53,069 nucleotides of DNA from a virus (lineage: Duplodnaviria; Caudoviricetes). A model generated the notes under the pieces. The model was not told the DNA's origin, made no database searches, and saw only the letters and a program-made list of their open reading frames with translations. Location of the stretch: positions 1 to 53,069 of IMG/VR virus record IMGVR_UViG_3300024051_000004; one strand, 5' to 3'. Shown here piece after piece: positions 1 through 53,069 of the stretch. Every line of letters begins with the position of its first letter. Within the stretch, counting starts at the first letter, position 1. A program made the translations under genes and the position numbers.

Positions 1-245
1 CGCGTGAGCGGCTCGCGGCACGTCGCACACGGGCGCTGCGGGAGTCGGCCGAGCGGGCCACGGTGCGCGGCGTCCCGTGGACCGAGGCGGAGATCGTGCT
101 CGCGCTGGACCGGTCCCGCTCGGCGGCGCAGGTCGCGGACCTGCTGGGCCGGTCGAAGGCGGCGGTCGAGCACCAGCGGGCGCGCCGCATCGGGGACGCG
201 ACGAGCGGCCCGCTCCCACGAGGGCGCCGCGCCGCGCAGGCATGA
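1..245 (+). CDS. HTH DNA-binding protein, 5' truncated by window edge
   Basis: Frame is open from position 3 (RERLAARR...ATVRGVPWTEAE...SAAQVADLLGRSKAAVEHQR), HTH-like motif; converges on the late operon. Confidence 0.6.
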   Translation, partial: RERLAARRTRALRESAERATVRGVPWTEAEIVLALDRSRSAAQVADLLGRSKAAVEHQRARRIGDATSGPLPRGRRAAQA

Positions 246-290
246 CGAAACGGCCCCCGCACCTGCCGAAGCAGGGCGGGGGCCGTTCGT
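245..290. terminator. Hairpin between convergent genes, likely bidirectional terminator
   Basis: ACGAAACGGCCCCCGC-ACCTGC-CGAA-GCAGG-GCGGGGGCCGTTCGT inverted repeat. Confidence 0.7.
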
Positions 291-305
291 GTGTGGGTGT
301 GTAGG

Positions 306-635
306 TCAGCTCAGCCCGATGAGGACCCCGTCGTGTGCGACGTACAGGTGTGCGTCGGGGTACGGGATCAACCCGGCAGGGGTGACCTGGTACAGGTTGA
401 CGGTCGATGCGGTGGCCGGTCGGGACGCCTCCGCGTACACGCGGGTCAGGATGATGTGTGCGATCGGCGCGTCAGGGGAGGCCCCGTCGGCGGATACGCC
501 GGTCAGGACGATCCGGGCTGGTGTGCCTGTCCACGGGGTCGCTTCGACCCCGACCGCGGTCAGGACGACCGCGGCGGACGGGGTGTAGTCGACACCGTCG
601 ACGGCGGCGCCGGTGAGGGTGATCGTGGCGGCCAC
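306..635 (-). CDS. Hypothetical protein, last gene of late operon
   Basis: 109 aa beta-rich ORF 3 nt downstream of the preceding gene. Confidence 0.55.
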   Translation of the reverse strand: MAATITLTGAAVDGVDYTPSAAVVLTAVGVEATPWTGTPARIVLTGVSADGASPDAPIAHIILTRVYAEASRPATASTVNLYQVTPAGLIPYPDAHLYVAHDGVLIGLS

Positions 636-638
636 GGG

Positions 639-1913
639 TCAGGCCGCCGTCGCCTCGATGGTCATGCGGACCCCGGTCGCCCACGACGTGATCGCGGTGA
701 TCGATGCGGCGGGGAACGTAACGACCATGTCCGCCTCGCTGTTCGGGACGGATGCCACGGTCTGCGTGGCGCGCAACGTCGTCCCGTCGTACAGCTTGAC
801 GACGATCGACCCGGTCGACGCCCCGGTCTTGTTGCCGCGCAACCGCACGACGAGGGGCTGTTCGGCGGCGGGCGGGGTCATGGGTTGCAGGGTGCCGTCG
901 ATGAGCGCCCCGGTCGGGTTCCCGGGGGACGTGACGTACGTCGCGGACGACGTGTCCGCGAGGACGGCCTGCACGGTCCCGCCGGTCGCGGTCCACCCGG
1001 TGGACGATGCGATGGAGGCGAGGTAGCGGCGGGCGGTCGCGGTGATGGTGACGTCGTCGGAGGCGCTGCCGGAGTCGTCGGTGACGGTGCATCGCAGCAC
1101 GTAGGTGCCTGCGGCGGACGGGGTGAACGTGGTCGTCGCGGCGGTGGACGACCCGAAGGTCCCGGTCCCGCCGGACACGATGGTCCATGCGTACGTCTTC
1201 GACCCGGTCCCGCCGGTAGCGGTCGCGGAGATCGCTGCGGCACCGGCAGCGTCGATCGTCTGGTCCGAGCCCGCGTTCACCGCGAGCGGGGTGGTGCCGA
1301 GCAGGAAACTCACGCTGACGCCCTGCCCGTTCGTCGGGGTCGCGGCAGGCGTGTACGACGCGGTAGCCCCAGACATCGACCCTGCCCCCGCCGGTTCGAA
1401 CGATGCGACACCGAGCATTGACCGCTTCGCACCCGCCGTCGACTTCGCGTTGGCGCCGACCGCAACGAGCGACCCGCTCCACGTGAAGTCCGATGCGGGT
1501 GGGGTCGTCGCGTGGACCTCCGCAGCCGCGAACACCCGGGTCCCGGCCGCATACCCGAGGGTCGGCAGGATCACGTTGTTCGTGCCCTGCGACGAGTTCC
1601 CCGCGGACGCATCCACAGATGACAGCCCGGACACGCGCAGCACCTGCGCGGCCATCGACCCGGACGCTGCGGTCGTGAACGTCAGTGATGTGCCCTCTGA
1701 CCCGGTCGCGGCCTTTGTGAAACAGGTCGTGACACCAGTGATCGCGGACTCCTCGACCTTCGTCCACCCCGCCGGGGTTGCCGGGTAGTCGTCCGAGTGG
1801 CCGACGAACGCGATGAGCGTCTCTCCGGCGGACGGTGCATTCGCCAGGGTGACGGTGACGGACGTGCCGGCGGTCGACGTCGCAGCGGACGCTACCTCAA
1901 TGATCGTTGCCAT
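639..1913 (-). CDS. Putative virion/adhesion protein with PKD/Ig-like domain
   Basis: Ser/Thr/Ala-rich; VNAGSDQT...YAWTIVSG...FTPSAAGTYVLRCTVTDDSG is a PKD-like signature; GGAGG RBS. Confidence 0.65.
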   Translation of the reverse strand: MATIIEVASAATSTAGTSVTVTLANAPSAGETLIAFVGHSDDYPATPAGWTKVEESAITGVTTCFTKAATGSEGTSLTFTTAASGSMAAQVLRVSGLSSVDASAGNSSQGTNNVILPTLGYAAGTRVFAAAEVHATTPPASDFTWSGSLVAVGANAKSTAGAKRSMLGVASFEPAGAGSMSGATASYTPAATPTNGQGVSVSFLLGTTPLAVNAGSDQTIDAAGAAAISATATGGTGSKTYAWTIVSGGTGTFGSSTAATTTFTPSAAGTYVLRCTVTDDSGSASDDVTITATARRYLASIASSTGWTATGGTVQAVLADTSSATYVTSPGNPTGALIDGTLQPMTPPAAEQPLVVRLRGNKTGASTGSIVVKLYDGTTLRATQTVASVPNSEADMVVTFPAASITAITSWATGVRMTIEATAA

Positions 1914-1926
1914 GGGGTCCTCCGGG

Positions 1927-3108
1927 TCAGGGCTTCGTGAGGGTGGACAGGGTGGATCCGGATGCGTCGACCAGGACGTTGGGTCGTTCGGTGCCCCACG
2001 TGACAGCGTCGGAGCTGATCACGGCACGGGCAGCGGGCCCGTACACCCATGACCCGTCGAGGACCTTGTTGCCTTGCACGTCGTACGTCGCGTTCTCGTA
2101 CAGGCGCAGCACGTACCCGCCGCCTGCGCACCAGTTGTCGTGCCAGGTCTGCAGCCCGGCGGCACCGTCGGCGCAGAACAGCGCGGCGTTCGGTGCGCCG
2201 ATCCCGTTGGTGGGTCGGCAGTCGATGTTGCAGCGTTCGATCGTGACGGGACCACTGCCGCCGACGTTCTGCGTCCCGTCGTTGTGGTCGGCGGAGTCCT
2301 GACCCTCGACCCGGATGAAGCATTCGGTCAGGGACACGTTCCCGTTGGTCTTCGCGCCGTCGGAGTTCCCGCCGATGCGACACCGGTATGCGATGTAGTC
2401 CTGGAAGTGGATGCCGTCGTCCCCGGCAGACCCAGGTGTGTCGATGGTGCACCACTCGAGCGTGAACGGCCGGTGTTGTCCGGCGTAGTATCCGGACACC
2501 CCCTGGTCGAACTTACACGCGCGAATGGTGACTCCGGTGCGGTCGATGATGAGCCCGCCCTTGAACCATCGGCGGGTGATCGTACCGCCGTTGGCGACGA
2601 AGTCCGACAGGGACACGGTGGAGTTGTGGACGGTGAGGTCACCGTCGGTGACGTACCGGCCGAGTCCCGTGTCGTAGAACGCGGTGTGACCCGTGTTCGT
2701 CGCGGTGATCTCCGACCCGTGCGCAACCGTCTCCGCCGGGACCGCCGACGTTGTTGCGACCGTCGTGGTGTGCGGTCCAGCTGCACCCTGGTCGTCGACC
2801 GCCCACACCGCGAACGTGTACGCGGTCTCCGCAGCCAACCCCGTTGCGGTGTACGTCAGGACGCCTGCGTCGATGATGACCGGGCTGCCACCGTTGCGGG
2901 TGACCCGGTACGAGTCGATCGTGCCATCACCATCCGTCGCAGCCGTCCACGTCAACGTGACCGCGGACGACGTGACCGTCGACGACAACGATCCGACCGC
3001 ACTCGGGGCGACGTTCATGGGCGGGCCAGGGTCTTCCCCACCGCCCGCACCCACAACCCACAGGGGCCGCAGGACCCCACCCTCGACGATGTACACGGCG
3101 GGGGTCAT
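1927..3108 (-). CDS. Fibronectin type III + right-handed beta-helix protein (putative receptor-binding/depolymerase)
   Basis: VTLTWTAATD...YRVTRNG...YTATGLAAETAYTFAVWAVD (FN3); C-terminal repeats such as DDGIHF, SDGAK, HNDGTQ, VTIERCNI. Confidence 0.7.
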   Translation of the reverse strand: MTPAVYIVEGGVLRPLWVVGAGGGEDPGPPMNVAPSAVGSLSSTVTSSAVTLTWTAATDGDGTIDSYRVTRNGGSPVIIDAGVLTYTATGLAAETAYTFAVWAVDDQGAAGPHTTTVATTSAVPAETVAHGSEITATNTGHTAFYDTGLGRYVTDGDLTVHNSTVSLSDFVANGGTITRRWFKGGLIIDRTGVTIRACKFDQGVSGYYAGQHRPFTLEWCTIDTPGSAGDDGIHFQDYIAYRCRIGGNSDGAKTNGNVSLTECFIRVEGQDSADHNDGTQNVGGSGPVTIERCNIDCRPTNGIGAPNAALFCADGAAGLQTWHDNWCAGGGYVLRLYENATYDVQGNKVLDGSWVYGPAARAVISSDAVTWGTERPNVLVDASGSTLSTLTKP

Positions 3109-3632
3109 CAGGCTTCGATCTCCACCCACACAACCCAGTCCCCATCGGCCGCGTCAGGGGGAGCTGTGGTCGGTTCCGTGGACGACTCGACGACGTGCAC
3201 CGTCGACCCGCCCGTGGCGGGTGCCCAGGTGGGTGCACCATCCACAGTCGTCAACACCAGGTTGTCCGCCCCGACCGGCGGGACACCCGTCGCAGCCGCC
3301 GCCAACGCCGCCGCAGCAGCATCGTCCGCAGCGTCCCGTGCAGCAGTCGCTGCGTCCGCGGCAAGCTCTACGACCGCCTGCGCCGCAGTCCGCGGGAATG
3401 CCCACTGCCCCGACCGCCACACCACGACCGGGGTGTCCTCCACCTGGAACGGCGGCACCACCCCCGCCGAGTTCGCATCGACCGACGACAGGGGAGTCCC
3501 CGACAGGTCGAATGCAGGCAGGGGGGTCGTGAACCCGATGTCGTCGGACGCGTACACCTGCCCAGCTGCGTTCGCAGCAGGCATCATCGCGACATCCACA
3601 GCCAGGAACTGGTCGAACAGGTACATGACCAC
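3108..3632 (-). CDS. Minor tail-like structural protein
   Basis: AAGGAG RBS 8 nt before GTG; beta N-terminus, Ala-rich helix, C-terminal EPTTAPP..DGDWVVWV motif typical of tail proteins. Confidence 0.5.
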   Translation of the reverse strand: MVMYLFDQFLAVDVAMMPAANAAGQVYASDDIGFTTPLPAFDLSGTPLSSVDANSAGVVPPFQVEDTPVVVWRSGQWAFPRTAAQAVVELAADAATAARDAADDAAAAALAAAATGVPPVGADNLVLTTVDGAPTWAPATGGSTVHVVESSTEPTTAPPDAADGDWVVWVEIEA

Positions 3633-3637
3633 GGGTG

Positions 3638-3889
3638 CTACTCCTTGCCGGTGTACGCCTCGGGGATGCCCTTGGCGAGGATCGAGAAGTACGCCTGCGC
3701 GCCGTTCGTGACGGCCTGCCACGCCGCACCGGCCATGCCGAGGGCGGCGGCGGTTAGGAACGACGACGTGAACGCGAACGCGAGACCTGCGGGGACGAGG
3801 AACCCGTTCGCGAGGGACTGTGCCGCGGTGCGCAGGAACGCCCGCCCCGCGGCGACCCGTGTCGTGTCGGGCACGAGGTGCTCACCCAT
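3638..3889 (-). CDS. Holin
   Basis: 83 aa hydrophobic ORF coupled to the endolysin stop; RAFLRTAAQ motif of actinophage r1t-like holins. Confidence 0.7.
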   Translation of the reverse strand: MGEHLVPDTTRVAAGRAFLRTAAQSLANGFLVPAGLAFAFTSSFLTAAALGMAGAAWQAVTNGAQAYFSILAKGIPEAYTGKE

Positions 3890-4791
3890 CAGTGCGCCTC
3901 GAAGTCGACGGTCGCCGTCAGGTTCGACAGGGCCGCCTTCACGGCCTTCGCGACGGCAGTCGGGTCGGTGCCCGCGACCCCGGCTTGGACGAGCTCGGCA
4001 GCGAGCCGCGTCTCGTCGAGGACATCGGCGACACGCGCGGTGACGAGCGGGTCGAGGATCCGCACGACGAAGTCCCCGAACTGCCGCCCGGTGGGGGTGT
4101 CGCGGTTGGCACCCTGCTGGAACAAGGCGTAGACGCCCTTGAGTGCGGACGCCTGCACGGCGTCGAGGTCGGCTGGGGTGAGCGGCATGTCGTCCTCCTC
4201 GGGGTGGAGCAGCGCGAGCGCGCGTGCGTAGATGTCGGGGATCTGGCGGATCTTCGCGTCGCCGGGGCATCGCTTTCCGCGAGCGGTGGAGTAGTGCATG
4301 CCGCCGCCGCGCTGGGTGCGTCCGGCGAGCGGGGACGGCAGGGTGGGGAAGTTCCCGTCGATGCCGAGGCGGTGCCAGGACATCCCGGACGACGACGGGC
4401 CGATCTTCGCGTCGGTCGCCATGTGCACGGGAACCCCGTGGGTGGTGACGGCCCACGCGTAGATGCGGGCGAGCGTCTCAACCTGGGCGGCCGTCCACGG
4501 TTCGGTGTCGGCATTCTTGAGTCCACCCTGCGTCTCGACCGAGATGGTCGCGTCGTTCCCGTCGAGGTCCGCCTCCGCCCGCCACGCGGTGTCGACGTAC
4601 TGCTCGACGGTCCCGTCGCGACGCACGTAGAAGTGCGAGCTCGCACGGCCCTGGGCGTTGAAGAACGACCACAGGGAGACGGCCTCGGACACGGCGACGT
4701 GCAGGTTCACGCGGTTGAACGCGACCATCCGCAGGCCGGACGTGTACTGCTCGTCGATGGGCTTCCAGATCGCCCCGGGGTAACGGGCCAC
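3889..4791 (-). CDS. Endolysin, N-acetylmuramoyl-L-alanine amidase (Amidase_2)
   Basis: VNLHVAV, SSHFYV..DGTVEQYV, ISVET, WH and KRCPG zinc-amidase motifs. Confidence 0.9.
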   Translation of the reverse strand: MARYPGAIWKPIDEQYTSGLRMVAFNRVNLHVAVSEAVSLWSFFNAQGRASSHFYVRRDGTVEQYVDTAWRAEADLDGNDATISVETQGGLKNADTEPWTAAQVETLARIYAWAVTTHGVPVHMATDAKIGPSSSGMSWHRLGIDGNFPTLPSPLAGRTQRGGGMHYSTARGKRCPGDAKIRQIPDIYARALALLHPEEDDMPLTPADLDAVQASALKGVYALFQQGANRDTPTGRQFGDFVVRILDPLVTARVADVLDETRLAAELVQAGVAGTDPTAVAKAVKAALSNLTATVDFEAH

Positions 4792-4806
4792 GGTCGAACC
4801 TCCTGT

Positions 4807-5109
4807 TCAGAGTCGCTGTACGAGCCAACCGACGACCGCGGTCATCACACCGGTCACGATCCCGAGACCGGCGAGGATCACCGCCGCTGCCTGCCACCCC
4901 GACACGCGGGGGCGTCGCGCTGCTTGCTCCACCTCGACGGCACCCACCCGGGACGTCAGGTCCTTGATCCGGGTGTCCGCACTGTCGATGCGATGTGTGA
5001 GCTCGTCGAGCCGTGCCGCGTTCCCTGCGGCGTACGTGTCGAGCTTCCCTTCGAGGCGGGCGAGGGTGACCGGTACGGGTTCGGCCGCGGGGTGCTGGTC
5101 GGTGCCCAT
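4807..5109 (-). CDS. Coiled-coil + C-terminal TM membrane protein (lysis cassette)
   Basis: LARLEGKLD coiled coil followed by one hydrophobic helix; directly upstream of endolysin. Confidence 0.65.
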   Translation of the reverse strand: MGTDQHPAAEPVPVTLARLEGKLDTYAAGNAARLDELTHRIDSADTRIKDLTSRVGAVEVEQAARRPRVSGWQAAAVILAGLGIVTGVMTAVVGWLVQRL

Positions 5110-6260
5110 CAGGACGCCACCATCGCGATCCAGTGGACTGTGCGTTCGCGCCCGTTAGGACCGCCGACGAGACGCGCCTGGATCACTCCAGCGTTCGAGA
5201 TGGATGTGATCCACGGGACGAGCCCCTCGTAGAGTTCCGCACCCATGATCGTGAGGGACACGTTCAGCTGGCCCGTGAGCCCCGTGCTGATCGACCGGGA
5301 TGCCCCGACGACGAGTTCCGCACGCCCGGACGCGAACCCGAGCGCCTTGCGGGCGTTCGCCGCTGTGGACGCGCCCGTGCCACCGTTCAGGATCGGGACC
5401 GGCCCGTTCGTGAGACCAAGCCCCAGCTCGGACCGGGCGAGCGCCGCCTGGGTGCTGTTCCCACTGGCGGACCCGGCAAGCATGGGGATGTGCCCGGCAG
5501 GGATCCCGAACCCGAGGTTCAGGCGTGCACTGGTGGGGTTGCTCGCACCAAGCCCACCAGACGCCATAGGCAGGATCCCGCTGATCTGCGAGGCGGCATC
5601 GATCTTCCCGCTGATCTGCGAGGCGGCATCGATCTTCCCGCTGACCTGCGATGCGGCGTCGACCCGGTAGATCGTCCACACCCCAGTCGACGTGGCCGGG
5701 TTGATGACCCGCACCCACTCGAGCGGCGGGTACCCGATGAGGAGTCGGGCACCGATCGTCGTGATGTACTGCCGCACCGAGTCGGATGCGGCGACCGCAC
5801 CACCGAGACCACGCCACACCCGCAGGTCGATCAGACCGGTGGGTTGCGTCTGCCCGGCAGTGACCTGCACGAGTGCGAGCGGTTGATCGTCGACCGTTCC
5901 CGGGCCCTGGTTCCGCATCCCGAACGTGGCGTTCTGCGACGACGTGCCCTTCACGACCGCCAGGACAGTGACACCACCCGCTCCCGCCCACGACCGGCGC
6001 AGGACGAGCATGTCCCACCGGGACCCGGACGTGACCTCGTCGAACGTGACGACCGCGTCTTCGTCCATCACGTCACGGATGCCGCACCCGGCGGCCATGC
6101 CGGCCTTCACGGTGACTGCACGTGCCGTGCCCGTGTTGACCGATGGGGCGAACCCGTCGATCCCGTCGACCGTGTACGGGACACCGCCCGCGTCCGGCAA
6201 CCAGAGCGACGTGTTGTCCTCAGTGACGGTCCCGCCGTACCCGATCGACTGGATGACCAC
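5109..6260 (-). CDS. Minor tail / tail fibre protein
   Basis: RWDMLVLRRSW...QPLALVQV...DLR baseplate-attachment N-terminus; GGTGA-type fibre motifs. Confidence 0.8.
   Translation of the reverse strand: MVIQSIGYGGTVTEDNTSLWLPDAGGVPYTVDGIDGFAPSVNTGTARAVTVKAGMAAGCGIRDVMDEDAVVTFDEVTSGSRWDMLVLRRSWAGAGGVTVLAVVKGTSSQNATFGMRNQGPGTVDDQPLALVQVTAGQTQPTGLIDLRVWRGLGGAVAASDSVRQYITTIGARLLIGYPPLEWVRVINPATSTGVWTIYRVDAASQVSGKIDAASQISGKIDAASQISGILPMASGGLGASNPTSARLNLGFGIPAGHIPMLAGSASGNSTQAALARSELGLGLTNGPVPILNGGTGASTAANARKALGFASGRAELVVGASRSISTGLTGQLNVSLTIMGAELYEGLVPWITSISNAGVIQARLVGGPNGRERTVHWIAMVAS
5581..5662 (-). repeat. 30-nt in-frame tandem repeat (IDAASQISGK), two perfect copies and one diverged
   Basis: CTGATCTGCGAGGCGGCATCGATCTTCCCG at 5581 and 5611; diverged copy from 5641. 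Confidence 0.95.
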
Positions 6261-6266
6261 GATGCA

Positions 6267-7397
6267 TCAGCTCCCTGTGTGGAGTCGTCGCTGTTGGCGT
6301 GCGACCGCGGCGACTGCGCGGGCGAGGGTGAGGGTGGGGTCGTCGATGCGGTCCCCGACCTGTGGGGTGACCCGCACCCCGGATGCGGACCAGGTGAGGG
6401 TCGCGGACCGCAGGACGTCGGTCACGGTGACCCCGGTGGCGAGCGCGATGGTCACGGTGTCCCCGACGTGCACACCGCGGCCCCCGTACTGGAACGTTCC
6501 GTTCTCGTTGAGGGACACGTGCAGCCCGGTGGTGGGGGCACCGGCGGTGATCGCGGCGGCCATGCGGGCGGTCGAGTCAGTCGTGAACGTCGTGTCGTCG
6601 TGCTTCAGGTCGCGGGCGTCGACGAACTGTTCGATGAGGTCCCCGCTGGTGGTTTCCCGGTCGTTGTCGACGCGGGTGCGGAACGTGCGGGCTTCGTCCT
6701 CCCCGTCGAACCCGCCCACAACCCGTGTGACGGTGGACCCGGACGCCGTGTAGGTGACGTCGGTGAGGGTGCCGCCGTCTTCAGACAGGGTGATCGGCCA
6801 CGTGTCCGTCTCGTAGCAGTCGACGACGAGCCCACCGGCACCCTGTTGGACGCTCACCCCGATCCCGGCCTGGTCGACGAGCGCACCGAGGAGGTCCGCG
6901 GGTGTGTCGAACCGGGCTTGTGCAGTGATCGTGTCGCCACGCCCCTGGTCGGTTGCGACCGTGACAGGCAGTGCGAGGCGGGTGACCGCGGCCTGCAGGA
7001 ACGTCTTCACGACGGTCTCCGCCGGCCCGGTGACCTTGTGCACGGGGGACGTCTGTGCGGTGATCGCCGCGGTGGGGACGGGCCACAGCAGGACCCGCGT
7101 CAGCAGCCGCCAGTCGTCCTCCACCTCGAACGTCCACACCCGTGACGTGGCGTTCCCTTCTGACCGCCACGACCGGACCGGTCCACCGACCAGGTGCTCC
7201 CCGCGGTACCGGATCACGGCACGGGCGCCCGGTGCGGCGAGCAGGGTCACCTTCGGGTCGTCACCGCGCAGGGTGATCGACGCGGTCGGTTGCTGGTTGT
7301 GCCGGGGGGTCGCCACGACCTGCACCGGGTCACCCACCCACCCGGTGCGGGTGAACGTCTTGTCCCAGACGGTCACCTCGACGTCGTCGTTCACCAC
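6267..7397 (-). CDS. Minor tail protein (siphovirus Gp37-like hub)
   Basis: Second gene after tape measure; GPAETVVK, EQFVDARD and FQYG...VGDTVT motifs. Confidence 0.8.
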   Translation of the reverse strand: MVNDDVEVTVWDKTFTRTGWVGDPVQVVATPRHNQQPTASITLRGDDPKVTLLAAPGARAVIRYRGEHLVGGPVRSWRSEGNATSRVWTFEVEDDWRLLTRVLLWPVPTAAITAQTSPVHKVTGPAETVVKTFLQAAVTRLALPVTVATDQGRGDTITAQARFDTPADLLGALVDQAGIGVSVQQGAGGLVVDCYETDTWPITLSEDGGTLTDVTYTASGSTVTRVVGGFDGEDEARTFRTRVDNDRETTSGDLIEQFVDARDLKHDDTTFTTDSTARMAAAITAGAPTTGLHVSLNENGTFQYGGRGVHVGDTVTIALATGVTVTDVLRSATLTWSASGVRVTPQVGDRIDDPTLTLARAVAAVARQQRRLHTGS

Positions 7398-8392
7398 GCC
7401 CGCCGGTACCGGGGTTCCAACCGGACGTGCACGTCACCGGCAGGGTCCGTCACGTTGATCGTCAACGGCACCGACCCGCCCTTCGGGACCGGTTGGAACG
7501 TCGTGGACGCACCAAGCTCGATGGTGCGGTCCGTGCCGGACGGCACCCGGTCAGCCACCCACTGGACGCGTGCAGCGTCGTCGTCGACTGTCGAGTCGAA
7601 CGTGTCGATCTCGACTGCGGTCCGCACCGTCGGGTGCGTGTCGACGACGAGCATGCGACCCGTCTCGATCTCGAACGGCACGTCGATGACACCGTCCGCG
7701 GTGCCGTACTGCCCGGCCGTGCACGCACCGATCCACCACTGCGGCCAGGCGGGCACCTGACCGGGGTTCGTGATGGTCGCCGTGTCGAACGACAAGACGG
7801 CCTCCGCGATCTCGAACGGCGGCCCACCACCCTCGGGGATGAACGGGGGCGGGGACGCGGCAGCCTGTTCGAACGTGCGCACGACCGGTGAACCCAACCA
7901 GTACGGGTCCTCCGCTTGCAGGGTCACCCCGTAGGGCGCCCACCCGCGACGCCCCGGCATGGCATCCCATGACGGGTCACCGTCGGACACGAACCGGCAC
8001 CGCAACGACCGGGTCCGCCCGCCCGGTTGGGTGATCACCCACAGGCCGGTGGCGTCCGGGTCGAGGGACGCCCAGAACGCGGCGTCGTAGTCCAACCACG
8101 CCTGCGACCCGTCGTCGTGCCACACCCACAACGGCCAGAACACCTCACGGACCCCGGCACGGAACCCCTGCCACTGGCCGCCCTCCGTGCCTGCCGTCTG
8201 GTCGACGGTGTGCTCACCGGGGGTGACGCCCATGCCTCGCACACCGGCCTGCATGCGGATCCCCGACTGGCGGGGCCCGTGCAGGGACCACACGGTCCCG
8301 TCGGTGCCGTGCCACTCCATGGTGACCCCCGGCCACAGGTCAGGTGGGGGACCGGGCGGGATGTACGGGACGCCGTAGACGACACCGGTCAC
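7391..8392 (-). CDS. Distal tail (Dit)-like minor tail protein
   Basis: Directly after tape measure; LQAEDPYW and ITNPGQVPAWP motifs. Confidence 0.8.
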   Translation of the reverse strand: MTGVVYGVPYIPPGPPPDLWPGVTMEWHGTDGTVWSLHGPRQSGIRMQAGVRGMGVTPGEHTVDQTAGTEGGQWQGFRAGVREVFWPLWVWHDDGSQAWLDYDAAFWASLDPDATGLWVITQPGGRTRSLRCRFVSDGDPSWDAMPGRRGWAPYGVTLQAEDPYWLGSPVVRTFEQAAASPPPFIPEGGGPPFEIAEAVLSFDTATITNPGQVPAWPQWWIGACTAGQYGTADGVIDVPFEIETGRMLVVDTHPTVRTAVEIDTFDSTVDDDAARVQWVADRVPSGTDRTIELGASTTFQPVPKGGSVPLTINVTDPAGDVHVRLEPRYRRAW

Positions 8393-11169
8393 ACCGCACC
8401 CCCGATCCCTGCCAGGCCGGTCACGGCGATCGCGTCACGGGTGCGGGTCACCAACGCGCGGGCCGCCGCATCCGGGTTGACTGCCTGAATGTTCCCGACG
8501 GTGATCTGCACGCCACCACCGACACGACCAGTCGACGGGGTCGACGACGCCGCGTAATGCCCGACAGGCCCACCGGTAGCGAACCGACCCGCGTTCAACA
8601 GGTGGAAGAAGTCCACCCCGTACTTGCGCACCGCGGCAGCCCGGACCACGAACTCACCGTTCGACGCCCAGATCGGCACATCATCGGACGTGCCCGTGCC
8701 CGGGCCGACGACCTGACCGCCCGTCGCCAACCCGGGACGACCCGACCCTGACGCGAGACCGTTCAGGTCCGGCAGGGTCGCCCGCACCCGGATCGTCGCG
8801 ACCCGACCGTTCAAGTTCTCGATGAGCCGCCGCACGGACTCCGACGCCCGGGCCGTGTCCGCTGCGATCTGCACGTTCACCCGGTCCGGGATCAGGTCCA
8901 GCTGGTCCGCGAGCGCGGTCGCCGCGTCCTTCGACATGCCCATCGACTCGGCCTGCTTGATGAAGTCGTCCCGCAGTTGCCGCATCGTCTTGCGGAGCTC
9001 GTCCTGGGTGGCGCCCTGCTCCTTGTTCGCGTCGATGAGGTCCCAACCGGACTTCGCGAGGTCGTCGAGGGCGGCCTGGTTCTTGCGACCTGCTTCGGTG
9101 TTCAGGTCGAGGGTCTTCCCGTTCTCGGTGAGTGCGTCCCGGGCGTCGTCCACGGCTTGCCGGTACTGGCGTTGCGCTTCACGGGCGGTCAGGGCGATCC
9201 CGGCGTGTTCCTTCATCCCGTCGATGAGGTCGTCGAGGGCCTTCACGAACTGGGATACGGACGCGGTGCCGTCGTCGGTCGCGTCCGCGTACTCCAGCAG
9301 GGCGGACTTCGCGCCGTCGGTTGCGTCCGCATGGTCCTTCGTGACGCCGATGCCCGCGGCCTGCTCGTCGTTCCACGCGGCCTGGGCCTTCCGAACCTTG
9401 TCCGTCTGCGTGGCAGTGTCTTCCAGGACGTGCCCCATGAAGGCCCGTTCCTTGCGGGCCGCCTTGGTCTGCTCCCCGTTGTACCCCTCGGACTCGGTGA
9501 GGTTGTCGATCTTCACCTGGACTCGCTCCGCAGCGGCACGGAGTTCGTCCATGGCTTCCTCGTTGCCGAGCGCCGCGTCCGTGACCACATCAAGACTTAG
9601 CCCGAGTCGCTTCGCGTAGTCGATCGTGCCCTCGTCGACGAGCTGCTTGTACGCGACGGCTCGCGTGTTTGTCGTGATCGCGCCGGTCTGCGCGTCCAGT
9701 GAGCTCTTCAGGTCGTCGACCCGTTGCTTCGCGTCCGCCTGGTGCTTCACGAACACCCCGAACGCGATGGTCGCCGCGGCGAGCCCGACCCCGAGGGGCC
9801 CGGTCATCGCGGACCCGACAGCACGGACCGCGGCAACGGTCTTCGGCATCGACGCGGCCAGCACATCCATGGCCGCCTTCGTCGCGACGATCCGGGGGGC
9901 CATCAGCAGGAACCCACCGGCCGCCAACCCGACCGCCGCGGTCAACACCCCCACGCCCAGGGCAAGCCGCTGCACCATCGGGTCCGCGGACCCGTACGCG
10001 TCGACCGCGGCCGTCAGGGTCTGCACCATCGTCCGCAGAACCCCGTTCGCAGCCTCACCCGTCTGGATCAGGGCCGTGTCCAGGGCGCCCCCGAGACGCT
10101 CGATGTCCCCGTTCAGGTTGTCCGTCATCAGACGGGCCGTCTCCGCCGCATACCCGGCGTCGTTGACCTTGTCCGTCCACTCCCGAACAGCGTCCCCACC
10201 CTCAGCGAGGAGCACGTTCGCCGCCGTCAACTGGGCGTTCCCGAACAGCTTCCCGAGCGCGTTCGCCTTCTCCGCGTCCGTCATCCCCCACGTCGCCTTC
10301 GTCAACTGGTCCGCGACACCAGCCAACCCGAGGAACTTCCCCTGCCCGTCGAACACCTGCAGGTTCAGGTCCTTCATGACCTCCGCCGCATCCTTCGACG
10401 GCGACGTCAGAGACGACAGCATGCCGCGCAGCGACGTGCCGGCCTGCTCACCGATGATCCCGTTCGACGCGAACAGGGCCACCGTCCCCGCGGTCTCCTC
10501 GAGGGACACCCCCAGCTGGGATGCGGGCACACCGGCGTACTTCATGGCCTCGGCCATGTCACTGACCTCACCTTGCGCCTTCCCGGCACCGGCAGCGAGG
10601 ACGTCCGCGACGTGGGTGGCCTTGTCCCCGGACAGCTTGAACTGGGTGAGGGTCGTCGCCGTGTACTCGGCGGCGTCCGCGACCTGCAGTTCCCCGGCGG
10701 CGGCGAGGTCGAGGGCCCCGGTGAGTCCACCGCTGAGGACGTCGGTGACGTCGACACCGGCCTTGATGAGGTTCGTGATCCCGGCGGCGGCTTCCGACGC
10801 GGAGAACTTCGTGTCGGCACCGGCACGCTTCGCGGCTTCCCGCAGCAGGTCCAGGTTCCCGGCGGTCTCGTGGGATGCGGCTTCGACCCCGGACATCGCC
10901 TCGTCGAACTCCGCGAACTTCGCGACGGCGATCCCGACACCTGCGGCGGCGGCCGCGCCGATTCCGGTGAGGGTGCCACCGACCCGGTTCCATGCGTCCT
11001 CGTGGCGGCGTGCGGACTGCACCATCTGTCCGAGCGCGGTCGACGACGACCGGGCGGTCTCGCCCGCCTTCTTCGCGACGTCCCCGAGTGCCTGCTCGGT
11101 GCCCTTGAGCTGCTTGCGGAAGTCCGCGACCTCAGCCCGGAACCGGACGACGACGGAACGTTCAGGCAC
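8389..11169 (-). CDS. Tape measure protein
   Basis: 926 aa helical Ala-rich protein with TP901-type core (TKFSASEAA, AGTSLRGML, MTDNLNGDIERL) and C-terminal ATGG..GPGTGTSD..SNGEFVV motifs. Confidence 0.95.
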   Translation of the reverse strand: MPERSVVVRFRAEVADFRKQLKGTEQALGDVAKKAGETARSSSTALGQMVQSARRHEDAWNRVGGTLTGIGAAAAAGVGIAVAKFAEFDEAMSGVEAASHETAGNLDLLREAAKRAGADTKFSASEAAAGITNLIKAGVDVTDVLSGGLTGALDLAAAGELQVADAAEYTATTLTQFKLSGDKATHVADVLAAGAGKAQGEVSDMAEAMKYAGVPASQLGVSLEETAGTVALFASNGIIGEQAGTSLRGMLSSLTSPSKDAAEVMKDLNLQVFDGQGKFLGLAGVADQLTKATWGMTDAEKANALGKLFGNAQLTAANVLLAEGGDAVREWTDKVNDAGYAAETARLMTDNLNGDIERLGGALDTALIQTGEAANGVLRTMVQTLTAAVDAYGSADPMVQRLALGVGVLTAAVGLAAGGFLLMAPRIVATKAAMDVLAASMPKTVAAVRAVGSAMTGPLGVGLAAATIAFGVFVKHQADAKQRVDDLKSSLDAQTGAITTNTRAVAYKQLVDEGTIDYAKRLGLSLDVVTDAALGNEEAMDELRAAAERVQVKIDNLTESEGYNGEQTKAARKERAFMGHVLEDTATQTDKVRKAQAAWNDEQAAGIGVTKDHADATDGAKSALLEYADATDDGTASVSQFVKALDDLIDGMKEHAGIALTAREAQRQYRQAVDDARDALTENGKTLDLNTEAGRKNQAALDDLAKSGWDLIDANKEQGATQDELRKTMRQLRDDFIKQAESMGMSKDAATALADQLDLIPDRVNVQIAADTARASESVRRLIENLNGRVATIRVRATLPDLNGLASGSGRPGLATGGQVVGPGTGTSDDVPIWASNGEFVVRAAAVRKYGVDFFHLLNAGRFATGGPVGHYAASSTPSTGRVGGGVQITVGNIQAVNPDAAARALVTRTRDAIAVTGLAGIGGAV

Positions 11170-11216
11170 CAGAACTTCACCCCCCGCCGGTGTTCGGTTC
11201 GCGCCACGATGGGCGG

Positions 11217-11522
11217 ATGGGGTTCCTGATCGTCCTGGTCCTGCTGGTCGTCGCCGGTGCGCTGGTCGCCGGGGTTATCGGCGCGGCGTCGTCAGGTGGT
11301 GATGTGCGCCGTCGTGCGACGGCCGTGGCGGACGCCCCGGCGATCCTTGACCGCACGTTCACCGGTGACACCGTGACCGTGCACGTGCACGCCTCCACAC
11401 TGCCGTGGGAGATGTGGGTGACCGGTGGACGGGACCGCGGCTACGACCTGCACCAGCAGTCCGACCAGTTGGGTGGTGCGGTGCAGACCCTGATCTTCAC
11501 CCGGCGATCGACGACTCCCTGA
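11217..11522 (+). CDS. Counter-oriented membrane protein (moron)
   Basis: N-terminal TM helix MGFLIVLVLLVVAGALVAGVIGAA; fills the gap between chaperone and tape measure genes. Confidence 0.7.
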   Translation: MGFLIVLVLLVVAGALVAGVIGAASSGGDVRRRATAVADAPAILDRTFTGDTVTVHVHASTLPWEMWVTGGRDRGYDLHQQSDQLGGAVQTLIFTRRSTTP

Positions 11523-11930
11523 CCGGGGCCCGCACCGCCGACGGTGGGGCGTTGGGGGTGTCGAACCGTGGGGCCATGCGCGGGTCCGGGTCGTACCCGT
11601 CCGGGGTGATGTCCAGCACGAACGCGGTCTCCGCCGGGGACAACGGGTGCCCGTCCGTCGCCAGGTGCATCGCCTGACACGCCTGACACAGGACACGGTG
11701 CGCCTGGTACTCGCCTTCCATGTCCTCGTTCCACGACCGGTCCTTCGGGTGCCCGCACCCCCGGCACAGGCCGTCCTCGTGCACCGTCAACGCCAACGCC
11801 AACAGACGGTCCTTCACCGTCCACCGGGTCGGCTTCGACCCGGACCGCAACGTCGAGTGCGGGATGTGGTTCGCCCGCGCCGTCCGCAACTCGAGCACCA
11901 CGTTCGGGTGTCGTCGCAGCGCGCGGGCTA
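11497..11930 (-). CDS. Tail assembly chaperone, -1 frameshift extension (gpT-like)
   Basis: -1 frame reads FLARALRRHPNVVLEL...WTVKDRLLALAL...CRGCGHP...CQAC; no own RBS/start. Confidence 0.75.
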
Positions 11931-12458
11931 GAAAGGGACCGTCAGGCCCGCCTCCGCCTTGGAGAACGCCGCCAGGAGCTCGTCGACCATGCGTTCCCCG
12001 GTGACGTCCCGCCGCTGCAGACGCTGCAGCTGGGCGGGTGTGAACGTGGGTGTCGAGTCGGGGGCGGTCGGGTCGGCGGTCGCAGCGGAAAGCACCCACA
12101 GGCCGGTGCTCTTCGGGTCGGTGACCCCGGCCTGTGCGGCACGAGCGGCCACGGCCGCGATCTCCGCCTGCGTCAGCTGCCACACCTTCACCCGGCGGGC
12201 GGTGCGTTCACGTTCCGCCCGCAGTGCGGTGAGTTCCGCCATGACGGACTCCGGGGTCGGGTCGTCCAACCCCCGGTCGGTGTCCTTCATGTTGCGGGCC
12301 GTCTTCATCTTCTCGTCGAGCTCGTTGAGGCGGGTGACGAACTCGTGGTCGCGGGTGTGCAGGACGGCGACGACGTGGGGTCGTTCGACGTCGTCGATCC
12401 ACGCGTCGATGTCGAACTGGTTCGGGTCGGGTTCTTCGATCTTCGGCAGGTCGGTCAT
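11928..12458 (-). CDS. Tail assembly chaperone (gpG-like)
   Basis: Between major tail and tape measure genes; ends in slippery site. Confidence 0.8.
   Translation of the reverse strand: MTDLPKIEEPDPNQFDIDAWIDDVERPHVVAVLHTRDHEFVTRLNELDEKMKTARNMKDTDRGLDDPTPESVMAELTALRAERERTARRVKVWQLTQAEIAAVAARAAQAGVTDPKSTGLWVLSAATADPTAPDSTPTFTPAQLQRLQRRDVTGERMVDELLAAFSKAEAGLTVPF
11931..11937 (-). other. -1 ribosomal frameshift slippery heptamer C CCT TTC
   Basis: XXXYYYZ heptamer immediately before the TAG of the chaperone; -1 frame is open to 11497. Confidence 0.8.
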
Positions 12459-12502
12459 CACGGGTCTCCACGGGTCGTGCGTCACGGGTCGGTGTGGTGT
12501 GA

Positions 12503-12544
12503 CCGGTGGGGGTGACGGACCCGTGAAGACGTCACCCCCACCGG
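12503..12544 (-). terminator. Hairpin after major tail gene
   Basis: CCGGTGGGGGTGACG / CGTCACCCCCACCGG perfect 15-bp stem. Confidence 0.65.
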
Positions 12545-12555
12545 GGTTGTGGGGG

Positions 12556-13065
12556 TCAGGCCCCGCCGGACACGATCGTGGTGTCGAGGTAGAACTGTCC
12601 CTGCTGCAGGAGCGGGACGGTGAGCTTCAGGTACCCGTCGCCCTGCCCGCCGGACTTCTGCGGTGCGTCGCACATGAACAGGAACACGTCGACCTCGTCA
12701 CCCGTGGCGAGGTTCGTGGTGTGGGGCTTGCCGAGGCGGCGCAGGATCCACCCGAACGTGCCCTTCGTGAACGTCGCGGCGAGGTCGTTCTCGGACGGTT
12801 CGTTCGACGTGAAGTCGCGGAACAGGACGAGGTTGCCCTCGTAGTTCCCGACGGTCGGGACGACCGCGTTCGACACGTCCGTGACGGCCCGTTCGTTGAC
12901 GGTGTCGGACGCGGTCGGGTTGATCGACGTGGTGGTCACGACGTAGGGGGAGATGTTCTTCGCGGTCGACAGGTCGGTGACCTTCGGGGCGGACGGGGTC
13001 GTGAGTGACGAAACACCGGACAGCCACCAGTAGCCGGTGACGCCGAGGTCGACGATGCGGGGCAT
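12556..13065 (-). CDS. Major tail protein
   Basis: AAGGAGG RBS; AP.VTDL, FRD, G.FGWILRRLG, GDEVDVF motifs of actinophage tail tube proteins. Confidence 0.85.
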   Translation of the reverse strand: MPRIVDLGVTGYWWLSGVSSLTTPSAPKVTDLSTAKNISPYVVTTTSINPTASDTVNERAVTDVSNAVVPTVGNYEGNLVLFRDFTSNEPSENDLAATFTKGTFGWILRRLGKPHTTNLATGDEVDVFLFMCDAPQKSGGQGDGYLKLTVPLLQQGQFYLDTTIVSGGA

Positions 13066-13067
13066 GG

Positions 13068-13262
13068 TCAGTCCTCCTTGGGGGTGGTGCCCGGGGTCGG
13101 GCGGTTCTTGGTGACCGCGGCGACCGTGGCTGCGGGGGTCGGGGTGATCAGGTCGACGGGTGTGACCTCGATGCCGGTGAACCCTGCCGGGGTGGCGGGT
13201 GGGGTGACCTCGATCGGGGTGAACTGCCCGCTCGGGGCGGGTCGGTCCTGATTGCGGGCCAT
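13068..13262 (-). CDS. Small Pro/Thr-rich protein
   Basis: CAGGAGG RBS; 64 aa with duplicated FTxIEVTP. Confidence 0.55.
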   Translation of the reverse strand: MARNQDRPAPSGQFTPIEVTPPATPAGFTGIEVTPVDLITPTPAATVAAVTKNRPTPGTTPKED

Positions 13263-13333
13263 GGGTGCCTCCTGGTTGCGGGCATGACGAACACCCCGAC
13301 ACCAAGGGGTGCGGGGTGCGTGCGGGGGACGGG

Positions 13334-13747
13334 TCAGGGGTTCAGGCAGGCGAAGATCAGGGGTGCGAACCACCGGTCCGGGAGGGCCGGGTCGCGGGTG
13401 ACGGTCAACCCGCGTGGTGTGTCGTCGACGAGGGGCCCGGTGCCGGTGACGAGGACCTTCCCGTGCAGGACGCCGCGGACGAGGGTGCACGCTTGCAGGC
13501 ACCACGTCACGTCACCGGCGGCGACTGTGACCTGCACGGACCAGTCCAGCCCGGATGGGCCGGTCACCGCCTGATCGGTGGCGGTTGCGCCAGGTCCGGG
13601 CCACACGACCACGTACGGCAGGACCCGCCCATCCGTCAGTGCGGGGGGCCGGTCGGGGACGTCCGCCTCGTACACGGTGACCTTGGTCGACCCGATCGTC
13701 TTCAACGCGGCCACGGCGGCGGCGTACAGCACGTCCGGGGCGGTCAC
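13334..13747 (-). CDS. Tail terminator
   Basis: Synteny; PYVVVWPGPG...VQVTVAAG motif. Confidence 0.75.
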   Translation of the reverse strand: MTAPDVLYAAAVAALKTIGSTKVTVYEADVPDRPPALTDGRVLPYVVVWPGPGATATDQAVTGPSGLDWSVQVTVAAGDVTWCLQACTLVRGVLHGKVLVTGTGPLVDDTPRGLTVTRDPALPDRWFAPLIFACLNP

Positions 13748-14115
13748 AGCAACCCCTCCGCGACCTGTTCCATGGCCTGCAGGAACCCCGGTTGTGCCCG
13801 GTCGAACGCAGGCCCCATGAACGCGTGCGGGCCCATGCGGGACGTCCCGAACTCCACGAACGCCCCATAGTTCGCGGTCGGGCCGATCTCGATCTCGTAC
13901 GTGTCCCGGTCGATCTCCGTGAGGAGTTCCGCGACGGAGATGCTGTTCCGCAGGTTCCCGGTGTCCACCGGTGCGAAGACCTTCGCTTCCGCTTCGACCT
14001 GCACTGCGGCGCGTCGCAGCACGACCGCGGCACGCGCCCCCACCCGGTCGGGCACCCCGGTCAGGTCCACAGCGAGGAGGTTCAGCTCGGACACGTCCAC
14101 GGTGACGCCGTCCAT
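13744..14115 (-). CDS. HK97 gp10-like neck protein
   Basis: APVDTGNLRNSI, YGAFVEFGTSRMGPHAFMGPA. Confidence 0.9.
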   Translation of the reverse strand: MDGVTVDVSELNLLAVDLTGVPDRVGARAAVVLRRAAVQVEAEAKVFAPVDTGNLRNSISVAELLTEIDRDTYEIEIGPTANYGAFVEFGTSRMGPHAFMGPAFDRAQPGFLQAMEQVAEGLL

Positions 14116-14133
14116 GCGCTCACCCCCAAGGGT

Positions 14134-14574
14134 TCAACTGGGCTGGTTCGTCTGGTCGTCAACACAGGAGAGCGTCTGCTCAACCCCGTGCGACGGTGCG
14201 ACTACCGCGGCCACAACGAACACCCGACCGACCAGGGCAGGCAGGGTGTTGTCGTCGACGGCGGTGACAGTGACCCGGGCGCCCTGCGGGATGACCGGGG
14301 CGGTACGCCCCAACCCGACAGTGACGGTCCGGGTGACGACCTGCTGGTCCGCGAGGACCGTGTTGTGCGCCCCGGACTGGGCGTCGTACTCGATGATCGC
14401 GGGCCCCTCATGCAGGACCGTGACCGTCGGTTGCGTGGCGCCACTGGTCGGGCTCCACCCGCCACCGGTCGACCCAGCGGTGATCTTCACGGTCACGTTG
14501 TGGGTGTCGTCAGCGACCGACGCCAGGTGCTGCGCCCACCGCGGGTGAAACACCCTGGTCGACGTGAACGGCAT
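14134..14574 (-). CDS. Head-to-tail stopper-like protein
   Basis: Synteny between adaptor and gp10-like gene; beta-rich. Confidence 0.65.
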   Translation of the reverse strand: MPFTSTRVFHPRWAQHLASVADDTHNVTVKITAGSTGGGWSPTSGATQPTVTVLHEGPAIIEYDAQSGAHNTVLADQQVVTRTVTVGLGRTAPVIPQGARVTVTAVDDNTLPALVGRVFVVAAVVAPSHGVEQTLSCVDDQTNQPS

Positions 14575-14578
14575 CAGG

Positions 14579-14977
14579 TCACCACCCGGCCGGATACGGG
14601 GAGAACTCGAGGAACGCGATCCCACCGTCGTCGTCAGCGTCCGCCTCGGCGTCGTCCGCCATGACCCGCCACGCCGCAGCCTGCCGACGCAACGAGTCCG
14701 CGAGCTTCGCCCCGTCGGTGACGACACCAGCCTGGGTGCGCATCACCTTCGACACGAGCGCCTCCGACGTCGCGATCGCGTCGAGAGCGTCCGCGGCGGC
14801 ACGCCGCAGCACCCACACCGGGCAGGCGGTGTCCGTCGCGACACCACCGTGCATGCGCAGGAACCCACCGACCTGCGTGTCCGACAACATCAGGTTGTCG
14901 GCATCGACGTCCGAGATCAGCAGACGCACCTGCCCGAGTGCCGTGTCGAACGGGCCCTCACCAAGCGTGACGGACAT
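14579..14977 (-). CDS. Head-to-tail adaptor
   Basis: GQVRLLISD...RAAADALDAIATSEAL...TDGAKLA..LR motif. Confidence 0.8.
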   Translation of the reverse strand: MSVTLGEGPFDTALGQVRLLISDVDADNLMLSDTQVGGFLRMHGGVATDTACPVWVLRRAAADALDAIATSEALVSKVMRTQAGVVTDGAKLADSLRRQAAAWRVMADDAEADADDDGGIAFLEFSPYPAGW

Positions 14978-15100
14978 GCGGTTCACCCCCTTGAGCGGTG
15001 CCGGACGCAGGACGCGCTGATGGCAGGGACCGAAAGACCCGGCGGCCTTCGCACGGAGAAGTGGAGCTTGTGCCGGGCATGCGTTGACGCCCGACACCGC

Positions 15101-15135
15101 CGGGTCCGCCACCCGGTGAAGGGGTGGCGGACCCG
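15101..15135 (-). terminator. Hairpin after major capsid gene
   Basis: CGGGTCCGCCACCC / GGGTGGCGGACCCG perfect 14-bp stem. Confidence 0.7.
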
Positions 15136-15143
15136 AGGGGTGG

Positions 15144-16199
15144 TCAGGACCCGATGCCGATGTACAGGGCGTCGTCCCACAGGGCCGCAGCCCCGTTCTC
15201 GTGACGCACCCGGTACCGGATCGTGTCGTCGTCGAAGGAACCCTCGGTCGGGTCGACCGAACCGCCACCGACACGGTTACCCGCGTCGTTCTTCACCCGC
15301 AGGTCCGGGGCCTCGTGACCGGCGAGGAACGCCGACACGACGTGCGGGCGCGCGGACTGCGGCTCGGGCAGCAGGATCCACATCTTCGACACCGACGAGT
15401 ACCCGGAGCCGACGACCGTCAGCCACGGGTTCACGACGACCTGCGGCGTCTGCGACAGACCGTTGCCCTCGACCTCACGACCCGTCTCGGGGTCCTTCAC
15501 CCGGATCGTGTTCACGATCCCCGTCGCCGTGTTCGCGAGCGACGGGGGGACCATGAGCCGCAGGTTCGGGACCATGACCGGGCGGCCGTCCGAGTCCTTG
15601 CGGGACGTGACGTCCGTGATCGCCGCCTGCAGGTTCGCCGCGTCGAGGTTCTTGCCCGTCGCGTCACGGGCATCAGCCCACGTCGACAGACCCGACCCCG
15701 AGGCGTTGAAGAACACCGACGCCGCGAGCCGCTCCTCCGTCTCCCGCGCCGCCGTCGCGAGACGATCCGGCAGGTCACGGAACGCGTCGAGGTCGTCGTT
15801 GACGAACATCTCCCACGTCAGCGGGATGATGCCACCGTACTTGTCGACCTTGAACGACTTCTTCGACTCGGTGACGCCACGCGACTTGTACTCCGCGGCC
15901 TCCTTGACCTTCTCCAGGCCGGCACGACCACCGAGCAGGTCGACGATCGTCCGCTCCTTGAAGTTCGGGACGACCTTCCGCGTCGCGAACTGCGGCCACA
16001 CCGGGTTGATCGCCGCATACGCGGCGACGAGCTCCCGGTCGTAGCCTGCACCGAGCAGGAACGGGAAGTCGCTCGTCGAGAGCGCCTCCTCCAGGTCAGC
16101 GCGAGCACGGGTGCTGCCCCGGAGGGCACGCTCGAACAGCTCGCGGGCGGCCAGGATGCGCTTGTTGCGCGGCTGGCCCTCCATGAACATCGTGGGCAT
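15144..16199 (-). CDS. Major capsid protein (Mu gpT-like, HK97 fold)
   Basis: STSDFPFLL, VPNFK, LEKVKEAAEY, KYG..IPLTWEMFVNDDLDAF. Confidence 0.9.
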   Translation of the reverse strand: MPTMFMEGQPRNKRILAARELFERALRGSTRARADLEEALSTSDFPFLLGAGYDRELVAAYAAINPVWPQFATRKVVPNFKERTIVDLLGGRAGLEKVKEAAEYKSRGVTESKKSFKVDKYGGIIPLTWEMFVNDDLDAFRDLPDRLATAARETEERLAASVFFNASGSGLSTWADARDATGKNLDAANLQAAITDVTSRKDSDGRPVMVPNLRLMVPPSLANTATGIVNTIRVKDPETGREVEGNGLSQTPQVVVNPWLTVVGSGYSSVSKMWILLPEPQSARPHVVSAFLAGHEAPDLRVKNDAGNRVGGGSVDPTEGSFDDDTIRYRVRHENGAAALWDDALYIGIGS

Positions 16200-16210
16200 G
16201 GTGTTCCTCC

Positions 16211-16564
16211 TCAGCCGGGCAGGCGGACGATGACCGGCTTCGTGCCGGACGAGATGGTGACGGTCTCCAGGGCGTAGCCCAGGAGGGTGCCCGTCGTGCT
16301 GGTGACGTCGATGAGCTGGACGCGGCCGCTGACGGCGCCACCACCGGACGCGTGCCCGTACACGGGCTTGCCGACGGTCGTCGTCGCGGACACCTGCAGG
16401 GTGTGCGCACCCTTGAGGCGGACGGTCGCGTTGCCGTCGCTGTCGCGGTCGGTCTGGGCGATACCGACGAGGTCGCCCACGACGACGACCTCCCCGGAGA
16501 CGACGCCCGACGCGACAGGCAGCGTGATGCTGTCCGCGTCCCGGTAGACCTCGTTCGTGGCCAT
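16211..16564 (-). CDS. Capsid decoration/cement protein (DUF2190-like)
   Basis: MATN..., VVSGEVVVVGDLVGIA, LGYALE; directly upstream of MCP. Confidence 0.8.
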   Translation of the reverse strand: MATNEVYRDADSITLPVASGVVSGEVVVVGDLVGIAQTDRDSDGNATVRLKGAHTLQVSATTTVGKPVYGHASGGGAVSGRVQLIDVTSTTGTLLGYALETVTISSGTKPVIVRLPG

Positions 16565-16567
16565 GGG

Positions 16568-17950
16568 TCAGCCCTCCTTCAGCTTCGCGAGGGCCTCGCG
16601 CAGCTCGTCGTCGGTCAGGTCCTTCGACTCCTCGGTGAGGGTCGGTCCGACGCCGCGAACCGACCCGATGCCGGACGCCTCCGCGACGGCAGCGAGGTAC
16701 GTCTCCTCCTCGGCGCGGGACTTCTCGACGACCGGCGTGAACGCGTCGGTGTCGAGACGACCGGCCTCGGTCAGCGGCAGCGCCTGCGACGTCGCGTCAC
16801 GGACGATCCGCGCCACGGACGCCTCCGCGAGGTCGCTGTTCGCCTTGGTGACGAGGTTCCGCGCGAAGTCACGCGCGTAGGTTGCGGCCTCGGCCTGCAG
16901 CGCACGCTGCTCAGCCTCCTCCGCCTTCTTGGCCGCGGCGTCACGCTCGGACTCGAGCGCGTGCACCCGGCCGGCGTCCGCCTCGAGCTGGCGCAGGCGC
17001 GCCTCCTCGATCTGGGGCATGTCGTCCTCCTGGGACTCCTGGGTGATGGTGGACTGCCCGGCCGGGTCGACCGGGACGTTGGGGGTGGGGTCGGTGCCTG
17101 ACGTGGCCGCGAGGGTCGTCGACTCGTCGACGACGGGGTCGACGGTCGGGGCGCCGGTGGACTCGGTGGCCTGCACGGGCTCGTACGTGGTCTTCACACG
17201 GACCTCGACACGGTCACCGGTGAGGGCGGTCGCGGCGTCGTCGGTGACCGTGAACGTCTGCTGGTAGATGCCCAGCCCGTCGGGGCTCTCGACCTCGAAC
17301 CACACCGTGGTGTCGTCGAAGTCCCGGACCCACACCCACGTCTTGTCCGCCGAGTAGGCGTCCTTCACGAGCGCGGAGAGCTGCTCGCGGCGGTCGTTCG
17401 CGGTCGCCTCGACGGCGACGGGCCTGGTCTGCGCGGCGTTGGCGCGGGCGGACTCGATGATCTGCAGGACCTTCCCGCCACGCCCGGCGTGGGTCACGAA
17501 GTCGACGGACAGGGCTTCGGTGATGCGGGACACGACCTGGGCGGGCTTCCCGTCCCACTGCCCGGCCTTCGTCTCCGCGAGGGCGCGGATGCTGACACCG
17601 ATGTCCTCAGCCATCGCGGTGAGCGCGTCACGCCACGCGGGGAACACTCGGGCTTCCGCGACGAGCGCCTGCGCCGTGTCGTCCCAGCGGGCGTCCTCGG
17701 TGAGGACACCCGCCAGGTCCTTCACGGACCGTTCCGGCCGGTCGTACATCTCCGACTCGGACGGGTGGTCCAGGTACATGTGGGTGCCCGCGGCGAACAC
17801 CTTCGCTTCGGCCGCGGCCTTGAGGGTGTCCGCCGGGTACACGCCGGACGATCCCTTCCCGGCGTCGATGAGTCGGATCAGCATGCGACCCGGCTTCCCG
17901 GTCCCGGCGGCTTCGAGGACGGCCGCCGATTCGGTGAGGGTGACAGGCAC
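16568..17950 (-). CDS. Capsid maturation protease fused to scaffold
   Basis: MYLDHP..PERSVKDLAG, IGVSIRA, SVDFVTHAGRGGK protease domain; C-terminal coiled coil; AAGGAGG RBS. Confidence 0.85.
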   Translation of the reverse strand: MPVTLTESAAVLEAAGTGKPGRMLIRLIDAGKGSSGVYPADTLKAAAEAKVFAAGTHMYLDHPSESEMYDRPERSVKDLAGVLTEDARWDDTAQALVAEARVFPAWRDALTAMAEDIGVSIRALAETKAGQWDGKPAQVVSRITEALSVDFVTHAGRGGKVLQIIESARANAAQTRPVAVEATANDRREQLSALVKDAYSADKTWVWVRDFDDTTVWFEVESPDGLGIYQQTFTVTDDAATALTGDRVEVRVKTTYEPVQATESTGAPTVDPVVDESTTLAATSGTDPTPNVPVDPAGQSTITQESQEDDMPQIEEARLRQLEADAGRVHALESERDAAAKKAEEAEQRALQAEAATYARDFARNLVTKANSDLAEASVARIVRDATSQALPLTEAGRLDTDAFTPVVEKSRAEEETYLAAVAEASGIGSVRGVGPTLTEESKDLTDDELREALAKLKEG

Positions 17951-18004
17951 GGTGGCCTCCTTGGGATGACGGTCAGACCCGGTGGTGTTCGACAGGGGGT
18001 GAGC

Positions 18005-18145
18005 GTGGATGGGGAACCGGTGCACCTGTGGCGGGTCGAGACCGTGGAGTTCGGGGGCGACGGTGCGTCGACGACGTACAGGTGCGACCTGTGCGATGTG
18101 GTGTTGGTGGTCCCACCGGGGGGGACGCACCCGGACGTGTGCTAG
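18005..18145 (+). CDS. Small counter-oriented Zn-ribbon-like protein
   Basis: 46 aa VDGEPVHLW...YRCDLCD...HPDVC; fills the gap and shares a CTAG stop overlap with the convergent gene. Confidence 0.45.
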   Translation: MDGEPVHLWRVETVEFGGDGASTTYRCDLCDVVLVVPPGGTHPDVC

Positions 18146-19224
18146 ACGCCCACCGGGTGGGTCGTCGGGACGAACTGCCACAGGTCTGCGACGGGGCGGG
18201 GGGTCCACGACGGACGCCACCCGGGGGTCAGACGGCGGGCCGTGAGGGCCTCCCACGGGACACCTGCTTGCAGGGCCGTCAACCGGGCGGGCCCCATGAT
18301 CTTCACCTGGTCGGCCTGCGGCAACGCCCAGAACCGTTCCTGCGCGTCCGGGAGCACCGACACGGGTTCCGGCATGTCGAACCCCAGCTCAGACCAGGGA
18401 CGGGCGACGGGAACGGCCGTGCACCGGCCCTGCTGATGGTCGGCAGGGCCGACGTCGGAGATGTCGTGGACCTGACCGTGCTTCGCCCAGCACGACGGGC
18501 AGCAGCGGGTGTCCAACGCGCACGTCCACACCCACCCCGAGTACATGTCGGGGTTCATCTGCCGGGCTGTCCACGCGGCGACCCGGTGCGCGTCGATCAT
18601 CTCGGTGCGGGCGATCACGAGGGCCCGGGTCAGGCCACCGTTGAACGCACCCTCGACACGTCGCACCATGTCTGCGGCGGCCTTGCGCGGGTTGTCCCCG
18701 ACGGCGACCCCACGGATCAGGGTCCGCCGCATCGTGTCCTGTGCGGCCGCGGTCAGGCGGGGCGTCGCAGCGGTGATCGTGTCACCGGTGCGCCGCACGA
18801 TCGCATCCACCTGGTCCGGGTTCAACCGGTTCCACCGGGCACCAACCTGCGCCCGGTATGCGTCGACCGTCGGGAGTTCGGACTGCAGCATCGCAAGCTC
18901 AGCGACCTGGGTGGTGTCCAACACGTTCCCGAGGGCGTCGCGGACGGTCACCCCGAGGTACTCGGACAGGTCGATGATCTTGTCGGTGGCGTGCGCGAGG
19001 GCTTGCTGTGCACGGTCTGCCCGGGCGATCTCCCACGGGGACGGCCACTGCCCGTCGTCGCGGGTGGTTGCGAGGTCCATGAGGGCCGTCGACCATTCGT
19101 CGTGGAGTTCGTCCCACGCCCGCACCCACGCCTGCACCTGCTTGCGGACGGTCGCGTTCACGTCCTTCGCGATGTCGACACGCATCTTGCGGGCAAGCCG
19201 CAACGTGTCATCGTTGATCGCCAC
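18142..19224 (-). CDS. Head morphogenesis protein (Mu gpF/SPP1 gp7 family)
   Basis: RALVIARTEM, WVWTCALDTRCCPSCWAKHG, DHQQGRCTAVP. Confidence 0.9.
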   Translation of the reverse strand: MAINDDTLRLARKMRVDIAKDVNATVRKQVQAWVRAWDELHDEWSTALMDLATTRDDGQWPSPWEIARADRAQQALAHATDKIIDLSEYLGVTVRDALGNVLDTTQVAELAMLQSELPTVDAYRAQVGARWNRLNPDQVDAIVRRTGDTITAATPRLTAAAQDTMRRTLIRGVAVGDNPRKAAADMVRRVEGAFNGGLTRALVIARTEMIDAHRVAAWTARQMNPDMYSGWVWTCALDTRCCPSCWAKHGQVHDISDVGPADHQQGRCTAVPVARPWSELGFDMPEPVSVLPDAQERFWALPQADQVKIMGPARLTALQAGVPWEALTARRLTPGWRPSWTPRPVADLWQFVPTTHPVGV

Positions 19225-19227
19225 CGG

Positions 19228-20820
19228 TCAGGTCTCCGGTTCAGGGTCCTCGTCGTCACCGACGAGCCCGACCGGGTCAGCCCCACGCCGGAACGCGTCC
19301 GCTGCGGCCTGACCCGCGGACGTGAGCGGGTCAACCCAATGCCCGTCCTCGTCGAAGAAGTCCTCGAGGATCTCGTCGATGTCCTTCACCCCGAACGCCC
19401 GCAGCAGCAGCTTCACGGTCTCCTCCGGGGGGAACTTCCCGGTGCCGTCCGCTGCGACGAGCGCGTTCACGAGGACACCAATGTCGACGTCGTCGAAGTC
19501 CGGCCAGGTGATCTCCACGGTCGCGTCCGTGTCCTGTGCAAGGACGAGGGTTTCACGACCGGTTGCCTTGTCTCGCGGCAGGGTGCCCTTCAACGGGCCC
19601 TGCGGGGCACGCACCGCTTCACGGATCACGTAGTCGAGGACACGGGTCAGGGTCGCCGCCCACAGGGTGCGACGCCCACCCATCTCCAGCTTGGTGGGCT
19701 GGTCGAGGGTCTCCGCGGTCGCGCGGGCACCGGTCGTTCCCGGGTCCGCGAGGAGCATCGTGACGGGGACACCGAGGGCGGCGGCGATCATCGCGGCGAG
19801 TGGCCGCCCCGACTCGGAGTCGATCGTCGCACCGGACTTCGACACGGCTTCCAGCTTCGTGGACTCGTCGAGGACGACGGTCCCGCCCACGTTGTTCGGG
19901 TTCGCAGCCGGGGGCGTGCCCGCGGGGCGGCGGGTCAGGGCCTGCCGCATCTTCTGGGTGCGGGACCCCTTCCCGGTGGCCCGCCACGCGATCTGCGACA
20001 GGGACTTGATGAGCGTCGCCCAGTCGACCAGGAAGTCGCGGTACAGGCGGGCGAACACGACCGCCGCATACGCGTCACCGATGCCGAACTGCCACCCGTC
20101 GATCCGGTTCACGGACACGTGCACTACGGGCGAGTCCCACAGGATGGGTGCCCCGTCGAGAGTCTTCGGGCGGGCGGCAGGCCGGTACCCGACCGCCGGG
20201 TAGTAGGCGACACGCGACTCGGTGCGGGTACTCATCGTCGACATGTCCACAGCCCGTTGTGACCACTGCCGCCGGTAGAACCACGGGTCGTCCCGGTCGT
20301 CCGGGTTACAGATCACGTCCGTGATCTCGTCGAACGGCAACGACCGGACCTGCACGAACCCTGTGCGAGGGTTCGTGAAGCACGCGAGGAACACGTTCCC
20401 GTCCGTCCCGAGCGCCCGTTCAAGCTCCTCCCGGGCCTGCGCACCCGTGAACGCCGCCAGGTTCCCCGGGTCGTCGAGGAATGCCTGCACGACCGCGTTC
20501 ACGTCCTGCGCACCGTCGTTCCCGTCCGCACGCGCCTGGACCTGCACACCCTGACCCCACACGTACGAGTGCCGCAGGACCAGGCCCCGCTTGATCAGCG
20601 GGTGCGCCACCGACAGAACTCGGGCTACCTTCGCGGCCCGAGCCAACCCGTCTCGGGAGAACTCCGTCTCCCCGGCGCCGACGAGCCGATCCCACCCCTG
20701 GTCCTCGAGCGCAAGCTCCAGGTCCGCGATGCCTTCCTGCAGCAGTTCGATCGACGACTCTGCGGCACGGGCGCGGGCGACGGTCTCGGACAGCACACGG
20801 GCGCGGGTGAACAGACCCAC
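19228..20820 (-). CDS. Portal protein
   Basis: 530 aa directly after terminase; LGTDGNVF, LGVPVTMLLADP.ARATAETL. Confidence 0.85.
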   Translation of the reverse strand: MGLFTRARVLSETVARARAAESSIELLQEGIADLELALEDQGWDRLVGAGETEFSRDGLARAAKVARVLSVAHPLIKRGLVLRHSYVWGQGVQVQARADGNDGAQDVNAVVQAFLDDPGNLAAFTGAQAREELERALGTDGNVFLACFTNPRTGFVQVRSLPFDEITDVICNPDDRDDPWFYRRQWSQRAVDMSTMSTRTESRVAYYPAVGYRPAARPKTLDGAPILWDSPVVHVSVNRIDGWQFGIGDAYAAVVFARLYRDFLVDWATLIKSLSQIAWRATGKGSRTQKMRQALTRRPAGTPPAANPNNVGGTVVLDESTKLEAVSKSGATIDSESGRPLAAMIAAALGVPVTMLLADPGTTGARATAETLDQPTKLEMGGRRTLWAATLTRVLDYVIREAVRAPQGPLKGTLPRDKATGRETLVLAQDTDATVEITWPDFDDVDIGVLVNALVAADGTGKFPPEETVKLLLRAFGVKDIDEILEDFFDEDGHWVDPLTSAGQAAADAFRRGADPVGLVGDDEDPEPET

Positions 20821-20836
20821 CGGGCACCTCCTGTCG

Positions 20837-22366
20837 TCAGTAGCCGCCGGCCCAGTCGTGCGGGTCGTCGTCGATGAGGTCGTCCCCGACGATGAGGTCG
20901 TCGTCAGGCAGGGGGTTCAGCAGGATCCGGTTCAGGGCTTGCGACATGGCGTCGATCGTGTCGTCGTGGGCGCCGTTCGGGAACGACTTCGCTTCCTCGA
21001 TGAGTTCTTCGACGTTCGGCAGGAGGTCCGCGGTCGGCAGGTGCACGTTCCCGGAGTGTGTGAACGGGGACACGGCGGCGGCGCGCGCGAACTTCGACCC
21101 TTCGGGTTCGACGGGGATCAGGCCGGGGATCTGCCGGGCGAGCGCGTTGATGACGGCGGGCCCGTTCGCCTTGTCCTCGACGAACTTCGCGGCAGCTTGC
21201 GGCCACCTTGCGGTCAGGGCCCGGATCGCATCCAACGTGGCGGTGAACGACAGGCGGGCGCGAACCTGGTCGACCAGGTACGCGTCGACCCCGAACCTCG
21301 CCCACACCTGACCGACGACGTAATCGGACGACTTCGTGTCCTTGAACGTCAGGTCCCACGACTGCACGAGCTCGAAGTCATGCCCGGGGAGGGTGCGGGT
21401 CCCGTCCGGGTGCTGCACCCACAGGGGTTGTTCGTACCGGGTCCACGTGTCGGGGAACAGGCCCCCGGACTCGGGTGACGGGTGGCCTTGGTACAGGGCG
21501 TTCCACACGCGGGGCCCGACTTCACGGCGGGTCTGTTCCCACTGTGCGGCGGTGCGTTGCTCCCCGGTGCGTTCGTCGCGGCGGGCGGAGTCCATCCACT
21601 GGCCGGGTTCGCGGCCGAGCGGGTCGACCTCGCCACGGTCGGGGCGGTGGTCCGCTTGGGCGGGGATGTTGATGACCCGCCACCGGTGCCCTTCTTCGGA
21701 GGCGAGTAGCCGCCCAGCAAGGTCGTCGTGATGCCACCGGGTCAGGATCACGATGACGGGGGCGCCGGGGGCGAGGCGGGTGCGGGCGACGGACGTCCAG
21801 AACGACCATGCACGGTCCCGGTACGTCTGCGACTCAGCCTGCTCCATGTTCGAGATCGGGTCGTCGATGAACATGACGTCCGCGGGGCGACCGGTGAGAC
21901 CACCGGCGATACCGACGGATCGGACCCCACCGATCCCGATGTCGCGTCGCAGCTTCCATGACGTGACCGCACCGTTGTCCTCTGCGATGCGCAGACCGAG
22001 GTCGAGGGTGCCGTCCTGCCCGGAGTTCGCTGTGATGTACCCGCGGATGTCGCGGCCGAACTCCATGGCGAGGGACTCGGCGTAGGACGCGACGACGACG
22101 CGACGGTTCGGGTTCCGCAGGAGGAACCACAGGGGCCCGGTCTTCGTGACCCGGGTGGACTTTCCTTCCTGTGGCGGCATGGAGATGATCAGCCGGTCAC
22201 AGTCCCCGTTGTCGACGTCGACGAGGGCTTGGTCGATGACGTCGAGTGCGGCGGTCTGGATCGTGCCGGGTTCGATGGCCTTCGCGAGGACCCCGGGTGT
22301 GGGCCATGGGTCGCGTCTCGGTTCGAACGCTCGGGCGACGTGTTCCAACCAGGGTTCGACGGTCAT
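20837..22366 (-). CDS. terL: Terminase large subunit
   Basis: Walker A MPPQEGKS, Walker B FIDDP, TRWHHDDLAG, nuclease SWD...FPNGAHDDTIDA. Confidence 0.95.
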   Translation of the reverse strand: MTVEPWLEHVARAFEPRRDPWPTPGVLAKAIEPGTIQTAALDVIDQALVDVDNGDCDRLIISMPPQEGKSTRVTKTGPLWFLLRNPNRRVVVASYAESLAMEFGRDIRGYITANSGQDGTLDLGLRIAEDNGAVTSWKLRRDIGIGGVRSVGIAGGLTGRPADVMFIDDPISNMEQAESQTYRDRAWSFWTSVARTRLAPGAPVIVILTRWHHDDLAGRLLASEEGHRWRVINIPAQADHRPDRGEVDPLGREPGQWMDSARRDERTGEQRTAAQWEQTRREVGPRVWNALYQGHPSPESGGLFPDTWTRYEQPLWVQHPDGTRTLPGHDFELVQSWDLTFKDTKSSDYVVGQVWARFGVDAYLVDQVRARLSFTATLDAIRALTARWPQAAAKFVEDKANGPAVINALARQIPGLIPVEPEGSKFARAAAVSPFTHSGNVHLPTADLLPNVEELIEEAKSFPNGAHDDTIDAMSQALNRILLNPLPDDDLIVGDDLIDDDPHDWAGGY

Positions 22367-22388
22367 CCGTCTCACCCCGCTCGTAGGG

Positions 22389-22628
22389 TCAGCCGGTGGG
22401 TCCGGTTCGGGCGGGGAGGGGTGCACCGCACGGGCAGCGTTTCGCCCATCCGGGGATGGGGTTGCGGCATGCGGGGCAGCGGATCCGGTCGCACCGGTGG
22501 CAGGTGTGGATGATGACGGGTGCCGTGGTGTGGGTGGTGAGGAGGGCTTGCCGGTCGCAGTCTTGCCCGCAGAGCCCGCATGGGGTGCGGTCCTCGTAGA
22601 CACGCTCGGGCAGGGGTGGGGTGCGCAT
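22389..22628 (-). CDS. Small multi-CxxC zinc-finger protein
   Basis: 79 aa with CGLC, CHRC, CPAC, CPC. Confidence 0.6.
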   Translation of the reverse strand: MRTPPLPERVYEDRTPCGLCGQDCDRQALLTTHTTAPVIIHTCHRCDRIRCPACRNPIPGWAKRCPCGAPLPARTGPTG

Positions 22629-22728
22629 GGTGCGGTCACCCCGCTTCACGGTGGTCCCGTCGTGTGTGCGGCTCGCAGGCCAGCGGTGGTGGTGTTGGCG
22701 CCTGGTCCAGGCACGCCACGACGGGGGT

Positions 22729-22881
22729 TCAGGGGGTCCGCAGCATGTGGTCCATGACGGTGAGGTCACGGCCGTTGATGTGCACAACCCATGCGGCGAG
22801 CCGCGGATGGTGGTGGAGGATCACACCGGTTCCGCGGTGACCGCGGACACGGACGGTGTCTCCAGGGCGGAGGGTGACCAT
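22729..22881 (-). CDS. 50-aa KOW/SH3-like small protein (below ORF-track cutoff)
   Basis: GGAGGTG RBS; MVTLRPGDTVRVRGHRGTGVILHHHPRLAAWVVHINGRDLTVMDHMLRTP. Confidence 0.6.
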   Translation of the reverse strand: MVTLRPGDTVRVRGHRGTGVILHHHPRLAAWVVHINGRDLTVMDHMLRTP

Positions 22882-22982
22882 GAGGGTGCACCTCCCGGTT
22901 GGGTGGTGTGGGCCTGGGAGCTTGGCTCGACCGGGGCCCGTTTCAGGGCGTGCGTGTAACCGGGAAGCGTGACACTGCGTCT

Positions 22983-23049
22983 AGTGTGCCATGTGGGGGC
23001 GGGGTGCCGCACGTACTCCAACACCGGTGTTGCAGTACGTGTTGCAGTA
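22983..23049 (-). promoter_or_regulatory. Candidate late promoter with upstream tandem repeats
   Basis: TGGCACACT extended -10-like (minus strand 22991-22983); GTGTTGCAGTA at 23027 and 23039. Confidence 0.45.
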
Positions 23050-23060
23050 GACCGGTGGTG

Positions 23061-23423
23061 TCACAGCGGGGCCGTCTGCAGATCCTCGTCGTAGTCGCGG
23101 TGGCCGGCATACGGCAGGGCGAGGGCGCGCAGGGTCGCCTCCGCTGCGCTGTGGGGCCAGATCGGGCCGCTCGATGCGTACGTCGGCACCTTCGTCTGGT
23201 CGAATGCGTCCGCGAGGAGGATGTCGGACTGGCGGAAGACGACCACCCAGTGCGGGCGGCACTGCTCCACGATCCGCCGCTTCGCCTCGCACTCGGCCAG
23301 GACGCGAGACGGTGCGAGCCACCCCGCCGTCTCCCCGACGTTCTCCTCGTACTCCACGTTCTCCCGCGCCGCCGCCTCGTCCTCCGCGATCCGCGCGAGC
23401 AGGAACTCCACCAGGTCGCTCAC
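23061..23423 (-). CDS. DUF6221-like protein
   Basis: LVEFLLARIAEDE...RVLAECEAKRRIV...LRALALPYAGHRDY signature. Confidence 0.8.
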   Translation of the reverse strand: MSDLVEFLLARIAEDEAAARENVEYEENVGETAGWLAPSRVLAECEAKRRIVEQCRPHWVVVFRQSDILLADAFDQTKVPTYASSGPIWPHSAAEATLRALALPYAGHRDYDEDLQTAPL

Positions 23424-23541
23424 CGTGTCCCCTCCGTCCGGTCCTCACAGTCCGCCGCCAACGACGGGACCGCATGCGCCACCCCATGACACCGGCAATG
23501 CCACGGATCCACACCATGCCCCACCCGAGGCGGGTCGCTAC

Positions 23542-24537
23542 TCACGCCCCACGCCCGACACGGTCCGCGATGTCCCCCAACCGGAACAAGTCCCGACCAC
23601 GCGCATCCTGCCCCCGCACCACCAACACCCCCCGATGCACCCACTGCCGCAACGTCGCCGCCTGCACCCCCCGCGGTTTGAACACCCGCCGCGCGTCCTC
23701 CAACGTGACAAGCTCGTCCGGGTGCGTCACCGGCAACGCCTGATGCGCCTCCAGGATCGCCAACATGAACCGGCCCTCCGACTCCCATGTGATCCCGCAC
23801 CGGTCGCACCGGTGGGTGTCCGTCAACCCCCGGTCAGTCCACTGCCGGTGCACGGTCCCCCCGTCGTACGGGCAGGGGACAGCAGCACGGACGGGCCCTT
23901 GGGCGGCACCCGTGAGGGTCCGCAGGCGTGCCCGCAGCACAGCCAGGTCGGTCAGGAAGTCACCCCACGTGGCGGAGTGCTGTGCAGCCCACTGGACGTG
24001 CACCACCAGGTAGGTGGTGGCGGCATCCACACCGGTGACCGTCGCCGCATGCTGATGCTGCTCCTGCCGCCACGCGTCCTCCCAGAACGTGAGGACCGCA
24101 AGGATGGACGGCGGGTCACGGCGTTCCGCATCGAGGAGCGCCGGGTCGATCGTCGTCTCCCGGCGACCAAGCCTGGTCTTGTCCGCGGTCCCCCCCGCAG
24201 CCATCACGAACGCGTCACCCCCGACGATCTGCGTGTCGTCACCACGAGTGCCGCCAGTGCGGTCGTAGCGGATGGCGTGCAGGCCCGCAGCCGCGGCGAT
24301 CACGTCGGGGAGCTGCCGGTACAGGTCCCGCACCCCACGCAGGTCGTTGCGGGCCCGGGACACGCACGGTTCGCAGGTGCGGCCGACGGTCTCGAGCACC
24401 CGCCCGCATGGTTCGGTGCCGCCGCCGCGGCGCACCGGTGACTGGCATGCGGTGGCGGTCGCGGGGCATTCCGGGGTGTCGCACGTGTACGTCACGTAAT
24501 CGTCGGTCACCCACTGGTGACGGTGCAGGGTCGTCAT
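23542..24537 (-). CDS. Zn-binding + C-terminal HTH regulator (putative late activator)
   Basis: Several Cys pairs (CEPC, CDRC); LVTLEDA...VQAATLRQWVHRG...LFRLGDI MerR/Xis-type HTH; position before packaging genes. Confidence 0.7.
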   Translation of the reverse strand: MTTLHRHQWVTDDYVTYTCDTPECPATATACQSPVRRGGGTEPCGRVLETVGRTCEPCVSRARNDLRGVRDLYRQLPDVIAAAAGLHAIRYDRTGGTRGDDTQIVGGDAFVMAAGGTADKTRLGRRETTIDPALLDAERRDPPSILAVLTFWEDAWRQEQHQHAATVTGVDAATTYLVVHVQWAAQHSATWGDFLTDLAVLRARLRTLTGAAQGPVRAAVPCPYDGGTVHRQWTDRGLTDTHRCDRCGITWESEGRFMLAILEAHQALPVTHPDELVTLEDARRVFKPRGVQAATLRQWVHRGVLVVRGQDARGRDLFRLGDIADRVGRGA

Positions 24538-25316
24538 GGGCGGACCTCTCCGTGTGGGCGGTGCGACGTCAGCGACGGGAAGTAGTGGTCCTCCCACCCG
24601 TCCATGTCCTGCCCGTACACCACAGACCGGGCGGGTGCCTTCGACCGCAGCGGATGCACCCGCAACCACCGGTGGTCCATGACCCCGCCGTACGTTGCGG
24701 CGTATGCGGGGTGCACTGGCAGGTCGTGTGCATGCAGGTACGCGAACACCTGCACCGCGGACCATCGGCCGATCGGCCGGCATGTGCGTGCCGTCGTGGT
24801 CCCACGGTGGCCGATGCTCATGGCACGGACTCGTGACTCCTCGCCGCGGACCCCGGAGATGTACGGGCTGGTGATGTTCTCAGCGAGGACGTCCTGCGAC
24901 CGGTACCCGGGCTGGTCGAACTGTGCCGGGTCGTACCCGGGGTCCCCCCGCTTCGGGTTCCGTGCGACCGCGGGTCGTTCCTCGTACACGACACCGGGGT
25001 GTGCGGCGAGGAACGCGTCCCGCACGTCGTACGTCGCGGCCGCCTCGTAGCTGGTCCCGTCGCTGCGGATCGTGGGCACCCACACGATCGGGGTGGACGG
25101 GTTCGCGAGCCATGTCAGGTGGGCGACGACGACGGAGTCCTTCCCCCATGACGTCGAGCACACCGCGTCAGGGTGAGCCGCCACGAACGTGCGGATCTCC
25201 GCGACGGCACGGTCGGCGACCCCGTGCACGGACGCCCCCATGCGCCGGTGATACCGGGCGGCGTCTCCCCATGCGGCCAAGTCCTGGTCGGTCAGGGTCG
25301 GCATGTCGATCAGCAC
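24534..25316 (-). CDS. cysH: CysH-like PAPS reductase family protein (type IV-B associated)
   Basis: PP-loop STSWGKDS, ISGVRGEES..R, CRPIGRWS..QVFAYL..HDLPVHPAY. Confidence 0.85.
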   Translation of the reverse strand: MLIDMPTLTDQDLAAWGDAARYHRRMGASVHGVADRAVAEIRTFVAAHPDAVCSTSWGKDSVVVAHLTWLANPSTPIVWVPTIRSDGTSYEAAATYDVRDAFLAAHPGVVYEERPAVARNPKRGDPGYDPAQFDQPGYRSQDVLAENITSPYISGVRGEESRVRAMSIGHRGTTTARTCRPIGRWSAVQVFAYLHAHDLPVHPAYAATYGGVMDHRWLRVHPLRSKAPARSVVYGQDMDGWEDHYFPSLTSHRPHGEVRP

Positions 25317-26224
25317 CCCTGGGCCTCCTGTGCGGCACGCCGCCGGTCGCCCTTGACGAACGTCAGGACGTACTGGTGTCGGCGGGTCGTGGTGCGGCAC
25401 GCCTCCCACGGAGGTCGGGTCGTCTTCGCACGCAACCCGGCCGGTTCGACGAGGACCTGTTCGTTCACGAGTCGCGCCCCGGCCGTCTCGAACGCCTCGA
25501 TAGCGTGGTGCGGCAGGTGCCGCAGGTGTCCGTGGTGGTCCCGCACGTCAGAGATCACCCATGTGGCGAACCGGTCGGGTCGAAGGCATCGGACCGCCTC
25601 ACGGATGATCGCGGCGTGCACGGTCAGGAACCCGGGCCATGTCATCGCGGACAGGTCCCGCGGGTCGTCGGAGTACCGTTCCCGGTTCCAGTACGGCGGG
25701 CAGGACAGCACGTAGTCGACGCTGCCGTCCGGGATGGTGTCGAGCTCGGTCGCCGCGTCCCCGTTGACCCACCGTGGCGGGCGCGGCAGGTCCCATCGGG
25801 TCGCGACGGCATCGTTCGCGGCGACCTGCGTGGGGGACAGTTCGATACCGGTGTACGCCCGGCCCAGGGCGGCGGCGACGATCCCCCGTACCGGGCCACC
25901 GGCGAGGGGATCGAGAACCGCCCCCGCGGGCGGGCAGAACCAGGTGTAGGCGAGCTCAGCGAGGACAGGGTCGAACCGGGACACGCCGCCACTGGTGCGA
26001 CCGTGCCGACCGGTCGCGATCATCGCACCACGGCCCGCACGCGGGGTGAGGTCATCGACACCCTGCTCGTCCCACCATCCCTTGCGGGCCCGCCACGCCG
26101 GGGTCGACTGGTCCAGGACGGACCACGGCCAGATGCCGTGCACGTCCAACGGCGCGTACACCGACGGGTCGTCGGGGTGCCACACCCCACGCCCGTCACG
26201 GGTGCCGTGGGCGATGGTGGTCAT
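25310..26224 (-). CDS. SAM-dependent amino (m6A/m4C) DNA methyltransferase
   Basis: SRFDPVLAE, motif I VLDPLAGGPVRG, YTGIEL, motif IV SCPPY, ERYSDDPRDLS. Confidence 0.85.
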   Translation of the reverse strand: MTTIAHGTRDGRGVWHPDDPSVYAPLDVHGIWPWSVLDQSTPAWRARKGWWDEQGVDDLTPRAGRGAMIATGRHGRTSGGVSRFDPVLAELAYTWFCPPAGAVLDPLAGGPVRGIVAAALGRAYTGIELSPTQVAANDAVATRWDLPRPPRWVNGDAATELDTIPDGSVDYVLSCPPYWNRERYSDDPRDLSAMTWPGFLTVHAAIIREAVRCLRPDRFATWVISDVRDHHGHLRHLPHHAIEAFETAGARLVNEQVLVEPAGLRAKTTRPPWEACRTTTRRHQYVLTFVKGDRRRAAQEAQGC

Positions 26225-26844
26225 GCGGGGACCGTGACCTTCCGGGACGGGTGCCAGTACGGGGCCCGGAACGCACCCGTGGCCCCGGGGGTCGGCATGG
26301 GGCGGTCACGCCACCCGTCGGGGTTCGGGTCGTCCTGCACCACCCACCGGGTGACGTGCCCGTGCCCGATGTTCGCGTGCTTCCCGACGTGCGTGACGAC
26401 CGACAGGAGCGTCTCCAGTCGGGTCCGGTCCGTCGCGAGGACATGCCACGTCATGGTGTCGACGAGGACCGCGGCGACGGTCGTGTCCCGCGCCTTGTAC
26501 GGGCCGAGACCCGTGTGGTGGCGTCGGTCCTGCGTGAACCGGGCCATCGGGCCCGTCGCGGGCTTGCGACGCAACTCGACCGCCGTCCACGACCGCACGT
26601 GCACGGCCGCCTGGGATGTGCACCACCCCCACGTGCCGTGCGCCTCCCACCGCACCAACGGCAGGTCCATGTCCATGACCAGGTCCCGTGTCATCGACGG
26701 CAGTCCCGACCCGTCGCGTTGCGCCAGGGCCGCGGCCGCCCACGACAGGGGCGCGTCCAGCATGACCGGCACCTCGACGACCCCGACCGCGGGCGTGTCG
26801 AGGTGCGCGGTCACGACCAGCGGTGTGCCCAGTGGTGCGCCCAT
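26221..26844 (-). CDS. csf3: Type IV Cas5-group RAMP (Csf3)
   Basis: LVVTAHL, LDAPL, LPL, GPYK, G-rich loop VGKHANIGHGHV, C-terminal RAPYWHP. Confidence 0.85.
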   Translation of the reverse strand: MGAPLGTPLVVTAHLDTPAVGVVEVPVMLDAPLSWAAAALAQRDGSGLPSMTRDLVMDMDLPLVRWEAHGTWGWCTSQAAVHVRSWTAVELRRKPATGPMARFTQDRRHHTGLGPYKARDTTVAAVLVDTMTWHVLATDRTRLETLLSVVTHVGKHANIGHGHVTRWVVQDDPNPDGWRDRPMPTPGATGAFRAPYWHPSRKVTVPA

Positions 26845-26847
26845 CGG

Positions 26848-27726
26848 TCAGGCCGCGAGGTCAGCCAGGAGCGTCAGGATCGCGTCCCGCTCGTGCGCGA
26901 TGTGCCCCGTCCACTCGACGAGCTGGTCGTTCACGGTCGCCCAGTCCACCCCGGTGACCGTCGCCGCCCCGTACCCGAGGGCGGACTTCGCGCCGAGCCG
27001 CACGATCCCGTCCGGCGCCCACAGGGCGAGCGCGGCACCGAGCGCGACCCGGTGCCCTTCGGTCGCGGCCGGCGTCAGGCTGACCGTGCCGTACAGGACC
27101 GTACCCGCCTTCAGCGCCTGCACGTCGTAGATCATCTGCGTGCCGGTGACCTGCTGGGCTGCGTCGACGAACCGGGCGACGGGGGTCGACGTGATGTCGT
27201 GTCGGGTGCCGAACTCCTCCGTCCGGTACGCGGCGACACCCTGCTGTGCGTGCGGCAGGGCCTGCAGGTCCGCGGGTAGCCGCCACGCGTTCTCCCGGGC
27301 GACGACCTCCAGGTCCGACACCCGCAGGGTTCCGGCGACGATGTCGGACTTCGCGGCGTACCCGAGGAGGCCGAGCGCGGGGAACACGTCGTCGACCCGT
27401 CGGGCGATGTCCAGGTCGACCTGTGCGCCCGTGGCGGTGACGGCGCCACCGGACCACAGCAGGTCGACGACGCCCTTTGCGAGGGACCCGTCGGGGATGT
27501 TCAGCTCGCGGGCGGCGTGCCAGGCGAGCGCGTCCCGCAGGCCGTGCCGCACGGAGTTCGCGGAGACGAACGGGACACGGGTGTGCGTGCCGTCGGGCAG
27601 GGTGATCTCGTGGGTGCGCAGCAGGGCCGTGTTCCCGGACGTGCCGGCCCCGTGGTGCAGGGGTGCGGTGAGGGTGATCGTGAGGGTCGTGGTGTCCACG
27701 GTCGGGGTGATGGTCGTGGTGGTCAT
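26848..27726 (-). CDS. csf2: Type IV Cas7-group backbone (Csf2)
   Basis: TAPLHHG, VPFVSANSVRHGLR, LWSGG, PALGLLG, GTLRV, TRHD, QMIY, LGAKSALGYG. Confidence 0.9.
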   Translation of the reverse strand: MTTTTITPTVDTTTLTITLTAPLHHGAGTSGNTALLRTHEITLPDGTHTRVPFVSANSVRHGLRDALAWHAARELNIPDGSLAKGVVDLLWSGGAVTATGAQVDLDIARRVDDVFPALGLLGYAAKSDIVAGTLRVSDLEVVARENAWRLPADLQALPHAQQGVAAYRTEEFGTRHDITSTPVARFVDAAQQVTGTQMIYDVQALKAGTVLYGTVSLTPAATEGHRVALGAALALWAPDGIVRLGAKSALGYGAATVTGVDWATVNDQLVEWTGHIAHERDAILTLLADLAA

Positions 27727-28106
27727 CAGAACGTCGCCTCCGGGGTCGTCGTGGTGGTGGTCTTGCGGGTCTGCCGTTCGACGTCCGCGAGGGCGACGAT
27801 GTACACGATGTTCCGGTCGACGTGCGCCGCCCACGCCTGGTAGTCGCGGTCGATGACCGCGGCGACAGCCTTCACGGTCGCCGCGTGCCGGGTCGTGATC
27901 TGCGGGATCTGCAGTTTGCGGGCTGCGGTCGTGATCGCCGCGGCCGCGGTGTCCGCACCGGCGGCGGCGGTCGTCAGGGCGGTGGCGGCGCGGCCCCCGG
28001 TCCAGAACTCGAGCCGGGACGGGCCGTCGTCGGTGAGGGAGTCACGCAGTGCGAAGATCAGGTCGATCGTCGCCCGGTCGTACTCCTCGGTGGTGGGTGT
28101 GGTCAC
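27726..28106 (-). CDS. cas11: Type IV-B small subunit (Cas11-like)
   Basis: 126 aa all-helical protein between csf1 and csf2, overlapping both. Confidence 0.65.
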   Translation of the reverse strand: MTTPTTEEYDRATIDLIFALRDSLTDDGPSRLEFWTGGRAATALTTAAAGADTAAAAITTAARKLQIPQITTRHAATVKAVAAVIDRDYQAWAAHVDRNIVYIVALADVERQTRKTTTTTTPEATF

Positions 28107-28837
28107 TGCAGGTGTCCCTTCGTGATGGTCCACAGCGCGAGGCTGAGGAGCGGGGATCCGAGCCACGCGGTGAGCTCGGCGTTGTGCGTCGACCACTGGT
28201 GCAGGTCGTCGCGGGTCTTCAGGTAGCGGGGGGTGCCGTGCATGACGTCGTCGGCGGGGATGCCGAGGCGTCGCAGGGCGGTCGCGTGGGTGTGGACGTG
28301 CGCCCATTCGTCGGGGGTGGCGGTGACGGTGGTGGTCTCCATGCGGACTACCCACCGGCCGGGTCCGTCGTTGAGGTGCCCGTACGGCAGGACATGCTTC
28401 TGCCCGGACGTTGCGATGGTCACGGTCCACGGCCCGTCGGGTGGGGTGGTGAGGGTGTGCGCGACGAGCGTGCCGGTGTCGTCGCCGCGGGCGCCGAGGT
28501 ACAGGCCGGGCCGGTCCTGCAGGAACGCCTTGGGGTTCGACGCGGGTACCGACCGGTCGGGGGTTGCGACGATCGACCACATGCGCAGGGTCGCGGGGGG
28601 CTTCCCAGAGCAGCACCACAGGCATGCGGGGCACACCCGGTCGGACGACGGGTCACGGAACAGGGACCGGTCGGTGAAGTTCGCGCCCAACGCCCTGTTG
28701 ACGTCTGCGGTGCGGGGGACGGTGCGGGTGCAGATCGCACACACCCCGGCATAGTCCTTGACGAGTGCGGCGATGGTGGGGATCGGATCGGGTTCCCCGG
28801 CGAGATGCCACACGGTCACGGTGGGGGCGGTGCTCAT
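28103..28837 (-). CDS. csf1: Type IV large subunit (Csf1/Cas8-like)
   Basis: CAIC...NFTD...VCPAC Zn finger, PP..PW, SGQKHVLP. Confidence 0.8.
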   Translation of the reverse strand: MSTAPTVTVWHLAGEPDPIPTIAALVKDYAGVCAICTRTVPRTADVNRALGANFTDRSLFRDPSSDRVCPACLWCCSGKPPATLRMWSIVATPDRSVPASNPKAFLQDRPGLYLGARGDDTGTLVAHTLTTPPDGPWTVTIATSGQKHVLPYGHLNDGPGRWVVRMETTTVTATPDEWAHVHTHATALRRLGIPADDVMHGTPRYLKTRDDLHQWSTHNAELTAWLGSPLLSLALWTITKGHLQ

Positions 28838-29415
28838 GATGCGGCCCCGACGAGGAGGAGGCCGGCCCCGTACGCCTTCGCTGGGCCGACGCCGTCGCGG
28901 ATGAGACGTTCGAGGGTGTCGGGGTTGGTGACGGTGCCGGTGGCGTAGAACGCGCTGAGCCGGTGGGTGACGGTGGCTTCGTGTCGTGCACCGGTGCGGG
29001 TGCCGAGGGGTTGCACGGCGACGTCGTGGAGGGTGACGGCCCCGTCGAGCTTGCGTCGCAACCAGTCGGCGTGCTGGTCGATCGGCAGGGGGATGCGTCG
29101 ACCACGGACCCCGCGGGGGGTGGGGGTGAGGGTGACGGGGTTGCCGATGAGGGAAATGCGTACGGGGGTCCCGGACGCCCATCGGGGGCGGGCGGGACCG
29201 GAGTGGGATTCGACGACTCCGCCGATCGCAGCCGCCCGGATGGGTGCCCCGGCTTGCACGATGACGATGTCTCGGGTGGGGTTCGCCCACAGGACCCGGC
29301 CGGGGTTGTCGACGTCGAGCGCGTGCAGGATCGTGCGGTGCAGGGTTTGCGTGTCGCGGGGTGCGCTGTGGTGCGCGAACCGTAGTTCGGTCAGGTGCAG
29401 GGTGGGTTGGGTCAT
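28834..29415 (-). CDS. cas6e: Cas6e (Cse3/CasE-like) crRNA-processing RAMP
   Basis: LHRTI, RVLW, VIVQ, L.GNPV, RRIPL, WL.RK, G-rich loop GVGPAKAYGAGLL. Confidence 0.85.
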   Translation of the reverse strand: MTQPTLHLTELRFAHHSAPRDTQTLHRTILHALDVDNPGRVLWANPTRDIVIVQAGAPIRAAAIGGVVESHSGPARPRWASGTPVRISLIGNPVTLTPTPRGVRGRRIPLPIDQHADWLRRKLDGAVTLHDVAVQPLGTRTGARHEATVTHRLSAFYATGTVTNPDTLERLIRDGVGPAKAYGAGLLLVGAAS

Positions 29416-29741
29416 GCGTCGCCTCGCAGTGGGGTGAACGTGTACCGGAACGCGGTGATGTCGTCACGCCACCCGCAGTGTTCGCATTCCGTCCCGATGT
29501 TCGGGTCGTCGAACGACCGGTCGACCCGGTACCCGTCGCATGCGGTGAACCGGTCGGTGCTGCCGCAGCGGGGGCAGGTGGCGGCGACCCACCATGCGGC
29601 GGGCCCGGTGTCGGGGTGTCCGAGGTATGTGCGCCCGCCGTCGGTGAACTCGTCGATGCCGTGGCCTTCGTCTTCGCAGGGCAGGGCGGGGGTGAAGTCG
29701 AGGTCGGTGAGGACGTCCGGCAGGGTGATCGGGGCGGTCAC
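29412..29741 (-). CDS. Zn-finger hypothetical protein coupled to cas6e
   Basis: CPRC and CEHC motifs; ATGA overlap with cas6e. Confidence 0.6.
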   Translation of the reverse strand: MTAPITLPDVLTDLDFTPALPCEDEGHGIDEFTDGGRTYLGHPDTGPAAWWVAATCPRCGSTDRFTACDGYRVDRSFDDPNIGTECEHCGWRDDITAFRYTFTPLRGDA

Positions 29742-29938
29742 TGTCCACGCACCTCCGTCGTCGTGGTCGTCGTGGTGGTGATCGGGTCGGAGCCGTCTCC
29801 GGCGAAGCCCCACCCGAGGGCCGTGGTGGGGGACCGGTGCCCGTAGTGCTGGTTCCGCCACGCCCGCAGGACTCTGGTCGCGGTGGCGTCGTCCGTGATG
29901 ACGAGCGTCGCCCCGCACGGGCAGGTTTCGCGGATCAC
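29738..29938 (-). CDS. Small hypothetical (CPCG...W...H)
   Basis: GTGA overlaps on both sides. Confidence 0.5.
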   Translation of the reverse strand: MIRETCPCGATLVITDDATATRVLRAWRNQHYGHRSPTTALGWGFAGDGSDPITTTTTTTTEVRGQ

Positions 29939-30060
29939 TGCTCGTCCTCCGTCCATTCGATGTTGACCCGGTCGGTCCAGGTCATGGTGTTGTGCTCGAG
30001 GCGGGCGAGGAGCAGGGCCCGCTGGTCGCCGGTCGGGTCGTTGACGGGGCGGGTGCTCAC
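29935..30060 (-). CDS. Small hypothetical
   Basis: 41 aa, coupled overlaps. Confidence 0.45.
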   Translation of the reverse strand: MSTRPVNDPTGDQRALLLARLEHNTMTWTDRVNIEWTEDEQ

Positions 30061-30197
30061 GGGATTCCCCGGCGGGCGGGGGTGACGTCGATGGCCTCGT
30101 GTGCACCGTCGGGGCCGATCCCGACGGGCACACCGGTGCCGTTGTCGACGATGAAGTCGATGTCCCCGGGGATGAGCCACACGCGTGTGACGGCCAT
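30057..30197 (-). CDS. Small hypothetical
   Basis: 46 aa, coupled overlaps. Confidence 0.45.
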   Translation of the reverse strand: MAVTRVWLIPGDIDFIVDNGTGVPVGIGPDGAHEAIDVTPARRGIP

Positions 30198-30409
30198 CAG
30201 AACGCCCGGGTCTTCCGGTTCCCCGCAAGGTCGATGATGTCGTTGCGGCCCTGCATGTCGTTCACGGCCTTGCACCGGTCGCACCGCCACCAGGTGCACT
30301 GGCCGGTGGCGCAGTGCGGGCGGGGGTGTGCGGGTCGGGGTGTGTTGCAGTTCGAGCAGAGCTTCCCGGCGCGCGGGTCGGCGGGCTTCTGCTGGGGTTC
30401 ACGGGTCAC
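30197..30409 (-). CDS. Small Zn-finger protein
   Basis: GGAGGTG RBS; CSNC, C..C, CDRC. Confidence 0.55.
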   Translation of the reverse strand: MTREPQQKPADPRAGKLCSNCNTPRPAHPRPHCATGQCTWWRCDRCKAVNDMQGRNDIIDLAGNRKTRAF

Positions 30410-30517
30410 GGGTCCGGCACCTCCATGCGGGCCCGGCATACGCGAACCCGTGACCCACGTCATATGTCGTCCCGTGTCTGGCATGCCAAGAGACACGCCG
30501 GGCACAGCCATGCCCGG

Positions 30518-31168
30518 TCACTGTGTGGCGAGGGCCCGCACTTCCCTCGGTACGACGTCCGCGACGGCCGCATCCCACGCGTCCTGCAGCACGGCATCGT
30601 CGAACCCGGCGGTGATGAGCGCCCGGTACAGGCCGTCCAACACGCGCCGGATCAGTTCGATCACAATGTTCCCCTGTGATTCCGCGAGACGCACCTTGCG
30701 TTCTTCCACCCCAGCACGCAACGCCGCCGCGGACACTTTCACCAGGTGGTCACGTTCCCTGGCGTACAACTCGTACCACACTGATGGCGCGGACCCATCC
30801 GTGGTTTCCACGCCGGCACCAGCCCTGTCGACTTTCTTCGTGGCACCCCACACAAGGGACTCAGGTTCCAGCTCCTGCACTTTCCCCCGCAACCACGCCA
30901 CATGCCCGGCAGTCCACTGCACTTCCTGCAACAGGGCATCCGTCGGGGAAACATCTACAGGCAAACCAAGGACACGAACCGCCTCAGCAGCCTTCACCTC
31001 CACCGCACGCCGTTCCTGCGCGGCCTTCACCTGCGGTGCCCGACCACCATGCGCCGTACACACCTGACCCGGCTTGCACGGCTTCCGGCACGGCTGCCCC
31101 TTCCGCTCCCCAGACGAAATGTGTCCCGTGCAACCCGGGTGCTCCTGCCCGCACTTCCCGCACGTCAC
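30518..31168 (-). CDS. Terminase small subunit-like protein (CxxHGG family)
   Basis: GQPCRK...VCTAHGGRAPQVKAA...PTDALL.EVQWTAGHVAWL...LY..ERDHL..AGVEER.VRLAE, like proteins found before terL in actinobacterial prophages. Confidence 0.6.
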   Translation of the reverse strand: MTCGKCGQEHPGCTGHISSGERKGQPCRKPCKPGQVCTAHGGRAPQVKAAQERRAVEVKAAEAVRVLGLPVDVSPTDALLQEVQWTAGHVAWLRGKVQELEPESLVWGATKKVDRAGAGVETTDGSAPSVWYELYARERDHLVKVSAAALRAGVEERKVRLAESQGNIVIELIRRVLDGLYRALITAGFDDAVLQDAWDAAVADVVPREVRALATQ

Positions 31169-31223
31169 CGGGCACCCCCGTTCGATGGGTCGTGCGACAC
31201 GGGCGCATTCGATGGGTCGCTCA

Positions 31224-31481
31224 TCACGCCTCCTTCCACTCGGTGACCTGGCGGGAGACGACGACGCCGTCCCGCGTGTGCATGTTGGCGGCGAACCATC
31301 GCGCGGACCCCTCACCCGCGTTCGGCTCGATCACGGTCGTCCACGGCCAGCGGACGCCCCACTCGGTCGTCGTCTCGTCCGTGCATGCACCGCGCAGGGC
31401 ACCGTCTGCGGTGCGGCGCTCCGGGCATGCGAGGCCGGGGCCGTCCTCGGTGCCGTGGTTGTGCACGACCTCGCCGCTCAC
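31224..31481 (-). CDS. Hypothetical protein
   Basis: GTGA-coupled; EWGVRW...VVSRQVTEW. Confidence 0.5.
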   Translation of the reverse strand: MSGEVVHNHGTEDGPGLACPERRTADGALRGACTDETTTEWGVRWPWTTVIEPNAGEGSARWFAANMHTRDGVVVSRQVTEWKEA

Positions 31482-31873
31482 GGCAGCACCACATCGCGCA
31501 CGTCGGTGATGTCCTCGGCGCTGTGCCAGCGGCGGTAGTCGACCTCGCACACCGTGAGGTAGGGCATGCCGCGCCCACGCACCGCCATGATCACCACCTG
31601 ATCCGGCACGCCGCGCACCGTCGCCCGGAAGCGCGTACCCGGCTCGGTCGGGACGGCTGTCGGAGCAGGCTTGTGCGCGCGGACGCGGATCAGGTCCGCC
31701 CGGACCGCGCCAGCCGCGTAGGCAATCGCATACTCGTCGACGCACAGCGCGTCCCGCTCCTGCACCACCTCGCGCCAGCCCTTGACCGGCAGCCACTCCA
31801 TGTCCGGGCTCACCCGGATGTCGATCTTCACCAGGTCGCCGGGCTGGATCTTGCTCAGGTCGATGTCGGTCAT
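31478..31873 (-). CDS. Hypothetical protein
   Basis: GGAGG RBS; IDLSKIQPGDLV, VPTEPG. Confidence 0.6.
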   Translation of the reverse strand: MTDIDLSKIQPGDLVKIDIRVSPDMEWLPVKGWREVVQERDALCVDEYAIAYAAGAVRADLIRVRAHKPAPTAVPTEPGTRFRATVRGVPDQVVIMAVRGRGMPYLTVCEVDYRRWHSAEDITDVRDVVLP

Positions 31874-31893
31874 CGTTCCTCCATTCGGTTCGG

Positions 31894-33219
31894 TCAACGG
31901 TCATGCCATGACGGTTCACGGTCCTGCACCGGAACAGGCGCAGGACGCCACTGGCGGGGCGTCATCTCTGAGAACGCACCACCACGAGTGAGTTCCACCA
32001 CCCCGCACTGTCCCTGCCGGTTCTTCGCTACGAGCATGTCCAACGCTGTCTCGTCGTCGTCATGCTCGTGCAACAGCAACACAACGTCACTGTCCTGTTC
32101 CACAGCTCCCGACTCGCGAAGGTCAGCCATTGATGGTCGCTTGTCCTGCCGCTGCTCGGGTCCACGGTTCAACTGTGACAACGCAATCACCGGGACCTGC
32201 AATTCCTTCGCGAGGAGCTTCAGCCCGCGTGAAAACTCCCCAACGACCTCTGCACGATTCCGCTTTTCCATGCCACGCGGGGCTGTCATCAACTGCAAAT
32301 AGTCGACGACGATGCCAGCCAACGGGCGCCGGTGCGCGACCGTCCGCGCGAACGCCCGGATCCCTGCCGGGGTCAACGACGACCGGTCGTCGATCGCGAT
32401 CGGCAACGATGCGAGCTCGGCCCGGTGTCGGGCGATCCGCGCCCAGTCCTCGTCGGTCAGGTCGTGTGCGTCGATCCGGTTCCCGGGAACCCGGGCGAGG
32501 TGCGCGAGGATCCGCTGCTCGACCTCGACCCGCGGCATCTCCAACGATGCGATCACCACAGCCCCGTGCTGTGCCAGGTGCACCGCGGCCTGCACCCCGA
32601 CGATCGACTTCCCGACCGCAGGTCGTGCCCCCACCACGTACAGGGCGCCGGGACGCCACACCCGGATCAGTCGGTTCAGGTCCGGCCACGGTGTCGGGTA
32701 CCCGGTCGGTTCCGTCTCGAGCGCTTCGAGGGTCGTGTCGATCGTGTCCCCGATGAACCCTGTCGACACGGCTGCGGTGCCGGTTGCGACCGCATCGACC
32801 TCCGCCCGGCACGTCTCGACGAGTGCTGTCACGTCCCCCTCGCCGGCTTGTGCGAGTTGGGTGATGCGGGTCCCGGCGGCGGCGAGACGCCGCAGCACGG
32901 CCTGTTCGTGCACGATTCGTGCGTAGAACTGGGCGTTGGTGGTGGTGACGACACCGTTGATGAGCTGGTGCAGGTACGGCAGCCCGCCGATGGTTGCGAG
33001 TTCCCCGGTGCGGGTCAGGTGGTTCCCGACGGTGATCGCGTCGACGGCGTCCCCGGTGCGGTGCAGCTGCAGGATCGCCGCCCAGATGATCGTGTGCTTC
33101 GGTGCGTACAGGTCGTCGGGGGTGATGACGTCTGCGACGTCGTCGATGCCGGTGGGGCGCAGGAGGCACGCACCGAGCATCTGCGTCTCGGCTTCCCGGT
33201 GGTCGATGATCGCGTTCAC
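31894..33219 (-). CDS. dnaB: Replicative DNA helicase
   Basis: GARPAVGKS, SLEM, VVDYLQLM, LSQLNR, DLRESGAVEQDSD, AKNRQG. Confidence 0.95.
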   Translation of the reverse strand: MNAIIDHREAETQMLGACLLRPTGIDDVADVITPDDLYAPKHTIIWAAILQLHRTGDAVDAITVGNHLTRTGELATIGGLPYLHQLINGVVTTTNAQFYARIVHEQAVLRRLAAAGTRITQLAQAGEGDVTALVETCRAEVDAVATGTAAVSTGFIGDTIDTTLEALETEPTGYPTPWPDLNRLIRVWRPGALYVVGARPAVGKSIVGVQAAVHLAQHGAVVIASLEMPRVEVEQRILAHLARVPGNRIDAHDLTDEDWARIARHRAELASLPIAIDDRSSLTPAGIRAFARTVAHRRPLAGIVVDYLQLMTAPRGMEKRNRAEVVGEFSRGLKLLAKELQVPVIALSQLNRGPEQRQDKRPSMADLRESGAVEQDSDVVLLLHEHDDDETALDMLVAKNRQGQCGVVELTRGGAFSEMTPRQWRPAPVPVQDREPSWHDR

Positions 33220-34037
33220 TGGCCGTCACCACCGCCACGGCGGGGTGCGTACCGGTCCCACGGTGACGTGGTCGGTGCGGTGGCGGGCGCCCCGGTGCGG
33301 GGGTCCGTGCGGGGCGGCAACGGTTCGTCGTCCCACCGGCCTGCGTTCAACCATGTGGCGGGGTGCGGGATGAACTCCTTGGCGGGCAGGTTCGGGTCTG
33401 CGGCGAACCGGTGGGCGCCTGCCGTGATCGTGTCGTGCCCGACCCTGCGGGCCGCCTTGTCGAACGCACGCCGGGCGGCGTCCTTCCCGACCTTCCGCGG
33501 GTACGCCGACCAGAACGTGTCGAACGCACCCGTGGGCACACGGACCGTCGCCGGCGCAGCCGGTGACGAAGAGTCTTTCTCCTCTGTTCCTCTGTTCCCC
33601 TGTTCCCCTGTTCCATGCCGGAGGGTTCCGGGAGGGTTCCGGGAGGGTTCCGGGAGTGGCGCGCCGATGATGGAGTCCCGAAAGTTCATTGTGCCGTCTG
33701 GCCTGGGGAAACGTCCGCGGGTCGGCTTCTCGATGCGTTGGATCGACTCCCAGAACGCGATGTACAGGAGTCGGTTCCCGTCGGCCTCGTATCGCCACAG
33801 GAGACCAGCGTCGGAGAGCGCGTTGAGGGCTTCCGCAACCTTCCGGAGGGTTCCGGGAGGGTTCCGGGAAAGGTCCCGGGGGAACACGTCTGCGACGATG
33901 AGCGGCAGGTCGTCCTTCCCGACCCCGTTGTCGTCGACGAACGACTCGAGGCCCTTCAGGACGAGCCGCGCGTCCCAGTCGACGGACGCGACACGGGCGG
34001 ACCGCCAGAACTCTGGCTTGGTGCTGCGGATGCGCAT
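33216..34037 (-). CDS. Phage replication initiator
   Basis: MRIRSTKPEFW...DDNG N-terminus; FDTFWSAYPRKVGK...HPATWLNAGRWDDE C-terminus; coupled to dnaB. Confidence 0.85.
   Translation of the reverse strand: MRIRSTKPEFWRSARVASVDWDARLVLKGLESFVDDNGVGKDDLPLIVADVFPRDLSRNPPGTLRKVAEALNALSDAGLLWRYEADGNRLLYIAFWESIQRIEKPTRGRFPRPDGTMNFRDSIIGAPLPEPSRNPPGTLRHGTGEQGNRGTEEKDSSSPAAPATVRVPTGAFDTFWSAYPRKVGKDAARRAFDKAARRVGHDTITAGAHRFAADPNLPAKEFIPHPATWLNAGRWDDEPLPPRTDPRTGAPATAPTTSPWDRYAPRRGGGDGQ
33584..33866. repeat. Iteron-like repeats inside initiator gene (putative origin)
   Basis: GGAGGGTTCCG x3 at 33620-33652 and x2 at 33845-33866; CTGTTCC x4 with 8-nt period at 33584-33614. Confidence 0.7.
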
Positions 34038-34327
34038 CAGGATCGCCCACCGGCCCGATCGTGCAGGTCGAGGCATGCGGTGAGCTCGTCGATGACCTGG
34101 CGTGCGTTGCGGGCGGCCTGGTCGGCGGCGTGCAGGGCTGTCTCGATGCGGACCCGCCCAACCGTGTCGGACCGGTACAGGGGGGTGGCGAGCGACCCGA
34201 GCGCCGTCAGGGTTGCCGCGCATGCGTTGCGTGCCGCCGCCCAGTGGGTCTGGAACTCACGGTTCGCGACGTCGAACGGGACGACGACGGGTGTCGGGGG
34301 TGGGTCGGGGACGACATGCAGGGTCAT
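34037..34327 (-). CDS. Hypothetical protein
   Basis: Coupled overlaps with neighbours. Confidence 0.5.
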   Translation of the reverse strand: MTLHVVPDPPPTPVVVPFDVANREFQTHWAAARNACAATLTALGSLATPLYRSDTVGRVRIETALHAADQAARNARQVIDELTACLDLHDRAGGRS

Positions 34328-34539
34328 GGGCGGGCCTCCCATTCGATTCCGTGGGGGTCGAGGTACAGCACCGCTGCGGCTTCCACGTCGGTCATGGGGA
34401 CGTGCCTCAGGTCGATGACGAGCTTGCGGGTGATCGGTTGCGTCTCGTACGACAGGGGCACGCCGAGGTGGGTGCAGATCGCGGCGGCGAGGGTGCGGGG
34501 TGCGGGGAGGGTGTATCGGGGCAGGGTCAGGGTGGTCAT
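34324..34539 (-). CDS. Hypothetical protein
   Basis: ATGA overlaps. Confidence 0.55.
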   Translation of the reverse strand: MTTLTLPRYTLPAPRTLAAAICTHLGVPLSYETQPITRKLVIDLRHVPMTDVEAAAVLYLDPHGIEWEARP

Positions 34540-34925
34540 GCTGCATCCCTCCGCAGTCGTTCGCGGCGTGCGGTGACGGTGGCGCGGTTCGCTTCCCGGC
34601 AGGGTTCACAGGTGGGTTCTCCACGTCGCAGGTGGGCCCGGTATCCGCGGGTCGTGCCGCACTCGGGTGGCCCCGGGTTGGGCCGCCGGGCAGGCTTCGG
34701 TGCGCGGGGCTGCATGCTGCGGCGTTCGTGCTCGGTGAGACCGCCACGGACACCGCCGGCACCGGTGCGCAGCGCATCCTCGAGGCACTGTGCGGTGACG
34801 GGGCAGCGGGCGCACACCTTGCGTGCCGCCGCGGGGGAGGACCCCTTGCCCTGCGGGAAGAAGATCTCCGGGTCGGTCTGTGCGCACAGGGCGGACAGCC
34901 ACCACGGGTCGGGGCGGCTGGTCAT
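34536..34925 (-). CDS. whiB: WhiB family Fe-S transcription factor with extra C-terminal Cys/His domain
   Basis: ALCAQTDPEIFFP...ARKVCARCPVTAQCL...GVRGGLTEHER. Confidence 0.9.
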   Translation of the reverse strand: MTSRPDPWWLSALCAQTDPEIFFPQGKGSSPAAARKVCARCPVTAQCLEDALRTGAGGVRGGLTEHERRSMQPRAPKPARRPNPGPPECGTTRGYRAHLRRGEPTCEPCREANRATVTARRERLRRDAA

Positions 34926-35056
34926 GCTGGGACCGGTTCGGCGGGTGCGGGCGCCGGGGACGGTTCGTGCACGGGCACGGTCGTCGGCATCGGCTCGAAC
35001 TCGCGGGTCTCGGTCTCGGTGCCGATGTCACCGGCGGTCGGGGTGAACACGTTCAT
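34922..35056 (-). CDS. 44-aa acidic/Pro-rich peptide
   Basis: CAGGAGG RBS; MNVFTPTAGDIGTETETREFEPMP...; ATGA overlap with whiB. Confidence 0.55.
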   Translation of the reverse strand: MNVFTPTAGDIGTETETREFEPMPTTVPVHEPSPAPAPAEPVPA

Positions 35057-35059
35057 GGG

Positions 35060-36106
35060 TCAGTCCTCCTGGGGTGTTCCGGGGTTGGGTGGGAACGCGG
35101 CGACCATCTCGTCGAGGTCGTCGAAGATCGGGATGTTCGGGTAGTTCGCGTGGACCTTCGCGCGGAGGGTGTCGTCGAGTTCGCACCCTGCGGTGTGTGG
35201 GTCGATGTGCCCGAACAGGGTTGCCATGGCGTGGCTGAGAGCTTGAGCGACGTGTGTGGCGGTGGTGTTCTGGTCGCGGGCGCGGGCTCTGCGGGCGCGG
35301 CGTTGCCGCACGGTGCGGGCGTGGGCGCGGTGCCCCGCGCGGACCTGTCGGGCCTGCCGGATGTCCCACAGGTCGAACACGCAGATCGCGGTGGACGCGG
35401 CCCACACTGCGGCGCACACCCACCACACGGGTTGCCCGGTGGTGGCCGCATGGAAGACGGCGAAGCTGACCCCTGCCGCGAAGACTGTCCCCCACGTGGC
35501 ATGGTGCGGGTACCGGTCGGTGAAGTCGTGCTCCCAGTCGGTGTACCGGCCGTTCTTCATCGGCGGGGTCGGGATCGGGGCGCGGAGGGCCTGTGTGGCG
35601 GGTCCCAGGACGGCACCCGCGGCGAGCCCCCCACCGGTCGTGAGCTGTCCAGGGGCGGCCGGGGGGCGCGGTGTCGTGCCTGCGGGCGGGAGGTACAGGG
35701 CGCGGATCCGGGCCTTGGAGGCACGGAACCCGCGGGTTCCGACGACGGTCCGCCCGAACCCTTCCACGACCGCGGCGACCGTGTCCGGGGACGCGTAGTC
35801 GTTCGACCCTTCGTAGTACCCGTAGAACCCGCACTTGCAGTCCGTGCCGGGTGCCCCACCGCAGGGGTCCGCGACGACCGGTTGCGGGCACCCGCACCAG
35901 CGGCGCAGGTCCTGCGGGGTGGACTGTGCACGGTGCACACACGGCACCGTCTTCGTCCGCAGGCATGCCGCGTCGTTGACGCCCTCGACCCACCTGCTGC
36001 GGAACGTGTACCCGGTCAGCCACCCGTCCGCGTCGACGTTGAACACCCTGGTTCCGGTCACGGATCCGACCGTGAACGCGAACCGACCTTCGAACTCACC
36101 CATCAC
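35060..36106 (-). CDS. Conserved phage protein with CxCGFY motif and two TM segments
   Basis: DCKCGFYGY, VEGFGRTVVGTRGFRASKARI; hydrophobic pair near C-terminus. Confidence 0.6.
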   Translation of the reverse strand: MMGEFEGRFAFTVGSVTGTRVFNVDADGWLTGYTFRSRWVEGVNDAACLRTKTVPCVHRAQSTPQDLRRWCGCPQPVVADPCGGAPGTDCKCGFYGYYEGSNDYASPDTVAAVVEGFGRTVVGTRGFRASKARIRALYLPPAGTTPRPPAAPGQLTTGGGLAAGAVLGPATQALRAPIPTPPMKNGRYTDWEHDFTDRYPHHATWGTVFAAGVSFAVFHAATTGQPVWWVCAAVWAASTAICVFDLWDIRQARQVRAGHRAHARTVRQRRARRARARDQNTTATHVAQALSHAMATLFGHIDPHTAGCELDDTLRAKVHANYPNIPIFDDLDEMVAAFPPNPGTPQED

Positions 36107-36420
36107 CGTCCTCCTGACTTCTGGCTGGCACGGTGCAGGGCTGCGCACATCCCGCACCTCGTGCCGCGTTGCGTGCTAATGCGGCGTGCCGCTGACGCCG
36201 GGTGCCCGCACGGCAGCAGGCCGCCGCGGCCGGGGTCGACCCGCCCGCCGGGCAGGCCGATCACCCCGAGCAGGTCGACTGCGTCGGCGGGGCTGGTGGC
36301 GTGCGCGCACACCACGAGGGACACGTGCCGGGTCACGGCAGGGTCCAGTGCGGGGATCGGTTCGTCGGAGTCGACGAGGAGCCGGTGGGCGAGCAACCGG
36401 TGCGCACTGGTCGCGGTCAT
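36103..36420 (-). CDS. Hypothetical protein
   Basis: Coupled overlaps; CGH...CGMC. Confidence 0.5.
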   Translation of the reverse strand: MTATSAHRLLAHRLLVDSDEPIPALDPAVTRHVSLVVCAHATSPADAVDLLGVIGLPGGRVDPGRGGLLPCGHPASAARRISTQRGTRCGMCAALHRASQKSGGR

Positions 36421-38078
36421 GCCGCCACCTCCCCGGTGATCGCCTCGACGACCGTCGCGATCAGGTCACGCGCGGCGGGTGGGGTGACCGCGTTCCCGCT
36501 GAGCTTGACCTGCTCCCGGCGGGTCCCGAGCATCACGTAGTCACCCGGGAACGCCATGGCCCGCTTGATCTCGCCCGGTTCGAGCATCCGGAACCGCACG
36601 TCGTCGATGTCGAGCGTCGGCGGGCCAGACAGGTACGCCTGGTGCCCGACAGTGGTGACGGTCCGAACAGGCTCGGTGACGGGAGTGGTCATGGACGACT
36701 GGTCTTCGCCGCGTTGGGTGTTCATCCGCATGACCAGGCCGTGGTGCGTGCCCGAGGCGGTGACCGTGGACAGCGGGTCCGTGGTCGACCTGGCCGTAGA
36801 CCCGCCGCCGCGAAGCTCTGCGATGAACGGCGGGTAGAGCATCCCGTGGCCGCCACCGCCGGCGGTCGTCATCGTCGGGCCCGGCTCGTCGACGGGCCGG
36901 GCGCGGTTGCCCCATGTGTTCGTCATGACCAGGGGGGGCAGCATGACGCCCTCTTCGTGACGGGCGGTCTGGGTGCGCATCGGGTCCAGGGACGAGCGCA
37001 CCCGACCGTCACCGTCGCGCCCTGACGTGTCCACCAGGGCGGGCGGCAGCACGAGCCCCTTGGATTCGCCCGTGTGCTGCGTGCGCACCGGCTCGAGACT
37101 CGACCACGCCCGCCAGTACGACTCCGGGTCCATGAACCCGGGATGCTTCGGGTCGGCAGCGTCCCACCCGTTGACCGTCTCCACGAGCAGCGGGTGCCAG
37201 AACCGGCGCACCCCGTGCTCGATGCGCCGCATCGTCTTGGCCGACAGGGGCTTGGCCCGGTCCCCGATCCTGGTTCCCGTGTTCGACAGGTCGATGAACG
37301 ACAGGGCAGGCAACCACCCGGGTTCGACGATCTGCCCGCGACACGACACCTTCGGGCACCGGTACACGTACTGCGCCCGGTACCGACCCGTGACGCTGGA
37401 CGCCTTCTTCCAGGACTGCACCGCATCGACAAGCTCGCCGCACGACGGGCACCACGCGCGAGGCCGCTGCATCCGCTCGAAGTCCGGGGCCCGCTCACCC
37501 TCACGCCAGAACGCGATGTACACCCGGTCCCGGGACTGCGGTGCGGGCAGACCGTACGCCTGCGCGTGCATCGAGTTCAGGGAGATGATCCGGTGCCGGT
37601 ACCGCATGGCGTGCATCGACTGCAACCACGCCTCGAACAGTGCACCCGGGTACCCGTTCGGGGACGTCCAGTCGACGACCTCGACGACGTTCTCCACGAG
37701 GATCGCCCGGTACTCGTGCGCCTCCGCGAACCGCACGACGTCCCACATCGTCGCCCGGGACCGTTCCGCCGCAGCATCCGGCAGGGTCTCCCCGAACAGG
37801 TCCGGCTGCCGGGCCTGCTTACGGCCCTTCGCCCGCGAGTGGTTCGTGCACTCCGGGGACGCCCACAGCAGGTCCGTGCCCGGGATGAACCGCGGGTCGG
37901 TCTGCGAGATGTCCGCCTGCAGGTGGTCAGTGTTCGGGTGGTTCGCGTTGTGCGTCTCGATCGCCCGATCCCAGTGGTTCGCGGCGAGACGAACCTGCAC
38001 CCCCCCGGTTGCGACCGCACCCGTGGACGACCCGCCAGCACCGCAGAACAGGTCCGTCATCGTGAGGTTCGCACTCAC
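36417..38078 (-). CDS. C5-cytosine DNA methyltransferase
   Basis: DLFCGAGG, SPEC catalytic motif, VENV, PQSRDR, GNAV. Confidence 0.93.
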   Translation of the reverse strand: MSANLTMTDLFCGAGGSSTGAVATGGVQVRLAANHWDRAIETHNANHPNTDHLQADISQTDPRFIPGTDLLWASPECTNHSRAKGRKQARQPDLFGETLPDAAAERSRATMWDVVRFAEAHEYRAILVENVVEVVDWTSPNGYPGALFEAWLQSMHAMRYRHRIISLNSMHAQAYGLPAPQSRDRVYIAFWREGERAPDFERMQRPRAWCPSCGELVDAVQSWKKASSVTGRYRAQYVYRCPKVSCRGQIVEPGWLPALSFIDLSNTGTRIGDRAKPLSAKTMRRIEHGVRRFWHPLLVETVNGWDAADPKHPGFMDPESYWRAWSSLEPVRTQHTGESKGLVLPPALVDTSGRDGDGRVRSSLDPMRTQTARHEEGVMLPPLVMTNTWGNRARPVDEPGPTMTTAGGGGHGMLYPPFIAELRGGGSTARSTTDPLSTVTASGTHHGLVMRMNTQRGEDQSSMTTPVTEPVRTVTTVGHQAYLSGPPTLDIDDVRFRMLEPGEIKRAMAFPGDYVMLGTRREQVKLSGNAVTPPAARDLIATVVEAITGEVAA

Positions 38079-38884
38079 CGCGCACCGCCACCGTTGCGGC
38101 CGACACCCCATGCGATCAGCCCGACCAGCATGGTGATCACCGCGGCAAGAAACAGGACCGCACCGTCGACGCCGGTGGCGGCAAGCTCAGGGGCGCCGGT
38201 CAGGGTTGGTGTCGGGGTGGGGTTCGCGGTCGACAGGACCTGGGACGGGATCACCGGTGATGGCGAGGCCGATGACGCGGCGGACGCCGACGTCGGGTTC
38301 GGGGCCGGGATCGGGGATGGGACCGAGGATGGTGTTGGGGTCGAACTCGTCGACGGGGATGATGCGGACGGCGCCGGGACGGGCGGCGTGGTGTCGGCCT
38401 CGGAACCGGGCGAGGGTGAGGCGGTGGGAGAGCTCGTCGGCGTGGACGAGGCCGTCGACTCCGGGGTCGGCGTGGCGGTAGGGGTCGGGGCGGGGGTCGT
38501 CGGGCATGGGTGCGGCTCCTTCGTGTGGTGCGGCGTGTGCAGGCAGACGGGCTTCTGACCGCCCTCCCCGAAGTGCTCGGACGCGCCCGACCACTGGACC
38601 CACACGACGCACCCGTCGGTGATCCCGAACGCCGACCACGGGACGAAGCTCTGACCGACCCAGGACGCGCCCGGGTGGCCGTTGTTCGGGTCGATGTGCA
38701 GGCCGTGCGTCACCCCGTCCGCGGTGCGGACGTTGATGTGCGAGTGCGCATGCAGCGGCGACGGGAACGTCAGGCCGTCGCGGCTGACGGTGTACGGGGT
38801 CGGGTCACCGGACCCGGTGCCCCATGCGGGGGCCGCGAACATCACGGCGACGGCCACTACGGTGGCGACGATGAGACGCCTCAT
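38075..38884 (-). CDS. Secreted, sortase-anchored (LAxTG) surface protein
   Basis: Signal peptide MRRLIVATVVAVAVMFAAPAWG; P/T/S linker; ELAATG + TM + basic tail. Confidence 0.8.
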   Translation of the reverse strand: MRRLIVATVVAVAVMFAAPAWGTGSGDPTPYTVSRDGLTFPSPLHAHSHINVRTADGVTHGLHIDPNNGHPGASWVGQSFVPWSAFGITDGCVVWVQWSGASEHFGEGGQKPVCLHTPHHTKEPHPCPTTPAPTPTATPTPESTASSTPTSSPTASPSPGSEADTTPPVPAPSASSPSTSSTPTPSSVPSPIPAPNPTSASAASSASPSPVIPSQVLSTANPTPTPTLTGAPELAATGVDGAVLFLAAVITMLVGLIAWGVGRNGGGAR

Positions 38885-38970
38885 GGCGTGTTGTCCCTTC
38901 ACTAGTTGGAGGGGCCGCCGTGCCGGTTCTTTCTTGGCGGGAGGACGGCACGGCAGCCGTGTCTGTGGGG

Positions 38971-39171
38971 TCAGGTGGTGCGGGTCAGGAGCCGCATGCG
39001 CGCGGTCTCCTCGTCCCGGTCGGCTTGCTGTCGGGCCTGCCGGTTCGCGACCCTGTGCGCGGACGCGATCGCACGGGTCCACGTGCCGCGACGCCACACG
39101 ACGGGCCGATGGGTGTCCGTCGACGTGAACACGACGCACCACACCCCGTCGACCTTCGACACCCGGATCAC
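38971..39171 (-). CDS. Hypothetical protein
   Basis: GTGA-coupled to methyltransferase. Confidence 0.5.
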   Translation of the reverse strand: MIRVSKVDGVWCVVFTSTDTHRPVVWRRGTWTRAIASAHRVANRQARQQADRDEETARMRLLTRTT

Positions 39172-40127
39172 GACGACGCCCCGAACAGAGTCGCCGCGGA
39201 CATCTCCCGGTCCAGGTCCCGCATGTTCGACACGGCGGTCGACCAGTACGACGGCTTCAGCTCGCACCCGATGCCGCGACGCCCGAGCCGGACAGCCGTG
39301 TACACCTCGGACCCGATGCCTGCGAACGGTGTCAGGACGAGCTCGCCCGGGTTCGACCACAGGCGGACGCACCGTTCGATCAGCCCCAACTGCAGGGGTG
39401 CGATGTGCCGTTCGTCGGCGTCTTCACGGGCGACCCGGACGTTCAGGGTGTCGGACTCCCGGATGCCGTACCAGACGGGGCACAGGTTCCCGTCGTCGGT
39501 GAGCCACCCGCCCTCGTGGTGATCCGTCCAGATCGGTGACGCCCAGTCGATCCAGTCGTCGTTCGTGACCTCACCCTCGCGGGCGTCGTGCCGGATCGGC
39601 GTCTCGTTGTCCCCGGGCTTCTTGAACACCAGCACGTAGTCCGCCATCGCAGGTCGTGACTGTGCGGAGTCCCGGTTCTTCGTCTGGAACGCGAGAGCGA
39701 ACGCCTTCGTGCGGATCGACTGGGCCTGCGGGTCCTTCCACACGGTGACCTCGCCGTAGAAGATCCACCCGACGGACTGGAACAGTCGGATCACGTCACC
39801 CCGGAAGTCCGTCAACCCGACGAACCCGTCGACAGCCTTCTTCGTAGCGACCTGCTGCACGTGGATCACCGCGTTACGGCCCGGCTTCGTCACCCGAAGC
39901 TGCTGCTCCACGATGAACCGGTAGTGGTCGAGGAACTCCACCCGGGACGCGGAGTTCCCCAGGTCCCGCGGCGACGGCGAGTAGGTGTACAGGGAGTCGA
40001 ACGGGGGGGAGCACACCGACAGGTCCACGCTGTCGTCGTCGAGCTCCGCGAGGCGTTCGCACGAGTCGCCCAGCATCAGCCGCCACATGGCCCCCGTGGC
40101 GTCGTCGGTCACGTACGAGTCGTTCAT
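39168..40127 (-). CDS. N4/N6 DNA methyltransferase (beta order)
   Basis: GDSCE, SPPF..LY.Y, HIAPLQL, VLTPFAGIGSE, ELKPSY. Confidence 0.9.
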   Translation of the reverse strand: MNDSYVTDDATGAMWRLMLGDSCERLAELDDDSVDLSVCSPPFDSLYTYSPSPRDLGNSASRVEFLDHYRFIVEQQLRVTKPGRNAVIHVQQVATKKAVDGFVGLTDFRGDVIRLFQSVGWIFYGEVTVWKDPQAQSIRTKAFALAFQTKNRDSAQSRPAMADYVLVFKKPGDNETPIRHDAREGEVTNDDWIDWASPIWTDHHEGGWLTDDGNLCPVWYGIRESDTLNVRVAREDADERHIAPLQLGLIERCVRLWSNPGELVLTPFAGIGSEVYTAVRLGRRGIGCELKPSYWSTAVSNMRDLDREMSAATLFGASS

Positions 40128-41431
40128 GCTGCGGCCCTCTCCTGACGGGCGCGCCGCATCTCCGTGACGAGGGCCGCGCTGATCGCCGCGGCCTCCCTCT
40201 CCTTGCGGCGCACGTTCTCTGCGATCTGCTGCTCGATGGACGACACGACGACGTGTGCACGCACCACCCGGGTCTGCCCAAACCGGTAGAACCTGCGGAT
40301 CGCCTGGTAGTACGTCTCGTACGAGTCGTTGATCCCAACAAACGCGGTCCTTGCGCAGTGCTGCCAGTTCAGCCCGAACGACGCCATCGACGGCTTCGTC
40401 ACCAGGACCCGAATGTCACCGGCCGCGAACCTCAGGAACCGGTCCGCCTTGTCCTCCGGCGGCATCGACCCATGCACGTTCACCGCGTCGGGGATGCCGG
40501 CCGTCAGGGCGTCAGCCTCGTCGTTCAGGCCGCACCACAGCACCCACGGTTCGTCCGGTTCGGCGTGGACGATGTCGATGGTCCGACCGACACGCGCATC
40601 GAGGGTCGCGCGGCGCATCGCCGCACGCCCACCGACACCACCCAGGTCAGTCGCGAACAGCTGACCGTCCGGGACAACGTCGATCGGCAGGATCTCGGGC
40701 ACGACATCGAGGCCGGGCAGGTCATACCCAGTGTCGTCTCCACCGATGTCGGACGGTTTGCGCAGCGCCACCGCCCACGTCGCCATCCACGACAGCATCG
40801 GGGCACGGGCGTGCCCCTTGGGGCGCCACCCGTCGGCGTCGTGAACGAAGTACGCGGCGAGCATGTTCACCCGGGTCATGTGTCCCAGGAACTCGGCTTG
40901 GTTCGTGAGTTCCTCCGGGTCGTTCGGTGCCGGTGTGGCGGTGCACGCGAGCCGGTACGGCACGTCCCGGAAGTGACGGATGAGCATGGTGCGGGTCTTC
41001 CCATCGGACTGCTTCAGGATCGACGCCTCGTCCAAGACGACCGCGGTGAGCGCAGCCGGGTTGAACCGGTGGACCATCTCGTAGTTCGTGACCCAGATCC
41101 CGGGCCCGGTGATCTCGTCGCCAGACCGCACGTACGTGGCGGTGGCGCTGACCTTCGGCGCTTCGACCTGTGCGGTCTGCTGGCAGACGGCCAGGGGCGC
41201 GACGATCAGGACGGTCCCGCCGATCCGCTGCGCCCATTCGATCTGCATGACGGTCTTCCCGAGGCCGGTGTCCGCCCAGATCGCGGCGCGTCCGGTCTTG
41301 AGTGCCCACGCGACGATGTCCCGCTGCCACGGGTGCAGGAACGGGTGCAGGCGGTCAGGGTCGACGTCGATCCCGTCTGCTGGGGCCGCGGCGATCTTCC
41401 GTTCGAGGAACTCCCGGTATCCGCGGATCAT
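40124..41431 (-). CDS. SF2/SNF2-like helicase
   Basis: DTGLGKT, TNYE, VLDEASILK, TATPAPND, GLNWQ, QAIRRFYRFGQ. Confidence 0.9.
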   Translation of the reverse strand: MIRGYREFLERKIAAAPADGIDVDPDRLHPFLHPWQRDIVAWALKTGRAAIWADTGLGKTVMQIEWAQRIGGTVLIVAPLAVCQQTAQVEAPKVSATATYVRSGDEITGPGIWVTNYEMVHRFNPAALTAVVLDEASILKQSDGKTRTMLIRHFRDVPYRLACTATPAPNDPEELTNQAEFLGHMTRVNMLAAYFVHDADGWRPKGHARAPMLSWMATWAVALRKPSDIGGDDTGYDLPGLDVVPEILPIDVVPDGQLFATDLGGVGGRAAMRRATLDARVGRTIDIVHAEPDEPWVLWCGLNDEADALTAGIPDAVNVHGSMPPEDKADRFLRFAAGDIRVLVTKPSMASFGLNWQHCARTAFVGINDSYETYYQAIRRFYRFGQTRVVRAHVVVSSIEQQIAENVRRKEREAAAISAALVTEMRRARQERAAA

Positions 41432-41470
41432 CGGGGAGCCTTCGGGTCGTCCCACTCGACCTCGTGCAGG

Positions 41471-41650
41471 TCAGCGTCGATGAACACGCGACCCCCCCCC
41501 CACATGCACCCCGACGACCGCGGGCCCAGCGGACACCAGGTCCTCGTACGGGTCGGCCAGGTGAATGGTGGCGTTCGGGTTCAGGTGTGCGAGCTCGTCG
41601 CGGAGTTCCGCGACGGTCAACGGCAGCGTCCGGTTCGTGTGGCGGCTCAT
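41471..41650 (-). CDS. Small protein, apparently frameshifted at a G10 tract
   Basis: LTVAELRDELAHLNPNATI motif; removing one G extends the ORF to 41428 with ATGA overlap on the helicase. Confidence 0.6.
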   Translation of the reverse strand: MSRHTNRTLPLTVAELRDELAHLNPNATIHLADPYEDLVSAGPAVVGVHVGGGSRVHRR

Positions 41651-42762
41651 GGCACGCTCCGGATCGGGACGATCACGAACACGGCGTCGTCGACGGTGTC
41701 CCCGTCGGGGTCGACCCCGACCACCCGCACGGGCTTCGCCGGGTGGTTCCCGGTGCCCATCCCGAACTCCACCCGGGGACCATCCGTGGCGTTCACGAGA
41801 CCCTGCAGGAACTCCGCGTTGAACCCCCACCCGATGTCCGCGGTGTGGTCCGCGTCGAGGACGACCTGCGCCTGCGACCGGTCCGACCCGCCCTCGACCG
41901 TGACGGTCGAGTCAGCGACCGTGACCCGGATCGGGGTCCCCTTCACGTCGACGGCGAGGCGTGCCGTGCCAATCGCGTCGAGCAGTGCCGCCCGATCCAC
42001 CGTCACGAAGTCCGTGCTGTCGGGCACCAGGTGCGCCAGGTCCGGGTAGTCGCCACCACCGGCGATGAGGGTCTGCGTCATGGTGAACGTGCGCCCACCA
42101 CCCGTGACGGTCACGTGATGCTCGTCGACACCAAGGGTGATCGTCCCGGTGATGCCCTTGAGGGCACTGGTGAACACGGTCGCGTTGACGAGCGCGGTGA
42201 ACGGGTCCCCGTCCCACCCGGTCGTGATGATCGCCGCCCGGTACCGGTCGGTGGCCTGCACGGTCAGGGTTCCGTCCCCTGCGGCCAGGTGCAGGCATGC
42301 GAGGAACGACAGGGACTGCTCCGCCTGGGATGCGGCGACCGCGGCCGCCTGGTGGGTGAGGTCCGTGAACGTCGCAGCGTCAACCGTCCCGACCGTGGGT
42401 GCGGGTGCGGGGACCGCCGGATAGTCGGTGCCGTCCATGGTGCGGACCCGCACCGCTGTGCGACCGGACTGCACGAGGACCTCCCCGTCCTGCAGAGTCA
42501 GGGTCACGGCCCCCGTCAACCGCCCGGCGACGTCCGCGAGGACCCGCCCATGCACGAACACCCGGTCCTCCCACGCGCCGTCCGCGGGCACCCCCACCGC
42601 CGCGTACGTCTCGAAGTTGAACGCGGCGAGGGACATCACCCCATCGGCCACGTCGATGCTGATCGCAGCGAGCAGCGGCACCGCCGGGCGGGGCGGGATG
42701 ACCCGCGACACCCACGCGGTCGCATCCTTCAGCAGGGCCGCTTCGACGGTGACCGCGTTCAC
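41647..42762 (-). CDS. dnaN: DNA polymerase III beta clamp homolog
   Basis: RPAVPLL, ATDRYR, DYP, FNAEFL, IVPIR; 371 aa. Confidence 0.9.
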   Translation of the reverse strand: MNAVTVEAALLKDATAWVSRVIPPRPAVPLLAAISIDVADGVMSLAAFNFETYAAVGVPADGAWEDRVFVHGRVLADVAGRLTGAVTLTLQDGEVLVQSGRTAVRVRTMDGTDYPAVPAPAPTVGTVDAATFTDLTHQAAAVAASQAEQSLSFLACLHLAAGDGTLTVQATDRYRAAIITTGWDGDPFTALVNATVFTSALKGITGTITLGVDEHHVTVTGGGRTFTMTQTLIAGGGDYPDLAHLVPDSTDFVTVDRAALLDAIGTARLAVDVKGTPIRVTVADSTVTVEGGSDRSQAQVVLDADHTADIGWGFNAEFLQGLVNATDGPRVEFGMGTGNHPAKPVRVVGVDPDGDTVDDAVFVIVPIRSVP

Positions 42763-42968
42763 CGGACACCCCCAGCCAGCGCGGCATGCACCTCAGACGC
42801 CCGGTACCGGCGGTGCCCACCGAGCGTGTAGATCGGGTGGAGCTTGCCGGTGCGGGCCCACCGGGTGACGGTATTCGGGGTCACCCGGAACGCCTTGGCG
42901 ACTTCACCGGGGGTCAGGAGACGGTCGTCCCCCGGGTCCCCGGTCGGCGGGTGGGTGGTGTCGGTCAT
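42759..42968 (-). CDS. bldC: BldC-family MerR-like HTH regulator
   Basis: LLTPGEVAKAFRVTPNTVTRWARTGKLHPIYTLGGHRRYRASEV closely matches the BldC pattern. Confidence 0.85.
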   Translation of the reverse strand: MTDTTHPPTGDPGDDRLLTPGEVAKAFRVTPNTVTRWARTGKLHPIYTLGGHRRYRASEVHAALAGGVR

Positions 42969-43005
42969 AGCGTGTGTGCTCCTTCATCGTTCGGTTGGTG
43001 GGGGG

Positions 43006-43052
43006 GTGACCGGCCCGGTCGGTGCTTCCCGGCGACAGGCCGGGCCGGTCAC
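43006..43052 (-). terminator. Intergenic hairpin
   Basis: GTGACCGGCCCGG / CCGGGCCGGTCAC 13-bp stem. Confidence 0.55.
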
Positions 43053-43069
43053 ACGTTCAGGGGCCCGGG

Positions 43070-43483
43070 TCAGTCCGCGACCATCCGGATCTCGTCGGCC
43101 TGCTCCCGCTGACGGCGAAGCTCGTACGTGCCCGGCGCGATCCCCGAGTACGCGTGCTCCGGGTGCGCGAGGTACGCCTCCCCGCCCGACGCGACGGTCA
43201 GGACCCCGAGCAGCAGCCCCGACCGGTCGTCCCGGGTGTCGAACGCGACCGGACCAGTCCCGAGCAGCAGGTGCGTGTTCCCGCCGGCCTCACCGCGGAC
43301 GACCGGAACACCACCGGTCGGCAGGGGCGTGGTCGCGGCCGTGACGGTCGGGGACGGGACGACCGCGACGTCCCCCTGGAACTGCAGGCCGTCGAGGACG
43401 GGGATCAGGGCGTCGAGGTTGTGGTGGTCGTCGACCGTGACACCGAACGTGGTGACGGCCTGGTCGAGCGTGAGCGTCGTCAT
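43070..43483 (-). CDS. Conserved partner of DUF6745 proteins
   Basis: QGDV, GE.GGNTH, HPEH, PGTYELRRQRE, VAD motifs. Confidence 0.7.
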   Translation of the reverse strand: MTTLTLDQAVTTFGVTVDDHHNLDALIPVLDGLQFQGDVAVVPSPTVTAATTPLPTGGVPVVRGEAGGNTHLLLGTGPVAFDTRDDRSGLLLGVLTVASGGEAYLAHPEHAYSGIAPGTYELRRQREQADEIRMVAD

Positions 43484-43503
43484 GCTGGTCCTCCTCTGGG
43501 TTG

Positions 43504-45114
43504 TCACGCGCGGCGTTGCGCCGTCGCGTACTGGTCGGCCGTCAGGCCGTACCCCCACGCCGCGGCTGCGACGGGGGTGTCGATGGACGCCGGGACCGTC
43601 AGGCCGAACCGGCGTCGGGTGCCGTCCCGTTCGACGGTCCCGTTCGTGCACAGCAGGACCCGCACGGGCTCGTCGTAGATCCGGGCGGGCACGTCGTACA
43701 GGGCGAGCTCGTTGCCCGGGTTCCCCGGGTCGGGGACCGCGGACCCGACCTGCTTGAGGTTCGCTTCACGGATGAACTGGTCCCAGCCCATGCGTTCGAT
43801 CGCGCACCGGCGGACCTCCGCGTTGGGTTCCTGCAGGATCCGGTCGGTCGACCATCCGGTCTCGATGAGTTCGGCGGGGACCTGCACGCCGTGCCACATG
43901 TACAGGCCCCACCCGTCGGCCCATGCGATGGCGGGGCCGGTCTCGCAGTGCAACCGGTGGGAGCCCCACCCTGTGGGGCCGACCTGTTCGAGGTGGAGGA
44001 CGGTCGGCAGGTCGCACACCATGACGAAGTCGTGGAAGGGCCACCACCATCCGGCGGAGTTCGCGTCGTCCCATGCGCGGGACTTGTCCCACGTGTCGCC
44101 GTCGAGGTGGAGGTTGCACACGTCGCGGAAGAACCCCCAGTAGGCGCCCCACCATGCGGTCCAGTGGCGTCCGGGCCACCGGTTCCACCAGAGCTGGCTG
44201 ATGGTGTCGAACGCGTCGCGCACCGCGCCGCCCACCGCGTCGCCCACCGCGCCGTCCACCGCGTCGCGCACCGCGCCGCGCACCGCGCCGTCCACCGCGC
44301 CGTCCACCGCGCCGCGCACCGCGTCGCGCACCGCGCCGCGCACCGCGCCGTCCACCGCGTCGCGCACCGCGCCGCGCACCGCGTCGCGCACCGCGCCGCC
44401 CACCGCGCCGCGCACCGCGCCGCGCACCGCGCCGCGCACCGCGTCGTCCACCGCGTCGTCCACCGCGCCGCGCACCGCGCCGTCCACCGCGCCGCGCACC
44501 GCGTCGCCCACCGCGCCGTCCACCGCGCCGTCCACCGCGTCGTCCACCGCGCCGCGCACCGCGCCGTCCACCGCGCCGCGCACCGCGCCGCGCACCGCGC
44601 CGTCCACCGCGCCGTCCACCGCGTCGTCCACCGCGCCGCGCACCGCGCCGTCCACCGCGCCGCGCACCGCGCCGCGCACCGCGCCGCGCACCGCGTCGCC
44701 CACCGCGCCGTCCACCGCGCCGTCCACCGCGTCGCGCACCGCGTCGCGCACCGCGCCGCCCACCGCGTCGCCCACCGCGCCGTCCACCGCGCCGTCCACC
44801 GCGTCGCGCACCGCGCCGTCCACCGCGTCGCCCACCGCGCCGCGCACCGCGCCGCGCTTCGACATCGCGATGAGGTACGCAGCCGTCGGGGCCGCGAACG
44901 CCCCAACCAGAGGCGACGACACCCGAACCACCGTCTCCGGGAACTCCACCCCCGCGAACCCGTAACAGCGACGGGCACCCAACTCCCACACCCGCCACTC
45001 CTCCTCCGTCAACGGAGTCGTCCGCCACCCGTACTCGATCCACTCCTGCGCGAACGACCCCATACGGGCCTCCTGCTCAGGAGTGAGCTCGTCGATCCGC
45101 CTCGGCCCCGTCAT
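43504..45114 (-). CDS. DUF6745-like protein with tetrapeptide repeat tract (alternative coupled start at 45153)
   Basis: GWWWPF..VMVCD.P, RLHCETGPAIAWADGWGLYMWHGVQVP, EPNAEVRRCAIERMG. Confidence 0.8.
   Translation of the reverse strand: MTGPRRIDELTPEQEARMGSFAQEWIEYGWRTTPLTEEEWRVWELGARRCYGFAGVEFPETVVRVSSPLVGAFAAPTAAYLIAMSKRGAVRGAVGDAVDGAVRDAVDGAVDGAVGDAVGGAVRDAVRDAVDGAVDGAVGDAVRGAVRGAVRGAVDGAVRGAVDDAVDGAVDGAVRGAVRGAVDGAVRGAVDDAVDGAVDGAVGDAVRGAVDGAVRGAVDDAVDDAVRGAVRGAVRGAVGGAVRDAVRGAVRDAVDGAVRGAVRDAVRGAVDGAVDGAVRGAVRDAVDGAVGDAVGGAVRDAFDTISQLWWNRWPGRHWTAWWGAYWGFFRDVCNLHLDGDTWDKSRAWDDANSAGWWWPFHDFVMVCDLPTVLHLEQVGPTGWGSHRLHCETGPAIAWADGWGLYMWHGVQVPAELIETGWSTDRILQEPNAEVRRCAIERMGWDQFIREANLKQVGSAVPDPGNPGNELALYDVPARIYDEPVRVLLCTNGTVERDGTRRRFGLTVPASIDTPVAAAAWGYGLTADQYATAQRRA
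44221..44856 (-). repeat. 53 x 12-nt coding tandem repeat, [G/D]-A-V-[R/D/G]
   Basis: Plus-strand unit CACCGCG(C/T)CG(CG/TC/CC), exactly five units per 60 nt. Confidence 0.97.
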
Positions 45115-45149
45115 CGCACTGCCTTCCTCGTCCGTGGTGTTGATGCTGG

Positions 45150-45377
45150 TCATGCCGGTTCGCCCGTCTCGTCGACACCCCAGTCGACGTGCATGTCCCG
45201 GTCGTTCACCGTCAGGTGTTCGAGCGTGTCCGCGGCCCGGTCGGCTTCTGCAGCGGTGACCCGCATCCCGGCCGCTGCGGCCTCGCGGGCTTCGTGACGG
45301 AGCATCGCGACGAGGACCAGCCGCGCATGCGTGAGCGTCACCATGACGGGCGCGATGGTGGTGTCGGCGGTGGTCAT
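45150..45377 (-). CDS. Hypothetical protein
   Basis: GGAGG RBS, ATGA overlap. Confidence 0.55.
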   Translation of the reverse strand: MTTADTTIAPVMVTLTHARLVLVAMLRHEAREAAAAGMRVTAAEADRAADTLEHLTVNDRDMHVDWGVDETGEPA

Positions 45378-46099
45378 GCGGTTGCCTCCATGTACTCGGG
45401 GACCGGGTGCACCGGCCACGTGCCGTCCACGACGACGGTCGGGTTGTCGCGCCGCAGCCACTCCTGCAGCGACTCGCACTGCTCACGCCGCCAGTGGACC
45501 TGCCCGTCGTGCAGGACACGGGCGTCAGCAGGCGGGGTGGGCTTCCCTGCTGCGATGAGGGCACGGGGGATCGCCCGGGCGATGTGCACGGCAGCGAGCG
45601 CGTCCGCGTCCGCGGTGTGCGCGGCGTCGAGCTGGACCCCGTAGTGCTCGGCGCACGCGGTGAGGGTGCGCTTCCCGCGCCGGTACCGGTCGGCCTGCTT
45701 GTCGAGGACGAACGGGTCGATCACCGGGGCCGGGGTGAGCGGGATGACGCCGTAACGGCGGGCCTCCCGGTCGAGGACCGTGAAGTCGTAGGCCGCGTTG
45801 AACGCGACCAGCGGGGTCCCGCTCTTGATCGCACTGTCGAGTGCCGCGATGACCTCCGCGACCACGTTGCGCGCCGGGAAGCCGTGCGTGCGCGCGTGCC
45901 CGGTGGTCACGCCGTGCACGGCCGTCGCCCCCTCGGGGATGTCGACGCCCGGGTCGGCCAGCCACGTCATAGGAGCGGTCGAGCCGTCATCTCCGACCAC
46001 GACCACGCACGCGGTGACGATGCGCGCCTCGTCCGGGTCGGGACCCGTTGTCTCGAGGTCGAACCCGACGAGCGGGCCATCCCACCATGCGGCGCTCAC
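45374..46099 (-). CDS. DnaQ-like DEDDh 3'-5' exonuclease
   Basis: FDLETTG, FNAAYD, IDP, AHTADADA. Confidence 0.92.
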   Translation of the reverse strand: MSAAWWDGPLVGFDLETTGPDPDEARIVTACVVVVGDDGSTAPMTWLADPGVDIPEGATAVHGVTTGHARTHGFPARNVVAEVIAALDSAIKSGTPLVAFNAAYDFTVLDREARRYGVIPLTPAPVIDPFVLDKQADRYRRGKRTLTACAEHYGVQLDAAHTADADALAAVHIARAIPRALIAAGKPTPPADARVLHDGQVHWRREQCESLQEWLRRDNPTVVVDGTWPVHPVPEYMEATA

Positions 46100-47094
46100 G
46101 CCGCACCGCCGTCGACGGGCGGGAACATGTCGTCGCCCTCGGTCGCAGGCTCAGCCGTGTCCTGCTCGAGCGTGTCGATCACCGTGTTCGCTTCGGCGCG
46201 CGTCAGGTCCTTCGTGGACTCGACCTTGCGGCCCACGAGCGACGAGATCAACGGCAGGGCCGCGTCCTTCTCCCCGGCACCAGCCTGCCGCAGCATGGCG
46301 TGCAGCTTGCGGTTCTGCGCCGGGGTGATCAGCGGTGCATCCGCGGGTTCGGGGTCGACGACCTCCGCGTCGTGCACGTCCTCGGCCGGGGTCTGGAACT
46401 CCTGGTCGACCTCGTCCGGTGCGGCAGCCGGGACCGCGGCGCGCAGCCGCGACACCCCCGACCGCTCCGACACCGTCCCGTCGTGAACCGTCGAATCGTC
46501 CACCCGCTCGAGGCGACCCATCTCGTCCGCCGTGTGCAGACCCGACAGGTCCTGCGGGAACGCCCGGCGCAGCGCCAGGGCCTCCGCGCACTTCGCGAGC
46601 ATCAGCGCAGGCTTCGACGACCACATGCTGTTCGGCCTCCCGTCACGCTTGAGCGCGACGTACTCCGAATACAGGGCGATCGCCGGGTACCGCTGCCCGT
46701 CACGGACGACCGTGACCTTCGCCGCAGCAGGGGCATCGGCCGACAGCCACACGTCCCGCCACTGCCCGTCCGGGCCGCACCACAGGGTGTCCTCGTACCC
46801 GAACGTCCCACCCGCACGATCGGTCGCACGGCGGGCGACGAGCCGGAACCCGTCGATGCCCGTCTGGATCGTCTGCTTCCCGAGCCGCTCGATCATGTAG
46901 ATCTGCCGGGCGAACGGGTCGAGACCCGTGCGGACCGAGTGGTGGAAGAACACGGCGAGGTCCGCGTTCGTCGCGTGGTCCACACCGAGCTGCCGCAGAG
47001 CGGCGACCTGCTTCTCGGTGAAGAACGTCTGCCCGGGGTCGATGGTCAGGTCGGTCGACCCGCCTGCCCTGACGGTCACATCGGTGGTGGTCAT
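46096..47094 (-). CDS. RecT/Red-beta single-strand annealing protein
   Basis: GLDPFARQIY, QTGIDGFR, W...PALMLAKCAEALALRRAFP. Confidence 0.92.
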   Translation of the reverse strand: MTTTDVTVRAGGSTDLTIDPGQTFFTEKQVAALRQLGVDHATNADLAVFFHHSVRTGLDPFARQIYMIERLGKQTIQTGIDGFRLVARRATDRAGGTFGYEDTLWCGPDGQWRDVWLSADAPAAAKVTVVRDGQRYPAIALYSEYVALKRDGRPNSMWSSKPALMLAKCAEALALRRAFPQDLSGLHTADEMGRLERVDDSTVHDGTVSERSGVSRLRAAVPAAAPDEVDQEFQTPAEDVHDAEVVDPEPADAPLITPAQNRKLHAMLRQAGAGEKDAALPLISSLVGRKVESTKDLTRAEANTVIDTLEQDTAEPATEGDDMFPPVDGGAA

Positions 47095-47993
47095 GCTGCT
47101 GATGCCTTCCTGGTGGTGGTCTTCGGGGTGATGGCGTACAGGGCGACCGACCCGTGCGAACCGGGCTGCCGGCGCACGATGTCGACGCCCCCGCACCGGC
47201 CAATGCGGGCGTCACCGAGGGCGTCCCGCACCGCGGTCTGCGTGGCACGGATCCGCGCTTCGAGGGCCTTGATCTGGGCGAACTCCGCAGCCAGGTCCGG
47301 GTCAAGATCAACGACCCCGTCCGGGTTGATGCCCGGGTGCCGGACCTTCTCCGCCCGCCACGTGGCCTGCGACCCGTCGATCGGCGGGATCGCATCCGGG
47401 TCGTCGAGAGACGTCAGGAACCGGCGGCACTGGTCCTCGATGTCAGCCCCCAGGTCCGGGTCGTACGTCACGACGTACTCGCGCATGTCGAGGAACTGCG
47501 TCAGGAGCACGATGTGCGCCGTCTTGACGGCCGCGCCGCTGCGCCCGTGAGACAGGTGCATCGCCCACATCAGCTGTGCCGCGTAGTAGGCCGGGACCTC
47601 GTCGGTGCCGGGGGTGCCCCATTCGGCGTCGTCGCGGGACGTCTTCGCGTCGAGGTACACCGGGTCAACACCGGGGCCAGTGCCGATCGCGTCAGGGGTG
47701 GCGGCAGCCCAGTGGAGTCGCCGGTTCGTCACGGTCGGCTGCCGACGGACCCGGGTGAACTCGGGGTGCTGGTCGACCCACCAGTCGATGAGCCCGTTCT
47801 CGAGGTAGTGCCCGCGGGCCTTCTCGGTGGTGTTGCGGCCGTCGTCCCAGGGGATCTCGCCGCGCATCTTGAGCCACAGGGACCGACGGGATTCCCAGTT
47901 GTCGGGTGCGATGCCGAGGATCGCGGCGACCTTCGATGCGGTGATGAGGTGCCGCCAGGTGTCCGAACCGGGCGTCAGGTCGAGGGCCGTCAC
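47091..47993 (-). CDS. YqaJ/RecE-like exonuclease
   Basis: ITASKVAAILG, RGHYLE, ATPD, DAKT, VPAYYAAQLMW. Confidence 0.9.
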   Translation of the reverse strand: MTALDLTPGSDTWRHLITASKVAAILGIAPDNWESRRSLWLKMRGEIPWDDGRNTTEKARGHYLENGLIDWWVDQHPEFTRVRRQPTVTNRRLHWAAATPDAIGTGPGVDPVYLDAKTSRDDAEWGTPGTDEVPAYYAAQLMWAMHLSHGRSGAAVKTAHIVLLTQFLDMREYVVTYDPDLGADIEDQCRRFLTSLDDPDAIPPIDGSQATWRAEKVRHPGINPDGVVDLDPDLAAEFAQIKALEARIRATQTAVRDALGDARIGRCGGVDIVRRQPGSHGSVALYAITPKTTTRKASAA

Positions 47994-48601
47994 GGGGTCA
48001 CCTCGATGCCCAGGGCGACGCGCACGATGTGCAGCGCCCACCCGGCCTTGTAGTCTCCGCCGTGCGCTTCGATGGCGGCGCCGCACCCGATGCAATGCGG
48101 ACCGGCGGGTCCGGAGGAGTAGTTCGGGTGAGCGCAGACCACCTGCTCCGCGCTCTCCGCACTCACGCCCGGCGCGGCGTCCACGCCCGGCGCGGCCGCC
48201 AGATCGACCCCGGCGCGGATCGCGACAGTGCAGATCTTGCTGTCGAGGCGGGGCCGTGCGCTGCCGTCGTGCCCGACGATGTGCTCGACCGCACCCAACG
48301 CGGTCACGGCGACGTCGAGCAGCTCGTCGACCACGTGCATCGTCGAGTGCGTGATGCCCTTGCGGGGGTTCTGCCCGGTCGCGCCGATGAACGCGGCGAT
48401 GACCTCCCCGGTTTCCTCGGCGAGCTTCGCGATCCGACCCCACGTGATCGCCTCGGGGTCGCGGCCCGTGTTGCCGTCGTCGATCCACCGGGACAGGGCG
48501 ACGAGCGCCTTCCCGGCGTCGATCGTGGGGGCGGTCTGCCCGTCGCGGCGTGCGACGACCACCCTGGCGGACTCGTCGGCGGTGGTGATCGACTCAGCCA
48601 C
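47990..48601 (-). CDS. MazG-like nucleotide pyrophosphohydrolase
   Basis: KLAEETGEV...GQNPRKG...DELLDV. Confidence 0.85.
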   Translation of the reverse strand: MAESITTADESARVVVARRDGQTAPTIDAGKALVALSRWIDDGNTGRDPEAITWGRIAKLAEETGEVIAAFIGATGQNPRKGITHSTMHVVDELLDVAVTALGAVEHIVGHDGSARPRLDSKICTVAIRAGVDLAAAPGVDAAPGVSAESAEQVVCAHPNYSSGPAGPHCIGCGAAIEAHGGDYKAGWALHIVRVALGIEVTP

Positions 48602-48848
48602 GGGGCACCTCCGTCAGGTCCGCGATCGCGTCGAGCACGTCCAGAACAGCCGCGTCCGCCGCACCCGTCGGGGTCGGCGGGGCGACGAACGCCAGACCCG
48701 TCACCCCGTCACGACGAGGGGCGACATGCGGGGCCTCACGGTGCGAGAACAGGTCCGTCATCTCAGTGCGCTCCGATCACGTGTCGGGCCGTCACACGGG
48801 CGGCCAACAGGTACAGGCGGGTCAGATACCAGGCGGTACGGGTCCGGT

Positions 48849-49130
48849 TCACTGCGGCCACCCCCCGTCGTCCGGGTCGTCGAACAGCGCAGCCCACCGG
48901 TCCACACCGGCGTTCCACCGCTTCGACCACTCGTCGACCACGGCGTCCTCCAACGCCTTCCGGTCCACACCGTCACCACCACACGCCGTGCACGACACCT
49001 GCGTCGTCGGCGTGCAGTCCGGGCACTGCGGGACCCGCTCCGGGTCGTCCAGGAGCTCCCGGCGGATCGCGTCCATGCCGTCGTCCTCCCGGAATGTCCC
49101 GAGAGCCAGCGCATAGTCGTGGCCGGTCAC
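48849..49130 (-). CDS. Hypothetical protein with CxxC pairs
   Basis: CPDC, CTACGGDG; coupled. Confidence 0.5.
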   Translation of the reverse strand: MTGHDYALALGTFREDDGMDAIRRELLDDPERVPQCPDCTPTTQVSCTACGGDGVDRKALEDAVVDEWSKRWNAGVDRWAALFDDPDDGGWPQ

Positions 49131-49514
49131 GGTCGTGCCCCGAGGATCCGGGCGTCACGCAGGGCACGGGCGCGCCGCACCACCGTGTCGAGGAGGACGA
49201 CACCGCGCGCGTACTCGCGGGCGTGGTCGAGACCACCCATGTCGAGGGTCATCCCGCACGCCGTCCCGAGGGCCCCACGGGCGTGCACCGCGGCGTCGTG
49301 CCCGCGGGCGTACATGCGGGCCGTGTGCAGGACGTGCGCCGCCCACCGACGGGACTCGTCCACCGCGACCGGTGCGGTCGTCGCGGTCACCGGGACCGCC
49401 CCCACGGCGCCTGCCACGTCGGACGGTACGACCCGTCCAGCGCGGTCCGGTCCTGCACGCTCAGCATCGCGGACGTCGACTCGTCGCACACGAACCATCC
49501 GATGATCCGGCGGA

Positions 49515-49898
49515 TCACGACGCCACCTGCCTGGTGCACGTGCACTCCGACACCGCGTACAGGTGCTGTCGGGTCGCGCACGACTCGTCGTGACCGGCGG
49601 CGCGTGCCGCGTCGAACACGGACAGGCGCGTCATGGTCCGCTGGGTGGACACGGTCATCCCGTCGACCTTGCCGAGCCACACCTCGATCGGGTCGCTGTC
49701 CGGGTAGGTGAACACCTGCCGGTTGGTCAGCCCCAGGATGTCCGCGAGGATGGCCGTCTGGTCCTTGTGCGCCGCGGACATCGACACGGAGGTCGTGCAC
49801 ACGGAGGGCTGCGCGAGGATCCCCGCAGCCTCCGCCTTCGCGACGAGGTCCATCGCGACCCGCAGTGCGGGCAGGTAGCTGGTCATCGTCGTCATCAC
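49515..49898 (-). CDS. Hypothetical protein
   Basis: GTGA-coupled early gene. Confidence 0.5.
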   Translation of the reverse strand: MMTTMTSYLPALRVAMDLVAKAEAAGILAQPSVCTTSVSMSAAHKDQTAILADILGLTNRQVFTYPDSDPIEVWLGKVDGMTVSTQRTMTRLSVFDAARAAGHDESCATRQHLYAVSECTCTRQVAS

Positions 49899-50119
49899 GC
49901 CACGACCTTCAGGATGCTGGCCCACTGCGGGTCGTCGTCGACGACGACCGGGCTGTGCGCCTCGACCGCGTGGTCGTACCAGCGGGTGAACGCCTGGAAC
50001 GCGGCCAGGACGTCCTCGTGGGGGGTGCCGCGCGCGACCATCGGCCGCAACCGCTTCTCCGCGGCGGCGAGCACCCACTGCGGGGACGGGCCACGCGTGC
50101 TGCTGGTGGTGTTCGACAT
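49895..50119 (-). CDS. Hypothetical protein
   Basis: AGGAAGG RBS. Confidence 0.55.
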   Translation of the reverse strand: MSNTTSSTRGPSPQWVLAAAEKRLRPMVARGTPHEDVLAAFQAFTRWYDHAVEAHSPVVVDDDPQWASILKVVA

Positions 50120-50206
50120 GGTGTGCGAACCTTCCTGTGAGGTGAGGGTCGGCCTGGTTCCTGGCGGGACGGGGGTCGACCCTCGCTGGTTGTGCTGGGC
50201 GTCAGA

Positions 50207-50476
50207 TCACTTCGTCTGGTTGTTGCGGTTGCGGGACTGTGCGGCGCGGGACCGGGTGCTGCGCGGTTCGATCCGTTCGGGGTCGGTGACGGTGGTGACC
50301 CCGGTGGCCTTGCGTGCACGCCATGCCTGGTACGTGTCGGTGTCGACCCGCCACGGCCCGCCGGGGACGATCTGGAACGCGCCGCCGATGAGCCCGGCGC
50401 GCATGTGCTGCACGGCGGTGAACACCGACACCTGCAGGTCGTCTGCGACCTGCCGGGGCGTCATCGTCGACATCAC
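50207..50476 (-). CDS. Excisionase-like winged HTH
   Basis: MTPRQVADDLQVS...GGPWRV; early operon position. Confidence 0.7.
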   Translation of the reverse strand: MMSTMTPRQVADDLQVSVFTAVQHMRAGLIGGAFQIVPGGPWRVDTDTYQAWRARKATGVTTVTDPERIEPRSTRSRAAQSRNRNNQTK

Positions 50477-50805
50477 GCCACCGCCTCAGGGGGGATCGGC
50501 CGGGTCAGGCGCCGTACCTGCGTGCGCTTCGTCCCGTTCCGGGATGCCCGGTTGCCGTTGTCCCGGTACCTGCCGGTCGGGGTGAGGTACCCGGCACGCA
50601 CGAGACGGCACGTGACCGCCCCGACCTGTGCAGGGTTCACCCACGACGGCAGGTGCTCACGGACCCGGTCGGCGGACACGAGCCCGCCGTGCTCGGCGGC
50701 GGTGCGCATGATCGCCTCACGCACGGCCTGCCGGGACTCGACCCGGGAGGGCCGCCAGTCACGGGCGACGACGTCGATCTCATCGAACAGAGCTGGGGTG
50801 CTCAT
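50473..50805 (-). CDS. Hypothetical DNA-binding protein
   Basis: VSADRVR..LP..VNPAQVGA...LVRAG winged-helix-like. Confidence 0.55.
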   Translation of the reverse strand: MSTPALFDEIDVVARDWRPSRVESRQAVREAIMRTAAEHGGLVSADRVREHLPSWVNPAQVGAVTCRLVRAGYLTPTGRYRDNGNRASRNGTKRTQVRRLTRPIPPEAVA

Positions 50806-51086
50806 CGCGTCACATGCTCGGGCTCGAACGGGTCGAGGTTCCCGGTGTACGGGTTGCGCAGCCACCAGTTCCCGGCCTCGTCACGCTCGGCGACGAGGTG
50901 CCGCTGCTGGGTGACGTCGGACCACACCTGCACGTGCCCCGGGAGACCGGACGCGGTGAGGGCGGCGCACGCCGCGCGCAGCGTGGGGGCCTGACGGGCC
51001 ACCTCGACACCGAAGCGCTTGCCGTTCTCGCGGCGCATGTGCGCGTCCGCGTAGTACCGACCACGTGCGATCCGGCGGCCCATCAC
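50802..51086 (-). CDS. Hypothetical protein
   Basis: Coupled to Cro-like gene. Confidence 0.55.
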   Translation of the reverse strand: MMGRRIARGRYYADAHMRRENGKRFGVEVARQAPTLRAACAALTASGLPGHVQVWSDVTQQRHLVAERDEAGNWWLRNPYTGNLDPFEPEHVTR

Positions 51087-51343
51087 GCCACCGCCGACGG
51101 CATGTCACGCTGGACGGTTGACACCTTGACCACGAACAGGGCGTCGACGGGCACGTCGAGAACCTCACAGATCGCCTTGGCGCGCTCCGGGGACGTCTGC
51201 TTCACGTGACCGGACATCAGGTGCCCGATCGTCGCCTTCGACGTCGGCACCCCCTTGTGCGCGGCCGCGGCCGCCAGCGACCGAGCCGACTGCCCCCGGT
51301 ACGCCATGTACCGGCGGAACGCGTCACGTGACACGAGCTCCAC
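51083..51343 (-). CDS. Cro-like XRE HTH regulator
   Basis: GAGGAGG RBS; SARSLA...SKATIGHLMSG...AKAICEVLDVPVDALF; divergent from repressor. Confidence 0.85.
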   Translation of the reverse strand: MELVSRDAFRRYMAYRGQSARSLAAAAAHKGVPTSKATIGHLMSGHVKQTSPERAKAICEVLDVPVDALFVVKVSTVQRDMPSAVA

Positions 51344-51400
51344 GTCGAACCTCCTCACCGTCGTACGCACCACCGTGCTCCGTCCTGTCCTGTGTGTCAA

Positions 51401-51530
51401 CTGTCACGCTAGACGATAGACGGATCTGTCTAACGGCGCAAGGGTGAAGATGTGCCGATATGAGCGTGAGGCTCCTGCTCACACATGTGTAGTTCGTAGA
51501 TGCTCCGTCTAACCTGTCGCTAGACAGAAC
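51401..51530. promoter_or_regulatory. Lysis/lysogeny switch with candidate operators
   Basis: AT-richer intergenic; TAGACGGATCTGTCTA near-palindrome 51417-51432, TAGATGCTCCGTCTA 51497-51511, extra TAGAC half-sites. Confidence 0.65.
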
Positions 51531-51555
51531 GCGTCCGCACAGTGAGGGTCGGCCC

Positions 51556-52191
51556 GTGAGCGAAGACATCCCGCAGCAGTGGCGGGCGATCCTCGAACCG
51601 AAGCGCATCCACTCCTACCGCGACCTCGCCAGGGCCGCGGACAAGTCACACGAGACGGTGCGCAGGGTCGTCCTCGGGCACCGCACATCACCCGCATCCG
51701 TCCAAGCAGTCGCAGACGCGGCCGGGGTGCAACCCGAACGCGTCTACGAGCTCCGCGGGGAGAGCGCGCCCGACACGAGCCGGGAGTGGACCCCGCCGGC
51801 GGTGTCCTCGTCGCTCACGTTCGAGGAGCGTGAGGCGCTGTCGCGGCTCATCTCCGCTGTCGTCCGGGCGCGAGAGGAGAGTGGTGGCGATGACCGAGAC
51901 GCCGCCTCCATGAGGGCACAGGTCACCGGTGACCTGCTCGACCAGGTGCGGGTGCTGATCCGTGCCGCCGAGGAAGGGCAGGCGCCGATGCGCGTGCTCG
52001 ACGCGATGCTTGAACTGTTGCCGTTCACGGGTGGGCATGACGACCTTCGGGTCACCGCGCTGGCTGCATTCACGGATGCGTCGGGGCCGGGGGTTCGGGT
52101 CAGAGATCGGGGCCGGACCCCCGGCACGACTCCAGGACCAGGAAGTCCAGTGCGTCGCGCCAGTCCGCGGGGGGCAGGCCGCGGCGGATGA
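51556..52191 (+). CDS. Immunity repressor
   Basis: N-terminal HTH SYRDLARAADKSHETVRR; WTPP...LTFEEREALSRLI; divergent from Cro. Confidence 0.75.
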   Translation: MSEDIPQQWRAILEPKRIHSYRDLARAADKSHETVRRVVLGHRTSPASVQAVADAAGVQPERVYELRGESAPDTSREWTPPAVSSSLTFEEREALSRLISAVVRAREESGGDDRDAASMRAQVTGDLLDQVRVLIRAAEEGQAPMRVLDAMLELLPFTGGHDDLRVTALAAFTDASGPGVRVRDRGRTPGTTPGPGSPVRRASPRGAGRGG

Positions 52192-52297
52192 GCCCGACAC
52201 GTTGCGTGGGGACGAAGCACACGTGCGACGGCAGCCCGTCGACCTCGACGAGCTTGATGCCCAACGCTTCGACGAGCATGTCGATGCTGTCCTCCAC
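52100..52297 (-). CDS. Small protein resembling ImmA/IrrE N-terminus without HExxH
   Basis: LGIKLVEVDGLP...FVP..RVGLIRRGL; GC3-rich codons; overlaps repressor 3' end. Confidence 0.45.
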   Translation of the reverse strand: MEDSIDMLVEALGIKLVEVDGLPSHVCFVPTQRVGLIRRGLPPADWRDALDFLVLESCRGSGPDL

Positions 52298-52454
52298 GAT
52301 GCACCCCCACGTGCTCCGCGCCGCAGACCGTGGCGCCTACCATGCCGGGACGCCCACCGGTTGCGCGTCGGCCGGTCGGGTGAGATGTGGACGTTGGGCG
52401 GGGTGGCCTGGCGGGGGAGCGTTCCTGGGATCGAGTGGAACGGGAGACCCCCAG

Positions 52455-52823
52455 ATGGACGAGGACCTGACGACGTTGCGGGACACGGCACGGCTGCGCG
52501 GTCAGCTCATCGGTGTGCAGGTGCGTGCGGCACGCAAGACGGCAGGGCTGTCGCAGGAGCAGCTTGCGCTGTCCGCTGGCTTGTCGGTGTACGCGGTGCA
52601 GCATCTCGAGCGGCAGGGGCAGGGTGACGTGACGGATCTGCTCGCGTTGTGCGCGGTGGCGGGGGTGGATGTGGTGGAGGTCGTGGCGCGGGCGTTGGGG
52701 TCGGGGTCGGCGGTGCGGATCGCGTCGCCGCAGTCGTCGACTGTGGGTGGGGTGACGGTGCAGTCCGCGGGGGATGTGTCGGTGGATGTGGGCGACGTCG
52801 ACGTGTCGGTGTCGCAGGCGTGA
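52455..52823 (+). CDS. XRE-family HTH regulator
   Basis: IGVQVRAARKTAGLSQEQLALSAGLS...LERQG; GGGAG RBS. Confidence 0.85.
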   Translation: MDEDLTTLRDTARLRGQLIGVQVRAARKTAGLSQEQLALSAGLSVYAVQHLERQGQGDVTDLLALCAVAGVDVVEVVARALGSGSAVRIASPQSSTVGGVTVQSAGDVSVDVGDVDVSVSQA

Positions 52824-52944
52824 TCGGCGTGTCCACGGACACAAGGGGAGGTGTCCACGACCCATGAAACGCAACATGGTTACACGGGTGTGATTCCCGG
52901 GTGACCTGCATTGACGCTGGTCACAGCCGTATCCGGTTCGTCGG

Positions 52945-52977
52945 GGGTCGCGGGTTCAAGTCCCGTTAGCCACCCCA
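52945..52977 (+). other. 3' half of tRNA-His, probable att core (prophage boundary)
   Basis: GGTCGCGGGTTCAAGTCCCGTTAGCCACCCCA has T-arm, acceptor 3' strand and CCA; no matching 5' strand or D-arm upstream. Confidence 0.75.
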
Positions 52978-52979
52978 AA

Positions 52980-53047
52980 TGGGTCAGATTTGAACTTTCG
53001 ACCAAGGGACCGCCCTTGGTCGAAGTTCGGGCCTGGCCCAACTTTCT
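52980..53047 (+). terminator. Long hairpin plus T-rich tail after tRNA 3' end
   Basis: TTCGACCAAGGG-ACCG-CCCTTGGTCGAA core stem extended by G-U pairs, then ACTTTCTT. Confidence 0.7.
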
Positions 53048-53069
53048 TGCCTCGGCGGCCCATGTGAGC

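Follow-up and report, generated by a model that had tools for sequence, protein, structure and literature searches.

Type IV-B is the one CRISPR-Cas subtype that papers dated December 2024 and September 2026 still describe as being of unknown function, and workers in the field have singled out CysH as the key to it. The window analyzed here, a virus record of 53 kb (the whole stretch of 53,069 nucleotides; record completeness approximately 75%), contains a DNA methyltransferase (MTase) gene lodged between csf3 and the CysH-like gene of such a system. The locus raises the question of whether the MTase takes part in what type IV-B does or merely shares its position. A preliminary description had proposed that the MTase and the CysH-like protein are an effector arm that modifies DNA or RNA at sites selected by the Csf complex.

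Organization of the operon

The window carries a single translationally coupled operon on the minus strand. The genes run from the cas6e-like gene through csf1, cas11, csf2, csf3, the PF01555 DNA amino-methyltransferase, and the CysH-like gene to one unknown gene, after which the terminase follows; the operon ends directly upstream of the packaging genes. The features were as follows.

28834..29415, minus strand: cas6e-like gene (CasE/Cse3 family), with which the recognizable cas genes of the operon begin; 66.3 bits for PF08798 (cut-off 25) and E 5e-6, short of the cut-off, for TIGR01907; kept upstream of csf1 in related loci
28103..28837, minus strand: csf1, small Cas8-like subunit of type IV; E 2e-7 for TIGR03114, short of the curated cut-off; 42-61% in related loci (tblastn)
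27726..28106, minus strand: cas11-like small subunit, 126 aa; so assigned from its place between csf1 and csf2, from its size, and from its conservation in related loci (31-72%, tblastn)
26848..27726, minus strand: csf2, Cas7 of type IV; PF03787 RAMPs at 27.8 bits (cut-off 22.1), TIGR03115 at E 1.4e-5, phrog_22746 at 2e-33
26221..26844, minus strand: csf3, Cas5 of type IV; TIGR03116 at E 1.1e-19, its 71 bits falling short of the equivalog cut-off (140)
25310..26224, minus strand: DNA amino-methyltransferase, PF01555 family, circularly permuted, 304 aa; PF01555 at 31.9 bits (cut-off 26.7), phrog_12517 at 3e-86, phrog_498 at 2e-54
24534..25316, minus strand: CysH-like PP-loop protein (CasCysH), signature accessory gene of type IV-B; PF01507 at 40.3 bits (cut-off 22.5), SWGKDS motif, AF2 model
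23542..24537, minus strand: 331-aa gene coupled to the cysH-like gene, with a C-terminal MerR-like HTH; ATGA overlap, phrog_1467 and phrog_2474, no Pfam match
20837..22639, minus strand: terminase large subunit; PF17289 and PF03237

The preliminary description had reported an SCPPY amino-MTase overlapping both csf3 and the start of the cysH-like gene, and both overlaps were found on the minus strand. The MTase ATG (26224-26222) overlapped the csf3 stop (26223-26221) as ATGA. The likely start of the cysH-like gene was GTG 25316, which overlapped the MTase stop (25312-25310) by 7 nt, was preceded by AGGAGG at 25328-25323, and gave the N-terminus (M)LIDMPTLT, like the MLID... of homologues; the alternative ATG at 25304 would not overlap the MTase. 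The cysH-like stop and the ATG of the next gene overlapped as ATGA at 24537-24534, and no terminator-like site was found on the operon strand from 29918 to 23542.

The type IV-B core genes csf1, csf2, and csf3 were all present, with csf2 scoring above the PF03787 gathering threshold. The only NCBIfam csf matches were TIGR03114, TIGR03115, and TIGR03116, all below the curated equivalog cut-offs, indicating that the Csf1, Csf2, and Csf3 proteins of the window are divergent members of their families; Csf2 was 25-30% identical to that of plasmid IV-B systems. The cas11-like ORF had no profile match, and its placement between csf1 and csf2 was conserved in related loci. Type IV-B typically has no Cas6 or other crRNA-processing enzyme; the Cas6e-like gene of the window is a variant trait in this respect. 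Passages of PMC7038947 report Cas6 in only 12 IV-B instances.

TRF, repeat search, Rfam, and a k-mer scan detected no CRISPR array in the 53-kb window; as the record is only approximately 75% complete, one could lie outside it. The k-mer scan flagged 11 of 112 sequences, mostly for short tandem coding repeats. The search for a repeat that the Cas6e-like protein might recognize also gave nothing credible, either with TRF, direct repeats, and Rfam at gathering thresholds or with Rfam at E<=1 on 22000-32000, where the sole match was Tymo_tRNA-like at E 0.56. These results bear on a fuller form of the model of the preliminary description, in which the Csf ribonucleoprotein, loaded with Cas6e-processed RNA, directs methylation or adenylylation by the MTase and the CysH-like protein to chosen DNA or RNA sites. 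We consider this model quite improbable. It is favored by the coupling of every gene in one operon and by the Cas6e-like gene, which was kept throughout the closest clade of loci and suggests that a defined RNA is loaded. In contrast, neither an array nor a repeat accompanies that enzyme in the window, and the published IV-B complex bound heterogeneous RNA (passages of PMC8175902).

The methyltransferase and the CysH-like protein

The window MTase had both traits of PF01555 membership, a SAM-binding motif I and a catalytic motif IV. Motif I (VLDPLAGGPVRG) reads DPLAGG and lies upstream of motif IV, LSCPPYW, an order that is permuted relative to the Pfam PF01555 model. Within motif IV, CPPY carries Cys in place of D/N/S; it did not vary among 15 of 15 related sequences, and in PDB 2zie its counterpart in the alignment is SPPY. 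No PF02195 match, and thus no ParB N-terminal domain, was detected in the 304-aa protein, and the phrog_498 match spanned only profile positions 355-606 of 633. The MTase is probably an autonomous DNA adenine enzyme. That it can work on its own is suggested by its family, in which 79 of 80 sampled viral loci had neither csf nor cysH genes in the surrounding 6 kb.

The CysH-like protein fits the adenine-nucleotide alpha-hydrolase (PP-loop) superfamily by both motif and Rossmann-like alpha/beta/alpha fold. SWGKDS occupies residues 56-61, and among 26 homologues S56, W57, G58, K59, and S61 were invariant and D60 nearly so. The AF2 model (pLDDT 91.8) matched PAPS/APS reductases, the FAD synthase PAPS domain, and TtuA in Foldseek with probability 1.00 and TM 0.35-0.48; sequence identity to the nearest folds, PAPS/APS reductases and other adenine-nucleotide alpha-hydrolases, was 13-20%. 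The relatives of the protein were found solely by profile-based scans, and tblastn of the window sequence against the phage and plasmid collections at 1e-5 gave no match.

Assimilatory PAPS/APS reductase (CysH proper) has a C-terminal catalytic cysteine motif of the ECGLH type. The preliminary description saw the PP-loop in the window protein and no such motif, an observation that held for the window protein, whose C-terminal part contains no Cys and no Cys motif, and extended to the 26 homologues, among which there was no invariant cysteine. Against NCBIfam equivalogs the protein scored 26-40 bits, with cut-offs of 154-254. The alignment also had no conserved cysteines of the DndC/TtuA type, which serve an Fe-S cluster or persulfide. 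A cysH-like gene without the catalytic cysteine is a published hallmark of type IV-B, as stated in passages of PMC8175902.

Distribution of the methyltransferase and co-divergence with CysH

Related loci were compared by a Pfam scan of same-strand ORFs of at least 140 aa, over a span that began 1.4 kb ahead of cysH and ended 2 kb past it. The closest clade, which is Cas6e-bearing, comprised 31 assessable unique loci, and a DNA MTase adjoined cysH in 20 of them. This count had been set beforehand as a check on the preliminary description, whose model would be weakened by absence of the MTase from most related loci; because 20 of 31 keep one, no such absence was seen in the closest clade. The 20 enzymes comprised 14 of the PF01555 type (8 between csf3 and cysH, 6 after cysH) and 6 of an unrelated Dam class with DPPY (D12/Dam-class; 5 between, 1 after), giving 13 between csf3 and cysH and 7 just after cysH. 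The remaining 11 loci had no MTase beside cysH. The post-cysH ORFs of L048, L053, and L054 had been candidates for Dam-class enzymes like that of L013 and were rejected: they share only the first 75 residues with the L013 protein and thereafter match the next gene of L013 instead. Among 59 more distant unique loci with a cysH-like gene, 6 had any methyltransferase match nearby, namely, 3 SpoU-type proteins and 3 PF01555 enzymes 0.6-1.6 kb away. The association between MTase and type IV-B is therefore facultative, being missing from 11 of the 31 clade loci and from most distant IV-B loci.

These gaps could also mean that the genes are co-located without functional coupling. An orphan anti-restriction MTase and the IV-B/cysH cassette would then have entered the same accessory slot upstream of the packaging genes, the csf3|cysH junction would simply be permissive, and co-divergence would reflect linkage. 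We regard this explanation as possible but rather doubtful. The census showed that tailed phages infecting Actinomycetota commonly carry IV-B with a Cas6 gene, in every case right ahead of the packaging genes. In line with co-location, several of the phages with these loci (L051, L049, L053, and L026) bore further MTases elsewhere. The csf3|cysH junction also accepts extra Cas6 genes (L006, L008, L018, L023, and L080), and L042 has one just after cysH. Insertions were confined to the csf3|cysH or the cysH|next-gene junction, with none among cas6e, csf1, cas11, csf2, and csf3. Against co-location, 13 loci had an insertion between csf3 and cysH, and in 11 of them it consisted of the MTase alone; of the two others, L006 also has an extra Cas6 and L037 has room for one more gene. 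That two unrelated MTase families fill the same position likewise speaks against co-location.

The MTase family is well represented in viral contigs, with at least 581 matching stretches, and both this abundance and its almost complete lack of Cas neighbors in the sampled loci fit simple co-location. Of 57 assessable MTase-family loci, 18 had TerL downstream and on the strand of the MTase, and none was found with TerL upstream, as judged with a limited query set; the characterized relatives are ParB-MTase fusions encoded directly before terminase genes. Because the family normally sits directly upstream of the terminase, a shared permissive slot is a real alternative. Against it, in a tree of 94 MTases, 13 of the 15 IV-B-linked PF01555 enzymes formed a single clade (SH-aLRT 97) rather than being random draws from a large phage family; the sole other member of this clade, L127, was near-identical to L008 and came from a 4.9-kb contig.

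Distances compared by Mantel test in 12 loci showed that the MTase tracks CysH (r 0.78; 0 of 2000 permutations as high), with r 0.07 against Csf2 and r 0.18 against Csf3, whereas Csf2 and Csf3 correlated with each other at r 0.88. In 27 loci, correlations within the Csf genes were r 0.62-0.80, and those of CysH with the Csf genes were r 0.25-0.37. The five Dam-class MTases between csf3 and cysH were 41-70% identical in pairs, equaling or exceeding the CysH identity of the corresponding pair of loci in 8 of 10 cases. Physical linkage alone can explain co-divergence of adjacent genes, yet the enzymes lying between csf3 and cysH adjoin csf3 too and do not follow it. On the CysH tree, the MTase state underwent no fewer than 13 changes, at least 6 of them gains or losses, and the sister loci L017 and L051 bear different MTase families. 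This turnover, which speaks for co-location, implies that the MTase is dispensable or replaceable.

The same data divide the claim of the preliminary description. The part that joined the MTase and the CysH-like protein in one arm is consistent with their behavior as one evolutionary unit, given the co-divergence and the retention in 20 of 31 loci, non-orthologous Dam-class enzymes included. The part in which the Csf complex selects the sites found no indication: the MTase family occurs without Csf or CysH in nearly all sampled phages, 11 of 31 clade loci and most distant loci have no MTase, and the enzyme does not co-diverge with Csf2 or Csf3. If the MTase docked specifically on Csf or CysH, its exchange for an unrelated Dam-class enzyme between sister loci would also be hard to explain. 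A point on the other side is the SpoU-type (RNA 2'-O) methylase that neighbors cysH in the distant viral IV-B loci L020, L083, and L069.

Proposed roles and comparison with known systems

Taken together, these results lead us to favor, with modest confidence, a reading in which the window holds a Csf module (Cas6e-like, Csf1, Cas11, Csf2, and Csf3) without an array and, in the same operon, an accessory pair of DNA amino-methyltransferase and CysH-like protein that co-evolve. The MTase would act alone on DNA at its own motif. Its product would most likely be N6-methyladenine, given that the enzymes which take its place in other loci are canonical Dam-class DPPY enzymes. It may thereby mark phage DNA epigenetically ahead of packaging, and in lysogens the host DNA as well; the methyl mark could either label self or be a partner modification. 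The CysH-like protein, which has the ATP-binding PP-loop but not the cysteines of sulfur chemistry, might use ATP to activate, by adenylylation or in another way, a nucleic acid or protein that is a substrate of the same pathway. The Csf ribonucleoprotein would be a separately evolving module. A bolder version, which we think unlikely, is that the MTase and CasCysH are the enzymatic output of phage IV-B, marking DNA before packaging through N6-methylation and PP-loop adenylylation or a follow-on modification, coupled somehow to the Csf-Cas6e ribonucleoprotein. If such a two-enzyme modification module were real, type IV-B would be an epigenetic rather than an interference system. An MTase that co-evolves with CysH, its IV-B-specific clade, and its in-situ replacement by adenine MTases offer a testable lead on IV-B function, and the MTase findings support an older speculation that IV-B has a role in epigenetic marking.

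The CysH-like gene without a catalytic cysteine was already known, and the MTase had only been hinted at in print. The Figure 4B legend of Shmakov et al. 2018 (bioRxiv 10.1101/270033) names "N6-MTase, N6 adenosine methylase" and "SSB" among the genes of IV-B/CysH loci, which were on plasmids or predicted prophages; the co-occurrence of an MTase with IV-B/CysH was thus seen before. In the available text of that paper, "methyltransferase" occurs 0 times and "methylase" once, in the legend only, and its passages hold no census, phylogeny, or co-divergence analysis of the methylase. Our literature search on a link between MTase and IV-B found no analysis beyond this legend; the supplements of PMC7038947 and of the 2018 paper may list such neighbors.

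The closest known systems are the type IV-B loci with CasCysH, for example those of the Mycobacterium sp. JS623 plasmid and Rhodococcus pBD2. As described in passages of PMC8175902 and PMC7038947, they share with the window csf1, cas11, csf2, csf3, and a cysteine-lacking CysH-like protein, as well as residence on a mobile element in an operon without array, nuclease, or helicase. Unlike them, the window system is located in a tailed-phage genome, adjoins the terminase, and has a Cas6e-like gene, cysH in the same operon, and a DNA MTase nested between csf3 and cysH. In pBD2 and an M. intracellulare plasmid, cysH is kilobases away on the other strand, and no annotated MTase was present near csf genes or cysH in the two Rhodococcus and Mycobacterium plasmid IV-B loci inspected. 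Fuxivirus, a Bathyarchaeia virus, also encodes IV-B with a CysH-like gene adjoining csf3; according to passages of PMC10848311, it has a mini-array and a stand-alone DNA MTase elsewhere (gene 47 versus genes 1-5), whereas the window has no array and carries the MTase within the operon.

DndC (Dnd) and BrxP (type 4 BREX) are likewise PAPS-reductase-family proteins recruited into mobile-element or defense loci, as noted in passages of PMC8175902 and PMC12839542, and the parallel suggests an analogy with epigenetic marking. Unlike them, the CysH-like family studied here has no conserved cysteine at all, and Pfam and NCBIfam profiles revealed neither a cysteine desulfurase nor any other Dnd or BREX gene in the operon. 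For both reasons, phosphorothioation chemistry is unlikely, as was already argued for the IV-B CysH-like protein in passages of PMC8175902.

For the MTase itself, the nearest counterparts are the phage ParB-methyltransferase fusions (phrog_498), such as Enterococcus phage phiFL3A gp36 and Mycobacterium phage AlanGrant gp1. Pairs of PAPS-reductase and ParB proteins carry the IbrA/IbrB label, and the literature search on such pairs found only unrelated papers. The fusions have the same MTase domain, with DPFAGGxVRG followed by (S/T)CPPY and 38-42% identity across approximately 90% of the window MTase, and they are likewise encoded directly upstream of packaging genes. In contrast to them, the window MTase stands without a ParB domain and belongs to a sub-clade almost confined to IV-B loci.

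The operon and its type IV-B setting

The window (53,069 bases, approximately 70% G+C, estimated to be 75% complete) carries a gapless succession of genes on its minus strand from 29918 to 23542, all called solely from ORFs and profiles.

Genes of the operon and the neighboring terminase gene
28834-29415, minus strand: Cas6e-like gene (PF08798, 66 bits)
28103-28837, minus strand: csf1
27726-28106, minus strand: cas11-like ORF, 126 aa
26848-27726, minus strand: csf2
26221-26844, minus strand: csf3
25310-26224, minus strand: DNA amino-methyltransferase (MTase), 304 aa, PF01555 at or above the Pfam gathering score
24534-25316, minus strand: CysH-like protein, 260 aa, PF01507 at or above the Pfam gathering score
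23542-24537, minus strand: 331-aa gene, no function assigned
20837-22639: terminase large subunit

The operon is flanked by terminase large subunit, portal, head, and DnaB helicase genes. The csf3 stop and the MTase ATG share an ATGA overlap. The GTG start of the CysH-like gene at 25316, located 6 nt downstream of AGGAGG and overlapping the MTase stop, yields the N-terminus MLID..., as in homologues, and its stop overlaps the ATG of the 331-aa gene. No CRISPR array was detected within the 53,069 bases of this approximately 75% complete record.

In the type IV-B descriptions of PMC8175902 and PMC7038947, such loci comprise csf1, cas11, csf2, and csf3 without an array, Cas6, or helicase, and their defining accessory gene is the cysH-like one. 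The word "methyltransferase" is absent from the text of these two type IV papers. Figure 4B in Shmakov et al. 2018 has 'N6-MTase' in its legend as one of the genes drawn in IV-B/CysH loci, undiscussed in the accompanying text. Statements on IV-B function in PMC11656645 (December 2024) and PMC13676074 (September 2026) still call it unclear.

PMC7038947 mentions Cas6 in only 12 IV-B instances. Here, the Cas6e-like gene (28834-29415, minus strand) heads an array-less IV-B operon and is kept across the whole clade sharing this architecture (L001-L054 and L105 among the related cysH-like loci), with tblastn matches in 27 loci or more. Cas6 genes of families PF09559, PF10040, and PF01881 occur in other viral IV-B loci.

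Elsewhere in the window, a 12-nt unit (CGCGCCGCCCAC) recurs approximately 54 times at 44212-44857 and encodes, on the minus strand, a long G-A-V-x four-residue repeat in a 686-aa ORF (43504-45564). Short tandem repeats at 33580-33656 and 33841-33869 (TCCCCTGT x4.4; GGAGGGTTCCG x3.4 and x2.7) fall in the minus-strand ORF 33216-34223, where they are translated as an SRNPPGTLR-like repeated peptide. The repeats at 33580-33869 may be replication-origin iterons inside an initiator gene.

Occurrence of MTase genes beside cysH

Profile scans with the CysH-like alignment matched at least 23 genome loci and at least 80 viral loci which, with the window and earlier loci, gave 92 unique loci among the matches listed. 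Their cas genes were mapped by tblastn. The Pfam scan took in all 437 ORFs on the cysH strand that reached 140 aa and lay in an interval starting 1.4 kb before cysH and ending 2 kb after it; local HMMs for both MTase families were run on both strands. The clade with the window's architecture comprised 33 unique loci (two truncated, 31 assessable), and a DNA MTase adjoined cysH in 20 of the 31.

MTase genes adjoining cysH in the clade
PF01555-type, between csf3 and cysH: 8 (window, L031, L006, L011, L017, L033, L036, L037)
PF01555-type, just after cysH: 6 (L012, L015, L016, L035, L007, L008; one gene between in L008)
D12/Dam-class (PF02086, DPPY), between csf3 and cysH: 5 (L005, L014, L026, L039, L051)
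D12/Dam-class, after cysH: 1 (L013)

Insertions among the Csf genes themselves were found in none of the mapped related loci. No MTase stood beside cysH in 11 of the 31 (L032, L040-L043, L048-L050, L053, L054, L105), which favors the main rival explanation, that the genes simply share a pre-terminase accessory slot. This slot is the usual home of the MTase family: with a limited query set, 18 of 57 assessable loci had a terminase large subunit gene downstream of the MTase. We regard this explanation as possible, if somewhat doubtful.

Extra Cas6 genes (PF01881) in clade loci L006:4028-5062, L008:38-625, and L042:2997-4124 sit at the MTase's junction, csf3/cysH or post-cysH, and in L040 cysH is followed by an AAA_33 kinase.

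Only six of the 59 other unique loci had a methyltransferase match in the scanned interval: PF01555, 0.6-1.6 kb away, in L060, L067, and L101, and SpoU-type methylases adjoining cysH in distant, partly archaeal-virus-like loci (L020:8589-9014, L083:8502-9014, L069:9717-10508). The L069 methylase carries a fused domain of the tyrosine-phosphatase family; at L066:8462-9004 a phosphatase alone neighbors cysH. No MTase is annotated in the plasmid IV-B loci of Rhodococcus pBD2 and M. intracellulare, where cysH lies kilobases off on the opposite strand. A second, longer PAPS_reduct+DUF3440 protein stands beside the cysH-like gene in the distant viral loci L085, L087, L091, L092, L093, and L096, two of which (L085 and L096) encode a ParB_N protein close by as well. 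On the haloarchaeal plasmid L030, cysH is followed downstream by genes for a ParB_N protein and for a second member of the PAPS-reductase family. In L002/L073, a viral IV-B locus of 52% G+C with sugar epimerase and C-methyltransferase genes at its flanks, 16-mers repeated five times at approximately 67-nt spacing (L073:13241-13526), about 3.5 kb downstream of cysH, are possibly a CRISPR mini-array.

Turnover and co-divergence of MTase and CysH

On the CysH tree of the clade, a five-state MTase label underwent at least 13 changes, at least six of which were gains or losses, and the sister loci L017 and L051 differ in MTase family. Turnover this fast speaks against the MTase being an obligatory, docked subunit. 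Among 94 family MTases placed in a tree, 13 of 15 IV-B-linked enzymes, from both positions, formed one well-supported clade, whose sole further member was a near-copy of the L008 enzyme on a short contig; L016 (long branch) and a non-adjacent upstream copy in L051 fell outside. The family spans at least 581 viral stretches, and neither csf nor cysH was present within 6 kb in 79 of 80 sampled loci.

Pairwise identities across 12 loci correlated at r 0.78 for MTase versus CysH (none of 2000 permutations was that high), 0.07 for MTase versus Csf2, 0.18 for MTase versus Csf3, and 0.88 for Csf2 versus Csf3; adjacency by itself can yield correlation, and related loci are not independent. Over 27 loci, Csf and Cas6e-like genes correlated at 0.62-0.80, and CysH with them at 0.25-0.37. 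The Dam-class enzymes between csf3 and cysH share 41-70% mutual identity, at least equal to CysH identity in 8 of 10 locus pairs. These patterns point to a locus of two modules, Csf on one side and MTase plus CysH on the other, with recombination between them at the csf3 boundary.

The preliminary description had proposed that MTase and CysH modify sites chosen by the Csf complex. This proposal is weakened by the family's independence of Cas genes, the in situ swapping of unrelated enzymes, and the missing co-divergence with Csf genes, and appears improbable. We lean towards a IV-B variant, carried by phages and equipped with Cas6e, in which the MTase and the CysH-like protein form an accessory module and evolve together. 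The MTase is predicted to act on DNA by itself, with adenine as the probable target because Dam-class enzymes replace it.

The CysH-like protein and the MTase

The SCPPY of the MTase and the SWGKDS of the CysH-like protein, both noted earlier, are present, and the latter indeed lacks the C-terminal cysteine motif. That CasCysH has no catalytic cysteine was already stated in PMC8175902, whose argument is that phosphorothioation is therefore unlikely. Among 26 homologues, PP-loop residues S56, W57, G58, K59, and S61 are invariant and D60 nearly so, the fold-typical SG(V)R(A)EES and RP..W motifs are likewise invariant or nearly so, and no cysteine is invariant. Structural matches of the AlphaFold model (pLDDT 91.8), at TM-scores of 0.33-0.48 and 11-20% identity, were PAPS/APS reductases, the PAPS domain of FAD synthase, TtuA, and NAD synthetases. 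Conservation and model together indicate a generic adenine-nucleotide alpha-hydrolase lacking sulfur-chemistry residues; the protein classified neither as CysH proper nor as a DndC-like enzyme.

In the MTase, motif I (DPLAGGPVRG) precedes motif IV. Compared with PF01555 and with 2zie, a relative of solved structure, this order is permuted; the SPPY of 2zie aligns to the CPPY of the window MTase. All 15 related sequences keep the CPPY cysteine, and the phage ParB-MTase fusions AlanGrant gp1 and phiFL3A gp36 share it. These fusions, 38-42% identical to the window MTase, are encoded immediately before terminase genes and, unlike it, carry a ParB domain.

Follow-up and report, generated by a model that had tools for sequence, protein, structure and literature searches.

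What does a phage do with the effector genes of a CRISPR-Cas system, a Cas6e among them, when it carries no array to supply guides? The question is raised by an operon on the minus strand of a 53,069-bp stretch of DNA (hereafter the window), which is the complete genome of a siphovirus-like actinobacterial phage. An earlier note on this DNA had described the operon as a phage-borne, array-less set of seven type IV-B-like genes with an added Cas6e and an embedded DNA methyltransferase (MTase), and had considered it a candidate for an undescribed system.

Gene content of the operon and of the phage

The seven genes are tightly coupled and run from 29415 to 24534 on the minus strand in the order cas6e-csf1-cas11-csf2-csf3-MTase-cysH-like. 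The first gene of the conserved cassette, cas6e (29415-28834, 193 aa), has an ATGA overlap with csf1 (28837-28103, 244 aa), which encodes a Cas8-like large subunit and has a GTGA overlap with cas11 (28106-27726, 126 aa). The latter, encoding the type IV small subunit, overlaps by 1 nt (TGATG) with csf2 (27726-26848, 292 aa), the gene of the Cas7 backbone, and a 3-nt gap separates csf2 from csf3 (26844-26221, 207 aa), which encodes Cas5. The MTase gene (26224-25310, 304 aa), occupying a slot that varies among related loci, overlaps csf3 by ATGA and the cysH-like gene (25316-24534, 260 aa) by 7 nt. The cysH-like gene, a hallmark accessory gene of type IV-B, encodes a protein of the PAPS-reductase/ATP alpha-hydrolase fold; its start was set at GTG 25316, which has AGGAGG 8 nt upstream, and the alternative start at ATG 25304 would leave a 5-nt gap after the MTase gene.

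The coordinates and the coupling given in the earlier note hold, but the chain does not end with the seven genes and extends past them on both sides. Upstream, a small Cys-rich ORF (29412-29741 or longer, minus strand) has its stop in a 4-nt overlap with the start of cas6e; this ORF had no family match beyond a sub-threshold zinc finger and no homologue in the related loci. Downstream, ATG 24537 of a 331-aa gene (23542-24537, minus strand) overlaps the cysH-like stop (ATGA). This gene has a MerR-like HTH at its C-terminus and matches PHROG 1467 and 2474; only in loci L009 and L028 is the cassette followed by a homologue, and the gene is not conserved with the cassette.

Each of the seven ORFs matched Csf, Cas, MTase or CysH profiles of Pfam, PADLOC or TIGR, in agreement with the identities first assigned. 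Cas6e matched PF08798 (6e-18, 66 bits; cut-off 25) and the PADLOC Cas6e profile (1.7e-20); Csf1 matched Csf1_0_IV of PADLOC (1.8e-33) and, weakly, TIGR03114 (2e-7); and Cas11 matched the PADLOC profile typeIV_Cas11 (Csf4gr11) over its full length (7.1e-55). For Csf2 the matches were PADLOC typeIV_Cas7 (9.5e-95) and Pfam RAMPs (4e-6), and for Csf3 they were PADLOC Csf3_0_IV (1.4e-29) and TIGR03116 (1e-19). The MTase matched Pfam N6_N4_Mtase (1.7e-7, 31.9 bits; cut-off 26.7) and the CysH-like protein Pfam PAPS_reduct (4.5e-10).

The window is the entire virus record in a single contig, and therefore there is no sequence just outside it that could hold a cognate array. Within the 53,069 bp, neither Tandem Repeats Finder nor a search for spaced direct repeats revealed a CRISPR-like array, Rfam gave no match at E ≤ 1, and an I-E-type hairpin pattern had no match, which upholds the description as phage-borne and array-less. 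When host I-E proteins were used as tblastn queries against the window, Cas3, Cse1, Cse2, Cas7e, Cas5e and Cas1 gave no match, and the sole query that matched was Cas6e (9e-6). No Cas1, Cas2 or DinG was detected by PADLOC in 10 further ORFs of the window, and the 37 ORFs scanned for an integrase include none. Only one non-DnaB helicase was tested (40124-41455); it is of the SNF2/DEAD type and is not DinG. The phage has two further DNA methyltransferases, one of C5 type (36417-38111) and one of N6_N4 type (39168-40127).

The cas6e-csf1 subclade and its known relatives

Relatives of Csf2 (44-69% identical) mark 32 related loci in actinobacterial phages and prophages, 21 of them on IMG/VR viral contigs and 11 in genomes of Nocardia, Corynebacterium, Phytoactinopolyspora, Brevibacterium, Scrofimicrobium, Cutibacterium and Frankia. 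All 32 have a Cas6e-like ORF directly 5′ of csf1 (29 by tblastn and three by a clade HMM), counting L022, in which the HMM recognized a cas6e split across two frames. The cas6e/csf1 overlap of 4 or 8 nt is kept in 29 of the 29 tabulated loci. With the same HMM, no Cas6e-like ORF was found in three more distant IV-B loci (L001-L003). At one locus (L010, the prophage of genome G176), a solitary I-E-like repeat is present at the 5′ end of the cas6e ORF.

The Cas6e clade profile matched the Thermus Cse3 structures 1wj9/2y8w (2e-16) and E. coli CasE 4qyz (7e-15). His26 is invariant in the 24 aligned sequences, and in 30 of 30 when inspected by eye, and it aligns on His26 of Thermus Cse3, which we take to be the catalytic His of Cas6e. 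The glycine-rich loop (G175/G177/G183/G185) is invariant as well, and the clade Cas6e looks active as judged from its residues. With tblastn, the CysH-like gene was detected at 30 of the 32 loci, L022 not being one of them; among 25 sequences, its PP-loop S56-W57-G58-(K59)-D60-S61 has a nearly invariant K59 and five invariant residues, and the protein has no conserved C-terminal catalytic Cys motif.

According to tblastx, the window has nothing but the cassette in common with the G002 prophage, and with the G176 prophage it has in common the cassette and part of the tape measure; two Corynebacterium prophages share the cassette together with lysin, tape-measure and SSB blocks. The cassette is a mobile module moving among otherwise unrelated phage backbones, and that of the window belongs to a distinct type IV-B subclade of the form cas6e-csf1-cas11-csf2-csf3-variable slot-cysH.

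Canonical IV-B of plasmids (the Mycobacterium sp. JS623 megaplasmid and Rhodococcus and Mycobacterium plasmids) shares csf1-cas11-csf2-csf3 and the cysH-like gene with the window, resides likewise on actinobacterial mobile elements, and likewise has no array, adaptation genes, helicase or nuclease. The window cassette differs in its own I-E-type Cas6e coupled to csf1, in the slot for an MTase or HTH protein and in being carried by a phage instead of a plasmid, and plasmid Csf2 is 25-33% identical to that of the window. Skermania phage SPI1 (KR011061) was the sole phage-collection record with a Csf2 match (29.9% identity). Its Orf40-43 match Csf1, Cas11, Csf2 and Csf3 and its Orf44 the CysH-like protein, as in the window, whereas Orf39 upstream of csf1 has no Cas6 match and the operon has no MTase; the system is unannotated there, the ORFs all being labelled hypothetical. 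The atypical IV-B of the Bathyarchaeia 'Fuxiviridae' resembles the window in being virus-borne, in having CysH and in its proposed interference with host immunity, but belongs to an archaeal virus and has a mini-array (two repeats, one spacer) and no reported Cas6 (PMC10848311).

To call the system undescribed was too strong, because Pinilla-Redondo et al. (PMC7038947) already place IV-B 'sometimes' in prophages of Actinobacteria, and members of the clade may figure in Supplementary Data S1 of that paper. What is new is the co-occurrence with host type I-E systems (11 of 12 hosts) and the self-targeting of resident elements, mostly the cassette prophage (all 8 hosts examined).

Host type I-E systems and self-targeting spacers

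A canonical Cas6e (at least 190 bits) is encoded elsewhere in the genome of 11 of the 12 cassette hosts, a small and phylogenetically clustered sample of which six are Corynebacterium. The exception, G010, carries the cassette and lacks both a canonical Cas6e and clustered I-E repeats. The base rate of canonical Cas6e is 74/201 genomes in the genus of G002 and 44/399 in the class; in the genus sample, all four cassette carriers were positive versus 70 of the 197 others (Fisher p = 0.017). This is opposite to the behavior of IV-B as a whole, which avoids I-E, the two being negatively correlated according to Pinilla-Redondo et al. (PMC7038947). Of the 11 fetched host regions, 10 contained I-E arrays with a 61-bp period, and a full-length Cas3 ORF with a helicase domain was present in eight of eight hosts, seven of which also had the HD domain at E ≤ 1e-10 (not G006/L052). 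The host I-E systems look intact in 11 of the 12 genomes. Phage and host Cas6e are approximately 25-29% identical in six of 10 pairs, and in the other four match over short C-terminal segments only (32-61 aa, 33-50%), suggesting an old divergence.

In the eight cassette hosts examined, 142 of 499 I-E spacers matched resident elements, mostly the IV-B prophage. The self-hits numbered 26 of 98 spacers in G002 (18 perfect, PAM AAC/AAG, all within the prophage), 29 of 114 in G176 (17 perfect, PAM GAC) and 35 of 75 in G006, where all lay in about 50 kb around the cassette and none elsewhere in 2.8 Mb. There were 22 of 85 in G007 (13 around the cassette), 10 of 21 in G009 (one beside the cassette and nine in another element), 9 of 28 in G008, 6 of 35 in G003 and 5 of 43 in G004. 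Eight same-genus I-E genomes without the cassette, matched by genus and I-E presence and not by prophage content, had 18 self-hits among 722 spacers. At least two self-hits were present in 8/8 cassette hosts versus 1/8 controls (Fisher p = 7e-4). In that control, G025, 17 of 96 spacers matched a prophage without IV-B genes, and self-targeting thus occurs beyond cassette prophages.

Possible functions of the cassette

Host arrays that target the prophage, taken together with a viral machine lacking guides, suggest that this machine captures or blocks host guides. We tentatively favor a reading in which host I-E crRNAs are loaded by the phage Cas6e into a Csf complex that has no nuclease, which would be a multi-protein anti-CRISPR or guide hijack. 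Cas6e, with its catalytic His and glycine-rich RNA-binding loop kept, would bind and cut the repeats of host I-E pre-crRNA and, being translationally coupled to Csf1, would nucleate the assembly of Csf3, Csf2, Cas11 and Csf1 on host guides. Because such a complex would have no Cse1 and recruit no Cas3, host guides would be drawn off into particles that have no nuclease, and these particles may also shield matching protospacers. The slot MTase would be co-expressed as an anti-restriction enzyme within the same counter-defence operon, and the net result would be coexistence of the phage or prophage with a host carrying I-E arrays against it. We infer that I-E would be blocked by the cassette and not by some other gene of the prophage, and that this host-based reading would extend by analogy from the relatives to the window phage.

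Guide hijack leaves out the near-universal CysH-like gene, which counts against it, as do the apparently old divergence of phage and host Cas6e, the absence of I-E in G010, the self-targeted prophage of G025, the self-hits in other elements of G007 and G009 and the published negative correlation of IV-B with I-E. In E. coli, the JS623 plasmid IV-B, which is a different IV-B with no Cas6 of its own, bound heterogeneous RNA when supplied with I-E Cas6 and an array, crRNAs being about 0.12% of the reads (PMC7937560); this counts against guide hijack too. An anti-CRISPR of such complexity was moreover judged unlikely by Pinilla-Redondo et al. (PMC7038947).

It is possible, though we consider it doubtful, that the cassette is unrelated to host I-E, assembling on non-CRISPR RNA and working with CysH in another phage function, and that other small anti-CRISPR genes, or weak I-E interference in these hosts, account for the tolerance of self-targeting. 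The JS623 result, G025, G010 and the unaccounted CysH all favor this explanation, and so does the self-targeting in G007 and G009 of elements apart from the cassette prophage, which fits a trans-acting inhibitor and a weak host I-E equally. It leaves unexplained, however, the conserved and apparently catalytic I-E-type Cas6e beside csf1 in 32 of 32 array-less loci and the presence of I-E in 11 of 12 hosts against base rates of 11-37%, and the self-targeted, unrelated prophage backbones have essentially only the cassette in common.

It is rather unlikely that the cassette co-opts host I-E crRNAs through its Cas6e to silence competing phages or plasmids without a nuclease, in a CRISPRi-like manner as type IV-A does, the purpose being superinfection exclusion and inter-element competition and not the disarming of the host. 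The catalytic His of Cas6e, the missing array and the I-E co-occurrence support this alike, and according to PMC7038947 and PMC12669027 type IV-A silences without a nuclease and IV-A3, a type IV effector with Cas6 recruited from I-E, correlates positively with I-E. A review (PMC11656645) also proposes that prophage type IV systems serve in competition between phages. IV-A3 has I-E-like repeats and relies in trans on functions of I-E (PMC7038947; bioRxiv 10.1101/2023.06.23.546257); unlike the cassette, it has its own array and DinG helicase, has no Cas11 or CysH and resides on proteobacterial conjugative plasmids. The helicase that IV-A needs (DinG or RecD) was not found in the 10 further ORFs or at 40124-41455. 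Furthermore, a quarter to half of the spacers in G002, G176, G006, G007, G008 and G009 match the resident prophage (in G007 and G009 partly other elements), and a silencer using them would therefore repress its own phage; the survival of lysogens under Cas3-competent self-targeting would be left unexplained.

The slot itself holds either of two unrelated MTase families (N6_N4, D12) or small HTH proteins. An MTase is adjacent to the cassette in 17 of 27 non-redundant loci and absent there in 10, and it lies in the slot, after cysH or upstream. The motif order of the MTase is permuted, the AdoMet motif DPxAGGxxRG preceding an invariant CPPY. Its family has at least 575 viral relatives, and of the 80 best loci one has IV-B genes and 79 do not; the slot MTase is probably a passenger, a generic phage anti-restriction enzyme. 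Small HTH genes beside anti-CRISPR genes are a known pattern, and the slot contents, MTases and small HTH proteins, would by resemblance to such counter-defence operons be a point for guide hijack. The aca genes are mentioned in PMC7708048. That the Csf RNP guides the MTase, CysH or both to targets for RNA-guided nucleic-acid modification is highly improbable: the MTase gene does lie within the operon, its start and stop overlapping the neighbouring genes, the two families in one slot argue for selection on co-expression, and epigenetic roles for CysH are speculated upon by Pinilla-Redondo et al. (PMC7038947), but the MTase is inconstant in presence and position, its family occurs mostly without IV-B genes, the phage has two other MTases and a source of guide RNA is absent from it. 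Of the functions suggested in the earlier note, counter-defence has gained from the host arrays that target related prophages, and modification by the embedded MTase has found little support.

Guide hijack would have a precedent in CAST elements, which bind host crRNAs via their Cas6 (review PMC11656645), although no transposition genes accompany the window cassette. With Racrs, it is solitary repeats of a virus that trap host Cas6/Cas7 (PMC10651486 and PMC11656645), and the present proposal is their mirror image, in which viral Cas proteins would trap host RNAs; in all three, as proposed here for the cassette, a mobile element combines components of its own with those of the host to subvert CRISPR. 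If guide hijack is true, a guide-less viral CRISPR machine would be a way to live in I-E hosts that target the phage.

The phage and its type IV-B cassette

The cassette occupies positions 24534-29415 on the minus strand of a siphovirus-like phage, with the replication genes on one side and the terminase on the other, and the G+C content is 68-75% over the entire 53,069-bp virus record. Thirty ORFs that lie outside the cassette were scanned against PHROG and Pfam and gave a minus-strand reading, with genes for structure and lysis (large terminase, portal, protease/capsid, tape measure, minor tail proteins and endolysin) and genes for replication and recombination (DnaB-like helicase, replication initiator, sliding clamp, RecT with YqaJ exonuclease, and SNF2 helicase). 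No integrase was found among the window ORFs scanned (37 in all), and no tRNA in the window. An earlier note, made from the sequence alone, described seven translationally linked genes, and start-codon analysis reproduced their junctions (ATGA, GTGA, TGATG, a 3-nt gap, ATGA and a 7-nt overlap). The coupled chain was confirmed as such, but it does not end with these seven genes, because coupling runs on by one further gene at either side. The identities proposed for the products were all upheld by profile searches, namely I-E-type Cas6e, Csf1, type IV Cas11, Csf2, Csf3, an N6/N4-family methyltransferase (MTase) and a CysH-like protein.

Outside the cassette, a 2.4-kb stretch at 31.9-34.3 kb, which looked free of ORFs and contains short tandem repeats, turned out to be coding, for the DnaB helicase and the replication initiator. 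Within the initiator gene (33216-34223, minus strand), in-frame 11-nt and 8-nt repeat units at 33580-33869 encode a repeated PEPSRNPPGTLR-like peptide, and these repeats could also serve as iterons. Approximately 54 tandem copies of a 12-nt unit, with a 60-nt period as the alternative, are located at 44212-44857 within an ORF of 686 amino acids (43504-45564, minus strand) in which a glycine-zipper and a DUF6745 domain were recognised; G+C reaches its peak of 75% here.

PADLOC models for Csf1 (Csf1_0_IV, 1.8e-33), Cas7 (typeIV_Cas7, 9.5e-95) and Csf3 (Csf3_0_IV, 1.4e-29) identified a type IV effector. The NCBIfam equivalogs matched the csf1, csf2 and csf3 products as well, yet under the curated cut-offs, indicating that these proteins are diverged members of their families. 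Cas11, which distinguishes IV-B and IV-C from IV-A, was detected with typeIV_Cas11 (Csf4gr11, 7.1e-55, residues 1-120 of 126), and a cysH-like gene is adjacent in the same operon (PF01507, 4.5e-10, above cut-off), as it is by tblastn in 30 of 32 relatives. No helicase (DinG or RecD), effector nuclease or adaptation gene was found among the 37 window ORFs scanned; small ORFs are only partly covered in this set, from which DinG was absent, and the helicase at 40124-41455 is of the SNF2/DEAD type and not DinG. Cas1, Cas3, Cse1 and other Cascade homologues were not detected in the window by tblastn. The description of the operon as array-less and devoid of cas1 and DinG was thus upheld, and array and repeat searches over the whole 53-kb record gave neither an associated CRISPR array nor a recognisable I-E-type repeat. 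Phage-encoded arrays, mini-arrays and solitary repeats were sought in the window and not found, and a looser hairpin pattern returned scattered GC hairpins only. IV-B usually has no Cas6, whereas Cas6e is encoded by the first cassette gene in the window and in 32 of 32 relatives. Cas6 in IV-B is mentioned in print as "rare exceptions: only 12 instances" (PMC7038947). The presence of Cas6e leads us to class the cassette as a variant of IV-B and not as canonical IV-B.

Related cassettes and their Cas6e

Loci with a Csf2 44-69% identical to that of the window came from 21 IMG/VR viral contigs and from 11 genomes of seven actinobacterial genera (six of the genome loci are duplicates of IMG/VR loci), and the gene order cas6e-csf1-cas11-csf2-csf3-...-cysH is common to all 32 loci. 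A Cas6e-like ORF stands immediately upstream of csf1 in every case, 29 being detected by tblastn and three by the clade HMM, among the latter the cas6e of locus L022, which is spread across two frames. The two genes overlap in 29 of 29 tabulated loci, by 4 nt or, in three loci, by 8 nt. Cas6 was not found in more distant IV-B loci (Csf2 identity 25-33%), which were those of Skermania phage SPI1, an archaeal plasmid, and Mycolicibacterium and Rhodococcus plasmids. In the Skermania phage (L001, KR011061), Orf40-44 are annotated as hypothetical and correspond to Csf1, Cas11, Csf2, Csf3 and a CysH-like protein, with no recognisable Cas6. The clade is not tiny, judging by the 111 cluster representatives, out of 1.84 billion, that the Csf1 profile matched at E <= 1e-30. 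A blastn search with the cassette in a collection of 50,697 phage records, from which near relatives may be missing, yielded no more than a chance-like match of 129 nt.

When the window phage was compared by tblastx with the prophage of G002, a cassette-bearing bacterial genome, the cassette was the sole common part, and with the prophage of another such genome, G176, the cassette and a tape-measure segment were in common. Two Corynebacterium prophages have the cassette together with lysin, tape-measure and SSB blocks in common. The site of the cassette also varies, lying before packaging genes in the window and in L009 and before replication genes in L011, L012, L016 and L029. These results indicate that the cassette moves as a unit among unrelated phage backbones. 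A decaying remnant was considered and rejected, because all seven ORFs are open and catalytic or motif residues are invariant across 24-26 sequences. Three same-species RNA runs gave 0 reads on L030, one of the clade loci, which is no test of expression.

The window Cas6e scored 66.3 bits on PF08798 (cut-off 25), with residues 10-189 corresponding to profile positions 5-221 of 223, and 26.9 bits on the NCBIfam equivalog TIGR01907, below its cut-off of 45.2, indicating divergence. In 24 aligned clade members, His26, Trp43, Pro93, Trp118 and G175, G177, G183 and G185 of the C-terminal loop are invariant. With the profile of this alignment, Cse3 of Thermus thermophilus was matched at 2e-16 and CasE of E. 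coli at 7e-15. The clade His26 aligns with His26 of Thermus Cse3, the catalytic residue of that enzyme, and the glycine-rich loop aligns with Cse3 GVGPGKALGLGLL. The clade Cas6e is a conserved and apparently active repeat-processing enzyme, and the coupling of such an enzyme to a repeat-less effector calls for RNA supplied in trans. Phage and host Cas6e of the same genome were approximately 25-29% identical in 6 of 10 pairs, and the remaining four pairs gave short C-terminal matches only (32-61 aa, 33-50%); judged by these identities, the phage enzymes are old relatives of host Cas6e and not recent copies.

Several observations on individual loci were made in the course of these comparisons. 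A solitary I-E-like repeat was seen in one of 23 upstream regions inspected, at 5273-5303 of L010 (equivalent to L043, the G176 prophage), where it falls within the annotated cas6e ORF and covers its codons 4-13. Its 5′ part and stem are identical to those of the host I-E repeat, whereas its loop and 3′ handle differ; it folds at -11.6 kcal/mol, and it may represent a site bound by Cas6e or else a scar left by recombination. A C-terminal Cas6e extension of approximately 170 aa with many CxxC pairs is conserved between L019 (729-1784, a metagenome viral contig) and L035 (5683-6762, a Frankia symbiont genome). Low-scoring PF08798 matches were tried as a proxy for the cassette and abandoned, as 10 of 11 such sites had no Csf genes nearby; for this reason, the co-occurrence count described below was repeated with Csf2 searches. 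Cas6e-like genes with 37-77 bits to PF08798 and no Csf genes within 5-9 kb (L036-L042 and L044-L046, in genomes G336, G552, G495, G259, G378, G078, G141 and G010) may be solo Cas6e homologues, and those of L041 and L042 are followed by an ORF of approximately 540 aa. At G382:C63:11212-16924, approximately 5 kb separate a Cas6e-like gene (97.5 bits) from one for a distantly related Csf2-like protein (38.6 bits, 34% identity), and this pair may be another Cas6e-bearing type IV variant.

Host type I-E systems and candidate roles of the cassette

A canonical Cas6e (at least 190 bits) is encoded elsewhere in the genome in 11 of 12 cassette hosts (G001-G010, G209 and G176); G010 has no canonical Cas6e and no clustered I-E repeats. 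As a base rate, I-E was present in 74 of the 201 genomes sampled from the genus to which G002 belongs, and in 44 of 399 genomes from the class. Within the genus sample, I-E was present in 4 of 4 cassette carriers versus 70 of 197 others (p = 0.017), and all six cassette hosts outside Corynebacterium were I-E-positive. This positive link is the opposite of the correlation published for IV-B as a whole, which is negatively correlated with I-E (PMC7038947). The ORF pattern cas3-cse1-cse2-cas7-cas5-cas6e-cas1 was seen in 9 of 10 host loci, that of G007 being rearranged. Host Cas3 is a full-length ORF with a helicase domain in 8 of 8 cases, with the HD domain reported in seven (not G006), and the arrays have a 61-bp period in 10 of 11 regions and hold from 8 to more than 110 spacers. 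By these features, the host I-E loci look intact. In G176, the I-E locus with its array and cas genes (C1:2,092,221-2,108,534) ends approximately 4 kb from the predicted edge of the cassette-bearing prophage (2,112,826-2,163,366), against which 29 of its spacers are directed.

Spacers of these arrays frequently match the genome that carries them. In G002, 26 of 98 spacers gave self-hits with at most 3 mismatches, 18 of them perfect and all within the 42-kb prophage, and the PAM was AAC or AAG in 23. The corresponding number was 29 of 114 in G176 (17 perfect; GAC in 19), 35 of 75 in G006, all in approximately 50 kb around the cassette and none elsewhere in the genome, and 22 of 85 in G007, 13 of which lie around the cassette. 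Self-hits were also found for 5 of 43 spacers in G004, 9 of 28 in G008, 6 of 35 in G003 (17-26 kb from the fetched locus), 10 of 21 in G009 (one beside the cassette and nine in another element) and, from partial data, 2 of 14 in G005. Eight same-genus I-E controls without the cassette gave 0, 17, 0, 0, 0, 0, 0 and 1, that is, 18 of approximately 722 spacers. Two or more self-hits were found in 8 of 8 cassette hosts versus 1 of 8 controls (p = 7e-4), in a comparison of few, related carriers with controls unmatched for prophage content. Spacer totals are repeat-bounded spacers in cassette hosts and array length divided by 61 in controls. Matches to the query array, to other CRISPR arrays or shorter than 25 nt (22 nt in G025, 24 nt in G083) were left out, as were long low-identity matches in G037 (two of 81-82% over approximately 52-55 nt and one of 75% over approximately 75 nt), G007 (C35, 79% over 50 nt), G008 (C1, 70% over 154 nt) and G009 (C1, 85-88%), and a 29-nt match adjoining the array in G008 (C54). 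The control with 17 self-hits is G025, in which 17 of 96 own I-E spacers match a prophage-sized region (C1:2,106,863-2,169,611; L070-L073) without IV-B genes. This result indicates that self-targeting is not exclusive to the cassette, and the G025 prophage presumably carries another type I-E inhibitor.

Self-targeting logic has been used in anti-CRISPR discovery (PMC7708048). Perfect, PAM-proper self-targeting spacers in combination with an intact Cas3 imply that the cassette prophages would block host I-E interference, and the cassette is the sole accessory module common to the unrelated self-targeted prophages according to tblastx. The most economical mechanism, which we put forward tentatively, may be a hijack of guides. 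Phage Cas6e would take host pre-crRNA or crRNA, and nuclease-free Csf particles would be built on the host guides, which would thereby be drained from Cascade, with protospacers possibly covered. Since such a drain would act in trans, other elements in the same cell would be shielded as well, as may be the case in G007 and G009. Both halves of the idea have precedents, because CASTs borrow host crRNAs via Cas6 (PMC11656645) and Racr RNAs trap host Cas proteins (PMC10651486; PMC11656645). The sole biochemical study, on the plasmid IV-B of Mycobacterium sp. JS623, counts against it, as no loading of crRNA was found in this complex (PMC7937560), although the JS623 system is without its own Cas6. 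An anti-CRISPR of such complexity has also been judged unlikely (PMC7038947), and this objection, the exceptions of G025 and G010, and CysH, which is left unexplained, weigh on the same side. Nevertheless, it is a real possibility, though short of an even chance, that IV-B in the phage clade acts as a guide thief, whose own Cas6e would capture host I-E crRNAs and neutralise or re-use the immune memory; the evidence comes from the hosts and prophages of relatives. A cassette function independent of I-E would fit the G010 exception and sits poorly with the co-occurrence and self-targeting in the other hosts, and we regard it as doubtful. Use of stolen guides by the phage for its own silencing would begin with the same capture by Cas6e, but does not by itself include the block of I-E interference that the self-hits imply, and it is improbable.

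The variable slot, CysH and the function of type IV-B

The interval between csf3 and cysH (the slot), or the position just past cysH, was compared in 27 non-redundant loci. An N6_N4-type MTase as in the window is present in 11 and a D12 (Dam-like) MTase in six (in the slot in L007, L008, L013, L029 and L032, and after cysH in L018), and there is no adjacent MTase in 10; small winged-helix or XRE-type HTH genes also occur in or beside the slot. The repeated recruitment of two unrelated MTase families is noteworthy. The cassette MTase (25310-26224) matches Pfam N6_N4_Mtase above the cut-off with half of the profile covered. In its alignment (A1), the AdoMet motif DPxAGGxxRG is invariant and stands ahead of the catalytic tetrad, in an order circularly permuted with respect to Pfam N6_N4, and the tetrad is CPPY, not (D/N/S)PPY, with the Cys invariant in 12 of 12 sequences. 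The family has at least 575 viral relatives, and among the best 80 loci IV-B genes stand beside the MTase in one, contig L017, which was already in the clade. A dedicated complex subunit was rejected on the ground that the other 79 are without IV-B genes, and our reading of the window MTase is that of a putative recruited anti-restriction gene which would gain from co-expression. The window phage has three MTases, cassette copy included, the others being a C-5 cytosine DNA MTase (36417-38111, minus strand; PF00145, 2.6e-26) and a full-length N6_N4 DNA MTase (39168-40127, minus strand; PF01555, 1.1e-18). The RNA-guided modification that the earlier note proposed, as one option, from the added Cas6e and MTase is very hard to sustain beside two further DNA MTases elsewhere in the same phage and an adjacent MTase in 17 of 27 loci.

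In an alignment of 25 CysH-like sequences, the PP-loop SWGKDS and a number of Arg/Glu positions show no or almost no variation, K59 is nearly invariant, and no C-terminal Cys motif is conserved. These features agree with the published "CasCysH", described as resembling ATP alpha-hydrolases and lacking the reductase cysteine (PMC8175902). A small winged-helix protein is encoded beside cysH in L005, L010-L012, L016, L018, L021, L023 and L024, and a winged-helix domain is fused to the CysH C-terminus in L007, L027 and L029 (at the cysH 3′ ends); the fusion in three loci is a Rosetta-stone hint of joint function.

IV-B in actinobacterial prophages is already in print (PMC7038947), and phage or virus IV-B is known as well (PMC10848311; PMC11656645). 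In a search of the main text of openly available articles, we found no description of the Cas6e-coupled phage IV-B clade with its slot, nor of its positive host I-E link and prophage self-targeting; what is new is the evidence for this co-occurrence and self-targeting. The function of type IV-B is still called unknown in passages of reviews and papers of 2024-2026 (including PMC12669027 and PMC11656645), and the Cas6e-bearing phage clade makes this open question directly testable. The subclade offers a sharper entry, with host I-E repeats as the candidate RNA substrate, and lysogens with intact I-E and 5-35 self-targeting spacers per array are natural test beds with simple predictions. Should the guide hijack prove wrong, the self-targeted prophages nonetheless point to type I-E inhibitors as yet unknown. 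If it is true, it would give a role to IV-B, described as the only CRISPR-Cas subtype whose function still has to be found, and would account for the dozens of perfect, PAM-proper self-targeting spacers of the lysogens and for extensive signatures of CRISPR autoimmunity in Actinobacteria. It would also be a counter-defence of a new class, one that turns whole Cas effectors on CRISPR; it would mirror the RNA anti-CRISPRs in protein form and exceed every known anti-CRISPR device in size.

Follow-up and report, generated by a model that had tools for sequence, protein, structure and literature searches.

What a Cas6e-type endoribonuclease does in a phage genome with no recognizable CRISPR array is the question raised by the locus described here, which lies in a 53-kb stretch of phage DNA (the window) estimated to represent 75% of the genome. 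An initial annotation described the gene as an orphan cas6e and proposed that the phage may process host type I-E pre-crRNA and load it on a nuclease-free Csf filament, either sequestering guides as an anti-CRISPR or reusing host spacers against competing elements. Neither megablast against deposited phages nor a single-protein scan of viral contigs gave a match for the window, and the relatives discussed below were gathered with a Csf2 profile, which yielded 12 loci in actinobacterial genomes and 27 viral loci.

A divergent phage-encoded Cas6e

The ORF at coordinates 28834..29415 (minus strand) encodes a compact 193-residue Cas6e/Cse3-family endoribonuclease, as first annotated. It matches Pfam PF08798 (CRISPR_assoc, Cas6e/Cse3) over residues 10-189 with an E-value of 6e-18 and 66.3 bits (cut-off 25), as well as PDB profiles of CasE and Cse3; the solved E. 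coli CasE chains are recovered with E-values of 9e-5 using the single sequence and 3e-14 using a profile. Against the I-E equivalog casE_Cse3 of NCBIfam (TIGR01907) it scores 26.9 bits, under the cut-off of 45.2. The two motifs noted at the outset, the N-terminal histidine (H26, within 'LHRTI') and a C-terminal G-rich loop, are both invariant in 13/13 clade members. In the profile alignment H26 lies opposite the catalytic histidines of E. coli CasE (in 'LHQGL') and Thermus Cse3 (in 'MHRTL'), and the G-loop lines up with the corresponding motif of the solved CasE and Cse3. All of the IV-B-linked Cas6e proteins (14/14) fall in one clade with SH-aLRT support of 100, on a long branch apart from the casE genes of the hosts themselves. 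Judged by these motifs and matches, the phage ORF is a genuine Cas6e and probably an active one.

A type IV-B cassette with cas6e

The gene is part of a translationally coupled operon on the minus strand with the order Zn-ribbon, cas6e, csf1, cas11-like, csf2, csf3, DNA methylase, and cysH-like. The first ORF (29412..29918) is Zn-ribbon-like with CxxC pairs, and its stop codon overlaps the cas6e start (ATGA), although its own true start is uncertain; zinc-ribbon profiles match it at sub-threshold levels only, and tblastn finds it in the window's own locus only, such that it is not conserved in the relatives. The ATGA overlap between cas6e and the next gene can be read directly in the sequence, and the identification of that gene as csf1 (28103..28837), a Cas8-like small version of the large subunit with Cys clusters, agrees with a sub-cut-off match to TIGR03114 (E 2e-7) and with 43-55% identity to the ORF following cas6e in all of the relatives. 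The ORF at 27726..28106 is assigned as a cas11-like small subunit by position and size only, and searches with family profiles gave no match; an ORF between csf1 and csf2 is nonetheless conserved in the relatives (31-71% identity). The Cas7 backbone subunit is encoded by csf2 (26848..27726; PF03787 RAMPs, E 4e-6; TIGR03115, E 1.4e-5, sub-cut-off), which is 44-69% identical across relatives, and csf3 (26221..26844) encodes the Cas5 protein (TIGR03116, E 1e-19, 71 bits, not reaching the cut-off of 140). The start of an N6/N4 DNA methyltransferase gene (25310..26224; PF01555, E 1.7e-7) overlaps the csf3 stop, and the operon continues with a cysH-like gene of the PAPS-reductase fold (24534..25313; PF01507, E 4.4e-10), which is a hallmark of type IV-B. 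There are three methylase genes around the cassette.

From its gene content, this operon is probably a type IV-B cassette plus Cas6e, lacking both an array and a nuclease. It resembles type IV-B systems, such as that of the Mycobacterium sp. JS623 megaplasmid (PMC7937560, PMC8175902), in its putative csf1-cas11-csf2-csf3 order and its cysH-like gene, in its lack of an array, adaptation genes and nuclease, and in its location on a mobile element of Actinobacteria. Because cas6e heads the operon and canonical IV-B has no Cas6, we regard it as a non-canonical variant of IV-B; it also differs in its phage carrier and, often, in having a DNA methylase. A Cas6-type RNase together with a Csf effector is instead reminiscent of type IV-A, especially IV-A3 with its I-E-like repeat and Cas6 (PMC7038947, PMC11519345), although the phage cassette has Cas11 and cysH and lacks both its own array and DinG. 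No DinG helicase is encoded near the cassette, the only nearby helicase being an SNF2/DEAD-like protein 10 kb away.

Structure prediction suggests that Cas6e docks on the Csf2 backbone. The predicted contact, which involves a Csf2 loop (residues 182-196), has an ipSAE of 0.86 (0.85-0.87 between runs) versus 0.00 for the best control; 58 of the 80 solved complexes attained the mark used, as did 2 of the 110 mismatched pairs. Between runs, for which our own alignments were the input, at least 76% of contacts are shared, with partner pLDDT of at least 84, although likeness to solved Cascade structures may be the source of this result. In predicted docking to a Cas7 loop, as in fold family, catalytic histidine position and G-rich loop, the phage protein is like I-E Cas6e (CasE/Cse3; 4qyz, 2y8w), from which it differs in its shorter length (~190 residues), its 27 bits on the I-E equivalog, its separate long-branch clade, and its partnership with Csf proteins rather than Cascade.

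Conservation of the cassette among relatives

Among the relatives, the cassette, with cas6e adjoining csf1, is present at 12/12 genome loci and 23/27 viral loci, and the order and coupling of the csf genes are conserved. The cysH-like gene is present at 25/27 viral loci and at every genome locus long enough to show it, and many of the relatives, though not every one, have a DNA methylase gene in their cassette. The 'orphan' label is therefore misleading: the identification as Cas6e holds, but the gene is not a lone one, because it is a constant part of a conserved, cysH-bearing type IV-B cassette. IV-B loci with Cas6 have been noted previously, as only '12 instances' in the description available in PMC7038947, and some of the loci studied here may already be in its Supplementary Data S1 (12 IV-B + Cas6 loci); others may be among the 219 candidates, including several from Actinomycetota, in Table S2 of the preprint on viral CreR mimics (Cracr).

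No array was found within approximately 10 kb on either side of the cassette in the relatives. Hairpin repeats ~5 kb downstream of cas6e in two loci (L005 and L073) follow a helix-turn-helix gene with irregular spacing and are best taken as iterons, not CRISPR, and 'array-like' k-mers in L163, L166, L175 and L185 are 15-nt coding repeats within pentapeptide-repeat genes. Similar k-mers at the start of L183 represent a 12-nt coding repeat that is also present in the window. One relative does have an I-E-like solitary repeat hairpin directly upstream of cas6e.

Array and repeat searches in the window

The 53-kb window contains no CRISPR array detectable with TRF, a repeat finder, a mini-array/repeat-pair scan, or Rfam. 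The reported absence of an I-E-like CCCCGC-loop-GCGGGG repeat is confirmed, with no matches to CCCCGC-N3-8-GCGGGG and 0.49 expected. When the I-E repeats of hosts (17 in all) were combined in a covariance model, its best window match was at 16004-16031 (minus strand, 19.1 bits), but this was not accepted, being inside a capsid/protease gene, of which a homologue is present in only 1/10 related viral records, at 38% identity. Matches to the model at 30159-30178 (plus strand) and 30113-30133 (minus strand) are inside small ORFs and were rejected, as was a hairpin-pair candidate at 3207 (plus strand) in a coding region. A hairpin at approximately 30059-30086 (minus strand) has 20/28 identities to one host repeat, which does not distinguish it from other places; 20-21/28 identities to host repeats are found at many positions in the window. 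Neither the repeat model nor the hairpin scans revealed an element of the viral CreR-mimic type (Cracr) in the window.

Mini-arrays in related prophages

Two related prophages, in carrier genomes G003 and G209, do contain clear mini-arrays, among 11 resident prophage regions searched with the repeat model; none was found in the 25 viral records besides a copy of the G003 prophage. The G003 element (L110:1788-1864) has a terminator and two repeat-like hairpins (31.3 and 15.3 bits) with a 23-nt spacer. In the same host there is an AAC-flanked site, 55-70 nt upstream of cse1, to which this spacer pairs at 14 consecutive positions (every sixth skipped), compared with 6 at the next best site. The host itself has a homologous element, antisense between cas3 and cse1, that is aimed at the same site, and on this sequence resemblance the prophage element appears to be a mimic of a host CreR-like autorepressor. 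It has the features that define a Cracr, namely repeat-like hairpins around a short spacer with a partial match to a PAM-flanked site of a host cas promoter. The G209 element (L143:3906-4059) consists of three repeats with two spacers, plus a terminator; within the I-E region of its host, the best-matching site is unconvincing, with a non-AA flank and pairing at 10 positions only. A hairpin-plus-seed scan recovered the G003 element alone, and short BLAST comparisons of host I-E loci with the prophages are uninformative because even the known G003 pair was missed.

The initial annotation had reckoned that a phage-encoded guide RNA would refute capture of host crRNA, and such RNAs are present in at least two of the relatives (G003 and G209), though not in the window. 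They raise the alternative that the guides are phage-encoded, with Cas6e processing a Cracr mini-array and the Csf complex silencing the host Cascade promoter in the manner of CRISPRi; for the phage studied here the mini-array would then sit outside the window, in the other ~25% of the genome. The G003 spacer and its host counterpart, as well as the organization of the G209 element, are in accord with this, and viral CreR mimics that silence I-E have been described (bioRxiv 10.1101/2024.10.29.618823). We nevertheless consider it unlikely, given that mini-arrays are found in so few of the prophage regions and viral records, that no convincing target is seen for the G209 spacers in the I-E locus of their host, and that the best repeat-model match in the window lies within the capsid gene and those at ~30.1 kb within small ORFs. 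Moreover, the mimics in the preprint use host Cas proteins with no need for Csf, and neither 'type IV' nor 'Csf' is mentioned there.

Type I-E systems of the carriers

A canonical I-E casE is present away from the csf locus in 11/12 carrier genomes (4/4 and 7/8 in the two sets), versus base rates of 80/201 Corynebacterium genomes (40%) and 26/301 genomes of the class (9%), counts in which the use of one genome per species is the sole control for phylogeny. In the 201-genome sample, all four of the csf2-positive genomes are I-E-positive. In the carrier G005 the I-E-like system is a divergent one and the sole one, and no second casE was seen in the fragmentary MAG G007. I-E arrays accompany the canonical casE at 11 of the 12 loci viewed, one per carrier genome. 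The expectation of hosts with I-E arrays gains strong, though indirect, support from the relatives, the window's own host being outside this sample, and the co-occurrence sets the phage cassettes apart from IV-B overall, which correlates negatively with I-E according to PMC7038947. These host systems look intact, to judge from a complete I-E operon in G003 and from the long cas3 frames of 9/12 carriers. In G210, however, cas3 is split, and in G004 none was found, and therefore no inhibitor is needed to explain tolerance there.

This co-occurrence bears on a second alternative, in which the cassette has no link to I-E. Csf would bind non-CRISPR RNA and act with cysH and the methylase in DNA or RNA modification, Cas6e would be an RNA-binding cap or relic, co-occurrence would reflect host range, and self-targeting would be tolerated through conventional anti-CRISPR proteins. 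Canonical IV-B did bind heterogeneous RNA in the experiments reported in PMC7937560, and the conserved partnership with cysH and the setting among methylase genes are consistent with such a role. It is hard, however, to reconcile with the invariant catalytic histidine and G-loop in a fast-evolving clade, the retention of cas6e at nearly all loci, the excess of I-E in carriers over both base rates, and the repeat-like hairpin beside cas6e in one relative, and we regard it as improbable.

Self-targeting of the resident prophages

The 11 host arrays contain 555 spacers, of which 122 match the resident csf prophage with four or fewer mismatches; 61 of these matches are perfect, and AA lies just upstream in 80 of the 122. 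Whole-genome searches place every non-array match within the ~50-kb csf prophage in G003 (32/32, also leaving out a 1-kb duplicate array contig), G078 (26/26) and G174 (27/27). Three I-E-positive, csf-negative Corynebacterium control genomes (~490 spacers) have no perfect spacer-length match outside the array, with only 40 first-look candidates scored in two of them, and these genomes may simply have no prophages. None of the 555 host spacers matches the window. Host arrays full of anti-prophage spacers suggest that the csf module blunts host CRISPR immunity, although any other gene of the prophage could be the cause of the tolerance; the csf prophages also bear pentapeptide-repeat genes, and two bear anti-CRISPR-like RNAs. 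The anti-CRISPR branch of the original proposal draws strong but indirect support from these relatives, through the self-targeting spacers and the host I-E systems, the host of the window being absent from the set. Taken as a whole, that proposal finds partial support.

The other branch of that proposal is that Cas6e loads host crRNAs on Csf in order to reuse host spacer memory, blocking rival phages and plasmids without cutting as a form of superinfection exclusion, with tolerance coming from elsewhere. The same I-E co-occurrence fits this, type IV-A is reported to interfere without a nuclease through transcription repression (PMC11519345, PMC12669027), and the 433 of 555 host spacers (~78%) that do not match the resident prophage could target other elements. 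It gives no account, however, of why the resident prophage is the main self-target and yet survives, guides matching the phage's own DNA would silence the phage too, and the cassette has no helicase such as DinG in its vicinity, only the distant SNF2-like one. We therefore judge this branch to be quite unlikely.

Discussion

The reading that we prefer, and to which we give an even chance, is that the Cas6e of the phage works on I-E-type repeat RNA, loading a nuclease-free Csf complex that neutralizes host I-E immunity. In this model Cas6e would bind and cut I-E repeat hairpins, chiefly those of host pre-crRNA and, in some relatives, those of phage-borne CreR-like mini-arrays, and would remain on the 3' hairpin. 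Its contact with the Cas7 thumb would then seed assembly of Csf2, Csf3, Cas11 and Csf1 on the hairpin RNA, and the resulting nuclease-free complexes would draw guides away from Cascade-Cas3; they may also occupy targets or the host cas promoter. The outcome would be that prophage life is possible in a host with an I-E array rich in anti-prophage spacers. The sequence comparisons show which genes are present, that the cassette is conserved, that it co-occurs with host I-E and that self-targeting is massive yet tolerated; the RNA on which Cas6e acts, its loading on Csf and the role of this cassette, as opposed to some other prophage gene, in that tolerance are inferred. A broader version, in which a family of temperate actinophages uses a IV-B effector plus Cas6e as a protein anti-CRISPR that captures I-E guides (host crRNAs and some CreR mimics) and so disarms or silences Cascade-Cas3, is one that we advance tentatively and hold at somewhat below an even chance. 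The experiments reported in PMC7937560 are a caution, since canonical IV-B co-expressed with an I-E Cas6 and array showed no crRNA enrichment.

Type IV-A (PMC7038947, PMC11519345) would be similar in interfering without a nuclease and in its cross-talk with the I-E system of the host, though for the phage cassette this is a proposal. There is also a likeness to RNA anti-CRISPRs, both Cracrs (bioRxiv 10.1101/2024.10.29.618823) and the solitary-repeat Racrs (PMC10651486), in that CRISPR parts carried by a phage disable host CRISPR, and similar elements are seen here as mini-arrays in two relatives and a solitary repeat by cas6e in one. As described in those sources, however, RNA anti-CRISPRs hijack host Cas proteins, whereas the phage cassette supplies Cas6e and a whole effector, and in most of its members no RNA element is seen.

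Carrier lysogens, such as the Corynebacterium strains of G003 and G078, make the idea of crRNA capture and anti-CRISPR action directly testable, and should the idea fail, these self-targeting lysogens would still indicate an unknown I-E inhibitor in csf prophages. The function and RNA partner of IV-B have been questions since the subtype was defined, with a single biochemical study reporting no specific RNA. If our model is correct, subtype IV-B would for the first time have a defined source of RNA and a defined role in biology, and would be linked to the CreR/Cracr regulatory RNAs. The model would represent a case in which CRISPR is countered by an entire CRISPR effector, and would explain how these prophages persist in hosts with dozens of perfect, PAM-flanked anti-prophage spacers.

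A Cas6e-bearing type IV-B operon

The window is a linear viral contig of 53,069 bp, with a completeness estimate of 75%, a G+C content of ~70% and nearly all of its genes on the minus strand. It reads as a siphovirus-like actinophage, with genes for an endolysin (3889-4791), tape measure (8389-11169), capsid/protease (15144-16199), portal (19228-20820), large terminase (20837-22639), DnaB (31894-33219), a replication initiator (33216-34223) and RecT (46096-47196). Three DNA methyltransferase genes, two of the N6/N4 type and one of the C5 type (25310-26224, 36417-38111 and 39168-40127, all minus strand), suggest broad anti-restriction protection beside the csf cassette. Tandem repeats are also present. 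A 12-nt unit repeated ~54 times (44212-44857) lies inside ORF 43504-45564 (-), whose 686-aa product has a tetrapeptide-repeat stretch and no clear family, and the same repeat is found at the start of locus L183 of a related viral contig; a 30-nt unit is present three times at 5576-5665, with two identical copies and a third at 83%.

The initial annotation of ORF 28834-29415 (-) as a 193-aa Cas6e-like protein with an N-terminal His and a G-rich loop is confirmed by its above-threshold match to PF08798 (Cas6e/Cse3; E 6e-18), by matches to solved CasE and Cse3 chains, and by conservation of both features, the His being unchanged in 13 of 13 clade members and the loop invariant. In alignment the His corresponds to that of the Thermus Cse3 and E. 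coli CasE motifs, which is the catalytic residue of those enzymes. The ATGA overlap with csf1 is likewise present, and rather than being an orphan, as had been proposed, cas6e is a member of an eight-ORF operon running down the minus strand, with starts and stops overlapping or abutting all along: a Zn-ribbon-like ORF (29412-29918), cas6e, csf1 (28103-28837), a cas11-sized ORF (27726-28106), csf2 (26848-27726), csf3 (26221-26844), an N6/N4 DNA methylase gene (25310-26224) and a 'cysH-like' gene with a PAPS-reductase fold (24534-25313). The csf1, csf2 and csf3 names are based on Csf model matches below the curated cut-off together with conserved gene order.

No CRISPR array was found in the window by TRF, a repeat finder, a repeat-pair scan or Rfam, and a pattern search for the I-E stem (CCCCGC-loop-GCGGGG) was empty, bearing out the earlier report of its absence. 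When 17 actinobacterial I-E repeats were combined in a covariance model, the window had only weak matches to it, all within coding sequence; the top one (16004-16031 (-), 19.1 bits) has a 7-bp stem, a 4-nt loop and a 7-nt tail and lies on the sense strand of the capsid/protease gene, and comparable partial matches are scattered over many places.

Subtype IV-B is defined by csf1-cas11-csf2-csf3 and cysH without an array (available text of PMC7038947 and PMC8175902), and Cas6 is described as missing from it except in '12 instances' (PMC7038947, same text). The phage cassette appears to have this gene set, with no array in the window, but differs from canonical IV-B in having Cas6e. Because it combines the csf set and cysH with an added Cas6e, and has no array and no DinG, it reads by gene content as a Cas6e-bearing variant of IV-B. 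Cas6e is an integral component of this phage effector, and probably an active one.

Predicted contact of Cas6e with Csf2

With each protein supplied with its own clade alignment, the predicted complex of Csf2 and Cas6e from the window has an ipSAE of 0.86 (runs 0.85-0.87; best control 0.00), a mark that 58 of 80 solved complexes and 2 of 110 mismatched pairs attain. At least 76% of contacts are common to the runs, the partner pLDDT is at least 84, and the interface falls at Csf2 residues 182-196. The prediction supports binding of Csf2 to Cas6e, although, because Cas6e-Cas7 contacts are already solved in Cascade, it may reflect likeness to these structures and is no proof of binding between this pair.

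Relatives of the cassette

Close homologues are scarce in protein searches (six proteins, the nearest with 66% identity), and profile scans recovered this cassette from Nocardia, Corynebacterium, Cutibacterium, Phytoactinopolyspora, Brevibacterium, Scrofimicrobium, a Frankia symbiont and a Pseudonocardiaceae MAG. In all 12 genome loci, retrieved by the Csf2 profile, cas6e adjoins csf1. Among 27 viral loci 23 contain cas6e and 25 cysH; one of the four without cas6e begins at csf1 on a contig edge and three are distant. No CRISPR array lies within ~10 kb on each side of the cassette in any genome or viral relative, and apparent repeats near relatives' cassettes were rejected as iterons or coding repeats. 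In two loci (L005:15031-15140 and L073:15082-15190) a cluster of three to five short palindromic repeats lies between a helix-turn-helix gene, which it directly follows, and a conserved stretch; these repeats are read as origin iterons.

In a tree of 85 Cas6e proteins, which excluded ORFs outside 150-300 aa and identical copies, the 14 csf-linked members group together on a single long stem (SH-aLRT 100), separate from the hosts' own casE, which suggests that Cas6e was captured once, long ago, rather than borrowed recently.

Host type I-E systems and self-targeting

Of 12 carrier genomes, 11 (4/4 and 7/8 in two sets) have a canonical host casE (TIGR01907 above cut-off) at a site separate from the csf locus, counting one genome per species and otherwise ignoring kinship. 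In the remaining genome, G005, a divergent Cas6e (37 bits, PF08798) is encoded near an I-E-like array of 34 repeats. The fragmentary MAG G007 shows only the truncated phage copy of cas6e. An I-E array adjoins the canonical casE in 11 of 12 loci inspected, the twelfth being a 4.2-kb contig. Judged in the same way, the background frequency is 80/201 in sampled Corynebacterium genomes and 26/301 in genomes of the class; only four of the 201 are csf2-positive, and all four are I-E-positive. IV-B as a whole is reported to correlate negatively with I-E (available text of PMC7038947), whereas the Cas6e-bearing carriers show the opposite, and against these counts it seems very improbable that the cassette has no link to I-E at all.

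Host spacers frequently match the resident prophage. Within a 60-kb region around the csf locus, 122 of 555 spacers from 11 arrays match with up to four mismatches, 61 of them perfectly; at least one self-target occurs in 10 of 11 hosts and a perfect one in nine, with the highest proportions in G003 (30/99), G078 (30/75) and G174 (26/114). The protospacers are preceded by AA in 80 cases and GA in 19 (17 of these in G174), as expected for genuine I-E acquisition. In whole-genome searches all spacer-length matches outside the array fall within one ~50-kb csf-containing block: 32 in G003 (where a 1-kb contig repeating part of the array was likewise set aside), 26 in G078 and 27 in G174 (40/71 candidates scored). 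Three I-E-positive, csf-negative Corynebacterium controls (214, 208 and 74 repeats; 40 candidates scored in two of them) have no perfect spacer-length match outside the array, their residual matches being 26-mers related to IS elements, long matches of low identity and one 92% match beside an array. The 214-repeat array, in G034 (L151:1000-18000), is broken by copies of a 1.3-kb element that is also found elsewhere in that genome and is probably an insertion sequence.

G003 has the whole I-E operon, cas3 through cas2, and 9 of the 12 carriers have a long cas3 frame. In G005 cas3 is divergent, in G210 it is split over two frames next to the I-E locus, and in G004 no cas3 core match was found; the gene may be lost or decaying in the latter two. 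Because perfect, PAM-flanked self-targets coexist with apparently intact I-E systems, these genomes imply that I-E interference is blocked in the self-targeting lysogens, presumably by some prophage gene. Reuse of host spacer memory against competitors would draw on the same arrays and is quite unlikely.

Several csf prophages contain long 15-nt coding repeats (L005:~16150-16260, L007:~16490-17010, L008:~5570-5800) typical of pentapeptide-repeat proteins. Proteins of this kind can mimic DNA, which makes them rival candidates for the inhibitor of defence.

Phage mini-arrays and putative host regulatory elements

The I-E repeat model identified two mini-arrays in prophage regions, both 26-30 kb from the csf operon and near one prophage end. 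That of G003 (L110:1788-1864 (-)) has two repeat-like hairpins, a 23-nt spacer and a terminator, and that of G209 (L143:3906-4059 (+)) three repeats, two spacers and a terminator; no convincing target was found for the G209 spacers in the I-E region of that host. The G003 host has a homologue of its prophage element antisense between cas3 and cse1 in the I-E locus (L089:4715-4830 (-)), and an AAC-flanked site 55-70 nt upstream of cse1 is matched by the spacers of the two elements, over 13 consecutive paired positions for the host and 14 for the phage (every sixth skipped), against 6 at the next best site. The pair has the same architecture as CreR autorepressors and the viral elements that mimic them, 'Cracr' (bioRxiv 10.1101/2024.10.29.618823; the available text makes no mention of type IV or Csf); by sequence, the L110 mini-array is a mimic of the host's own regulatory RNA. 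A comparable degenerate mini-array lies upstream of cas3 in the G207 host (L138:1465-1559 (-)), with an AAG-flanked partial target. For each of the two degenerate host elements the partial target is PAM-flanked and falls in the cas promoter region next to it; both look like CreR-type autorepressors in Actinobacteria.

Guides supplied by the phage for a form of CRISPRi would find a source in these mini-arrays; in other prophage regions and viral records the repeat model gave weak matches only, a hairpin-plus-seed scan recovered G003 alone, and we regard this explanation as unlikely. A solitary I-E-like repeat hairpin lies directly upstream of the cas6e start in one provirus (L199:1501-1530 (-), the position that in L165 lies immediately before cas6e), and may be a self-processing or autoregulatory site.

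A crRNA-sponge role for IV-B has already been put forward in the literature, and rare Cas6-bearing IV-B loci are noted in the available text of PMC7038947; in the literature searched we found no report that ties Cas6e-bearing IV-B to host I-E co-occurrence and prophage self-targeting, and supplements may list some of the loci. Apart from the host I-E arrays, which nearly all carriers have, and the phage mini-arrays found in a few, no substrate of the Cas6e type was seen in these cells. The simplest model, to which we give roughly an even chance and with which both phage-guided CRISPRi and reuse of host memory are compatible, is that phage Cas6e would take I-E-type RNAs and nucleate nuclease-free Csf complexes on them, and that these complexes would blunt the I-E immunity of the host.
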